From assembly GCA_032718475.1 (NCBI GenBank), contig JAUCBJ010008921.1:1-62680 (forward strand): a stretch of DNA of 62,680 nt, given 5' to 3'. Origin of the DNA: Nemertoderma westbladi. Its lineage: Eukaryota; Animalia; Xenacoelomorpha. The notes below the pieces were generated by a model. That model did no database searches. It was not told where the DNA came from and was given only the letters and a program-made list of their open reading frames with translations. This document shows, one piece after another, positions 1 through 62,680 of the stretch (its first letter is position 1; each line of letters begins with the position of its first letter). The translations under genes were made by a program, and so were the position numbers.

Positions 1-285
1 GGACTAAAACGTGTTTCAGGGCCTCCACCTCTCTCTACTGTACTGGTACTGTAGGTAGTTGTCAGTACATTAGTACTGTAGTACCGTACTGGTGCAGTGT
101 TCTGTAACCTGCTCCTTTCCCTCAATTGGTAAAGTGGCCGTTTCTTGTTTTGGTTAGAAAAGCCTGCCTCTGTAACCTGCCCCTTTCCCTCAATTGGTTT
201 ATGACGTGTGTTACTTACCGTATATTAGTCCTACAGTCTGACAGTATTACTGTATTATGTGGAGGCCCCCAAACACGTTAATCCC
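1..285. mobile_element. Small inverted-repeat (MITE-like) element upstream of tafazzin
   Basis: aacgtgtttcagggcctccac (8-28) is the imperfect reverse complement of gtggaggcccccaaacacgtt (~259-279). There is an internal direct repeat ctgtaacctgc..ctttccctcaattggt. Confidence 0.45.
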
Positions 286-509
286 GTATATAGTACCCCA
301 TGGTTTAATACGATATGGCAAGCAGGCAAGGAATATTGTAGGCCGAGGATGTACATTAACTACGATCTTGGAATATTGTAAGTTATGTTGGTGGACTTGG
401 ACATCATACAGTAGTATGATTATATTAAGTTAACCAACACCCAACAGTCATTCTCTACCTGTCTACTGCCTGATGCTCTACTGACCTACATGGGGGTTCC
501 AACCAAGGT

Positions 510-1310
510 ATGGCTAAACCTCTTATCAGATTGCCATTTCCCAAGAATATAAAACGCCCGGGTGTGGGATGGACAATATCACGCGTGTGCGTACTTACTG
601 GGGCTTGGTTAGTCGACAAACTCGTTATGCACGGTCTCAACAAACCGCGATTCCACAACACCGAGGTCTTCCACAACGCGGTCTCCAACAGACCGACACA
701 GCAACCCCTCCTAACCGTAGCCAATCACGCATCTTGTTTCGACGACCCCGGTATATTCTCCGTGCAATCCTTTCGAACCGCGGTCGGTCCTCGTGCTAAA
801 TGGGCAACCGGGGCCCAAGACATAATATTCACTAACGGTTTCGTAACATGGGGTCTGTCTCGCGGCCAGGTCGTCCCTATATACAGGGGTAGTGGGGTCT
901 ATCAGATAGGAATCGGCTTCCTATTGGACAGACTGAACGAAGGCGGCTGGGTCCATATCTTTCCGGAGTCGCGAGTTAATATGAACGAAGGAGATATTCG
1001 ATTTAAATGGGGTGTTGGTCGTTTATTAGCTGACTCCCTACTCACACCCTTACTGCTGCCTATCTGGCACTGCGGTATGGACCGCTTGCTCCCTAGTCGC
1101 CCCCACCAGCATTGGATCCCCCGACTTAACAACAAGGTGACGGTTGTTTTCGGAGAACCTATAGATTTTTCTACTTTAGTAACTGAGTTGAAGCTTGAAG
1201 GGGCATCGGGTGTTGTTACACGGAAGCGTTTGACCGACAGAGTGCAGGAAATAATGTTTGACTTGCGTGACCGCTGTAATGAGTTACATGCCCAATATTT
1301 ATTAGACTGA
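510..1310 (+). CDS. TAZ: Tafazzin (phospholipid/cardiolipin transacylase), single-exon CDS, 266 aa
   Basis: ATG-to-TGA ORF with the acyltransferase HxxxxD motif (NHASCFDDP), GWVHIFPESRVN, RFKWGVGRL, VPIYRGSGVYQ and PIWHCGMD. These match tafazzin blocks over the full expected length. Confidence 0.93.
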   Translation: MAKPLIRLPFPKNIKRPGVGWTISRVCVLTGAWLVDKLVMHGLNKPRFHNTEVFHNAVSNRPTQQPLLTVANHASCFDDPGIFSVQSFRTAVGPRAKWATGAQDIIFTNGFVTWGLSRGQVVPIYRGSGVYQIGIGFLLDRLNEGGWVHIFPESRVNMNEGDIRFKWGVGRLLADSLLTPLLLPIWHCGMDRLLPSRPHQHWIPRLNNKVTVVFGEPIDFSTLVTELKLEGASGVVTRKRLTDRVQEIMFDLRDRCNELHAQYLLD

Positions 1311-1347
1311 CAAATCTGTCATCATGATAGTGATTATTATTTATAAG

Positions 1348-1534
1348 CTAAGTGTGCTGTTTAAGTATCGATTTTACACTACCATCGCGGCCACCAAATC
1401 TTACATTAGCGCATAGAGGTGTCCATTGTGGGGGAATTGCCTCAAAATCCCAACAATCCAAAGGTTGGCGGAATTCTCCCAGAAATGTATTCTTCCCATG
1501 TTGATCCTTGTGCCAAACTGATATCCACAATATT
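1348..1534 (-). CDS. Slp-like gene, coding exon 11 (end of C2A); ends at the stop at 1348 or at a donor after 1405
   Basis: ccttttag|A..., ILWISVWHKDQHGKNTFLGEFRQPLDCWDF...WTPL; internal AAT|GTAAGA donor at 1405/1404. Confidence 0.88.
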
Positions 1535-4500
1535 CTAAAAGGAGGGTAAGACCTATATATTTCAAAACTTACAATAAGACTTACTTAAAATCTGAACGCC
1601 AGCGAGAATTGTAATAGATACGAGTAACTGTTAAAAAAATATGTTAGGAAATTGTATTTTTCATATTATTACCTACTGTACATCACGCCATATAATGTAC
1701 TTTACTACTCCCATGACCTACTATAGATAGGTCATGCTACTACTACTACTAGTTCAGGCGAGCTCGTACAGAGGGAATGATATCCTTCGAATGACTTCCT
1801 AGGACTTTGATCATCGTGATATATAAATGGTAACTATTTTCATCATTTATTTATGTAACGATCGAGCTCAGCGAGGGAGGTTTACATAAATAAATAATGT
1901 TCATAAAGGCTGAATAGTTCCATTTTCACTATGTTAATTTGTTTATGTTACCCTACCTTGTTTCTAACTCTCCTCTGGTCGCTTTATATTTCACTATCTC
2001 ATCGAACATTGGGTTGGTCGTTCCTTTTCGAGCTTTCGTTGTCCTTTTCCCTGATTTGAAAGTGTCAGGTAGCAGAAAAACCTTGATATACCTGAAAAAC
2101 AAGATGTACCGGTACTTTTTGGTAAACAAAATATAAACCAACACAAACCATAGCCGGCACGGCAAGCATGTTCATAACAAAGTTTTTTTAATAGAATCTG
2201 TAAGTACAGTTTCAGAAAGTTGTTTGTGGGGCGAGCCGCGCAGTCAGGGAGAGCCTTAGCGCACATTTATAATTAGTAAATAGGGCAAAATTTCTTGTCC
2301 GTCTGTCTGTCCGACTGAGTTAGGATATGTTTCACTGAGTTGAATATGTTTCACTGAGTTAGAATATGTTTCACTGAGTTAGAATATGTTTCACTGAGTT
2401 AGAATATGTTTCACTGAGTTAGAATATGTTTCACTGAGTTAGAATATGTTGCACTGAGTTAGAATATGTTTCACTGAGTTAGATTATGCTTAACTGAGTT
2501 AGAATATGTTTCACTGAGTTAGAATATGTTTCACTGAGTTAGAATAAATTTCACTGAGTTAGAATATGTTTCACTGAGTTAGAATATGTTTCACTGAGTT
2601 AGAATATGTTTCACTGAATTAGATTATGCTTCACTGAGTTAGAATATGTTTCACTGAGTTAGAATGTTTCACTGAGTTAGAATGTGTTTCACTGGGTTAG
2701 GATATGTTTCACTGAGTTAGAATATGTTTCACTGAGTTAGAATATGTTTCACTGAGTTAGAATATGTTTCACTGAGTTAGAATATGTTTCACTGAGTTAG
2801 AATATGTTTCACTGAGTTAGAATATGTTTCACTGAGTTAGAATATGTTTCACTGAGTTAGAATATGTTTCACTGAGTTAGAATATGTTTCACTGAGTTAG
2901 AATATGTTTCACTGAGTTAGAATATGTTTCACTGAGTTAGAATATGTTTCACTGAGTTAGAATATGTTTCACTGAGTTAGAATATGTTTCACTGAGTTAG
3001 AATATGTTTCACTGAGTTAGAATATGTTTCACTGAGTTAGAATATGTTTCACTGAGTTAGAATATGTTTCACTGAGTTAGAATATGTTTCACTGAGTTAG
3101 AATATGTTTCACTGAGTTAGAATATGGAAACTAACGGATCTGGTTTTTCGGGTTTCTTCTTCCCGGAGATGTAAGTGAGACCGCGACAGCTCTTTATGTG
3201 AATGAGGATGGTAGTTTTCTCGTCGTTGTACTCCAAACCGTAGAGCAACTCTCCTTGTACGTCGACATCGGATCTGCCGACCTCGCTCCCGGCCCCACTG
3301 TATACGCTGACCAACGAACTCGATTTGGAGAGCGCGGAGAACCCGCGGGTCAGCGTGGGTTGCGAAGCAGAGAGTCGTCGACCGGTCGAGGCTGGGGTCC
3401 CTTCGGTCCATTCGGCGTCCTGATACAGCGGAGATGGGAATAAAATAATATTGGGTTGGAGTTTGTAAAGAAGAATGATATTACCGGAATAATAAAAGCT
3501 TAGAATATAATTCTTGGGAGGTACAATCCATCATTACAACTATTACACTTTTATTGTTATTTTAATACTGTATACTTTAGTGCTTATTTAAAATTTCAAG
3601 TAAAACGGGGGAAAGAATATTTCTAGGTAAATAAACTATTTGCAACTACCTTAACTTTAAGTGGCTACTTAAAGTTAAGTTAATTAAGGTAGGCCCAAAT
3701 TTAAGTGGGTTGCATCATGACCTACTACAATACGACCTGGCAAGCTGCAACAACAGTCCAATAAGTTTAGTGGGCCGTCTTTGTTTTTACTTGTAAACAG
3801 ATGGTCATTTTAGATGCCATTTTTTTTTGTCCGTGATGATATCAATGAACGAGTTAATTAATAACAAACAAGCGCCATAGCTCAGACGGCATAATTTAAT
3901 CGTAAAATACTGTGAAAGGGGCGGGGGGGGGGGGGGGGGGGTGTGGTAAAAAAAATCAAGATTTTGAAAGGCATGCTCTTCCAGAAAGCAAATAAATATA
4001 AATAAGTGCAATATACATTTTCCGATTTGGGGTGAACTATATAGAATTTACTAATTATTTATTGCATGGTAAATATTGTAGAACATTTTTCTCACAAATT
4101 TTTTTTTTCAGATATCCTATTTACCAAACGTGGCGAGGTTAATTATTAATTAATAAAGAATCTGTATGTAGGTATATACTATATATGTCTGTTTGTTGGT
4201 CTGTATGTCTGTCCTGTCCGTCCATGTAAAAACACAAAACTTAGGAACTTAGCTAAAATTTTTGCGATGGGGGTTTTCATGGTTGGTGATTTTTATTTCC
4301 GATCCTATTTGATTTGATGGCTTCTAAATCGTCTGTCTGTCTATCCGACTGTTATGGCTATATTTTGACGGACAGACCGACACCGACACTACCACGTGTG
4401 ACCGTCAACACACAGACACCATACCGCCGAACGCGAATCCCTGACATCGGAAGTGAAATCACCGACAAGGAAAATCATGTAGGGGATTGGATAGTTTGAT

Positions 4501-7500
4501 TAGGGGACCCTACATACCTTAACTACACTAAAGGGGATTGGATAGTTTGATTAGGAGACCCTACATACCTTAACTACACTAAAGGGGATTGGATAGTTTG
4601 ATTAGGGGACCCTACATACCTTAACTACACTAAAGGGGATTGGATAGTTTGATTAGGGGACCCTACATACCTTAACTACACTAAAGGGGATTGGATAGTT
4701 TGATTAGGGGACCCTACATACCTTAACTACACTAAAGGGGATTGGATAGTTTGATTAGGGGACCCTACATACCTTAACTACACTAAAGGGGATTGGATAG
4801 TTTGATTAGGGGACCCTACATACCTTAACTACACTAAAGGGGATTGGATAGTTTGATTAGGGGACCCTACATACCTTAACTACACTAAAGGGGATTGGAT
4901 AGTTTGATTAGGAGACCCTACATACCTTAACTACACTAAAGGGGATTGGATAGTTTGATTAGGGGACCCTACATACCTTAACTACACTAAAGGGGATTGG
5001 ATAGTTTGATTAGGGGACCCTACATACCTTAACTACACTAAAGGGGATTGGATAGTTTGATTAGGGGACCCTACATACCTTAACTACACTAAAGGGGATT
5101 GGATAGTTTGATTAGGGGACCCTACATACCTTAACTACACTAAAGGGGATTGGATAGTTTGATTAGGGGACCCTACATACCTTAACTACACTAAAGGGGA
5201 TTGGATAGTTTGATTAGGGGACCCTACATACCTTAACTACACTAAAGGGGATTGTATAGTTTGATTAGGGGACCCTACATACCTTAACTACACTAAAGGG
5301 AATTGGATAGTTTGATTAGGGGACCCTACATACCTTAACTACACTAAAGGGAATTGGATAGTTTGATTAGGGGACCCTACATACCTTAACTACACGAAAG
5401 GGGATTGGATAGTTTGATTAGGGGACCCTACATACCTTAACTACACTAAAGGGGATTGGATAGTTTGATTAGGGGACCCTACATACCTTAACTACACTAA
5501 AGGGGATTGGATAGATTGGTTAGGGGACCCTACATACCTTAACTACACTCAAGGGGATTGAATAGTTTGATTAGGGGACCCTACATACCTTAACTACACT
5601 AAAGGGGATTGGATAGTTTGATTAGGGGACCCTACATACCTTAACTACACTAAAGGGAATTGGATAGTTTGATTAGGGGACCCTACATACCTTAACTACA
5701 CTAAAGGGGATTGGATAGTTTAATTAGGGGACCCTACATACCTTAACTACACTAAAGGGGATTGGTTAGGGGACCCTACATACCTTAACTACACTCAAGG
5801 GGATTGAATAGTTTGATTAGGGGACCCTACATACCTTAACTACACTCAAGGGGATTGAATAGTTTGATTAGGGGACCCTACATACCTTAACTACACTAAA
5901 GGGGATTGGATAGTTTGATTAGGGGACCCTACATACCTTAACTACACTAAAGGGGATTGGATAGTTTGATTAGGGGACCCTACATACCTTAACTACACTA
6001 AAGGGGATTGGATAGTTTGATTAGGGGACCCTACATACCTTAACTACACTAAAGGGGATTGGATAGTTTGATTAGGGGACCCTACATACCTTAACTACAC
6101 TAAAGGGGATTGGATAGTTTGATTAGGGGACCCTACATACCTTAACTACACTAAAGGGGATTGGATAGTTTGATTAGGGGACCCTACATACCTTAACTAC
6201 ACTAAAGGGGATTGGATAGTTTGATTAGGGGACCCTACATACCTTAACTACACTAAAGGGGATTGTATAGTTTGATTAGGGGACCCTACATACCTTAACT
6301 ACACTAAAGGGGATTGGATAGTTTGATTAGGGGACCCTACATACCTTAACTACACTAAAGGGGATTGGATAGTTTGATTAGGGGACCCTACATACCTTAA
6401 CTACACTAAAGGGAATTGGATAGTTTGATTAGGGGACCCTACATACCTTAACTACACTAAAGGGAATTGGATAGTTTGATTAGGGGACCCTACATACCTT
6501 AACTACACTAAAGGGGATTGGATAGTTTGATTAGGGGACCCTACATACCTTAACTACACTAAAGGGGATTGGATAGTTTGATTAGGGGACCCTACATACC
6601 TTAACTACACTAAAGGGGATTGGATAGTTTGATTAGGGGACCCTACATACCTTAACTACACTAAAGGGAATTGGATAGTTTGATTAGGGGACCCTACATA
6701 CCTTAACTACACTAAAGGGAATTGGATAGTTTGATTAGGGGACCCTACATACCTTAACTACACGAAAGGGGATTGGATAGTTTGATTAGGGGACCCTACA
6801 TACCTTAACTACACTAAAGGGGATTGGATAGTTTGATTAGGGGACCCTACATACCTTAACTACACTAAAGGGGATTGGATAGATTGGTTAGGGGACCCTA
6901 CATACCTTAACTACACTCAAGGGGATTGAATAGTTTGATTAGGGGACCCTACATACCTTAACTACACTAAAGGGGATTGGATAGTTTGATTAGGGGACCC
7001 TACATACCTTAACTACACTAAAGGGAATTGGATAGTTTGATTAGGGGACCCTACATACCTTAACTACACTAAAGGGGATTGGATAGTTTGATTAGGGGAC
7101 CCTACATACCTTAACTACACTAAAGGGGATTGGTTAGGGGACCCTACATACCTTAACTACACTCAAGGGGATTGAATAGTTTGATTAGGGGACCCTACAT
7201 ACCTTAACTACACTCAAGGGGATTGAATAGTTTGATTAGGGGACCCTACATACCTTAACTACACTAAAGGGGATTGGATAGTTTGACTAGGGGACCCTAC
7301 ATACCTTAACTACACTAAAGGGGATTGGATAGTCTGATTAGGGGACCCTACATACCTTAACTACACTAAAGGGGATTGGATAGTTTGATTAGGGGACCCT
7401 ACATACCTTAACTACACTAAAGGGGATTGGATAGTTTGATTAGGGGACCCTACATACCTTAACTACACTAAAGGGGATTGGATAGTTTGATTAGGGGACC

Positions 7501-10500
7501 CTACATACCTTAACTACACTAAAGGGAATTGGATAGTTTGATTAGGGGACCCTACATACCTTAACTACACTAAAGGGGATTGGATAGTTTGATTAGGGGA
7601 CCCTACATACCTTAACTACACGAAAGGGGATTGGATAGTTTGATTAGGGGACCCTACATACCTTAACTACACTAAAGGGGATTGTATAGTTTGATTAGGG
7701 GTCCCTACATACCTTAACTACACTAAAGGGGATTGGATAGTTTGATTAGGGGACCCTACATACCTTAACTACACTAAAGGGGATTGGATAGTTTGATTAG
7801 GGGACCCTACATACCTTAACTACACTAAAGGGAATTGGATAGTTTGATTAGGGGACCCTACATACCTTAACTACACGAAAGGGGATTGGATAGTTTGATT
7901 AGGGGACCCTACATACCTTAACTACACTAAAGGGGATTGGATAGTTTGATTAGGGGACCCTACATACCTTAACTACACTAAAGGGGATTGGATAGATTGG
8001 TTAGGGGACCCTACATACCTTAACTACACTCAAGGGGATTGAATAGTTTGATTAGGGGACCCTACATACCTTAACTACACTAAAGGGGATTGGATAGTTT
8101 GATTAGGGGACCCTACATACCTTAACTACACTAAAGGGGATTGGATAGTTTGATTAGGGGACCCTACATACCTTAACTACACTAAAGGGGATTGGATAGT
8201 TTGATTAGGGGACCCTACATACCTTAACTACACTAAAGGGGATTGGATAGTTTGATTAGGGGACCCTACATACCTTAACTACACTAAAGGGGATTGGATA
8301 GTTTGATTAGGGGACCCTACATACCCTAACTACACTAAAGGGGATTGGATAGATTGGTTAGGGGACCCTACATACCTTAACTACACTAAAGGGGATTGGA
8401 TAGTTTGATTAGGGGACCCTACATACCTTAACTACACTAAAGGGGATTGGATAGTTTGATTAGGGGACCCTACATACCTTAACTACACTAAAGGGGATTG
8501 GATAGTTTGATTAGGGGACCCTACATACCTTAACTACACTAAAGGGGATTGGATAGTTTGATTAGGGGACCCTACATACCTTAACTACACTAAAGGGGAT
8601 TGGATAGTTTGATTAGGGGACCCTACATACCTTAACTACACTAAAGGGGATTGGATAGTTTGATTAGGGGACCCTACATACCTTAACTACACTAAAGGGG
8701 ATTGGATAGTTTGATTAGGGGACCCTACATACCTTAACTACACTAAAGGGGATTGGATAGTTTGATTAGGGGACCCTACATACCTTAACTACACTAAAGG
8801 GGATTGGATAGTTTGATTAGGGGACCCTACATACCTTAACTACACTAAAGGGGATTGGATAGTTTGATTAGGGGACCCTACATACCTTAACTACACTAAA
8901 GGGGATTGGATAGTTTGATTAGGGGACCCTACATACCTTAACTACACTAAAGGGGATTGGATAGTTTGATTAGGGGACCCTACATACCTTAACTACACTA
9001 AAGGGGATTGGATAGTTTGATTAGGGGACCCTACATACCTTAACTACACTAAAGGGGATTGGATAGTTTGATTAGGGGACCCTACATACCTTAACTACAC
9101 TAAACTCGTTTTTCGGCATTTAATTCGGTTGCTGAGATATTTCCAATTTCATAACTGCCTAAATCAGAGAATCCTATAGTATGCATTACATTGGGTATTT
9201 TTTTTTCATAAGGGTCTAAATGTCAATATAACAAATATAATTGCTATTCACTATTTTGAAACATTGAATTGGAAAAGTATACCTAGGCTACCTGGGCTAC
9301 CTGCACACCGTAATAGGACAATTGTCCCCCGGCATATTGTCCTCCAGACTAGTTTGTCCCCCTGACAAATGCCCCCCGAGGACAATTGCCCCCCAATTAC
9401 ACTTACCCACCAAACCATAAATAGGTCTCAAGGAAAATTTCAAAATAAATAAGTTCGTTCCTACATAACTAGCAATTTATTCTTCCTAACTTGTTACAAC
9501 AACATTAAACAATTATTTTAAATTGCTAAGTCCGTTTTATATTTAATAAAACATCCATGTTTGCTTATTTATGTGATCAATAATTTCGATATTTTCCAAC
9601 TGAAGTATTTCAATAAAAATAAAATGTTAACGCGCTGAAGCCATTCAATTAAGTCATAAAAAAGCTACAGTATAAAGCATATAATAATTATTTAATTATT
9701 CAATTAATAATTTAATAATAATTTATTTATTTTTTATTTTATTTCCTTTATTTCTCCGGATGTTAAATCTATTAACACAATCTATACACTAAATTTAAGC
9801 AATAAATAATACAAAAACTACCTACTTACAAAAATATACAGCACAAATTTAACTAAAATAATAATAAACCGAAATTGAAGCAATAAACTCAAAAAGTTAG
9901 AGTAATTGTAATTATGTTCCCAGCACAATGAGCCTACGATCAACCATGATGAATATTCAAAATAATTTATACAAGCTTTTATAAAGACATTGGTAGAAAT
10001 AATTAACGGTTAAGTATAAAGGCCATGATAACCCACAAGAGCGGCCGCGGCGAGCGGCCACTTTTTACAAATACTGTAGAACGCATTATTCTCTATGGGT
10101 GATGATACTCTACAAATGGCCGCTGCAGCTTGCCGCTGCAGCCCACTACCCTTTTAGAACTTGTTCTATTTGTTGAGCGGCTAACGTTGGCGGCTTCTGT
10201 GTTTTACACCAATAAAAAATATTGGATCTGATCACATGAAGAACGGGAATAGAAGAACTGCTGTCTATTTCGTGTTTATAATTTATGGTACTACTGTGTT
10301 TTGGGCACACCCCCTCCAAATTTTTTACACTAGCTAGTTTATGTTGCTTTTTTTCATGTTCTAGAACATATTGTCTATTAATTTTTTTATAAATTTTGTT
10401 CCAGAACTATTAATTGTTCTTCTAGAACATTTTAAATTAGTAAGGTTTTTGTTGTTTTCCAAGCTAGTTCTTCTTACCTTTTTTAAAAATAATGTTAATG

Positions 10501-13500
10501 TTCTGGAAGTGGAACAAATATTTTTTGTTCTAGAACATTTTAAAAAATGTGTTTTTTTGGTGTTTTTTTTCGATTAGTGTTAAAAACAATTCCTAGTAAT
10601 CAAAACAATTTACCGCTCAGAACCGTTCCGTTGGATGTGAACGGACCTTTAGCAAAGGTAGGACCTTATTGTATGCAAAGCATAAAGTATGATTTTTTAG
10701 TAAATTAATATTTAGTAAAGCATGACCCGAATGTATTTAAGGTTATTTGTGTTTCACAATATTTTCACTCTGATAAATATTACCTTAACAACCACAAAAG
10801 ACAACCGTTATTAATCTTAATTAATATTAACAATTGAGGTAAACGAACCTATGTTATTCTAACCAAAACAATAAACGAAAGTCAATGGCACATATTACAG
10901 TTTCAGGTTTAGTTTGTAATAACAGTTGCTGACATGGCGTTTGTTTTGAACGCTAGGTTTATTTAATATATGTAGCCTGTGTGGAGGTTTGATCTTATAA
11001 ACTTACAGGGAAGACCTTGATTGGCCCGGCACTGCTGGGTGTACTGTCCCCAGCACTCTCCGGAGTCAGTGATTGTCTGGGTGTCGGTGTTGATTTCGAC
11101 GATGACATTGAGTGTGTTCTATGGGGTAGCAGCAATCCCTTTTGTAGTAGCAGTGGGAGACGCAACTTATGTTTCCGTGGAGATTTTACAGATGATGATT
11201 GGTTGCTAAGGGTGGCTGATAGGGGAGCAAAACAATAATTATTGGTTATACTTGCATCAGTTTCAAAATTACCTTTAACACACAGTTTAACCAAGAAATC
11301 TAAAGTTAAGGCAATGGTATCTAACAGTATCTATAGTATCTATAATCGGCATTTGCTACATTTCAGCTGCATTTAACATAATGAATGTTTTGACGGCTTA
11401 TCGACAAAATTGCGCCACCACAACTCCCTATCACCCATGACGTTCACGGGATAATTCGCATCTCTCCATGAGGCCGCCTAAGAATAAGATTGTGCACAGG
11501 CTGGTCCTCACTGCGAATGCAAAGTCCTGCAAAGCATGCGTCTCCACATCAAACTGAAGTGACTAAAGAGACACTGTAGTCGGAGATGTGTTAATTGTTT
11601 TGACACATTCTTGTGTATGTGCCATCCTGCGATTTGGTGCCCTAAGCAGGTAGAGCTCAGCATGGACTCCCATATTAGATTTATGTTCTACTGCTGCTCT
11701 GAATTATCGAGACCAGTGATTCCGATGTATTCTATGAGACTTAATCCAAAAATACCAACCTATTCCATAGTGCAAATGTATTCCTCTTCCACATGATCTT
11801 CACATGACTTTCGAATCCATGATCCCAAGTAGCAGAAGTCATCCACATGCTTGGAGTTAACAAAAAAACCAACTCTAGAAGCAGTCTGTTACACTGAACA
11901 GAGGAGCCTTTGGGCTCCCTCTTGTGATTCAGAAAGTACTCAGCCAATCAGGCTTCACCCAAGTATAGATCAGATAGGTACTTGGCAGGATTTCCTCGAC
12001 TTCTGGTGCCAGTAAGTGATGTTACTACTACTACTAGGTTGAGCGAGCTCGGACAGTGGAAATGAGATCCTCCCAGGCTTCTCGATTTTCCATATTGTCG
12101 CAATTTCGTTTCTCTCAAGTCCAGTATCAAGTTGGTCTATATATGTCATAGCCATAAAAGGTTGCCTTGGTTGCCAGAAAAGTAGATCTGGTATGACCTC
12201 ATGTTTAATTATCCAGTAGTGCCCACTGAATCTCAATCTGCGTTAACGGAGAGTGGTCATGTGTTTGTCATGTTTTGCCTCCAGTTGATATTTAGGGCTG
12301 CCCTTAGTAGTGTTGTGTGACAACATCAATTCGTTGTTCAAGTGATTTGTCAGTGTCCAGGTCTCACCCCCGTATAAAAGTACTCCTTCCACTGTGGCTC
12401 GAAAGAACTTAGTCTTCAGGTACCTGGAGAGGTCTGATTTCTAGATGGTATCCATTTTTGATAGAGCTTGCAATGCATTTGCTTTCCTAACATCTATCAA
12501 TGATCCAAGGCATTGGAAGTCGTCAAACTTCCTTAGTGGATTATTATCAATTGTTCACCATCTGGTTAGAGTACCTGAGCTTCTGTGTCACAATCTAACA
12601 ATCCCGAATTATTTCCCAAATCCCGAATCGACAATTATTTCTGGTATTCCATAAGCTCCTAGGATATCCAGCATTTTACCCCTATGGATGGAGTCGAATG
12701 CTTTCTTGAATTCTTTCTTCCACAAATGTCAGGACTGTGGTGAGAATCTTTGACTTAATTCCCTCATCAGTCTCCGTAGCGTAAGTATCTGAGCTATTGT
12801 TGATCTATTTTTCCAAAATCCATTTTGTCTCTTACGCAACAGTTTTTCGATGTTGCGTGTTCTACAAGGGGATGTTACTTTATTTATATTTACTACATAT
12901 ATCTATCTATATTATGATCGTCTAACGACTTGAGTAGAACTTAATCAACCACAATTATGAACAATAATGGTGCAAGTGTATCGCTCTGGAGGACTCCTCA
13001 TATGACTTCGAATGGACCTGTGGCACTATCAGCAGCAGACACAAATGTGGTGGAACCATCGTGCAGTGATCTGATAGCTACAATAATTTCCTCAGAAATT
13101 CCATATATTGCAAGTATGTTGAACATCGAAATCAATATGCGTGATCGAGAGACTGAATCGTAGGCCTTAAATAAGTTAATAAGTGCCAGAATGGGCTCCA
13201 TGGTCCCACGACGTTTACGGAACCCATTCTGGTTTCCACGGAGCAGTCCCTCAATGGGATACCTGATGCGATTTAATATAATTATATTGTATTACCTGTG
13301 CAGCAACGGAAATTAACAGATTCTGTGAAAATCTATAGTGTGTTAGGTAGCCAGCCATCCTTGGGACAGGGACCAACTTATTTGTTTTAATTTCTTGTAG
13401 GACTATCTTCGTTCTTTACATGGAGTGATGAGCCCAAAAACTCTGGTATTTGAAAGACCTCTAATGATTGGTTGATAAGTGTTGCTATATAAATTTGTAT

Positions 13501-16500
13501 ATTTTTTAAGCACAATGCACTCTCACCTGCTTTTTTCGTAGTTTTCTTTGTTACGTAACGAGTTTTACCATCAATCTCGTACTCTGTGTGTGACCTTTCA
13601 TTATCACTTTCTTGGGGGTCACTCTTATTAGTGCTGTAAGTGTTTATACTGGGTACTGGCGAAGCTTTGTTACTACCCAATCCCAGCCCAGAGTCGTCTT
13701 CATTGGCTGCATTATCTACGTCGTGATTGGCTTCCGTGTTAGTCCTGTCTTCTATTTCATTACCCTACAATAAAATATCATAGTATTGTAAATAATCCCT
13801 GTAGCTAGATTTCAGGTCTAATAGTCGAAAGAGTCAAAGGGTCGAAAAGTCGTTTCAAAGGACAATCAACACTGCCAATCAATAATTAGGGAAACGAGCA
13901 AGTTACAGAGGCGGCTTTTTCTAACCAAAACAATAAACGATGTTGTTAACAATTGAGGGGAAGTAATTAATAAAATAATAATAATGCAAAATCCATACAC
14001 ACACTCAACAGTTATGGCAACTTTAGTGTCTGCAAGACGTACTCCAAAACAGAACTTAATATCCAATATTGGTTTATGTAGTTAAGCAGCTCTCTATTTA
14101 CGTAATAAATATTCGAGAACACTAAATTATTTAACATTGAGTAAGGCAGCATCAGGAGTTGTTGAAGAGTCAATAATTGAAATCGCAGTAATTTTGGAAG
14201 CAATTTGGTAAAATAGTGTGACAGTTCAATTTATTTTGTAACACAATTTCGTTCTATATTTTATTAAAGAATTAAGCAACAAAAAGTACCAATTTATGAA
14301 AATAATTACGTATTACATGGGAAAAATACGTAGACATTTTTTTAAATATTCTCTCACCCTTTAATAACATCGCTGGCGCTCGGTAAATAAAATGCCTCGA
14401 GAATAGTGAAATAAAAGTTATACTTTTACCCAAGTAATAAATGATTATTATTCTACATAGTTACTAAATACAGTTTTTAAATGCAATTTTTATTATAATT
14501 TGTCACTAGATAGTTTTTTAAATTCAGTTTTTTTTCTAATTAAATGTAAGTATAATATAATAATTTTTTATTACTTGTGAAAGAACTTTTTTCACTATTC
14601 TTGATAAAGTATTTTATTTACCTAGCGCCATATTTCCTCCCTATTTTGGGGTACTTCGGGCGAAAATGAAGGAATAACAACTGAATTTACATATTATTTT
14701 ATCCCTACCATGAAATCCTTCAACGGCTCTGCATTGCTGTCTACGCGGGCCTCTGCCGCCAATACGCTTAACTTCCGTTTTTGCATCGAAACTATCGACG
14801 AAACCTTTGAGCCGGTAGATGAAAAGGAATCGATTCGGACAAACGATTCAGTAGTCTCTGATTCATCCGACAGGTTACCGGTTGTGGGAGCTAATTCAGT
14901 GTAAGTAGAAGTGGCTAATTGTTCGGTAGAGTTGTGAACCACCGCGGTCACTACACGTTGGTTCCCCGAGGCTGAACTGCGTGCGCTGTTTGTAGCTGAG
15001 TTGATTCTAGAACCGGTAACCCCTCCGATGCAAACACGCTCGTTTCGGTTGCTGTCGACTCGAGTTCTGTTTAAGTAGCTGTTAGTCGGAACGTCAGTGT
15101 CGGAGTCGGCGGTGTATAGAGTTCCTTCGTCTCTCCCATGCAAATTTATTTTTAAATCAGCTGCAAAATCATTTTCAAACAATCATATTATTACAATAAT
15201 TATAGTTTATCAAGCCGTATAATGCAGTATACATTCAGTGATACGGTGTAACTAATAATATATATGAGTTATGTTATAGTTAAAAGAGAGGAAGGAGTCT
15301 TCGGGTTGCCTCCGTTGTTTCAGGTTTCACACGTTACCCAATCACTTTACTTTACTTTACTTATAATTAAAGTGCTTTAAATGGTTTTTATTACGTACTG
15401 TAATTTAAAGAATAAACTGTATTAATTTGTTATAGGCTATTATTATACTGTGCGTCCGTACTAGCTATCTCCACCATCATCCGTTATGCTAAAACTACAA
15501 TATCATGCGAATTACAGTGATCAGCCTACGTTCCGAAGGATAATTTAATTTTAAACAGTAGGTAAAATTATTGAACCATCTATGACACTGTATTGACATA
15601 ATATGAACTATATAAGATGATATAATAGTCTTCCTTTAATTGACATATTTCTTTAGTAAAACTATAATGTAGGGTAGGCCTACATTATCTGTTTTATTTA
15701 ATAACTTTTAAGAACCGTATAGTGAATTAAATTCAATACGAACTATGTTATCGTATTATTGATCTTTATGCACTATTAATGTGGCCTTCTGTTAATTTTA
15801 CCCTATTGTATGCACTGCTGTCACTAACAATACATTTATACCCAACATCACGTAATGCTACATTATTGGAGTTAGATTAGCTGTAAATTAATTTACCCAC
15901 AAATAGGTATGTGTAGACCTATTGTTTGTAAAAATAGGTAATGTGATTGATTACGTACAAAATTAATACAATTATTTCAAAGAAGATGCGAAATTGTAAC
16001 TTAATTTAAGACTATTTCCAACCGAACATCGTACCGACCAACCCACCATTATATTATTCATTCCCACAACTGAATGACGTGTGCAAAATAAACCAGTACA
16101 AAAAAGTAAACCGACACAGAGGTTAACATATACAAATATAACCGAAACGATGTACTTTGGTCTACACACTATCATCCGAGTCTAATAAATTAACTCACCT
16201 GACACTCGCTTCCTTGTGCCTCCAGCAGTACAGGAACTACAGTTGCTAGGTGTCGGAGAATGGCTGCGTTCCCGGGTAGGGAGACAATCGATCGATAAGT
16301 TTCCGGTAGAAGAGTAGATTGGGGAGGGGGTACGGGAAGGGGTGCGGGAACGCGGGGTGCCTGGAATTCCTGCGAGAAAATAAATAAAATATAGAGGTAC
16401 AGAAAGTTACGCTTGTGTGTCGGACTTCTTGAAGTTAAACTTGAGTTTTGGTACTTCAGGAGGGATATAAATATCAATACTATATTCGGGAATAGAATAG

Positions 16501-19500
16501 TAGCGGGTGACGATGTAGACATATTGAGAACTAGGGAAGAAACAAAAGCATGTGAATAACTAATAAAGCACATTGACCGCAAGTGAAAATAGTGATCTTA
16601 AGTGCAAATTGACCGCAAAACTAATGCTAATGTATAGTTTATTGTTTTTGTTAGAAAACACCGCCACTGTAACCTGTTCCTTTCCCTAACTAATTTTTAA
16701 AACCCACGGAAATTTATTTTGTGTTTGCGGTCATTTTGCGCCATTGACTCGAATAACTACAAGGGGAAGCAGCACCGCAAACGTGCCATAATCACGTTTA
16801 AGATTTTCAAATAATTAGTCGGCTCTCAATGTAGGCCTACTCTTACCTTCAGCACGTCGAATTGATTTCTTAATGACATAACTCCCGTGTATTTCGTTTG
16901 ATCGTAATTTCTCGCGCACTTTGGAGTAAAACCATTCTCCAGATTGTGCTTTTAGTTTTCTGGAAACACAATAATTATATTATGTATATCTTATCATATG
17001 TTATAGGCCTACATATTGTACATAGTGGATCACCCACATGTGTGTTTAATATTTAATATGCCCGACATGCATGTAATATATAAACTGCTGATAAAAAATA
17101 TCAGACACGTGATGACTTTTCTCTCTCTTAGTTATGTTGACAACTTTGGGAACAAAAATTATGAACGATGGTTGACTGTCGGTAACATGGTATGTGATTG
17201 GTGGAGGCTTCTGTTGTGGACAGTGGCTTTTACGTTACAGGTGGGTGATCCTCTAAAGGAGGCTCCAGAGTCTTGATAATGATAAATGTGACGGTCCAAA
17301 ACCAAAAATTAAAAAAAACATTTTGAAATTTTTCTCAATATGAATTTCACGTTAATGGCTCAGACCTCATATATATCACATAACGTGAAAAGTACTGGAT
17401 TTGTGTAAAAAAAGTAAAAATTTAACGTGAAATTAATGCTTGTTTTTTTTTATGGCATAATTGTATTTTTGGGTGGCAAATCAATTGGTAAATAGAGTGA
17501 GGCGATGGAAGTATCCATCCATGGATATGTAGTTGAAAAATCACGCCAACTTTTGGGGTCAGGGGTCAAAACATGAAGATTGAAGTAATGAATGGAGACA
17601 CTTGCCCAATAGGATACTTCCCCAATAGGTCATTTGCCCATTAAAAAAAAATATTTTAGGTCACTTGCCCAATACTCGACTCGACTTACAGACTAAGTCA
17701 CTTATCCAATAAGTTTTTTTGAGACCATAATTTCCATTCGCTACGTATTCACTGAAAATAGTGATCCTCGCCGCAAATTGACCGCAAGTGAAATTTCCAT
17801 AAGAGACCATAATTTCCATTCGCTACGTATTCACTGAAAATAGTGATCCTCGCCGCAAATTGACCGCAAGTGAAATTTCCATAAGAGACCATAATTTCCA
17901 TTCGCTACGTATTCACTGAAAATAGTGATCCTCGCCGCAAATTGACCGCAAGCGATTTCGCAACCTCACAAAATCTGTATATAGCGTCGATATAACTAAA
18001 TATTTAAAATTAAATATTTAAAATTAAAAGTTAAAAATTATTGGTGCCAGCTACCAAAAGTGGTATTGTAGCTGTGTGGTTAAATATTTTTACCGTTGAA
18101 CATTGCATATAAAGTATTTTTTTGTTTTGGTTAAAAAACACCGCCACTATAACCTGCTTCTTTCCCGTAATGTTTTCAATTAAATGTAATTAATTTTTTA
18201 AACCTACTATAAACATATATTTGGTGTTTTTGCGGTCATTTTGCGCCATTAACTTCGACGAAATCTATTTATAAATTTTGTACCACAGCCAATTTAGGTC
18301 CCCGAACGAAGAAATATTGTTATGAGACTTAACTGAATGCCACATATATTGTATTTAAAACGAAATTCCAATAGAAACCCATATATGAAAGGAATAATGG
18401 AATTATAGGTATATTGAAAGAACATTATTTCATCATCGTTATCGTATTTTTCATCAATTACGTTACAGGTTTATGATTTTTCAATCATTTTCTTTGTCCC
18501 ATCTGGGCAATGTTATCAATCAATTATAACTCTCTCGGAACTGATCTTTTATACATTTTCAGTTGTATCTTACTTATACATCTCAATAAGTGTATATTAA
18601 ATTAATTAAGAAATCCTTTCGGCTCCGAAATAGTGATATGCTGCATTCGCTATATTAGCCGGATACTTTACCAACACTATTCTAGTAGCAGGATACTTTA
18701 CCAACACTATTCCAGTAGCCAGATACTTTACCAACACTATTCCAGTAGCCGGATACTTTACCAACACTATTCCAGTAGCCGTATACTTTACCAAGACTAT
18801 TCCAGTAGCCAGATACTTTACCAACACTATTCCAGTAGCCGGATACTTTACCAACACTATTCCAGTAGCCGTATACTTTACCAACACTATTCCAGTAGCC
18901 AGATACTTTACCAACACTATTCCAGTAGCCGGATACTTTACCAACACTATTCCAGTAGCCGGATACTTTACCAACACTATTCCAGTAGCCGGATACTTTA
19001 CCAACACTATTCCAGTAGCCGGATACTTTACCAACACTATTCCAGTAGCCGGATACTTTACCAAGACTATTCCAGTAGCCGGATACTTTACCAACACTAT
19101 TCCAGTAGCCGGATACTTTACCAACACTATTCCAGTAGCCGGATACTTTACCAAGACTATTCCAGTAGCCGGATACTTTACCAACACTATTCCAGTAGCC
19201 GGATACTTTACCAACACTATTCCAGTAGCCTGATACTTTACCAACACTATTCCAGTAGCCGGATAATTTACCAACACTATTCCAGTAGCCGGATACTTTA
19301 CCAACACTATTCCAGTAGCCTGATACTTTACCAACACTATTCCAGTAGCCGTATACTTTACCAACACTATTCCAGTAGCCGGATAATTTACCAACACTAT
19401 TCCAGTAGCCGGATACTTTACCAAGACTATTCCAGTAGTCGGATACTTTACCAACACTATTCCAGTAGCCGTATACTTTACCAACACTATTCCAGTAGCC

Positions 19501-22500
19501 GGATAATTTACCAACACTATTCCAGTAGCCGGATACTTTACCAAGACTATTCCAGTAGCCGGATACTTTACCAACACTATTCCAGTAGCCTGATACTTTA
19601 CCAACACTATTCCAGTAGCCGGATAATTTACCAACACTATTCCAGTAGCCGGATACTTTACCAACACTATTCCAGTAGCCGGATACTTTACCAACACTAT
19701 TCCAGTAGCCGGATACTTTACCAACACTATTCCAGTAGCCTGATACTTTACCAACACTATTCCAGTAGCCGGATAATTTACCAACACTATTCCAGTAGCC
19801 GGATACTTTACCAACACTATTCCAGTAGCCTGATACTTTACCAACACTATTCCAGTAGCCGTATACTTTACCAACACTATTCCAGTAGCCGGATAATTTA
19901 CCAACACTATTCCAGTAGCCGGATACTTTACCAAGACTATTCCAGTAGCCGGATACTTTACCAACACTATTCCAGTAGCCGTATACTTTACCAACACTAT
20001 TCCAGTAGCCGGATAATTTACCAACACTATTCCAGTAGCCGTATACTTTACCAACACTATTCCAGTAGCCGGATAATTTACCAACACTATTCCAGTAGCC
20101 GGATACTTTACCAAGACTATTCCAGTAGCCGGATACTTTACCAACACTATTCCAGTAGCCGTATACTTTACCAACACTATTCCAGTAGCCGGATAATTTA
20201 CCAACACTATTCCAGTAGCCGGATACTTTACCAAGACTATTCCAGTAGCCGGATACTTTACCAACACTATTCCAGTAGCCGGATACTTTACCAACACTAT
20301 TCCAGTAGCCTGATACTTTACCAACACTATTCCAGTAGCCGGATAATTTACCAACACTATTCCAGTAGCCGGATACTTTACCAACACTATTCCAGTAGCC
20401 TGATACTTTACCAACACTATTCCAGTAGCCGTATACTTTACCAACACTATTCCAGTAGCCGGATAATTTACCAACACTATTCCAGTAGCCGGATACTTTA
20501 CCAAGACTATTCCAGTAGCCGGATACTTTACCAACACTATTCCAGTAGCCGTATACTTTACCAACACTATTCCAGTAGCCGGATACTTTACTAACACTTA
20601 TTCCAGTACCCTGATAGTTTACCAACACTATTCCAGTAGCCGTATACTTTACCAACACTATTCCAGTAGCCGGATACTTTACCACACTATTCCAGTAGCC
20701 TGATACTTTACCAACACTATTCCAGGAGCCGGATACTTTACTAACATTTATTCCAGTAGCCGTATACTTTACCAACACTATTCCAGTAGCCGTATACTTT
20801 ACCAACACTATTCCAGTAGCCAGATACTTTACTAACACTTATTCCAGTACCCTGATAGTTTACCAACACTATTCCAGTAGCCGTATACTTTACCAACACT
20901 ATTCCAGTAGCCGGATACTTTACCACACTATTCCAGTAGCCTGATACTTTACCAACACTATTCCAGGAGCCGGATACTTTACTAACATTTATTCCAGTAG
21001 CCGTATACTTTACCAACACTATTCCAGTAGCCGTATACTTTAGCAACACTATTCCAGTAGCCGTATACTTTACCAACACTATTCCAGTAGCCGGATACTT
21101 TACTAACACTTATTCCAGTAGCCGGATAATTTACCAACACTATTCCAGTAGCCGGATACTTTACTAACACTATTCCAGTAGCCGGATAATTTACCAACAC
21201 TATTCCAGTAGCCGGATACTTTACTAACACTTATTCCAGTAGCCGTATACTTTACTAACACTATTCCAGTAGCCGTATACTTTACTAACACTTATTCCAG
21301 TAGCCGGATAATTTACCAACACTATTCCAGGAGCCGGATACTTTACTAACACTTATTCCAGTAGCCGTATACTTTACCAACACTATTCCAGTAGCCGGAT
21401 ACTTTACTAACACTTATTCCAGTAGCCGGATAATTTACCAACACTATTCCAGGAGCCGGATACTTTACTAACACTTATTCCAGTAGCCGTATACTTTACC
21501 AACACTATTCCAGTAGCCGGATGCTTTACCAACACTATTCCAGTAGCCGTATACTTTACCAACACTATTCCAGTAGCCGGATACTTTACCAACACTATTC
21601 CAGTAGCCGGATACTTTACCAACACTATTCCAGTAGCCGGATACTTTACCAACACTATTCCAGTAGCCTGATACTTTACCAACACTATTCCAGTAGCCGG
21701 ATACTTTACCAACACTATTCCAGTAGCCGGATACTTTACCAACACTATTCCAGTAGCCGGATACTTTACCAACACTATTCCAGTAGCCTGATAATTTACC
21801 AACACTATTCGAGTAGCCGGATACTTTACCAACACTATTCCAGTAGCCGGATACTTTACCAACACTATTCGAGTAGCCGGATACTTTACCAACACTATTC
21901 CAGTAGCCGGATACTTTACCAACACTATTCCAGTAGCCGGATACTTTACCAACACTATTCCAGTAGCCGGATACTTTACCAACACTATTCCAGTAGCCGG
22001 ATACTTTACCAACACTATTCCAGTAGCCGGATACTTTACCAACACTATTCCAGTAGCCGGATAATTTACCAACACTATTCGAGTAGCCGGATACTTTACC
22101 AACACTATTCCAGTAGCCGGATACTTTACCAACACTATTCCAGTAGCCGGATACTTTACCAACACTATTCCAGTAGCCGGATACTTTACCAACACTATTC
22201 CAGTAGCCGCATACTTTACCAACACTATTCCAGTAGCCGGATACTTTACCAACACTATTCCAGTAGCCTGATAATTTACCAACACTATTCGAGTAGCCGG
22301 ATACTTTACCAACACTATTCCAGTAGCCGGATACTTTACCAACACTATTCCAGTAGCCGGATACTTTACCAACACTATTCCAGTAGCCGGATACTTTACC
22401 AACACTATTCCAGTAGCCTGATAATTTACCAACACTATTCGAGTAGCCGGATACTTTACCAACACTATTCCAGTAGCCGGATACTTTACCAACACTATTC

Positions 22501-25500
22501 CAGTAGCCGGATACTTTACCAACACTATTCCAGTAGCCGGATACTTTACCAACACTATTCCAGTAGCCGCATACTTTACCAACACTATTCCAGTAGCCGG
22601 ATACTTTACCAACACTATTCCAGTAGCCGGATACTTTACCAACACTATTCCAGTAGCCGGATACTTTACCAACACTATTCCAGTAGCCGCATACTTTACC
22701 AACACTATTCCAGTAGCCGGATACTTTACCAACACTATTCCAGTAGCCGGATACTTTACCAACACTATTCGAGTAGCCGGATACTTTACCAACACTATTC
22801 CAGTAGCCGGATACTTTACCAACACTATTCCAGTAGCTGCATACTTTACCAACACTATTCCAGTAGCCGGATACTTTACCAACACTATTCCAGTAAATGT
22901 CATGTAATTCTTTGTCTTTGACAAACGTCTAAACGAACATCAATTATTAAAATCCACTTATATTAGGTAAATATGTATAAATTAATGATATATTTATTTT
23001 CACTTATTTTGTTGTTTATTTATATATTTTTTTCAGGAATACGAGGTTCTATTCATTATTCATTATTCCACAGAGGACAATAACGCATTAGCTATATATA
23101 ATTTGCCTATCCCAATCCGTACTTACATAGTAACTATAATATTAAAAGTAACGTAACTAAAATGTGTCAACTTACATCTTGGAGGCGCAGAGTTTGCAGG
23201 CCCAACATTTGTCTAATAGAGAGATAATCTTTATAACCGTGGGAATCTGACAGTCTTTGCAAACTTTTTTCCCGCAAACTTTGCATACATCACCTAAAAC
23301 ATGAAACAAATTCAAATATCTCTAAACACAAGAATCAAATTCTTATACATTAAAATATATCAGCATACCGTTCCTGTATTTTACTCTATTAATATACCAC
23401 CGGTGATGCCATAATCAATCATTGATAAAAGTATCTGAGCACTAGAAACCCCGCTCCTCTCACTTGGCAATTACTTGTATGACAGGGAGGATCGCCACAT
23501 AATAATTATATATTATATATTCCATAATTAATCAACGTTTTTCTGTATCGCCTAGAGGCGCAAAAGGCAGGTCTCATCACCACAGGGTCCCAAGTAGGTG
23601 ACCCAGTTAGCGATTATCGCAGCTGCTATGCGCCCAAGGAGCGACCCCCCCTCCCAGATGTTGGCGAAATAGATAACTACTCCGCCAGCGGCCCCAGCCT
23701 GGTTTTGTAACCTTTACGATAAAACTTTCAGTTTAATCAATCTCCAAGAATTATAATAGCTCTTCTGACTTTCCCTCTGACTTCGCTGACATTAAACCGC
23801 CGGTACAATAACTTATGGTAAATATGATATCAGTGGCTCGTTTCGCTCTATTGAGTTGCCATGGATACAACGAAACAAGCCTTCTCACCTCTATTAAATA
23901 TCCAACCGAATTGCGCGAGACATCGGTAACACATTTTCTCTACTACAGGTTCAACACCTACCAGCTGATGTACCGAGGACCGTCGGACCGCCTGGTACTC
24001 TACCTTTAGGCACCTAAAACGATAAAGGAAACCGGTCTGTGGTTATATTTAAGTGACAGAAATAAAAAATGGACCAGTTTTATTCTGATAATTTTCTGAT
24101 ATCACCTTCAGCACATTAATTAATAAATAAAGCAGAAGCGCCCCCTAATAAAGAAGCATAGAAATAGTCAGGTAGACAGAGGTGTCCACCGTGACTTTGG
24201 GTCATCACGCATTTTTATTTGCTTAAACTTTAGTCGGACCTTAGAGTAATCAAAATCCGTCGGGTGCACACTTCGGCACCTTTGGGGAACTTTTTATAAA
24301 GCACTTAACCTAAGTTTCCATAGCAACCGACATACAAGGTTTTATTTTGAGATATCTGCGACCTTGCACCTATTTCCACAGCTCTTGTTAATTATTCTGA
24401 ATAAGATTTCTAGAAGATTAGTTCCCATAGCAACATTATTAATCATAAATTTTGGTCTTTGGGATGTATTTATTAAGATATGCCAACTATTAAACTTTTG
24501 ATTATTTATGTAACTATTTATAAAAGCAAACAATTATTTAAATTATTAATCACATTTAGTCATTCATTTAATTAGATGAGTTAGTTTTCTCCTTTCAAAT
24601 GCAAATTTTGACGTTTATCTTTCCAACGATTGCAGAAAATAGGTACAGTAGATTCAATGTGCCATCATTCTTTACTGCGTACCTATCTGGGTATCTATCC
24701 AAAATATTATCCATTACTGGTATTACGAAAGTTAATCAATCAGCTAGAAGAGTTGTATGTTTATTAAAATAATTATTTAAAAGGAACATTGCTTTAAACA
24801 TTGTATTTATTTTTACACTTTGAAGTAGTGCAGGTGCATATTGTAGTACAAGGTAGAGCGGCTATAGAGCAGCCGCATCGATTGGAAGAACAGGCACTTA
24901 CGGACTTGCAATTACAAGATATAGTTTTAAGGATCGAAATTGGGGCAATGGATGAGACGCCAGGATCCGGTATCACTTTGTCATTGATCGCCATCCAACC
25001 AAACTTGTTAACAGCCATCAGTGGAGGTGCAGGATCATCAGCAGCTCTCCACAAAAGAACTTGCAAACGAGCCCGTTTTACATGTTGTACAGCGGCACTC
25101 TGTGTGGGGGGAAGGTTGAATACTTTAGGGTGTTGCTTCTTTGTAGTGAATAGCCTATGTCGAAGTTCATTCAGAGTATCCGATATGCCACCACCATAGA
25201 GGTGTATAATGAACGAGAGGCCTATTTGTAGCCATTCTTCTTCTGTAACATTTGGATCACAGAAAATCTGCAGGGATTCGTGCAACGTACACATCAATTT
25301 GATGCGTTCTTTTTTCCCTTCCCATATGGATATGATACTGTATCGCAACCAGATAAAGCGTGTAAAGAAAGGAGACCAGCACACTGATTTCCGAGTTGGA
25401 TAGCAGTGCTGTTGATATTTATGATTTTTCCATTAAATCTACGTATGGAGAGTTGAACAGTTGGTTGATATAGCCAGAAGAAGAATACTGCTAGTACGAA

Positions 25501-28500
25501 AATGTCTGTATCTTCTGTTGTTATTTGTATATGTCTGATGTTGTCATAATCAGATAACTTTAACATGTAACTAATAATAGTAACATTAGCTTCTTCATGC
25601 TCGAATATATTATTAGAGTCGCCAACAAGGTGTAATGATTTATGTGTTGTATAATTACACATTTGTTTATTGTTCACAGACTTCATAATAGTGTCTCTGG
25701 AAGGTAGAATTGTTTCAAGTGATAGTTCATATTGGTGATAACTGTTGGATTTGTGACGGGATCCAGGAGGGATCCCGATTTATCCGATGTGGTATTTAGT
25801 CCACGCGTCCCCGCCGTGTATAAGAGTGAAATAAAGATAACTGAGTTCTGAAGTTCGGTGTATAATAATAGGTTATAGGATATAGATATATTGTGAATTA
25901 TACGGTAGGCGGGATACGGTAACTAAAGTCCCGTGATCCCCTAACTAAACTAATTGGCTGTACCCTACGCTAGCACTGCTGCACTGAGATAACTGAATCA
26001 CTGATTAATAGGTTATTGGTTATATTGCACGGTGGCCTTACTGCTACTCAATCGATGCCATTCCCCCCTCTGATTGGTTAATACCCTTGTTGGCGCCCCG
26101 TGGAGTATTCCCGTTCACTCCACCTGTTCTCTCTGGGTTAGGGGTTTGGCCCCTGACCCTCTATTGTGTGCTTCCTTCCCACTCTTATTGGGATGGCACG
26201 AGTTGGTTAATTGCCCAATCTCGTGGCTCCCAATATTGCTTATCGGCTTACAACTTTATGGGGTGTTGGCGGGATTGAATAAGCTAACACTCCCCCCCAT
26301 GCTATCTTCCCGGTAAGAAGATAGCATCAACCAAAAAAAGTGCGTTACAATCCCGCTGGATCCCGATCTAGTATCGGGTGTGGGGTGGAATTCTTTTCTC
26401 TAGGAGCCGGCTTTCCAGGCCGCCCCCTATGGGTATGATAACGCTACCCTGTGTGCCTGGCGTCTCATGTCGGGCCGATCGCGCTCACCTCTTCACGCGA
26501 TTTTTGTTTCCCCAACATTTTCGCCCTATCTCACCTTCACTCTCACCCTAACTCTCTCATACCCCCGGACCTCCTCGTCCCTCACTCAGCCTCTTATTCT
26601 CCCCCCCCCCCACACTAGAATTGCGTTCGCACTCTCTCCGCACTTCGCACTCTTATTCCGATTCTCAACTCCACTTTGACTGTTTTATCTCTCCTGACGA
26701 ACCTCCCCCCCCTCTCGTGCCGTCGCACTCAAGAAGCGTGAAATTGTCAGTTGTCTCGTCCATAGTGCCATAGTCAATTGTCCCCCAGTCCCAGTAGCTA
26801 ATTGAGAAAGGTTGTATGACTATAGTACTTACTCCAAACGTATGTATTTTACTGCTAATCACTACGTACGTACATACAAATTGCACTTATATAGTTGTTT
26901 GCATTAATTAAATTTATACTTAATAGTTCGTACGTTACATGCGGCGCCTTCCAGGCGCACCACTTCCCAGTCTCAGTCTCATTCCCTCGTCTCCGGGAAC
27001 TTATCTGTTCCTCCTCACGTCCTCTTCCCTGGCCCGTTTCTTGGTTATCATCGCTCCTCTGGCATCATCCGCTTTCTGTTTCCGGACCTTCGCTGCCACT
27101 TCCTTGCTGATCCCGGTCGTCGGCTCCTTGGGCGCTGGTGTTATTAAAGCCCGATACCGCTTCGCCGGTGGCCCCTCAGAATGGCCTGGTTGTCTCCCTC
27201 GTGTGGCGTCCCATAGGATCATTTTCATTGCCTTTGGTACGTGTTCCGCCAAGAAATCCCTAAACTCCCTCCGGTTCTCTGGTGTCCACCTGTCCAGGTA
27301 CCGTTGCGTGTTCATAACTCCGGCGAACGATGCCGCCGTAGCTACCTCTTGATAGGTAAACGGTAACCTTCGCTTTATGATTTCCATGTGGGTCTCCTGG
27401 TTTATGAGGAAGAAACCCCACTTGAACTCTTGGGCCTTCATGCGCTGGCGCATCATGGCCCCGACGTCGGCCCACTCCTCGAACCTCGTGAACTTCTCCT
27501 CGTCGCTCATCCAGTCACACTCGCGTCCGTAGTGCCCCCGAAAGTGGCACTTTGGACATCGGTTATGCAACCGTGGACACGCCCCCATCCTGTGACTTGG
27601 TTCTCTACAGTAGAGACAAAAGGTTCCCCGTTGGAACCGGTATAGGCAGCTGCTTTCCTGATGGGTCTGTCTCCCACAGTAGTCGCAGCCGAGTACCAAT
27701 GTCTCCCGTCCCACCTCGTCCTTCGTCCCAAGCGATCTCCGCGGTCTATGGAGTCGCTGGTAGGCAAACTTCTCCACGTTGCTCTCCCTGTTTACGTCGA
27801 TCTCTCCGCCCCTCTCGGGCATCGTCTCCCCGAATACTATCCGTGGTGCCGTCCCCGGTTGCTCGCCCAACCTGATGGTGCTCCCCGCGAAATCCATCGC
27901 CGGCCCCTCGTGCACCCAGGTCCGCTTGCCGGATCTGTTCCAGAAGGCCCTCGCCCCACTGGCCGTCACCACCCTTCCGCCAACCCAGTCCGTGTCCGAG
28001 TGGCCTATCCTTTCGATGGGCGGCATCTCTCCGAACTCGTCGCCGTCGTCTTCCTCTTCTGGTAGTGTTTCCAACCCCGGTATCCCGATGGATCCACTAT
28101 GTCCCTTCCCGCCTTGGCTCTCGCCCGTAGCTCTCCATCCCTCTAGCTCCCTTAACTTCCTTGGCGGTTGGTCGCCCTCGGCGCCCGCTGGTATGGGCAT
28201 CGCGTGCAACCCCGACGTCGACTGTTTCGGCGTTCCCACCGTCCATCCCAATTCTCGCCCTAGAGACTCCCCCGAACTCCCCGACGAAGTCCAATGAAGT
28301 TCGTCTAGGCCCGCCTGTTCCTCGAAGCCATAACTCTGTGTCCTGGCCTCCTCTTCCCTCTCCTCTGCCTCTATCCTCTCCCGTCTAGCGACTTCTTCCA
28401 GTCGCTTTGCTTCCCGTCTATCCATCTCTAGCTGCTCCCATCTCTGATACGGTGTATCTGTCTCCCCGTCTACCAGATGTCGGCTGTTGTAGTACACCGA

Positions 28501-31500
28501 CTCGCCCTTCAGCCCCGGGTGGTCTACCAGACCGTCAAAGGCCGTCTTAAAGGCTCTCCTGTAGCTTAGGGGTGATCCCGATAACAGAAATGCCCCTGGT
28601 TCCCTTTCGATAACTACGGTCATGAATAAGTTAAGCAAACTTATCATCATCCAGTCCTCCTGCAGGATATATCGCTTCTGATATACCTTTATCGCTCCTC
28701 TGCGAAACTGATATACCTCCTGCTTTCCCGGTCTCGCTCCCCACTTCAGCGAGTTCGCTAGTTCTGCTCCGTATTCTTCCCTAAACTTCCCCCAATCCAT
28801 TGGTTTGTGGCATACGAGCCCCAATAATTGGCCCATCGCCACCGCCCCGCATTGGCCTGAGTTCTCGACCACCCCCAATCCATGCGGTGCCGTCATAGCC
28901 ATAAAGACTTTCTGCATATCCAGGAGGTTGGTGGCGTCCGGACCGATGATCCTCTCCGCGTCCTCGCGAATCGCCGATCCCACTTTCGTCGTCGACTTCT
29001 CTCTTACTAAGACTTGTACCGCTTTCGGCAGTCGGTCTAATTTCGGCCCGTCCTTCTTCCCATACGTCCCTAGGTCGAATAAGAAGATGTCCCCATTCGG
29101 CGCGGCCAAATGTAGGAGTATGGTCCTGGCCGACCCTGCCGTTCCTCGTCTTGAACCCGCTTCGTCCTCCACGGTTCCCTCGTCATCTAGGATCATATAT
29201 CCTCCTCTGTTGACGGACTCTATGAATCTTTTCCAGTCCTTCCTCGGCGATTCCCTCGGATACTTCGGAATCCCGAACTTCGCTTCGTCCCCTTTCACCA
29301 CGTAGTGGAAGTGTTGGAAGATCGCGTTGTCCAGCGACGGCGTCCCGTAGGTCCCGACCAACCGCTGTTCGTGCGCCTCCTGGAAGTGATCCTGCAGCGC
29401 TCGTGCCGCGTGACCCCTCTCCAACCTCTCGTAGTATCCTCTCGTCTTCTCCTCCGGGTGTCTTTCGGTGAAATCCACCAATATTTCTTTTCCTCCTGAC
29501 TCCGCCTTTCTCTTCCTGATCAGCTTACTCGCCATTCCGAACACTACACTCGCTCACCTGTAGGGTGGTGCCTTACCAAGGCGCAATACAGATGAGTGAT
29601 GTATTAAGATGTTTCGTACAGTTCGATAATGGCCTACTTTTCTACTTAACTGCGCCTTTCAAGCTTAATTTAATCTAATTAATTTCGGAGCTAGTAAATC
29701 AGCCTAATTTACAATTTCCGTCCGTTACTTTTATTATGTTCTAGAACGACTTTCCTTGTGTTACCACTATTTTTCGATTTTTTTTTAGCCCTATTCTATT
29801 TATTTATTTATTTTGCTTTGATTCTACTGTCCTACTACTTACTACTGCCTATGGATTTATTCTATTCTCTCTCTGATCCATATTCTGGCCTACTCAGTGG
29901 GCCTATGCAGTACAGCAGTATGCGTCGTGTGGCCACACGATTTATCCAGCTGCACTCATATGCCCCCCTCTCTCTACTAACTCTACTTACTGCTAACTAA
30001 TATCTATATCCTATTTACCCCTTTTACCTCTTACTCTCTCTCTCTAACTAATGGTACTACGTACCCTCTAACTCTAACTCTGACTAGGTACCACGTACCT
30101 ACTAACTCTAACTCTAACTAGGTACTACGTACCTACTAACTCTAACTAACTATTGGTACTACGTACCCTCTAACTCTAACTCTAACTAGGTACTACGTAC
30201 CTACTAACTCTCTAACTATCGGTACTACGTACCCTCTAACTCTAACTCTAACTAGGTACTACGTACCTACTAACTCTCTAACTATCGGTACTACGTACCC
30301 TCTAACTCTAACTCTAACTAGGTACTACGTACCTACTAACTCTCTAACTATCGGTACTACGTACCCTCTAACTCTAACTCTAACTAGGTACTACGTACCT
30401 ACTAACTCTCTAACTATCGGTACTACGTACCCTCTAACTCTAACTCTAACTAGGTACTACGTACCTACTAACTCTCTAACTATCGGTACTACGTACCCTC
30501 TAGCTCTAACTAACTATTGGTACTACGTACCCTCTAACTCTAACTCTAACTAGGTACTACGTACCTACTAACTCTCTAACTATCGGTACTACGTACCCTC
30601 TAACTCTAACTCTAACTAGGTACTACGTACCTACTAACTCTCTAACTATTGGTACTACGTACCCTCTAACTCAAACTCTAACTAGGTACTACGTACCTAC
30701 TAACTCTCTAACTATCGGTACTACGTACCCTCTAGCTCTAACTAACTATTGGTACTACGTACCCTCTAACTCTAACTCTAACTAGGTACTACGTACCTAC
30801 TAACTCTCTAACTATCGGTACTACGTACCCTCTAACTCTAACTCTAACTAGGTACTACGTACCTACTAACTCTCTAACTATCGGTACTACATACCCTCTA
30901 ACTCTAACTAACTATTGGTACTACGTACCTACTAACTCTCTAACTCTAGGTACTACGTACCCTCTAACTATTGGTACTACGTACCTACTAACTCTCTAAC
31001 TCTAGGTACTACGTACCTTCTAACTCTAACTTTAGGCACTACGTACCTACTAACTAACTAACTAATTCTAACTAACTAACTCTAGGTACTACGTACCTAC
31101 TAACTAACTAACTAACTCTTATTTTTTATTTTATTTTTATTTTATTTGTGTGGGAAGGGCGTCTCGCCCTCAATCCCACCCCCCTCAGTCCAAAGCTTGG
31201 ACGACTAAACTCCACTCTAACTCCAATTTAAGGTGCCCCTTCTAGTAGACAGGTAACACCTCTGCCCGCACCTTTTATGGATCTAACTCTTCCATCCCAG
31301 TCCAACCTGTTGGACAACTCAGCGACCCAAGGGGTGATTCCTCCAGCAGGCAACTCTCCCACTGCCCCCCTATAGGTTCTCTAATTCTTCGCTCCGCTCT
31401 CCTTGTTAATTCGATAGGTGGTCTTTTCTCCTGTTTTTGGAAATGCTGTCTTCTATTTATGTTTCTGATCTCGTGGTCGTCCCTTGGCGGCAAAGTGCCA

Positions 31501-34500
31501 CCCTTCAACGTGTCACCCGGCGGTATAATGCCGCCCCTGTTCTTCTCCTTAATCTTAGATGCCACCTCTGCTGGCCTCCCCCTTAATATGTGTGCTGGCA
31601 TTAAAGGCTTCAACGACCCCCGTTCGTCCTTCGGTATACACGATGCCTGCCCATGTAATGCCCCCTCGCACTCTGTCAGTTCCGCGTGCGTACGCAGCAC
31701 GCCTCCTACTCTCCCGCCTCCTTTGTCCACCATATGTTTATTCATGGGCTTCTCTGCCCCTGGTCTGGTCGTCTCACATCTTCTCCCTTTCCATCTTGTA
31801 TTCTTACTCGGCTTCCCCCTTGTCGGTATGCCTCTCAACCGGACCGGCGTCTCTTCCGGGCGCTCCTCTGGACACTCCACCGGGCACTTCTCCGGTTTGT
31901 CCTCCCGACACTCCACCGTCCGCTCCTCCCCATCTCCATACCGATACTTGCTGGGACCCTTATTCCAACCCATCGTCTCTAGATCTCCTGCATCCATACC
32001 ATTCTCCTCCGCCCACTCTCTTGGTGTTGCTTCTACTTTTAGCTGTCTACCACTATTGCCCATCTCTGGCCTCTCCTCTATCTCGTCAGTTCCTGGCACC
32101 ATGCATCCTGAACTCTCGGACACATGGAATGGTATATTACTCTTAATTGGACCACTCAGCATCCACCCGAATGGTGTTAATATAGCCACCGGGTCACTCT
32201 GCTTGTCTTCGCCGAAGACCGTTTTCATTCTTTCGTGGGCCGTCGGGCAGTCCATTCCTACTATGATGGATACCTTCCTAACGTCCACGTCTGGGATCGA
32301 GAAGTCAATGTCGTCCAGGAATTTGTATTGCTCGACCTCGATGTTGGTCGGCCGCCTGGCATTGATGTTAATTGACTCTATTACTTGGATGGGGTCGATG
32401 GTTGCCCCATAATCGCATCCTGGTGCTACTGCTGCAATTGCGCACCGTCCTGTCCTCATCTCTAGGATCTCATCTTTGCTAGAGATGGTTGTTACCGACA
32501 TCCTGCTTGGCCTTGTTCTCAATCCTATTTCTTCGGCTACCCATTCCTCTACTAATGTGAAGGCAGCTCCACTATCAACCAGCATTAGTGTTGTTACTGA
32601 TCGATTGCCTTCCCCGATCACTCGTACTGGTACTACTCCAAGTAGCACTGTTCCTCTCTTCTTCGCCCCTATTGTGCTCGTTGCCATCGTCTGGCCTCTC
32701 CTTTGGCCAAACTTGACTGGCTTCTCTTGGCATTCCCTGGCCTTGTGTCCACTCTTCACACATCGCGAGCAGATTTTATTGCTCGACACGTAATCTATCT
32801 GGTCTTGCCTCGGTAGCGCCTGCCAGTACCTGCAATTCATGGTTTTGTGAAGCGCATTTGCGTGTAACTGGCATTTGCTCTTTGGGTCGTAGCCCTCTTT
32901 ATACAATGCATTGCGTATCGCAGTTATATTCGTACCAAAGTCCCTACTATTCTTATTGACTGGGTTTGGCCTACTGGACGTACTGGGGTTATGTTTATTC
33001 ATGTTGTTATTGTTCCCCTGTCCGTCCCTTGATGTTGTCTTATCTTCGTTTGTCTGTGGACTTGCAGTCCCCTGCGTCGCTGCATATGGCAATGATTGCC
33101 TGAGTCTCGGTAACGCGTTCGATGTGTTGTGCTCTGGTTTTGGTCTATGGTAGTCTGTCTTTGGTCCCTTTCCCAGGCTGTCTTCACTATAGACTGGGTC
33201 CGTTATTAGTTCGGCCTCGTAATTTAAGAAGTTTGACATTTCTTCTAAACCCGGTTCTGCACCCTTCTTGTCTCGAGTGGAGAAAGCGATCTTCCTCCAT
33301 TTGTTGCGCAGCCAGCTCGGTAGTGCCTGCGCTATCGTGGTGATGTTATTGGACGCGTTGAGTTCGTATGGCGCGTCTAGCGTCTTCAGCACGATCAGCG
33401 CCTTCTCGACTTTGTTAGCAAACGTCTTAATGCTAACGGGATTATCCTGTAGGCCACCCGATGTTATGCCTCTCAGCGTTTGCCTGATGATCTTGGCCGG
33501 GTGCCCGTATTCCCTATCCAGTGCCCGCCATGCTGTCGTGAAGCCGCCCTCTATTCCCTGATATTGCCTCACGATGTCGTATGCTGGGCCTCCCGTGTAC
33601 ACTTGTAGATACTTTAGGCACTCCGCCTGCGTCAAGTTTTTTGTTAGTATTTCGTTACTATACATTCGCCGAAACTGTAAGTATTCTTCCGGCCTGCTCC
33701 CATCGAATTTGAACGGTTCCACGGGTGGTAATTCGATCCTCGTTTTCAACGCATCGATCAACGTGGCCATCCCCATTGCCTGCGCTTCTAATGGATTCGA
33801 CGGGTGCTGTATAGTTTCCCCTGTCTGGTGCGGTTCGTCCGTCCTATTTCTTGATCTTCTCTGACTCAGATATGTCATCGGGGGTAGCGGCCCCCTCCAT
33901 ATGTCTGTATCACACGACCTGTTTTCATCTAGGGGTCTCGTTGTTCTTGCTACCATCGGGGTGTATTGTTGATATTGTGATGGGGGAATGTCACCCTGTC
34001 CCCCCCCCACCGGTATGTCTGGTACTGGGGTTGATGTTAATATGTTGGGGCCCATGCACCTATCCGCAATAATTCCCCCTTCCCCTGGGTATATGTTATG
34101 TCCCTGCATGCTGTAGTCATACTGCTGTGCTGGTACCGGTATAGGCCTATCAGCTTCTGGCCTACTCGCCGGTATGTATTCCGCGACTTCCGGGTTTAAT
34201 CCCGTTGTCCGCGCTATCCTATCGCCTACATTGCCTCTCTCAGTATGGCCTACGGTATGTGCAGTAAGACCTACAGTATGCCCTACAGTCTGCATGTGTT
34301 GCTCGGGATCGAAGTTTATTCTTCTCGAATAATCCTCCCCGCGGTTACCGTATTCTCGATCGGTAAGTATATTCCGTCGGAAAGTTTCTCTTCGACCCCC
34401 CTCTCCACTGTTTTCATCTTCGTACCGGTACATCGCGTACCCCTCTCTCGGCGTGTAATGCGTCTCACCGGATCGCATCCCTCCGGGGCGACGGCAATCT

Positions 34501-37500
34501 CCCGGAGTCCGACCCCACTGACTCTCCGTTCTCATCTCGACTACCGACGGCTCGCTGTCTGTCCTCGCTCTTCTATCTTTTGCGGCGATACTTCTACTAC
34601 TCTCTTCCTCTCTTCTCCTATCAGTGGAATATTCCCGCTCACGAGATCTCTCGTCGACCTCCCGGTTAAACCCCACTGTTCTTCTTTCCTCCTCTGATCG
34701 GGCTCGACGCTCCGTCTGCCCTCCCGCGACGTCAACCTGTCTTTCTCTGCTCGATCGCACGTCGCTGGGGATACTCGCAATCCCCCTATTACTTTCCGTC
34801 GCCGGTTGTTGCGGTTTACCTTGTTCGGCCCTCGCATTGTCCGCTGACGGCTGTGGGACACTCTCTGCCCCCCCCCTCTCGCCGCTAACTTTCTGTTGTG
34901 GGGTGCTCGTAGCCCCCCCCCACTCGCTACATCTAACTTCGCTACCTCTCTCCCCGCTATTATATACCTCTCTAGTCGACACATCGACCCTACTGCGGTC
35001 GGGTCCATTCACCCCCGCCTCTCCCTCTGCTATTGCGTGGCCTACCAGGCCCTCTACTCCCTGCCTACCAACTACGTGGCCTACCAGGCCCTCTGCTCCC
35101 TGTCTACTAACTACGTGGCCTACCAGGCCCTCTGCTCCCTGTCTACTAACTACGTGGCCTACCAGGCCCTCTGCTCCCTGGTTACGTAGGCCCGACGTGT
35201 TTACATTAATAGCACCCATATTGGAAACGGAATTAATTCGCTCATTTGAAACAAAATCATTTGTATTATTCTGCGCGACTACGTTATCTGAATTATTTTG
35301 TAAATTCGGGCTAAGATCATTATTTGAATTATTCGAATTATTCTGTGTAATTGCGTTATTTAAGTTATTTTGTAGGTCCGAATTCGAGTTATTATTTTGA
35401 TTATTTGAACTATTTTGCGTAACTACATCAATATTAGGATTATTTTCTACATTAACACTGGGATTGTTCTGATTTAAATTTAAATTACTACCACTAGGCA
35501 AAGTATTTCCTGTAATAAAGGTTTGATTAGCGTTATCCCATACGGTACTATTAATATCAACAACGTCTACTGTACCATTATTATTATTACCCCCCCCCGC
35601 CCGTACGGTTACACCAGTTTTGGGTCTGTCGTGCGGTCCCTGTCAGTGGGGTGTTAATGAACGTGTCTACGGCTCCTGGCTCCTCAAAAATACTCGAGCC
35701 GGCCCCGCTTTCAGACGGCAACACTCAGACCAATTCCAGCTCGTGCGCCCGTCTAATCTTATTTTTTGCCGATACACCTTGGCGTTTCTCTAATTCCCTT
35801 AACTCTCGCTCAGCCTTTGCCCCTCTCTCCTCACTCTCCTGGCTGTCCCGTCTGGCCGACTCTACTACACTCCTAGCATTCTCCCTTCGTCTCGCCTCAC
35901 GTTCTTTGCGTTCCTTTTCCTTTCTTGCCTCATATTCCTTGCGTTCCTTTTCCCTTCTCGCCTCACGTTCCTTGCGTTCCTCGTCCTCCCTTGCCTCACA
36001 CTCTCTGCGTTCCCTTTCCTCCCTAGCCTCACGCTCTCTACACTCCTTTTCCTCTATTTCGTCACTCTCCCTAAGGCTCCTCAAAGCCCTTTCGACCCTC
36101 TCACCGTTCTCTTTAATCAATGCCGCTTCCCTCGCTAACCGCGCTCTCCCCTCCTCTAGCCGTTCCTCCATTTCCTTCTGACCTTGCTCTGCCACGTCGA
36201 GGCGGTATGCGGCACCTATCTCTCTCACCACTCTTTCTTTCGCGGAGGATGTAACAGACTTATCGGTTACGACGGACTTCCCCCGCTTTCCCGACCTACT
36301 AACTTTCCCCGGCCTCCCGGAGCTTTCTCCGACCGACGAGGCCGAATCCTCGGGGTTAACCTCGGATTCGCCCCCTTCGAGTCCCCTCCAACCCACTGGT
36401 TTTACTCCCCGGGCATCGACCAAGTATGGCCCTATGTACACTGGCGCTACACTAGGTTCCATACTCCCACACTCCCATAGTTCAAACAGTTCGCCGGCTA
36501 TCCTTTCTGCTCTCTCCCCGGCCAGTTCTCTCTGCCCAAAACGTATTAGGTAATTTAAGTGTCTATCCGACTCACCTAGTCGCTTTCTCAGTCTCACCTC
36601 GTCTACCTTCGCCCCTTCCTTCTTGGCGTCGCTTATCAGCTTCCGGGTCGCGTTGTAGGCCCGTCGAAGTCGCTCAGAAACCCCGACGTCCTCGTCGCCG
36701 ACCTCTCCTCCGTCCCTCCGGGTTCGACGTCGTACCGGCGGCTCCACCGTCGCCGTTCTGGTGGGCTGTCCGTCGCCCTCGGCCTGTAGCTGGCCGGCGA
36801 CATCGGTACCGATCTCTCCTCCGTCTCTTCGTGTCCGACGTCGCACCGTCGGCCCCACCGTCGCCGTTTCGGTGGGCCGCTCGTCGCCCTCGGCCGGTAG
36901 CTGGCCGGCGACATCAGCGCGCCGTTCTCCGTCCCGTGTCGACTCATCTCCCTCTCCCTCCGTCTCGCTCTCTCTCTCTCTTGGCTCGACTTCGGGTTCC
37001 AGGCCCTCCTCGTCCTGTGCTTCCGGTTCGCCCGTTATCGATGGCTCCGGCGTCGTGGGCCTGTATCGTTTGGTCGCGGCCTCGCGGATCGTTAGGTCTT
37101 CGTCCGGGGTCCGCGTCGGTGTCTCGCCCGATTCACTCATCTCGTTTGTGGCTGATGATTCGGCTAGCTAGGTTGCAGTTCTTAGAGTTTAACTAGGGCG
37201 GCAGCTCGGTTTAGTTACTGTGACGGGATCCAGGAGGGATCCCGATTTATCCGATGTGGTATTTAGTCCACGCGTCCCCGCCGTGTATAAGAGTGAAATA
37301 AAGATAACTGAGTTCTGAAGTTCGGTGTATAATAATAGGTTATAGGATATAGATATATTGTGAATTATACGGTAGGCGGGATACGGTAACTAAAGTCCCG
37401 TGATCCCCTAACTAAACTAATTGGCTGTACCCTACGCTAGCACTGCTGCACTGAGATAACTGAATCACTGATTAATAGGTTATTGGTTATATTGCACGGT

Positions 37501-39851
37501 GGCCTTACTGCTACTCAATCGATGCCATTCCCCCCTCTGATTGGTTAATACCCTTGTTGGCGCCCCGTGGAGTATTCCCGTTCACTCCACCTGTTCTCTC
37601 TGGGTTAGGGGTTTGGCCCCTGACCCTCTATTGTGTGCTTCCTTCCCACTCTTATTGGGATGGCACGAGTTGGTTAATTGCCCAATCTCGTGGCTCCCAA
37701 TATTGCTTATCGGCTTACAACTTTATGGGGTGTTGGCGGGATTGAATAAGCTAACAGGATTTATTACGCTTTTCCCTTTCTAAAGATTTAATGCTACCTG
37801 GAAAGTAACGATCAAATATTATATACGTTTCATGATGGTGTTCAGCTACTGTATGTGTATATTTGCTGCAGTAGGCATCACAAAAAGCGGCTACAGATAA
37901 CTTGTTGGTCCAATTAATATTGTATAGCGAAGCATTTCCATCAACTAGTTCCAAATCAACAGGGGGGAGTGGGTTGGCCCCATTTACTGCCAGAGAAACC
38001 ATATCAGATTTCTTTCCGGAACGTAATTCACCATACTCATTGAATAGTGATGGAGGTAATGGCCGCATAGTTCATAGCTAAACAATTCTAACAAATCAAT
38101 ATTGCGTTTCTGTGAGACAATCATATAATAGATATAAGATATAATCTCAATACATAGATATAATACATAGATACATAGATACACTATATAATACATGGAT
38201 ATAATCTCTCCATATCATAGGTCTTGCAACCATGTTTGCCACGTGTGGGTTTCAAATCCATAGTTAAAACTGAGCGTGTTACTATCTGGTAGAAACCATT
38301 TGGGAGAGTTGATTTGAATGCCCTTGCCGACTCCAACTCCAACTGTACGGCATTATCGACATTGACTTCTGGTGGAGCTATACGACCATTCACAATATTG
38401 ATCAACTCATTAGTATTATTAAAGCCAAATGGATCCCTGCACTTTTTTAATGTTCGAAGTATACTGAATCTATCACCGGCATCAAGATGCCGCCGCTTAG
38501 TGCCTTCCTCTTTATGTTAAGGCCGCGTTCACACTTACCGAGTCAAAGTCAAAGTCAAGGTCAAAATAAAATAAATATATCTAGCTAGCAATCATAAATA
38601 ATAATACATTATATAGGCCTAATATAATACATAAGGGGATTCTAGAAAAAATTTAATTTCATGTTTTGTGATTTACATTTTGTCTTTTGACTTTGACTTT
38701 GACTCGGTAGTGTGAACGCGGCCTTAAATCACCTTCAAGATTTTCATCATCCTCCACTAACCCAGAATCAAACATGTTATCCACACCCAAGGCAAACATA
38801 TTGCCTATGTGGTGGGATAACACCCAAATGGTCGACTGTTCTTGGAACAGAGTTTTCCCCTTCAATCCACCAAGTGACTTCCCCTTTCTTATGTTTTTAC
38901 TTTTTGCTTATTCTGGAATATTTTAGAAATTTCAATTTAGCTAAATTCATTTTCAACACAACTAAAACTGCTACCAACCATAAAAAACACTAGCTATGTA
39001 AAATACAAAACAAGTTACGTAATATTATTTTTTGATTTTATGAATAAATCTGCCGCTGTGTGCTACTAGCTATATCAATTTCAATAGATAAGACTAATCA
39101 CCAATAAAGTGTGTGTGTAAACCAAGTTAAATTACGAGGCGGTAGGCAATATATAAACGAAGCGGTTAACGAAACGGCGGTGAACAATAAATAAAACAAA
39201 CGTGCATGGGGGTAGACCTACATACCGTTAAAAGATTTGCAAAATATGGGTAATCAAAGCTTTCATACAGTATCATAGCTAAGTATACAGCAATTACAGT
39301 ATATCCAGATCTAAACATATACAGATATACGTAGTTGTTTATCTCTGTTCTAGAACACTTAATTGAATTACTCCAGTAACAAACGTTTATAATTTAATGT
39401 AATTTTTGGAATAGGTTGACTAATTTGCACTTGTATTTTATGCTGTAAAAAAAATTCCCCAAGGTATCCCAACTGGCACCCGGTGAATATTTACATTATT
39501 ATTATCAGGGAAGACATTGAGAAAATAAAATTGCGTGATGACCCAAGTTCACGGTCCTCCCTTGAGCTCTATTGAGCGTCTACTGGACTAAAAATATGTT
39601 GTTCTACATCTAATTTTCTCATGTAAACATTTCGTATCTAAAACTTACAACCTAAACGTAATTTTATCATGTTTTCGTTTACCAGAACATAAATCAGTTA
39701 TCTATTAAATCTTAAATCCTGCTTATACTAACGCCAAACGTTCAGCCTCCTTTACAAGCAACTCTTCATCTTTCTTAATCACATATTTTAATTGTTCTTT
39801 CTCTTCCTCGGTGAGGGTCCCATCTGTTAGAATCTCATCAATAGGATCCAT
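1348..39851 (-). CDS. Synaptotagmin-like protein (Slp4/Slp5/bitesize-type Rab effector), spliced CDS. Exons: 39733-39851, 23889-24013, 23176-23293, 16847-16959, 16199-16369, 14709-15160, 13527-13764, 11007-11215, 3136-3419, 1957-2091, 1348(or 1405)-1534
   Basis: All ten introns are GT..AG with compatible phases. The joined protein (716 aa if it ends at 1348) has SHD1 (LTEEEKEQLKYVIKKDEELLVKEAERL), a FYVE-like Zn finger, SHD2 (KAQSGEWF), a Ser-rich linker, SLVSVYS and a Slp-type C2A domain. Exact orthologue not determined. Confidence 0.9.
1957..2091 (-). CDS. Slp-like gene, coding exon 10 (C2A core)
   Basis: gtttttcag|G..., YIKVFLLPDTFKSGKRTTKARKGTTNPMFDEIVKY, donor AG|GTAGGG. Confidence 0.92.
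2314..3126. repeat. Minisatellite, 20-bp unit ACTGAGTTAGAATATGTTTC, about 40 copies, intronic
   Basis: Directly visible tandem array. Confidence 0.98.
3136..3419 (-). CDS. Slp-like gene, coding exon 9 (SLVSVYS and start of C2A)
   Basis: ctgtatcag|GAC ... GATCC|GTTAGT; DVQGELLYGLEYNDEKTTILIHIKSCRGL...PDP. Confidence 0.9.
4481..9103. repeat. Tandem array, 51-bp unit GGGGATTGGATAGTTTGATTAGGGGACCCTACATACCTTAACTACACTAAA, about 90 copies, intronic
   Basis: Directly visible; near-identical units with recurring variants. Confidence 0.98.
11007..11215 (-). CDS. Slp-like gene, coding exon 8 (linker)
   Basis: tcccctatcag|CC ... CCT|GTAAGT; phase 1-0; within ORF 10995-11294. Confidence 0.75.
11330..13380 (-). 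mobile_element. Decayed, rearranged non-LTR retrotransposon (RTE-like) RT fragments
   Basis: Minus-strand remnants LRGNQNGFRKRRGTMEPIL, FKAYDSVSR, YGISEEII and TGTRSRGNPAKYLSDL. A second NGFWKNRSTIAQILTLRRL / FKKAFDSIHRGKM piece lies at ~12650-12850. Many stops and frameshifts. Confidence 0.8.
13527..13764 (-). CDS. Slp-like gene, coding exon 7 (linker)
   Basis: ttttattgtag|GGT ... GCAG|GTGAGA; open frame GNEIEDRTNTE...KKTTKKA; phase 0-1. Confidence 0.75.
14709..15160 (-). CDS. Slp-like gene, coding exon 6 (linker)
   Basis: ttttgcag|CT ... ATG|GTAGGG; higher-GC open frame within ORF 14694-15182; phases fit both neighbours. Confidence 0.78.
16199..16369 (-). CDS. Slp-like gene, coding exon 5 (Ser/Pro/Arg-rich linker)
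   Basis: ttctcgcag| ... CAG|GTGAGT; 171 nt, phase 1-1. Reads GIPGTPRSRTPSRTPSPIYSSTGNL..., a different frame from the listed ORF. Confidence 0.78.
16847..16959 (-). CDS. Slp-like gene, coding exon 4 (SHD2, SGEWF)
   Basis: tttccag|A..., KLKAQSGEWFYSKVREKLRSNEIHGSYVIKKSIRRAE, donor G|GTAAGA. Confidence 0.9.
17721..17955. repeat. Three tandem copies of an 82-bp unit, part of a dispersed repeat with a relative at ~16570-16750
   Basis: gagaccataatttcc... starts at 17721, 17803 and 17885. The motifs gaaaatagtgatc, aaattgaccgcaa, aacaccgccact and tttgcggtcattttgcgccatt are shared between 16570-16750 and 17750-18250. Confidence 0.85.
18655..22895. repeat. Tandem array, 30-bp unit CCGGATACTTTACCAACACTATTCCAGTAG, about 140 copies, intronic
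   Basis: Directly visible; 31- and 29-bp variants at 20590-21480 break the frames. Confidence 0.98.
23176..23293 (-). CDS. Slp-like gene, coding exon 3 (Zn finger)
   Basis: gttttag|GT..., DVCKVCGKKVCKDCQ...WACKLCASK, donor AT|GTAAGT. Confidence 0.88.
23889..24013 (-). CDS. Slp-like gene, coding exon 2 (start of Zn finger)
   Basis: gttttag|G..., CLKVEYQAVRRSSVHQLVGVEPVVEKMCYRCLAQFGWIFNRG, donor G|GTGAGA. Not in the supplied ORF track. Confidence 0.85.
24794..25750 (-). pseudogene. Academ protein remnant, C-terminal part (XPG-like H3TH motif and Cys8/CXC finger), frameshifted
   Basis: ORFs 25294-25686 (HEEAN..., EDTDIFVL, HALSGCDTVS) and 24794-25384 (LPPTQSAAVQHVKRARLQVLLW, FGW, CNCKSVSACSSNRCGCSIAALPCTTICTC) overlap in different frames. 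Confidence 0.8.
25752..26289 (-). repeat. 3' LTR (538 bp)
   Basis: Direct repeat of 37219-37756; no mismatch noticed by eye; preceded on the minus strand by the PPT. Confidence 0.97.
26290..26298 (-). other. Polypurine tract (GGGGGGGAG) of the LTR element
   Basis: Abuts the TGTTAG start of the 3' LTR on the minus strand. Confidence 0.85.
27001..29544 (-). CDS. Retroelement accessory ORF: DEDDy-type 3'-5' exonuclease-like domain, acidic linker, three CCHC zinc knuckles (first ATG at 29535)
   Basis: Uninterrupted 847-codon frame. ExoI-like MILDDEG, LLHLAAPNGDIFLFDL, LPKAVQVLVREKSTTKVGSAIREDAERI (ExoII), LLDMQ, LLGLVCHKP and YQKRYILQED (ExoIII-like). Knuckles: CDYCGRQTHQESSC, CLYCREPSHRMGAC, CPKCHFRGHYGREC. 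Confidence 0.8.
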   Translation of the reverse strand: MFGMASKLIRKRKAESGGKEILVDFTERHPEEKTRGYYERLERGHAARALQDHFQEAHEQRLVGTYGTPSLDNAIFQHFHYVVKGDEAKFGIPKYPRESPRKDWKRFIESVNRGGYMILDDEGTVEDEAGSRRGTAGSARTILLHLAAPNGDIFLFDLGTYGKKDGPKLDRLPKAVQVLVREKSTTKVGSAIREDAERIIGPDATNLLDMQKVFMAMTAPHGLGVVENSGQCGAVAMGQLLGLVCHKPMDWGKFREEYGAELANSLKWGARPGKQEVYQFRRGAIKVYQKRYILQEDWMMISLLNLFMTVVIEREPGAFLLSGSPLSYRRAFKTAFDGLVDHPGLKGESVYYNSRHLVDGETDTPYQRWEQLEMDRREAKRLEEVARRERIEAEEREEEARTQSYGFEEQAGLDELHWTSSGSSGESLGRELGWTVGTPKQSTSGLHAMPIPAGAEGDQPPRKLRELEGWRATGESQGGKGHSGSIGIPGLETLPEEEDDGDEFGEMPPIERIGHSDTDWVGGRVVTASGARAFWNRSGKRTWVHEGPAMDFAGSTIRLGEQPGTAPRIVFGETMPERGGEIDVNRESNVEKFAYQRLHRPRRSLGTKDEVGRETLVLGCDYCGRQTHQESSCLYRFQRGTFCLYCREPSHRMGACPRLHNRCPKCHFRGHYGRECDWMSDEEKFTRFEEWADVGAMMRQRMKAQEFKWGFFLINQETHMEIIKRRLPFTYQEVATAASFAGVMNTQRYLDRWTPENRREFRDFLAEHVPKAMKMILWDATRGRQPGHSEGPPAKRYRALITPAPKEPTTGISKEVAAKVRKQKADDARGAMITKKRAREEDVRRNR
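30045..31118. repeat. Tandem array inside the LTR element, ~66-bp composite unit built from GGTACTACGTACC palindromes and CTAACT hexamers
   Basis: The unit ggtactacgtaccctctaactctaactctaactaggtactacgtacctactaactctctaactatc recurs at 30221, 30287, 30353 and onward, with degenerate edges. Confidence 0.95.
31275..35642 (-). CDS. BEL/Pao Gag-protease ORF with internally deleted pol (listed ORF 31275-35501; frame open up to 35642)
   Basis: DUF1759-like Gag (IELPPVEPFKFDGSRPEEYLQF...LKYLQVYTGGPA...AWRALDREYGHP), Cys/His knuckles (CQLHANALHKTMNC, CSRCVKSGHKAREC), aspartic protease LVDSGAAFT and BEL-type AILTPFGWMLSGP. No YxDD RT, RNase H or DDE integrase core seen. Confidence 0.88.
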   Translation of the reverse strand, partial: QGPHDRPKTGVTVRAGGGNNNNGTVDVVDINSTVWDNANQTFITGNTLPSGSNLNLNQNNPSVNVENNPNIDVVTQNSSNNQNNNSNSDLQNNLNNAITQNNSNNSNNDLSPNLQNNSDNVVAQNNTNDFVSNERINSVSNMGAINVNTSGLRNQGAEGLVGHVVSRQGAEGLVGHVVSRQGAEGLVGHVVGRQGVEGLVGHAIAEGEAGVNGPDRSRVDVSTREVYNSGERGSEVRCSEWGGATSTPQQKVSGERGGAESVPQPSADNARAEQGKPQQPATESNRGIASIPSDVRSSRERQVDVAGGQTERRARSEEERRTVGFNREVDERSREREYSTDRRREEESSRSIAAKDRRARTDSEPSVVEMRTESQWGRTPGDCRRPGGMRSGETHYTPREGYAMYRYEDENSGEGGRRETFRRNILTDREYGNRGEDYSRRINFDPEQHMQTVGHTVGLTAHTVGHTERGNVGDRIARTTGLNPEVAEYIPASRPEADRPIPVPAQQYDYSMQGHNIYPGEGGIIADRCMGPNILTSTPVPDIPVGGGQGDIPPSQYQQYTPMVARTTRPLDENRSCDTDIWRGPLPPMTYLSQRRSRNRTDEPHQTGETIQHPSNPLEAQAMGMATLIDALKTRIELPPVEPFKFDGSRPEEYLQFRRMYSNEILTKNLTQAECLKYLQVYTGGPAYDIVRQYQGIEGGFTTAWRALDREYGHPAKIIRQTLRGITSGGLQDNPVSIKTFANKVEKALIVLKTLDAPYELNASNNITTIAQALPSWLRNKWRKIAFSTRDKKGAEPGLEEMSNFLNYEAELITDPVYSEDSLGKGPKTDYHRPKPEHNTSNALPRLRQSLPYAATQGTASPQTNEDKTTSRDGQGNNNNMNKHNPSTSSRPNPVNKNSRDFGTNITAIRNALYKEGYDPKSKCQLHANALHKTMNCRYWQALPRQDQIDYVSSNKICSRCVKSGHKARECQEKPVKFGQRRGQTMATSTIGAKKRGTVLLGVVPVRVIGEGNRSVTTLMLVDSGAAFTLVEEWVAEEIGLRTRPSRMSVTTISSKDEILEMRTGRCAIAAVAPGCDYGATIDPIQVIESININARRPTNIEVEQYKFLDDIDFSIPDVDVRKVSIIVGMDCPTAHERMKTVFGEDKQSDPVAILTPFGWMLSGPIKSNIPFHVSESSGCMVPGTDEIEERPEMGNSGRQLKVEATPREWAEENGMDAGDLETMGWNKGPSKYRYGDGEERTVECREDKPEKCPVECPEERPEETPVRLRGIPTRGKPSKNTRWKGRRCETTRPGAEKPMNKHMVDKGGGRVGGVLRTHAELTECEGALHGQASCIPKDERGSLKPLMPAHILRGRPAEVASKIKEKNRGGIIPPGDTLKGGTLPPRDDHEIRNINRRQHFQKQEKRPPIELTRRAERRIREPIGGQWESCLLEESPLGSLSCPTGWTGMEELDP
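35725..37140 (-). CDS. LTR element ORF1, 471 aa, charged/coiled-coil; probably the N-terminal part of Gag
   Basis: ATG 78 nt after the 5' LTR, a long E/R/K heptad-like tract and an internal 37-aa duplication; ends at TGA 35725-35727. Confidence 0.7.
   Translation of the reverse strand: MSESGETPTRTPDEDLTIREAATKRYRPTTPEPSITGEPEAQDEEGLEPEVEPRERESETEGEGDESTRDGERRADVAGQLPAEGDERPTETATVGPTVRRRTRRDGGEIGTDVAGQLQAEGDGQPTRTATVEPPVRRRTRRDGGEVGDEDVGVSERLRRAYNATRKLISDAKKEGAKVDEVRLRKRLGESDRHLNYLIRFGQRELAGERAERIAGELFELWECGSMEPSVAPVYIGPYLVDARGVKPVGWRGLEGGESEVNPEDSASSVGESSGRPGKVSRSGKRGKSVVTDKSVTSSAKERVVREIGAAYRLDVAEQGQKEMEERLEEGRARLAREAALIKENGERVERALRSLRESDEIEEKECREREAREERERRECEAREDEERKEREARREKERKEYEARKEKERKEREARRRENARSVVESARRDSQESEERGAKAERELRELEKRQGVSAKNKIRRAHELELV
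37219..37756 (-). repeat. 5' LTR (538 bp)
   Basis: Direct repeat of 25752-26289, upstream of the minus-strand ORFs. Confidence 0.97.
37757..38860 (-). pseudogene. Academ protein remnant, upstream part, fragmented
   Basis: LINIVNGRIAPPEVNVDNAV, LFSYEL/PLPPSLFNEYGELRSGKKSD, LVDGNASLY and IIFDRYFPGSIKSLEREKR; continues across the LTR insertion into 25750. Confidence 0.75.
38521..38723. mobile_element. MITE (203 bp) inserted in the Academ remnant
   Basis: TIRs GGCCGCGTTCACACT(T)ACCGAGTCAAAGTCAAAGTCAA at both ends, flanked by TTAA on both sides; superfamily not assigned. Confidence 0.9.
39733..39851 (-). CDS. Slp-like gene, first coding exon (SHD1 Rab-binding helix)
   Basis: Acceptor ttgtgttacag before 39861, ATG at 39851, MDPIDEILTDGTLTEEEKEQLKYVIKKDEELLVKEAERLA, donor GC|GTTAGT (phase 2). 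Confidence 0.85.
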
Positions 39852-40176
39852 TGCCACACAGCTGTAACACAAATAAAATGTATATAGTACCTCAAGCATT
39901 AAAGAGAAATTGTCGCTTAACTGAAATACGACACACAGCAAACCCGAAGGCTCATCTTCTTTCTAGGTTGGACATGTGCAACGTATGTACTTATTTATTA
40001 TATTGTATATTGTCGGTGTCTTTTACATAACACTTATTACTCTATTTCTTTAAGTATTTAAGTGCACAATTAAATAAATTGGAGATGAGCTGTTGCAACT
40101 GTAATTAATGATGTAATGTAAATGGTTTTGTTCAGAAGTGGAAAAAATGAGAAAGCGCGTCACCGGGGGTTGAACC

Positions 40177-40222
40177 AGCGCTATACGTACGTTTCGGCCT
40201 AACAGGCCTCATCAGTAGTGCT
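40177..40222 (-). ncRNA. Minimal type I hammerhead ribozyme motif
   Basis: Minus strand reads AGCACUA-CUGAUGA-GGCC(UGUUA)GGCC-GAAAC(GUAC)GU-A-UAGCGCU. It has the full catalytic core, a 4-bp stem II, a short palindromic stem III, a 6/7-paired stem I and a GUA cleavage triplet. Confidence 0.88.
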
Positions 40223-40627
40223 AACCAGATCAGCCACTAGCCCCTGACACTCACACTCCCACCTAATCCACTTCTATTGAACAGGCAGTCTTAAGTTGCA
40301 TGTTTAAGTGCACAATGGCAGGCATAGCTTGTCTCGTCCGCTGACTTTGGTCTCTTTTAATTATCAGTTGATGCTGTTTAGTACATAACTGCCTTCAGTC
40401 CAGCATGCTGGCTGAAGTTTTACTATATAGAAGTTGCCCAAAATGTGTATTCCGATCTTTATCAATTTATCATAGCTGTAACAGTCTACCTTACAGTATC
40501 AAATATAGTGCGGCACGGTTTTACATGTTAGAACTCGCCATTCCCCTCCAGAACTCTACCCGGTAATATCCCCCTATGCTTGAATGCTTTTATCATCCCA
40601 TACGAAATGAGGCAAAGTAGATCCATG

Positions 40628-41006
40628 TCAGAACTTAGATGGCAGAACATGGCAGAACTTAGATGGCAGAACTTAGATGGCGGAACATGGTAGAACTTAG
40701 ATGGCAGAACTTAGATGGCGGAACATGGTAGAACTTAGATGGCAGAACTTAGATGGCGGAACATGGTAGAACTTAGATGGCAGAACATGGCAAAACTTAG
40801 ATGGCAGAACATGGCAGAACTTAGATGGCAGAACATGGTAGAACTTAGATGGCAGAACATGGCAGAACTTAGATGGCAGAACTTAGATGGCGGAACATGG
40901 TAGAACTTAGATGGCAGAACATGGCAAAACTTAGATGGCAGAACATGGCAGAACTTAGATGGCAGAACATGGTAGAACTTAGATGGCAGAACATGGCAAA
41001 ACTTAG
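40628..41006. repeat. Composite minisatellite of 14-bp (AGAACTTAGATGGC) and 10-bp (AGAACATGGC) units
   Basis: Directly visible. Confidence 0.95.
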
Positions 41007-44000
41007 TATTTATTCGTTTTCGTTTGTAGCCCAGTCCATTTACTATCTGTAGGATAGAGAGGACATGTGTGTTCTTCCTTGGGATGAGTTCTATATGACA
41101 CAGGTAATGTCGATAAACGAGGAATGAATGGTATGAATGCCAAATTTTGGAAAGTTACAAATGATTATCAGCTTAGTGTTTACCCAAGCAAAAAGGGGGT
41201 AAGGTAAATTATCCTCGAGGTGCCAAGGCCAACCCCAATTAAATCAGGACATTGCCTCATCACCACATTTCCTTAGCAGTGCTAATTAGAGAGGTTAATA
41301 TTGTTCGAAACAATAAAGTTTGTTTCCAAATATCCCGTTCTCCCAGTGGCAATATAATGTTCGATTGACTATAAGATTGGTTTAGTGTGGATATGCTCAT
41401 ATATTATCTTTAGTTTACACTCGCAGCCCATCCAGGGGTAGTGGGTTCCTGGCTGGTGCTGGTGAAGTAAAGTAAAGTGTTGGAGAATGTGACTACCATT
41501 GGAGGAACAACCTTGGAGGTAGAGTGTGCCTTAAGGTACATTACAAAGAAAGAGAAGAGGCCCCCGGGTTGATCCGTTGATTGGTGTTTTTGAGTGGACT
41601 TTTATATTAATATAATATTTTTGATAATTAACTAATATATTTTAGTATAACGATCTTAACTTAATGTTAATACATAACGGAAGTTAATGTTAATATGTCC
41701 AAAAAATTACACGTAAGGTAAAATAATATTCATTCAATCAAATTCATGTTTATGTATTAATCTTAATTATGTGAACATAATTTGTGCGTGCAGAAATCAG
41801 AGCACCTGAGTAGGTCCTTAAAACTTATAATTTCATGCTGGGCATCAAGGTGTTCTATGTGAGCCCAGCAATGAGATGTTCAAAAATGAAGTAATAATAA
41901 ATATACTATGTTTGAGGAAATATATTTTGTAGTCGGGTTAGTCTTGAAAGTTATATGGGTAATTGGGTAATTACAATAAAGCACATTATATAGGAAATGA
42001 GAAATGACAAGCCATGTTGAATAAAATAGCTAGCTATCTGCCATTGTGTTTTAGAAAGTTATCATCCACACAGTGGAGTTGTACAGTCTAGTCAATCTAG
42101 CATAAAACCCAAAGAACTCAATCAATTCGAACCACATATTTTGCCCGAAAAATCGTCTATAAAATTTATGAGTAGATTCCATTGGGTCTTGTTCTTAAAC
42201 GAACAAAGTGTGTGTTCTTAGTAGAAAATTGTCTACCTCCTTGTCTCCTTGCCTCCTTACCCTGATCTCGACCATTACATTCTACGTAAATTTACACAAT
42301 ACAAGCGAAAGAAAGGATACAATAGGGAAGAATAATCAGCGAATTAGTAATTCCAGAATAATTCAATTAAGTACTCAATAAGCTGCCATTCATGGGGAAT
42401 GAATATAATGTACACTGAACTGCCGAACGTAAGTATTATATATTATTACAGCACGTTATCTATAAGGCGCATCCATTTTTAAAAATATCAAAATTTGCCC
42501 GATATTATTATAGCCCGATTTTAACCCTATTAACCCCCCCCCCCCCCCCCCCCGGGGGTGGGGGGGGGGGGGGGGTGTCAATATGACCTCCCGTGCTTTT
42601 TATTGTTTTAACTCTGAAAGAGTAGCAGTTGGGGATCTAAAATTTTATGACTTTTCCTAAAAATCTATTGTCATCCTAATAGTGAACGGTTTTCAAAAAC
42701 ATTGATAAGTTTTCGAGTTATAGCACCATTTTTTAACCCTACTTTTGGCACTTTTTTTGAGACGTTTTTGAAAATTAAACTTCATGAAATATGATTTGTA
42801 ACATCTCTATTTTTGATTTACACCTGTTTTTTGGTGTTTGTAATTAGATTGAATTCATATAAAATTTTTTTCGAAATTCCAAACTTGTTTTTTTTCGGTG
42901 ATGCCAAATTTTGGTGCCAGCACCAAATATTGAAATATGTCAATTTTGTAAATTGATTGTTTGAACCTGTGTTTTGCGCAATAGCGGTTTTTTGGGGTTC
43001 TGGTTTTGATAGAATATATACAAGTTGCACCAAGTCTGTCAAACTTGTATTTTTCGGCGCTGTGTGTAAATTTTGGTGCTAGCACGAAATTTTGGAAATC
43101 CATTCAATAGTTCAATGGATTGTGACAACTTATTTCTCTCATTTTAGAGCTTTATGGCGGTTCAGAATTAAATGGAAGAAAAAATTATCGAACTAGACAT
43201 CTCAAACTTGTATTTTTCGGAAGTGGGTGCAAAATGTTGTGCTAGCACTTAATTTTGAAACCCACCAAATATAACAATTGATTGTGTCGTATTTTTTGGC
43301 GTTGGGTGAAACTTTTTGTAGCAGCACCAATTTTTTGAAAATAGGAAAAATTGATCCATAGATAGTATTCATCTTGTTTCTTGTGATATACGGGTTTATG
43401 ATGGTCCTGAATCCGATGGAATCAATAAAAACCGCGCTGGACATCTCAAACTCGTAATTTTGGGTGATGGGTACGCAATTTGGTGCTAGCACCAAAATTT
43501 GCCATATTACGCCGCAAAATACGAGTAGCAATGATCTGAAAATGTATTCCATTACTGTAGAATCAGCGCGATATTTTGCAGGTGACTCTGGTTCTGGTCA
43601 CCTGGTCTATACAGGTGACGATCCACTGTGTGACTATGTAAAAACTGAGGCCTCTTTATAATACTAACAAAAATATTATCCAAAAACGAAAGGAGAATAG
43701 TGAATAATAATACTAAATATTTTCTGTGTCCGAAAGGTAAATGTTAATATAATAATCTAAATACCCCCCCCCCCCCCCCCCTCCTTCCCCTTTATTAAAT
43801 ATGTTTCCACCGTTCACCTGGACATGCCACTTTCTATGTCGAAATAACACTCGTCGTGGCGTAAAGCTCATAATTTGATTATTTATGAACATTGATTTAC
43901 AACGTAAATATTTGTTTTGTAGCACACAAAACACCTGTAATTTTTTGCAACTAATACACGAATCGTGTAATTTGTGTTGAAACAAACCATAAATTCAACC

Positions 44001-45276
44001 ACAATACAATAGAATGCGTTATGTTAATGAGTTTTTACAATATTCAACAATAAAACACCGCAGAAAAACAAACATAAACAATAAAACTTACCATTTTAAG
44101 TAGAAGTCGCCTCCTGGATATATTTTGGTTGATAACCAAACCGTATTTGATTACGATGAACAATATTTTCTTATTAAATAGAAACCAAATTTTTATAAAA
44201 TGAATACAAAATTAATATAAAATTGTAAAACGGATAATTGAAATCTACGTCACCATCTTGTTTTCTGCAATAATTATTACAAAACATTAATTAAGTTAAT
44301 CTAATAATATTACATTGAAACAATATGAATCACTGTGTGTATAATAATGTAAATAATAATATCTCATAAGTACATTGTAGATCATAAATAATTGAAATTG
44401 TAACTAATAATAATAGAATTGGTTTATAAGTTGATTATTGGTCTTCTTCTCTAACATAATTATTATGTTTTAATTAACTCTATTTTTACTCCAAAATATC
44501 TCGATATTATTTACCGCGAACGACATATTTTAATCTCACTTCATAGTTTAAAATACCTGCAGTGAGACACTGATGGAATAAACACGTACCTTTTGATAAC
44601 ACTTATTTTTCTATGAGATACGACTGTTAGTTAATTAATGATATCGTATCATTTATATTAGATATCATTAAGCATAGTTTTACACATTTGAATAACTTAA
44701 TAAACATATAATAAAGAATACCTCAATTACAATAAATGGCCTCATCTCATTACATAGGGACTACAATCCCAACACTTAGGATAGCGACTACAATAAGTAA
44801 AATGGATTAAATGTACAGGATGGTTTAATTAAAACAAGTATAATTTTTTTGGCAATTTAACAAAGTTTTCAGCTTATCCGGTAAGGTATGTTGGCGTCGA
44901 GTTCAAGTACTACAATCACATGTTGTTTGTTATCGACAGTGTAAGGTAATAATTAATTAAAGGCAGTCAGTTTGTACTAACTCATTCATTAACATCAAGG
45001 AATTAGCATATTGTAGCAATAATCGGCTAATTTACCGGAATACACCAAAAGGTCAATAACACAATTACAATTGAATTAGTCTTACAAGACCGTACTAAGG
45101 TGAATAGCCATAGTCAATGTGATGCAAGGTCAATAATCGTAGGTAGTACTTAGAAGGTCAATGTGTACGTACACAAGGTTAGTGTTTACACACAAGGTCA
45201 ATGTTTACTCAATTGTTATCTGGACCCAGTACTGGCAGTAATTTTATGGGTTCTTCCCAATATTTCATGCAATATT

Positions 45277-46890
45277 TAGGAAACAGAGTGGAAGGGTTTA
45301 ATGTGGAAGGTCACCCATGGTGGTGAACAGGCATTCCCTTGGGAAACAGAGTGGAAGGGTTACTGTGGTAGATCACCCATTGTGGCGAACAAGCATTCTT
45401 TTAGAAAAGAGAGTGGAAGGATTTAATGAGGAAGATCATCCATGGTGGTGAACAGGCATTCCTTTAGGAAACATAGTGGAAGGATTTACTGTGGAAGATC
45501 ACCCATGGTGGTGAACGGACATTCCCTTGGGAAACAGAGTGGAAGGGTTTAATGTGGAAGATCACCCATGGTGGTGAACAGGCATTCCCTTGGGAAACAG
45601 AGTGGAAGGGTTACTGTGGTAGATCACCCATGGTGGCGAACAAGCATTCTTTTAGAAAACAGAGTGGAAGGATTTAATGAGGAAGATCATCTATGGTGGT
45701 GAACAGGCATTCCTTTAGGAAACAGAGTGGAAGGGTTTAATGTGATAGATCATCCATGGTGGTGAACAGGCTTTCCTTTAGGAAACAGAGTGGAAGGGTT
45801 TAATGTGGAAGATCACCCATGGTGGTAAACAATCATTCTTTTAGAAAACAGAGTGGAAGGGTTTATTGTGGAAGATCACCCATGGTGGTGAACAGGCTTT
45901 CCTTTAGGAAACAGAGTGGAAGGGTTTAATGTGGAAGATCAACCATGGTGGTGAACAGGCATTCCCTTGGGAAACAGAGTGGAAGGGTTACTGTGGTAGA
46001 TCACCCATGGTGGCGAACAAGCATTCTTTTAGAAAACAGAGTGGAAGAATTTAAGGAGGAAGATCATCCATGGTGGTGAACAGGCAATACTTTAGGAAAC
46101 AGAGTTGTAGTGTTTACTGTGGTAGATCACCCATGGTGGTGAACAGGCATTCCTTTAGGAAACATAGTGGAAGGGTTTAATGAGGAAGATCATCTATGGT
46201 GGTGAACAGGCATTCCTTTAGGAAACAGAGTGGAAGGATTTAATGAGGAAGATCATCTATGGTGGTGAACAGGCAATACTTTAGGAAAGAGAGTGGAAGG
46301 GTTTACTGTGGTAGATCACCCATGGTGGTGACCAGGCATTCCTTTAGGAAACAGAGTGGAAGGGTTTAATGTGATAGATCATCCATGGTGGTGAACAGGC
46401 TTTCCTTTAGGAAACAGAGTGGAAGGGTTTAATGTGGAAGATCACCCATGGTGGTGAACAGGCATTCCCTTGGGAAACAGAGTGGAAGGGTTACTGTGGT
46501 AGATCACCCATGGTGGCGAACAAGCATTCTTTTAGAAAACAGAGTGGAAGAATTTAAGGAGGAAGATCATCCATGGTGGTGAACAGGCAATACTTTAGGA
46601 AACAGAGTTGTAGTGTTTACTGTGGTAGATCACCCATGGTGGTGAACAGGCATTCCTTTAGGAAACATAGTGGAAGGGTTTACTGTGGTAGATCACCTGT
46701 GGTATGGTGGTGAACAGGCATTCCTTTAGGAAACATATTGGAAGGATTTACTGTGGAAGATCACCCATGGTGGTGAACAAGCATTCTTTTAGAAAACAGA
46801 GTGGAAGGATTTAATGAGGAAGATCATTCATGGTGGTGAACAGGCAATCCTTTCGAAAAGAGAGTGGAAGGGTTTACTGTGGTAGATCAG
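45277..46890. repeat. Diverged tandem array, 62-63-bp unit (GGAAACAGAGTGGAAGGGTTTAATGTGGAAGATCACCCATGGTGGTGAACAGGCATTCCTTTA), about 25 copies
   Basis: Directly visible, with several recurring unit variants. Confidence 0.95.
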
Positions 46891-48977
46891 ATAGCTTAGA
46901 TTTCACTGTTAAGATGCGTCGTCATCCATAGCCATAGATGTAATCGAACTTTACGTTATTTAATCAACGTTTTTCCTACCTTCCCGTGAACTGCCTGCCT
47001 TGTTGGTGTAATGTCAAGTTGCCATTATGTGTTGTACAGTCAGTCAAACTGTTGATTACACAATTTTGGTGCAATGATAATAATCATATCATATATATCG
47101 TATCATATATCTTGAATCTGAGGATCTTACAGTTGGCTTGACTTCCATTTTTACCATGGTAATTTTGTTGGGCCAATGTGATTCTCATTGATGAAAGTAA
47201 CCGTAGATTTCGTTCCTACACAATCATACCGCGCCTCACATAAGATTTTGAAAAAGAGAGTGAAGTTGAGTATTATTGGTTTCTTGCTTGCATTGTTGTT
47301 CTTTATATATACATTTCTGAAGCGAATTTCACATCTCAACATTTCTGAATTTGCGAAATATTTGCATTCCATTATTCACATCACCAACATTCTCAATATA
47401 ACAAACACACATTTTATGTATAATAATTCTAATTTTGCAATAACTAATTAGCAAGTCGTAGACAGACTGACTACTGACCTGGAGCAAAATGGCTCTAACG
47501 ATTTTGATGAAATTTTGCATGAAACTAGATAATAGATATATAAGGGTACTTTTGAAATGTTTCAATATAAACGTCTCAACTTTTTTAATTTAGAAACTAA
47601 GAATGAATCTCTCCCTTTGGTTAATAATTCACATCATGTATCAGCACGTCCCAAACCGCAGAGATGTACCTTGTCAAGTTTTAGTAAGACTGGGTTTACC
47701 CACTCACTCTCTCCCAGACAGTAACAGTGAGTTTGTAATCTATTAACACGTTGTAGAATAACTTATTACCAGCTGATAGTTCTTCCCAGCGAATCCTATG
47801 GGAAGATCTACCAGGTTACAATGTTAGGTGGCGGGCCAGCTAAATTTATTCTGCGAGGGTCGGGAACTATTTAACTGTTCTCTACTCAGTGTACTGTAAT
47901 CAGCTCTAATAATAATTGTTGTATTTAAAAACCGAGGACCAACATTAATTAATAATGTTTGTTACAATGAATGACAGCGGTCCAGCCAGATGAATGATCG
48001 CTTAGTTAAGGTATACAGTTAACTGCAGAGGTAGGTGAATGATATTTACGGCTGGAATACTCTCTCTCAGACTGTAAACCAAGCTGTTCAATGGGGAGGG
48101 ACATACATACAGTCCATAGGATATACAACTATCTGTGCTGTTTCAAAAGCAGGCCAGATGAATGATGTTTCGATATACACCAAGGTGGTCTATGAGGACA
48201 ACTGAAATGGTCCATATCATTAATGTTATTTTCGTATAAAATTACAATGTGAAAAGTTAATTTACATTATCAAAAAGTTAATTTACACTATCAAAATATA
48301 ATTTACATCATGAAAAGTTAATTTACATCATCCAATTTACAGCATGAAAACTAAATTTCAGCTTTCTTACTGGTACGGTACATCCGAAGTCTGATGTCTG
48401 ATGATGCAACTGATTCTTGTTCAACGTCAGTTGTTTGTACAGTGCACAATCACACAGTGCCTACTACTACTACTATAATCGGCCTGCTGCATTGAAACTG
48501 CACATTGAGATGCTATGCCAGCTTAACAAAAACATTTGTACCGCCACAACACCCTATCCCCCATGACTTTCGCGAGATTTATTTGTTTTTACAGTACTAG
48601 TTTACAGGCCCGTAGCCAGAATTTTAAAAGGGCGGTTCGTTTTTACCAAAAAAGGGTACTTTTTATTCGTTTAACTAATGAAATATAGGCCTATCCATTG
48701 GTTTAGCCAGTAAAGTAAAGTAAATTTTCTTTGGCTGCAGGCCAGGGATTACGCACAAAGTCTGACGACTTATTTCCAGTGCGGCCCCCCCCCCCCAGAA
48801 CTTTACTTCCCAGAGGAAAGTACTCATTTAGCTACCACTTTAGGATGCAAGGCAGAGATGCGCCCTGGCTGGTCCCTTTAAAGACGACCTACAGGAGATG
48901 TGAATTTAATGCAACCACTACACCAAGGTGGAACCAGAGCATACTGGCATAATTAAGGTATGAGTAGGGTGGGGGTC

Positions 48978-50480
48978 TACTACTACTACTGTAATCGACC
49001 TGCTGCATTGAAACTGAACATTGAGATGCTATACCGCTATACCGGTTTAAACAAGTATTTTGTCACCACCATGCAATCCACAATTGGCAAGGCCAATGCA
49101 GCGTTCATTAAGAATGCTGTGGCCGCCAGCATATCAACACATATGCACCGCCACAACACCCTATCCTCCACGACTTTCGCAAGATTATACGCATCTTCAA
49201 GGGCTTTAGAAGGCGTCTCACGAAATTCATGGAATATCTACCATGCTTATTTTCTCCATGGGGCTGCCAAAACACAAGATTGTGCACTGCACACGCTGGT
49301 CCTACCGTCGAAAACAATCTCCTGCAAAACAGAGGCGGCTTTGTTCTAGTGTGGACCAACGTTGGGGGATCCAATGAGACACCTCCAATGTTATATAGTT
49401 TCTGGTGGGAGATGTGTGCATTGTACTTGACACAGTTAACCCGACGTAGCATTCTTGTGAATGTGCCATCCAGATATTTGGTATCCTGCATGAGCAGAGC
49501 CTAGCATGTCTAAATACTTAGACTTTAAGTGATGAATTCTGTGTGACTGCCATATCCTGGAAAGCCCATTCAATGCTGCCCATGCCTTTCCCTTACGTAT
49601 TCGAAGATCCCAGGTAACAGAAGTCGTTCACATGCTCAAGCATAACATCCTTTGAGCTTATGCTCATCCGATCAGATATTTGCTGAGGACTTTCAAAGTT
49701 AACTGTCAAAATGATGGTCTGTTTGTAGTTATTAAAAATACTAACACTAGAAGCAGCCTGTTCTAATGAGCTGAGGAGACGTTGGAATCCCTGCCGCCTC
49801 TAGTGATTCTGGGAGTACTCCTAAGTCATCAGCAAAGTCTATATCAGTTAGGTACTTTGCAGGATTTCCTCGACTTCTGGAGCCAGTAGGTGGAGTTATC
49901 ATCACCCCATCATCATTATGATGATCTAAGGACATGCGTAGAACAGTGAACGAGAGACTTGTTTTTTGATAACTTTTCACATATCCTTATAAGTGATAAA
50001 ATGGGCTCCATGGTCCCACGACCTTTACGGAACCCATTCTGATTTCCACGGAGCAGTCTCTCAATGAGATCCCTGTTGCGATTTAAAATAATTATGTTAT
50101 ATAGCTTTGCAGCAATCGAGATCAATGATATTCCCCGAAAATAACCATAGTGTTAGGTTGCCCTTCTTGGGAACTGGCACCAACTTATTTGTTTCATTTC
50201 CTGAGGGACTCTTGTTGTTCTGTTCATGTCTACAATGATGGGATAAATGAGCTTCAAACACTCATCTATTTTAAAGACCTCAGGGGGAACACCATCTACT
50301 CCACTGGCACGATTGGTCTTAATGTTTTTTGCGCATTCACTTCTGCAAAGGCGATATCGCCAATGGGAATATCTGGGAATACAGACCCAGACACTTTTAC
50401 TTCTATAAAGTTATCAAGCAATACCCTGTCATTATTGAGGAGCTTTTCAAAGTGGGCCTTCCAACCATTATTGAGGCAAT
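48978..50480 (-). mobile_element. 5'-truncated, decayed RTE-like LINE with (TAG)n tail; a second short 3'-end copy lies at ~48461-48580
   Basis: ISIAAKLYNIIILNR...LRGNQNGFRKGRGTMEPI, PPTGSRSRGNPAKYLTDIDFADDL (RT FADD) and LDGTFTRMLRRV. Both 3' ends share ctactactacta..taatcg.cctgctgcattgaaactg. Closely related to 11330-13380. Confidence 0.85.
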
Positions 50481-53400
50481 TTGCTGGTGAATCTGCCTTA
50501 ACGTTGGTGGTGGGTTGGCTTTTCCGCCCATCAGGTAGGGTGGACCAGTCCCCGGCAGTGAGAGTACCATGTGCGAATGGGTAAGCGGAAACAATGTGGG
50601 GGGGGGGGGGATGTTTAATTATCAATTAACGATCAGGTTACAGTTCCACGTTATTATAATCAAAACAATAAACGAAAGTCAATAGAACAGATTATAGTTA
50701 TATTTTTCAACCGCTGTCAACCGCTGTTATTTGCGTCGGTTGGCCGATTTTATTGCATCCGGAGACCACCCGGAGACCACTGGAGGGGGATGGATTTTTA
50801 TTGTTGCGTCCTGATACCACCCTACTTCGGTATGCGAGTCTCAACTAATAGCCAACCAGACGGAGGAGCAAGAAGTTACGGAAGAACGGAAGGAAGAAGA
50901 GCATAAAATTAATTCAAATTTCTCTTAATTTCTCAATTTAAATGAATTATGTTGTTTTGAGTTGTGAAATTAAATAATCTTACAGTCAATGTACAATTGA
51001 TTAGTGTTATTGTGCACTCCTTCTTTTTTTTTTACAACGTGGCGGCTTTTTTACCAAGTTTCCCGCCTTAGTTTTTAAAATATTAAACATATCCAGTACG
51101 TAATTAATAAACTATAAACCAAAGAAACACAGTTAATAAAAACTAATAATTATTAATAACTAAGTATTATTTATTACGTCAGGCTCTTAACAGTATATTC
51201 TTTCAAACGTGAGATAATAATTTAATTTAATAACTTAATATACTAATTTTAAATAAATGATATACTTGATAATTTTATATTAAAATGTTGAATGTTATAA
51301 ATTAATCACAATATCAATGTATTCAGTTATGGATAGACTAATTTACTCGGATTAATTTCTTATTCAGGAGTTCCAGAGTAAATAAATGGGGACAACAGGT
51401 GGCATATAAAGAAAGGGTTTACTTTACAGAAAGCAAACTTTATTCTAAGCGATAACGGTTGTGACGTTGTGGAGGGCGTGACGTAATGATTGATTCAAAC
51501 ATGAGTAATCGAATGTATCTAGATCTTAGTGATAAGCGAGGAGGTATTTGTGATGTAAGATACGAGTGGTAATTAGTAACTGAATTGAGTAAATTTAAAT
51601 AAATATGATTTAATCTTCTAAGAACATGTTTATTTTCAAACAGAAGGGTTTTACTGCACCAACACCACTAATAACGAGTAATTTCTACAATGTATTAGGC
51701 CTAGGCTATAAACACACAACATAAAACTTGATTAATTTCATTTTCCTCTTGGTCTGAAACCTATTAGCAAACATCAACCTCAAAATATAATTTCTGAATC
51801 TAAAATAATGGGGTGTGTGAGTATTTCTAGAGCTGTTTAATGTATTAACAATGTATATTCTGGACCTACATAAATATAGGATGATTCAGCTACTCCTCGC
51901 ACTTCGAACCTCAGTTAACTATACTGGGTGTAAGGATGGAATAATTCTAGAACCTGAACTTTACTCCTGGAAACTTTATGATGTTTTAGTAATAACTATT
52001 TACATATTTTTACTTGTGTGTTAAGTTGTGAGTAACAAATTAACATTTGCTGATCCGAATGTTTTGCTCCACAAAGGAAAGTAGTGAATGGGTGAGTGTA
52101 AATAATTCCGCGAGTATTATAACACTGTAAAGTAGTTTGCAACATGTATGTATTTAGTTTTATTCTAAAATTGTTACTTTAAGAAACAACGCCGAAACGA
52201 AACCGAATGAAAATTAAATTTTTAAATTTCCATTTGCAAGTTTCAGGCTCAAGTTCGGTAATTAAATAAAGTACTTGTAGAGGGATGTATAGTCAAAGTC
52301 TACAATATATATTTTGAGCGTACAGCTGTAATACGATATGTTGTCCTCTGGAGATATTATACTGAGCTACATAAACAACTAGCTGTTAATAATAACTGCG
52401 TAATGTTGAAGTAAAGTTGAAATTTTTGAATATTACCGATGTGTAAAACAAACATACGTGTAATATTATATATTATGATCCCTCACGATGATAGTGGATG
52501 GTACTCGTAGTCTTTCAAATATTAAATTGTCAGGTTTTTCGATTGGCTATGGGAATTGGCATGGATTATTGTGAGTTACACAAAACATCTGTTTTACGTA
52601 TTAAGAGTGCCGAAAGGGTGCAGCATCTTTCAGGACTCCTCGAAACAGCGCTAAATTTTGGTGTAACTAAGTTAAAATCCAGAATTAAAAGTACTTTTTA
52701 CCGTATTGGTTGTATTTACCACATGCTTTTATAGTTAGTAGACAAAGTTGATTAAAATTTAATATAATATGTAATATTTTATGTAATTATACATTACTTG
52801 TTTATACTGTTTAGGTCATTAAGTATTTAAAGCAAGTAGGTTTAATATACCACATTATATCTCCATTTTGTTTGATAAAATAGCACAATAAAACTGTAAA
52901 CAAGCCCTAAATATATGTTTTAAGACTGTGCAAAACTTTACAATGCTACTGAACCTAATGCTTGTATTTGCTCTATGGTTGTTACGATAACCTCAACAGA
53001 CAAATCCTCAAGTTCTGGCCATCAACTAGCAAACTATACCGGTACACGCACCAGCATACGCTAAATCAGGCAACATCTTCAGCTCTGGATGGATGCATTT
53101 TTCAATAAGAGGAGTAAAAATGAATATACTTTTATGCTCTATCAATTCCTATATAATAAACTTGAGAAATTTCACCAATAATAATAACTACAAAAGTTTT
53201 TAAAAGAGATTTGTAATGTTATAATTTGTTCTACAATAATTGTAACATTCTTGTTGCAAAGTACTTTACAGCGTTCTGAACCTCATACGGTATACTTGGG
53301 TGTAAACACTAGCTCATTACTACATTACAAACCATTCAGATTAGCTCACTGCAAAGTGCTAACTCCATAAACAGCTGAAATATGTAAAATGAAAGCATGA

Positions 53401-53566
53401 TATAAATAACTATTTTGTAAATGATAATTTCTCGTTGATCAAGATATTTATATATTTTATTTCATTTATATAATTTGGCGAGCGCGTTTTAGTGAAAGAG
53501 GTAATTTATACATCAAAAGGTGATACGCGAAAAAATCGATGCAAGTCATTATATTCTTAACATTGC

Positions 53567-54996
53567 CTAATTTCCTCTCGAAATCCCTCCCTCCTGGTCT
53601 AAAAAGAAGTAGGAGTCGCTCATTATCCCGTACCACGTTGCTGTTCGGTTCGGCAGAACCCCCCCCCCCCCCAGGTTGTGTCGGTGTCGGTGTCGTTGTC
53701 CTGGTTTGGTGTTGCCTCCGCCGTCGTCGCTACTGAAGTCTGGCGACGACCCGCTATATCGTCGATATTTTTCCCTCATTGTCGATGGCGGGTTTCTCTC
53801 CTCTTCTTTACTCGTCTTTATAGAAGGTGATATCTGATAGCACCTGAACCCTGTGGTATCAAGGTACTTTTTCCCCGAAAAATATATTCTTATCTATTTA
53901 TATGGGAGGGAGTATTGATCTCCCGGCGGGATTAAAATAAGAGCGGGTTAAAAAGGCAACATTGTGAAGAATAATACAAATAATGTCTTTACATTTAGCC
54001 TTTTGACCTTTTTCACGTTAAAGAATGATGTCACTTTTTATAAATTGGGTTGATCATGAGAGAAAATAGTGAACTCTATTATGTAAAAGCATCACGTTTC
54101 ATATGATACCAGCTAACACTTATTATATAGTTCCTGGAATACAAGTTCAATAATTACTGCAAATATACTCAATTAATTTTTGAATCTGGTGCTTTTGTTA
54201 GAGATTCGTTTATTTCATGATAATTAAAAGAATTACAGAGATTATTCACATTATTGATTTGAGATTTGTTTGAATATTTATTCTTACATTAATTTATGTT
54301 TTTCAGTTTGATGCTAATATGTTTCATACCAATAATAATGTGAATAATATATTATATTCACCCGTAATAGATATAGTATTTACGTAGTAAATTGTCCCTA
54401 GAATGTATGAACATACGATATATATATATTATTGATTTTTAGATAAAGTTAAAATAATAATCTTTCAGTTTGTTTTCGATTATCTACACCGTGGGAGTAG
54501 CAACAGAGGTCATATAGGCGTAACCAACACCCAGAGCTGTGGCAACAGTGAGAGTTAGAGCGACAACCACACCCACTTCTATCGGACTGCAATATAATTT
54601 GAAAATCGTTAGAACTTGTTACTTTAACTGTATGGTGAGTGTATGTATGTATGTTTGTATGTTTATGACACGACATGCCTCGATCCCACACCGGAATGTA
54701 AAGAAAATATTTGGAATATTATTATCGAGGTGCTGACATTGCAGACTTGACTGACAGTCACATTGTCTTACCGCAAAAACAATTTAAAACAAATATACTT
54801 ATTTGCCTGTCCTTCACCATTTTATTGAAAATTATTGTTATAATTATATTTATAATAATTTATGGTTAAAATGAGAATTGAATATATTTACAACAATATT
54901 ACTAATTCGCTTTTAATTCATTATTTATCATAACTAACCTCCATTGCCATGATACTTGTTCTGGTGGCGGAGTTTCTATTGGCGTTGTATCATCGT
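53567..54996 (-). CDS. Probable last two coding exons (54939-54996 and 53567-53843) of an unidentified gene entering from beyond the right edge
   Basis: tttttattcag|AC...TGGAG|GTTAGT joins in phase to ttcag|GTGC..., giving DDTTPIETPPPEQVSWQWRCYQISPSIKTSKEEERNPPSTMREKYRRYSGSSPDF.... These are GC-richer islands in AT-rich DNA. No domain recognised. Confidence 0.5.
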
Positions 54997-55039
54997 CTGA
55001 ATAAAAAATAAAAAATTCAATTAATTAGTGTAACGAAGC

Positions 55040-58000
55040 TAACTAAGCTTTATGTAGGGTAGTTCATACGTTATAACGAAGCTATCTCTATGTAGGGTAG
55101 CTCATACGTTATAACGAAGCTGTCTCTATGTAGGGCAGTTCATACGTTATAACGAAGCTATCTCTATGTAGGGTAGCTCATACGTTAGAACGAAGCTGTC
55201 TCTATGTAGGGTAGCTCATACGTTATAACGAAGCTCTCTTTATGTAGGGTAGCTCATACGTTATAACGAAGCTGTCTTTATGTAGGGTAGCTCATACGTT
55301 ATAACGAAGCTGTCTTTATGTAGGGTAGCTCATACGTTATAACGAAGCTTCTCTATGTAGGGTAGCTCATACGTTATAACGAAGCTGTCTTTATGTAGGG
55401 TAGCTCATACGTTATAACGAAGCTGTCTCTATGTAGGGTAGCTCATACGTTATAACGAAGCTGTCTCTATGTAGGGTAGCTCATACGTTATAACGAAGCC
55501 GTCTTTATGTAGGGTAGCTCATACGTTATAACGAAGCTGTCTCTATGTAGGGTAGCTCATACGTTATAACGAAGCTCTCTTTATGTAGGGTAGCTCATAC
55601 GTTATAACGAAGCTGTCTTTGTGTAGGGTAGCTCATACGTTATAACGAAGCTGTCTCTATGTAGGGTAGCTCATACGTTATAACGAAGCTCTCTTTATGT
55701 AGGGTAGTTCATACGTTATAACGAAGCTATCTCTATGTAGGGTAGCTCATACGTTAGAACGAAGCTGTCTCTATGTAGGGTAGCTCATACGTTATAACGA
55801 AGCTCTCTTTATGTAGGGTAGCTCATACGTTAGAACGAAGCTGTCTCTATGTAGGGTAGCTCATACGTTATAACGAAGCTGTCTCTATGTAGGGTAGCTC
55901 ATACGTTATAACGAAGCTCTCTTTATGTAGGGTAGCTCATACGTTATAACGAAGCTCTCTTTATGTAGGGAAGCTCATACGTTATAACGAAGCTCTCTTT
56001 ATGTAGGGTAGCTCATACGTTATAACGAAGCTGTCTCTATGTAGGGTAGTTCATACGTTATAACGAAGCTATCTCTATGTAGGGTAGCTCATACGTTAGA
56101 ACGAAGCTGTCTTTATGTAGGGTAGCTCATACGTTATAACGAAGCTGTCTCTATGTAGGGTAGCTCATACGTTATAACGAAGCTATCTCTATGTAGGGTA
56201 GTTCATACGTTATAACGAAGCTATCTCTATGTAGGGTAGCTCATACGTTAGAACGAAGCTGTCTTTATGTAGGGTAGCTCATACGTTATAACGAAGCTGT
56301 CTCTATGTAGGGTAGCTCATCCGTTATAACGAAGCTGTCTCTATGTAGGGTAGCTCATACGTTATAACGAAGCTGTCTCTATATAGGGTAGCTCATACGT
56401 TATAACGAAGCTGTCTCTATGTAGGGTAGCTCATACGTTATAACGAAGCTGTCTCTATGTAGGGTAGCTCATACGTTATAACGAAGCTGTCTCTATATAG
56501 GGTAGCTCATACGTTATAACGAAGCTGTCTCTATGTAGGGTAGCTCATACGTTATAACGAAGCTGTCTTTATGTAGGGTAGCTCATACGTTATAACGAAG
56601 CTCTCTATGTAGGGTAGCTCATACGTTATAACGAAGCTGTCTTTATGTAGGGTAGCTCATACGTTATAACGAAGCTGTCTCTATGTAGGGTAGCTCATAC
56701 GTTATAACGAAGCTGTCTTTATGTAGGGTAGCTCATACGTTATAACGAAGCTGTCTTTATGTAGGGTAGCTCATACGTTATAACGAAGCTGTCTTTATGT
56801 AGGGTAGCTCATACGTTATAACGAAGCTGTCTTTATGTAGGGTAGCTCATACGTTATAACGAAGCTGTCTTTATGTAGGGTAGCTCATACGTTATAACGA
56901 AGCTGTCTTTATGTAGGGTAGCTCATACGTTATAACGAAGCTGTCTTTATGTAGGGTAGCTCATACGTTATAACGAAGCTTCTCTATGTAGGGTAGCTCA
57001 TACGTTATAACGAAGCTGTCTTTATGTAGGGTAGCTCATACGTTATAACGAAGCTGTCTCTATGTAGGGTAGCTCATACGTTATAACGAAGCTGTCTCTA
57101 TGTAGGGTAGCTCATACGTTATAACGAAGCCGTCTTTATGTAGGGTAGCTCATACGTTATAACGAAGCTGTCTCTATGTAGGGTAGCTCATACGTTATAA
57201 CGAAGCTCTCTTTATGTAGGGTAGCTCATACGTTATAACGAAGCTGTCTTTGTGTAGGGTAGCTCATACGTTATAACGAAGCTGTCTCTATGTAGGGTAG
57301 CTCATACGTTATAACGAAGCTCTCTTTATGTAGGGTAGTTCATACGTTATAACGAAGCTATCTCTATGTAGGGTAGCTCATACGTTAGAACGAAGCTGTC
57401 TCTATGTAGGGTAGCTCATACGTTATAACGAAGCTCTCTTTATGTAGGGTAGCTCATACGTTAGAACGAAGCTGTCTCTATGTAGGGTAGCTCATACGTT
57501 ATAACGAAGCTGTCTCTATGTAGGGTAGCTCATACGTTATAACGAAGCTCTCTTTATGTAGGGTAGCTCATACGTTATAACGAAGCTCTCTTTATGTAGG
57601 GTAGCTCATACGTTATAACGAAGCTCTCTTTATGTAGGGTAGCTCATACGTTATAACGAAGCTGTCTCTATGTAGGGTAGTTCATACGTTATAACGAAGC
57701 TATCTCTATGTAGGGTAGCTCATACGTTAGAACGAAGCTGTCTTTATGTAGGGTAGCTCATACGTTATAACGAAGCTGTCTCTATGTAGGGTAGCTCATA
57801 CGTTATAACGAAGCTATCTCTATGTAGGGTAGTTCATACGTTATAACGAAGCTATCTCTATGTAGGGTAGCTCATACGTTAGAACGAAGCTGTCTTTATG
57901 TAGGGTAGCTCATACGTTATAACGAAGCTGTCTCTATGTAGGGTAGCTCATCCGTTATAACGAAGCTGTCTCTATGTAGGGTAGCTCATACGTTATAACG

Positions 58001-61000
58001 AAGCTGTCTCTATATAGGGTAGCTCATACGTTATAACGAAGCTGTCTCTATGTAGGGTAGCTCATACGTTATAACGAAGCTGTCTCTATGTAGGGTAGCT
58101 CATACGTTATAACGAAGCTGTCTCTATATAGGGTAGCTCATACGTTATAACGAAGCTGTCTCTATGTAGGGTAGCTCATACGTTATAACGAAGCTGTCTT
58201 TATGTAGGGTAGCTCATACGTTATAACGAAGCTCTCTATGTAGGGTAGCTCATACGTTATAACGAAGCTGTCTTTATGTAGGGTAGCTCATACGTTATAA
58301 CGAAGCTGTCTCTATGTAGGGTAGCTCATACGTTATAACGAAGCTGTCTTTATGTAGGGTAGCTCATACGTTATAACGAAGCTGTCTTTATGTAGGGTAG
58401 CTCATACGTTATAACGAAGCTGTCTTTATGTAGGGTAGCTCATACGTTATAACGAAGCTGTCTTTATGTAGGGTAGCTCATACGTTATAACGAAGCTGTC
58501 TTTATGTAGGGTAGCTCATACGTTATAACGAAGCTGTCTTTATGTAGGGTAGCTCATACGTTATAACGAAGCTGTCTTTATGTAGGGTAGCTCATACGTT
58601 ATAACGAAGCTGTCTCTATGTAGGGTAGCTCATACGTTATAACGAAGCTGTCTTTATATAGGGTAGCTCATACGTTATAACGAAGCTGTCTTTATGTAGG
58701 GTAGCTCATACGTTATAACGAAGCTGTCTTTATGTAGGGTAGCTCATACGTTATAACGAAGCTGTCTTTATGTAGGGTAGCTCATACGTTATAACGAAGC
58801 TGTCTCTATGTAGGGTAGCTCATACGTTATAACGAAGCTATCTTTATGTAGGGTAGCTCATACGTTATAACGAAGCTGTCATTATGTAGGGTAGCTCATA
58901 CGTTATAACGAAGCTATCTTTATGTAGGGTAGCTCATACGTTATAACGAAGCTGTCATTATGTAGGGTAGCTCATACGTTATAACGAAGCTGTCATTATG
59001 TAGGGTAGCTCATACGTTATAACGAAGCTATCTTTATGTAGGGTAGCTCATACGTTATAACGAAGCTGTCTTTATGTAGGGTAGCTCATACGTTATAACG
59101 AAGCTGTCTTTATGTAGGGTAGCTCGTACGTTATAACGAAGCAGTCTCTATGTAGGGTAGCTCATACGTTATAACGAAGCTGTCTTTATGTAGGGTAGCT
59201 CATACGTTATAACGAAGCTGTCTTTATGTAGGGTAGCTCATACGTTATAACGAAGCTGTCTTTACGTAGGGTAGCTCATACGTTATAACGAAGCTGTCTC
59301 TATGTAGGGTAGCTCATACGTTATAACGAAGCTGTCTTTATGTAGGGTAGCTCATACGTTATAACGAAGCTGTCTTTATGTAGGGTAGCTCATACGTTAT
59401 AACGAATCTGTCTCTATGTAGGGTAGCTCATACGTTATAACGAAGCTGTCTTTATGTAGGGTAGCTCATACGTTATAACGAAGCTGTCTCTATGTAGGGT
59501 GGCTCATACGTTATAACGAAGCTGTCTTTATGTAGGGTAGCTCATACGTTATAACGAATCTGTCTCTATGTAGGGTAGATCATACGTTATAACGAAGCTG
59601 TCTCTATGTAGGGTAGCTCATACGTTATAACGAAGCTGTCTCTATGTAGGGTAGCTCATACGTTATAACGAAGCTGTCTTTATGTAGGGTAGCTCATACG
59701 TTATAACGAAGCTGTCTTTATGTAGGGTAGCTCATACGTTATAACGAAGCTGTCTTTATGTAGGGTAGCTCATACGTTATAACGAAGCTGTCTTTATGTA
59801 GGGTAGCTCATACGTTATAACGAAGCTGTCTCTATGTAGGGTAGCTCATACGTTATAACGAAGCTGTCTTTATATAGGGTAGCTCATACGTTATAACGAA
59901 GCTGTCTCTATGTAGGGTAGCTCATACGTTATAACGAAGCTGTCTCTATGTAGGGTAGCTCATACGTTATAACGAAGCTATCTCTATATAGGGTAACTCA
60001 TACGTTATAACGAAGCTGTCTTTATGTAGGGTAGCTCATACGTTATAACGAAGCTGTCTTTATGTAGGGTAGCTCATACGTTATAACGAAGCTGTCTCTA
60101 TGTAGGGTAGCTCATACGTTATAACGAAGCTGTCTTTATGTAGGGTAGCTCATACGTTATAACGAAGCTGTCTTTATGTAGGGTAGCTCATACGTTATAA
60201 CGAAGCTGTCTTTATGTAGGGTAGCTCATACGTTATAACGAAGCTGTCTTTATGTAGGGTAGCTCATACGTTATAACGAAGCTGTCTTTATATAGGGTAG
60301 CTCATACGTTATAACGAATCTGTCTCTATGTAGGGTAGATCATACGTTACAACGAAGCTATCTCTATGTAGGGTAGCTCATACGTTATAACGAAGCTGTC
60401 TTTATGTAGGGTAGCTCATACGTTATAACGAAGCTGTCTTTATGTAGGGTAGCTCATACGTTATAACGAAGCTGTCATTATGTAGGGTAGCTCATACGTT
60501 ATAACGAAGCTGTCTCTATGTAGGGTAGCTCATACGTTATAACGAAGCTGTCTTTATATAGGGTAGCTCATACGTTATAACGAAGCTGTCTCTATGTAGG
60601 GTAGCTCATACGTTATAACGAAGCTGTCTCTATGTAGGGTAGCTCATACGTTATAACGAAGCTGTCTTTATGTAGGGTAGCTCATACGTTATAACGAAGC
60701 TGTCTTTATGTAGGGTAGCTCATACGTTATAACGAAGCTGTCTTTATGTAGGGTAGCTCATACGTTATAACGAAGCTGTCTCTATGTAGGGTAGCTCATA
60801 CGTTACAACGAAGCTGTCTCTATGTAGGGTAGCTCATACGTTATAACGAAGCTGTCTTTATGTAGGGTAGCTCATACGTTATAACGAAGCTGTCTCTATG
60901 TAGGGTAGCTCATACGTTATAACGAAGCTGTCTTTATATAGGGTAGCTCATACGTTATAACGAAGCTGTCTCTATGTAGGGTAGCTCATACGTTATAACG

Positions 61001-62680
61001 AAGCTGTCTCTATGTAGGGTAGCTCATACGTTATAACGAAGCTGTCTCTATGTAGGGTAGCTCATACGTTATAACGAAGCTGTCTCTATGTAGGGTAGCT
61101 CATACGTTATAACGAAGCTGTCTCTATGTAGGGTAGCTCATACGTTATAACGAAGCTGTCTCTATGTAGGGTAGCTCATACGTTATAACGAAGCTGTCTT
61201 TGTGTAGGGTAGCTCATACGTTATAACGAAGCTGTCTTTATGTAGGGTAGCTCATACGTTATAACGAAGCTGTCTCTATGTTGGGTAGCTCATACGTTAT
61301 AACGAAGCTGTCTTTATATAGGGTAGCTCATACGTTATAACGAAGCTGTCTCTATGTAGGGTAGCTCATACGTTATAACAAAGCTGTCTTTATGTAGGGT
61401 AGCTCATACGTTATAACGAAGCTGTCTTTATGTAGGGTAGCTCATACGTTATAACGAAGCTGTCTTTATGTAGGGTAGCTCATACGTTATAACGAAGCTG
61501 TCTTTATGTAGGGTAGCTCATACGTTATAACGAAGCTGTCTTTATGTAGGGTAGCTCATACGTTATAACGAAGCTGTCTCTATGTAGGGTAGCTCATACG
61601 TTATAACGAAGCTGTCTTTATGTAGGGTAGCTCATACGTTATAACGAAGCTGTCTTTATGTAGGGTAGCTCATACGTTATAACGAAGCTGTCTTTATGTA
61701 GGGTAGCTCATACGTTATAACGAAGCTGTCTTTATGTAGGGTAGCTCATACGTTATAACGAAGCTGTCTCTATGTAGGGTAGCTCATACGTTATAACGAA
61801 GCTGTCTTTATGTAGGGTAGCTCATACGTTATAACGAAGCTGTCTTTATGTAGGGTAGCTCATACGTTATAACGAAGCTGTCTTTATGTAGGGTAGCTCA
61901 TACGTTATAACGAAGCTGTCTTTATGTAGGGTAGCTCATACGTTATAACGAAGCTGTCTCTATGTAGGGTAGCTCATACGTTATAACGAAGCTGTCTTTA
62001 TATAGGGTAGCTCATACGTTATAACGAAGCTGTCTTTATGTAGGGTAGCTCATACGTTATAACGAAGCTGTCTTTATGTAGGGTAGCTCATACGTTATAA
62101 CGAAGCTGTCTTTATGTAGGGTAGCTCATACGTTATAACGAAGCTGTCTCTATGTAGGGTAGCTCATACGTTATAACGAAGCTGTCTTTATGTAGGGTAG
62201 CTCATACGTTATAACGAAGCTGTCATCTATGTAGGGTAGCTCATACGTTATAACGAAGCTGTCTTTATGTAGGGTAGCTCATACGTTATAACGAAGCTGT
62301 CTTTATGTAGGGTAGCTCATACGTTATAACGAAGCTGTCTTATGTAGGGTAGCTCATACGTTATAACGAAGCTATCTTTATGTAGGGTAGCTCATACGTT
62401 ATAACGAAGCTGTCTTTATGTAGGGTAGCTCATACGTTATAACGAAGCTGTCTTTATGTAGGGTAGCTCGTACGTTATAACGAAGCAGTCTCTATGTAGG
62501 GTAGCTCATACGTTATAACGAAGCTGTCTTTATGTAGGGTAGCTCATACGTTATAACGAAGCTGTCTTTATGTAGGGTAGCTCATACGTTATAACGAAGC
62601 TGTCTTTACGTAGGGTAGCTCATACGTTATAACGAAGCTGTCTCTATGTAGGGTAGCTCATACGTTATAACGAAGCTGTC
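55040..62680. repeat. Satellite array, 38-bp unit TTATAACGAAGCTGTCT(C/T)TATGTAGGGTAGCTCATACG, about 200 copies, running off the window end
   Basis: Directly visible. Confidence 0.98.

Follow-up and report, generated by a model that had tools for sequence, protein, structure and literature searches.

A BEL/Pao retrotransposon lineage with a third gene combining a predicted DEDDy exonuclease domain and three zinc knuckles

A BEL/Pao-type element of 12,005 bp lies on the minus strand of Nemertoderma westbladi contig JAUCBJ010008921.1, within the 62,680-nt stretch of DNA that was analyzed as a whole (hereafter, the window). We conclude that its third open reading frame, ORF3, is almost certainly a conserved third gene of a BEL/Pao lineage, whose product has three zinc knuckles and an exonuclease domain predicted to be of DEDDy type.

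Structure and insertion of the element

An earlier note on this DNA had called a BEL/Pao element here, and the LTRs, target-site duplication and DUF1759 and protease matches agree with that call. The 5' LTR (37756-37219) and the 3' LTR (26289-25752), on the minus strand like all features below unless noted, have the same sequence across 538 bp, with TG...CA ends. They are bordered by a 5-bp target-site duplication, AATCC (upstream copy, 37757..37761; downstream copy, 25747..25751), and a polypurine tract (26290..26300) directly adjoins the 3' LTR, so that the element has the TG...CA repeats, duplication and purine tract of an LTR retrotransposon. The insertion is recent, and an empty site, with 25746 joined to 37757, was found in contigs from two sequencing runs. 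Within the 5' LTR, a TATA-like box at nt 266 and a TCAGT initiator-like motif at nt 294 resemble consensus promoter elements and form a putative promoter. The leader at the expected primer-binding site (37186..37218) starts with GTAAC, not TGG.

In the N. westbladi copy, gag is split into two separate frames. The N-terminal gag-region ORF (35725..37139) is charged and coiled-coil-like, and had no Pfam match. The second, a gag-protease frame of 1455 aa (31275..35642), is of BEL type, with Pfam matches to DUF1759 (E 9e-11; ~33707-33291) and, downstream of a knuckle, to the aspartic protease family Asp_protease_2 (E 2.7e-5; ~32630-32475); a profile of related BEL polyproteins also matched the protease region, at E 8e-19. 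No match to reverse transcriptase (RT), RNase H or integrase was found in the element, in the gag-protease tail or in the whole window, and the copy is therefore a non-autonomous derivative. Rfam and tRNA scans gave no matches. Between gag-protease and ORF3 lies a tandem array of 15 copies of a 66-bp unit (30087..31064, no strand assigned).

Summed contig depth ranged from thousands to >100,000 over the element, compared to 238-281 on the flanks. This depth is not a copy number and says nothing on whether most host copies have pol, but it shows that the host contains many divergent copies of the element.

Features of ORF3

ORF3 occupies an open frame on the minus strand (29553-27001), with its first ATG at 29535, and encodes 844 aa followed by a stop (27001..29535), in good agreement with the intact sense ORF of ~845 aa starting at 29544 in the earlier note. 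None of 2000 dinucleotide shuffles left the frame stop-free. From its N terminus, the protein comprises the predicted DEDDy 3'-5' exonuclease domain (aa ~97-312; 28600..29247), delimited by profile and structure model, then a long helix, a disordered linker, the triple knuckle and a conserved C-terminal domain. The ordered exonuclease motifs and the knuckles were all found where they had been noticed previously. The three CX2CX4HX4C knuckles (27517..27687) span aa 617-630, 640-653 and 660-673 (27687-27646, 27618-27577 and 27558-27517), and their Cys and His residues are invariant or almost so across 31 family proteins. The mostly helical domain that follows (aa ~678-780; 27196..27504) is conserved in the family and belongs to no Pfam family; for aa 600-790, the ESM Atlas returned knuckle leads only, all below 0.9. 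Basic NLS-like ends are present as described before, although they are no family constant, since such C-terminal tails occurred in 39 of 128 family tails.

ORF3 lies between the gag-protease frame and the 3' LTR, the env position assigned to it earlier, and has no env features: no signal peptide, transmembrane anchor or fusion-protein fold was found in it, and its N-terminal domain has a predicted nuclease fold. Its peak 19-residue hydropathy is 1.3 and there is thus no clear transmembrane segment. No glycoprotein was among the 50 viral-library matches listed. The ORF3 product is not an envelope protein.

Predicted exonuclease fold

A Pfam search of the ORF3 protein gave no match, and none of the ORF3 sequences sent to Pfam matched an exonuclease family. 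A family profile built from 24 sequences, however, matched EXD2 at E 4.5e-9, and also WRN (7e-4), Egalitarian (4e-3) and both domains of the TbRND entry 7c45. In the ESM Atlas, ORF3 scored 0.93 against a cluster with DNA_pol_A_exo1 in 34% of its members. While a single-sequence fold was of low confidence (pLDDT 32.8), an AlphaFold model built on the 24 sequences (mean pLDDT 61.8 and pTM 0.44, with most of the exonuclease core and knuckle region at 70-94) matched Nibbler EXO at Z 12.7 (202 residues aligned at rmsd 4.4 and 203 at rmsd 3.6), WRN at Z 12.0, EXD1 at Z 10.7 and RNase D exonucleases, and its top Foldseek match was TbRND (E 2.2e-5). WRN, the proofreading domains of polymerases and other nucleases fall within 1 Z unit of Nibbler. 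The N-terminal domain is thus predicted to adopt an RNase H-like DnaQ fold of DEDDy type, consistent with the WRN/Mut-7/EXD-type domain proposed earlier; of the checks suggested at that time, Pfam remained blank, whereas the AlphaFold and Foldseek comparison pointed to an exonuclease.

Homologues, linkage to pol and selection

Word-based protein searches (with the whole of ORF3, with the exonuclease region among shorter proteins, and with an alignment) recovered no relatives. With phmmer, 57 homologues at E<=1e-3 were found among 1.84 billion representatives, many of them sharing the two-part layout, and the blank in the word searches therefore reflects a sensitivity limit. Cluster look-ups of 20 homologues yielded a single name, 'hypothetical protein'.

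A search by knuckle motif recovered 132 loci, 124 of which were family members; the same motif had 0 matches in viral contigs. Elements with only the exonuclease could not appear in such a search, and the constancy of the knuckle module is therefore partly built in. The expectation that homologues would sit inside LTR elements held true: among the 41 loci with at least 3.5 kb of upstream DNA, a same-strand BEL/Pao pol was found ahead of the gene in 38, the exonuclease domain in 38 and both in 35. BEL/Pao gag-pol families were identified in 29 of the 31 upstream ORFs sent to Pfam, and related loci showed the order gag-PR-RT-RH-IN with the BEL/Pao signatures Peptidase_A17, RVT_1 and DUF5641. In this BEL/Pao lineage ORF3 is a regular third gene and the other members have a complete gag-pol; the N. 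westbladi copy is a derivative that lacks pol. The earlier idea of a nuclease retained while pol was discarded does not hold for the gene itself.

Distances in RT-RH and in ORF3 were strongly correlated (Spearman 0.89, n=24; 0 of 2000 permutations as high), a correlation also expected from shared ancestry alone, and this co-divergence extended down to 28% RT-RH identity. ORF3 has been inherited vertically within a deep BEL/Pao lineage. It is under purifying selection: the proposed dN/dS comparison gave 0.04-0.55 in the 33 computable pairs out of 35 close ones, although these pairs are not independent, and of 16 differences listed for ORF3 between copies within the host (from the best-supported 40 of 1575 differences), 14 were synonymous. 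The env position, and the lack of relatives in single-sequence word searches and in Pfam, might suggest a host gene fragment picked up by a single copy and now in neutral drift, or else an env that went unrecognised. Given a 124-locus family with BEL/Pao pol upstream, dN/dS below 1 in every computable pair, the mostly synonymous host variants, and the hydropathy and viral-library results above, we regard this explanation as very improbable.

Catalytic residues across the family

The catalytic positions of ORF3 are D117 and E119 (ExoI, D-x-E), D192 (ExoII), and Y289 and E293 (ExoIII, where the canonical motif is Y-x3-D). The ExoIII Glu at +4 had been seen before and taken as a sign of doubtful catalysis, and the residue is there. 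Of 81 family domains, 48 have Asp and 20 have Glu in the column of Glu293. All four acidic residues are kept in 42 of 76 complete exonuclease domains, and since 5 of these 42 have the ExoIII Glu, like the N. westbladi copy, it reads, from the family comparison, as a natural variant and not as decay. A literature search for Klenow D501E found no published data.

In the other 34 of the 76 complete domains, at least one catalytic residue is missing. One catalytically dead clade forms a single branch on the RT tree (100/100), in which pol is intact, dN/dS is 0.04-0.26 and the exonuclease domain is under selection. Two further elements (L047 and L059) have the knuckle module and RT, and lack the exonuclease domain. 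These variants bear on a possible DNA-side role, in which strong-stop DNA or the ends of cDNA would be cleared of mismatched or untemplated 3' nucleotides by a WRN- or proofreading-like exonuclease, while the knuckles acted as a chaperone of nucleocapsid type. The profile and fold matches to EXD2, WRN and family-A polymerase exonucleases, the resemblance of the knuckles to nucleocapsid proteins and the tight linkage of ORF3 to pol throughout the lineage are in its favor. With so many domains missing catalytic residues, among them a clade with intact pol and a selected domain, and with two RT-bearing elements lacking the domain, we consider such a role improbable.

Self-priming was also considered as a reason for the exonuclease. 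The first 9 nt of the leader are exactly complementary to LTR nt 363-371 (18 of 5000 shuffles; the pairing was noticed before the test), but the 33-nt LTR-leader duplex was equalled in 47 of 500 shuffles and in 16 of 108 internal windows (fold z -2.3) and is not significant. Tf1/sushi-type self-priming calls for a transcript 5' end that is complementary to the primer-binding site, and the likely start lies ~40-70 nt upstream. TGG-type primer-binding sites were found in 20 of 60 related loci >4 kb, many of which stop short of the 5' LTR. With relatives carrying tRNA-type sites and no significant duplex, self-priming was rejected as the reason for the exonuclease.

Proposed role of ORF3

Because one RT clade lost acidic residues yet remained constrained, and two elements lack the exonuclease domain, nuclease activity is argued not to be the core function; RNA binding is the likely core role, with trimming optional. 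By analogy, our preferred reading, held with somewhat less than even confidence, is that RNA of the element itself is the target of the exonuclease domain and knuckles. As suggested by TbRND, the knuckles together with the C-terminal domain would bind this RNA and so protect, route or package it. In copies with intact acidic residues, the N. westbladi one included (D117/E119/D192/E293), the exonuclease would trim 3' ends of element RNA or, alternatively, of RNA remaining during reverse transcription. In copies that have lost them, the domain could act as an additional RNA-binding surface, as in Egalitarian and EXD1. In TbRND, the knuckles grip single-stranded RNA and present the 3' terminus to the active site (PMC7797062). 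The exonuclease and knuckles are ~300 residues apart in ORF3, compared to a linker of ~28 residues in TbRND, and such coupling is therefore assumed.

The evidence for an own-RNA target also fits a small-RNA target. ORF3 protein might bind, over-trim or sequester piRNA or siRNA precursors, or compete with host Nibbler/Mut-7/EXD1, letting the element escape small-RNA silencing. An old BEL/Pao lineage would then carry a Nibbler-like small-RNA trimmer as a piRNA suppressor, in the form of active enzyme, decoy pseudo-enzyme or knuckle-only binder, kept even by pol-less copies. Nibbler EXO and EXD1 are among the top structural neighbors, sequence identity across the family is very low (<=23% to any relative for the exonuclease domain), which would suit a conflict gene, and a silencing-related role has been considered for rotifer DEDDy ORFs (PMC5408684). 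However, since Nibbler ties in Z score with WRN, proofreading domains and other nucleases, the fold gives no indication of small RNAs as the target, and the selection seen was purifying only (by pairwise dN/dS, not at site level). Moreover, a trans-acting suppressor could presumably be borrowed from autonomous copies, yet the pol-less copy has an intact ORF3. Counter-silencing is thus possible, but in our view unlikely.

A deep BEL/Pao lineage has a third gene, vertically inherited and selected, beyond gag-pol and the occasional env (PMC3118150). Pfam is blind to its exonuclease, which explains how annotation could miss the gene. The active, dead and exonuclease-less variants form a natural series of one accessory protein, making the question of small-RNA suppressor versus RNA/cDNA end processing in animal LTR retrotransposons testable with single recombinant proteins.

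Comparison with known systems

BEL/Pao elements (Belpaoviridae) have gag-pol and occasionally env, and the LTR length and target-site duplication of the N. westbladi element are within their range (PMC3118150). In contrast to BEL/Pao elements with env, the third ORF here encodes a soluble nuclease/knuckle protein, and the N. westbladi copy lacks pol and a TGG-type primer-binding site. In the searched literature we found no report of an exonuclease/knuckle third gene in BEL/Pao, in keeping with the earlier note, which knew of no such fusion in a BEL/Pao element.

Nibbler/Mut-7, EXD1, EXD2, the WRN exonuclease and Egalitarian share the fold predicted for ORF3 (Z 10-12.7); they are host genes with 11-18% identity to it, and no specific donor can be named. 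This fold occurs in active as well as pseudo-enzyme form, EXD1 and Egalitarian being pseudo-enzymes. The pseudo-enzyme state of EXD1 is described in PMC5408684. TbRND (Trypanosoma brucei RNase D; PDB 7c42-7c4c) has, like ORF3, a DEDD exonuclease followed by CCHC knuckles (PMC7797062). It differs in being a cellular enzyme of the mitochondrion, with four knuckles behind a short linker; its identity to ORF3 is 15-18%. The shared architecture is probably convergent.

The bdelloid rotifer families Juno and Vesta are of Ty3/gypsy type. In these LTR retrotransposons and in Terminons, which are Penelope-like elements and not BEL/Pao as here, a DEDDy-type exonuclease gene also lies downstream of pol, in the place of env (PMC5408684, PMC6431247), and the precedent named in the earlier note is confirmed by PMC5408684. 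Roles in 3'-end processing or silencing were proposed for the rotifer ORF3 (PMC5408684, PMC6431247). The BEL/Pao ORF3 is set apart from the rotifer ORFs by published descriptions, not by sequence: the rotifer motif is given as DEED, compared to DEDD, DEDE or dead versions here, and acquisition was called recent, with no departure from neutrality within genomes (PMC5408684, PMC6431247), whereas the family here shows purifying selection and co-divergence with RT. Finally, knuckles were reported only in gag/pol of the rotifer elements, with a Cys-His-Cys motif in Vesta2/5 (PMC5408684, PMC6431247), while in the BEL/Pao lineage a triple knuckle and a conserved C-terminal domain are within ORF3 itself.

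ORF3 is carried by a recent BEL/Pao derivative

ORF3 lies in a minus-strand open frame at 29553-27001 and, from its first ATG at 29535, encodes 844 aa (29535-27001, -). None of 2000 dinucleotide shuffles of the frame was stop-free, in line with an earlier note on this DNA that had described a long uninterrupted ORF; every motif listed there was found in place, as were the three CX2CX4HX4C knuckles (27687-27517, -). A pyrimidine-rich stretch ending in CAG (29570-29550, -), 22 nt upstream of the ATG, is a splice-acceptor candidate that could yield a subgenomic message, and reads as a donor too.

The element is 12,005 bp long. Identical 538-bp LTRs (5' LTR, 37756-37219, -; 3' LTR, 26289-25752, -) bound it, together with a 5-bp duplication and a purine tract, and contigs from two of four sequencing runs contain the empty site, with the flanks joined directly. 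Upstream of ORF3 are a gag region with DUF1759 and an aspartic protease, and then a 66-bp tandem array. An RT-RH query against the whole window gave no match, and matches to a polyprotein profile of ten relatives were confined, in the window element, to the knuckle and protease region. The window copy is a BEL/Pao derivative of recent origin that lacks pol. Its gag is in two reading frames (junction 35590-35730), where contigs of other copies differ from the window.

The element sits in a broken gene whose C-terminus is rich in Cys (24794-25779 and 37757-38300, -; weak CXC/TCR match, E 0.17) and which may resemble the XPG-like/Cys8 gene of Academ-type DNA transposons. Elsewhere in the window are an uninterrupted 278-aa acyltransferase frame (474-1310, +; PF01553, E 7e-16), presumably tafazzin-like, which may be a retrocopy or one large exon, and long minisatellite arrays at 4481-9104 (51-bp unit), 18656-22895 (30 bp), 45275-46889 (63 bp) and 55048-62680 (38 bp).

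ORF3 is a lineage trait behind BEL/Pao pol

The motif H-x4-C-x2-LH-x2-C-x2-C-x2-RGH, present in 45 of 58 family proteins, was used as a DNA pattern and returned at least 120 metagenome loci from 26 of 64 parts scanned (about 300 estimated), with flanks for 80; a genome collection added 12 loci. The family's knuckle profile scored 124 of the 132 motif loci. Upstream sequence of 3.5 kb or more was available for 41 loci; of these, 38 had a same-strand BEL/Pao pol, 38 an exonuclease domain and 35 both, the pol queries being six polyproteins from these same loci, so that BEL/Pao-type pol alone was sought. Pfam recognized BEL/Pao families among upstream ORFs in 29 of 31. Homologues do sit inside LTR elements, one of which (L023) has both LTRs (797 bp, 95%). 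The earlier picture of a BEL/Pao element that had discarded pol holds for the window copy, with its LTRs, DUF1759 and protease and its lack of RT-RH, but not for these relatives. Three loci showed no pol. A long ORF3 takes up most of L005 and L052 and shares 51-56% identity with the L051 ORF3, itself located after a BEL integrase; in the third, L012, a broken copy, pol was sought and none was found.

RT-RH and ORF3 distances were correlated across the 24 loci with both genes (Spearman 0.89; 0 of 2000 permutations as high), RT-RH identity having a minimum of 28% and a median of 40%. This unrooted distance correlation indicates long vertical inheritance of ORF3 with pol, not repeated capture.

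ORF3 frames of L005, L051, L043 and L015 reach 1300-1600 aa, with long N-terminal extensions blank in Pfam. BEL/Pao has been described as metazoan (PMC3118150); six BEL/Pao elements (L123, L124, L127, L128, L130 and L132) were on contigs of two bacterial MAGs (labeled Bacteroidetes and Oxalobacteraceae), and are probably animal DNA binned into MAGs. The L124 polyprotein (3542-9538, -) contains a deoxynucleoside kinase domain upstream of RT (aa 583-778; Pfam dNK, E 6e-46), and the same element has an exonuclease-knuckle ORF3.

The N-terminal domain has a predicted exonuclease fold

Pfam gave no match to the ORF3 protein, and word-based protein searches no relatives. A phmmer search of 1.84 billion representatives gave 57 matches at E<=1e-3, nearly all of them aligned over the knuckles and the domain that comes next. 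Many of these relatives have a length of 600-800 aa and carry a D-x-E...D...Y-x3-D/E domain at the N-terminus. The profile check proposed earlier, blank in Pfam, succeeded with a family profile of 24 of the longer relatives, which matched EXD2 (E 4.5e-9), WRN (7e-4), Egalitarian (4e-3) and both domains of Trypanosoma brucei RNase D (TbRND; entry 7c45).

The AlphaFold model (mean pLDDT 61.8; mostly 70-94 in the exonuclease core and knuckle region) agreed with the nuclease fold expected by the earlier note: it matched Nibbler EXO (Z 12.7, 202-203 aligned, rmsd 3.6-4.4), family-A polymerase (Z 12.6) and WRN (Z 12.0), as well as Rrp6, RNase D, Egalitarian and TbRND (11.0-11.3). The top Foldseek match in the PDB was TbRND, and among viral proteins the top matches were DEDDy exonucleases of giant viruses. 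The predicted exonuclease fold class is well supported, the matches not discriminating a nearest subfamily. An env role is contradicted by the predicted nuclease fold and the lack of a clear transmembrane segment.

Constraint persists in a clade without the full active site

Of 81 distinct exonuclease domains, 5 were without the N-terminal part; among the 76 complete ones the acidic residues read D-E-D-D in 37 and D-E-D-E in 5, and 34 missed at least one. The ExoIII Glu that had cast doubt on catalysis is present, and is shared by four further proteins (P0004, P0005, P0008 and P0009); the window protein grouped with P0004 and P0009 (SH support 94; long branch). In the RT tree, eleven degenerate-site elements fell on a single branch (100/100). 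All 33 computable values among 35 pairs over 55% identity gave dN/dS of 0.04-0.55, and values within the clade that lost catalytic residues were 0.04-0.26, neither set of pairs being independent. These values below 1, together with the 124-locus family, contradict a neutral single-copy fragment. In the host, the number of contigs that fall on the element reaches 33,677, at varied identity, and 14 of 16 ORF3 differences, from the 40 best supported of 1575, were synonymous. ORF3 is a real, lineage-wide gene under selection. No exonuclease domain was detected in the long intact ORF3s of L047 (3341-6529, +) and L059 (6880-9648, +), which have the knuckle module and whose RTs form one long branch.

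ORF3 as a putative RNA-binding accessory protein

What stays constant in the family is the module of knuckles and C-terminal domain, in part because the loci were searched for by the knuckle motif. About half of the members keep the catalytic set; one clade has lost it while staying under constraint, and another is without it. On the simplest reading, ORF3 would encode an accessory protein that binds RNA, with 3'-trimming as an option. TbRND serves as working model: by analogy, the ORF3 knuckles would hold single-stranded RNA and help the exonuclease site to cut it. The element's own RNA is tentatively the likeliest substrate, since a copy without pol would benefit most by retaining proteins whose target is its own transcript, provided that the host family is mostly pol-less. 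Two other roles are less likely: suppression of small RNAs by the ORF3 protein and, less probable still, trimming or proofreading of cDNA ends.

Self-priming was considered because the leader after the 5' LTR (37218-37186, -) had no TGG-type primer-binding site when one was looked for. The first 9 nt of the leader exactly complement a stretch in LTR nt 337-371 (about 37420-37386, -), and a further 13 nt also pair, including two G-U pairs, with an equal spacing of 11 nt; the statistics are mixed. tRNA-type sites occurred in 20 of 60 related loci over 4 kb, presumably for Lys and Arg tRNAs. A tie between ORF3 and self-priming (background in PMC6317226) was rejected, given these sites in relatives and the statistical weakness of the LTR-leader pairing.

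Comparison with known systems

No BEL, Pao or Belpaoviridae element with an exonuclease or DEDDy ORF was found among the papers listed by full-text searches of the open literature; an unannotated or briefly annotated ORF in Repbase, GyDB or subscription journals is possible. A term search gave no occurrence of the word exonuclease in surveys of BEL/Pao or invertebrate LTR elements (PMC3118150, PMC2996953, PMC7998251, PMC8220671, PMC8556966 and PMC6238403). LTR elements with an enzymatic ORF3 are already known; the exonuclease-knuckle architecture was not found reported for BEL/Pao in the literature searched. The suggested rotifer precedent is real: PMC5408684 and PMC6431247 describe DEDDy ORF3s in Juno and Vesta elements and Terminons of bdelloids. 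TbRND shares with ORF3 the combination of an exonuclease, predicted in ORF3, and CCHC knuckles; this combination is termed very unusual in PMC7797062, where the knuckles bind single-stranded RNA and aid cleavage by the DEDD site.
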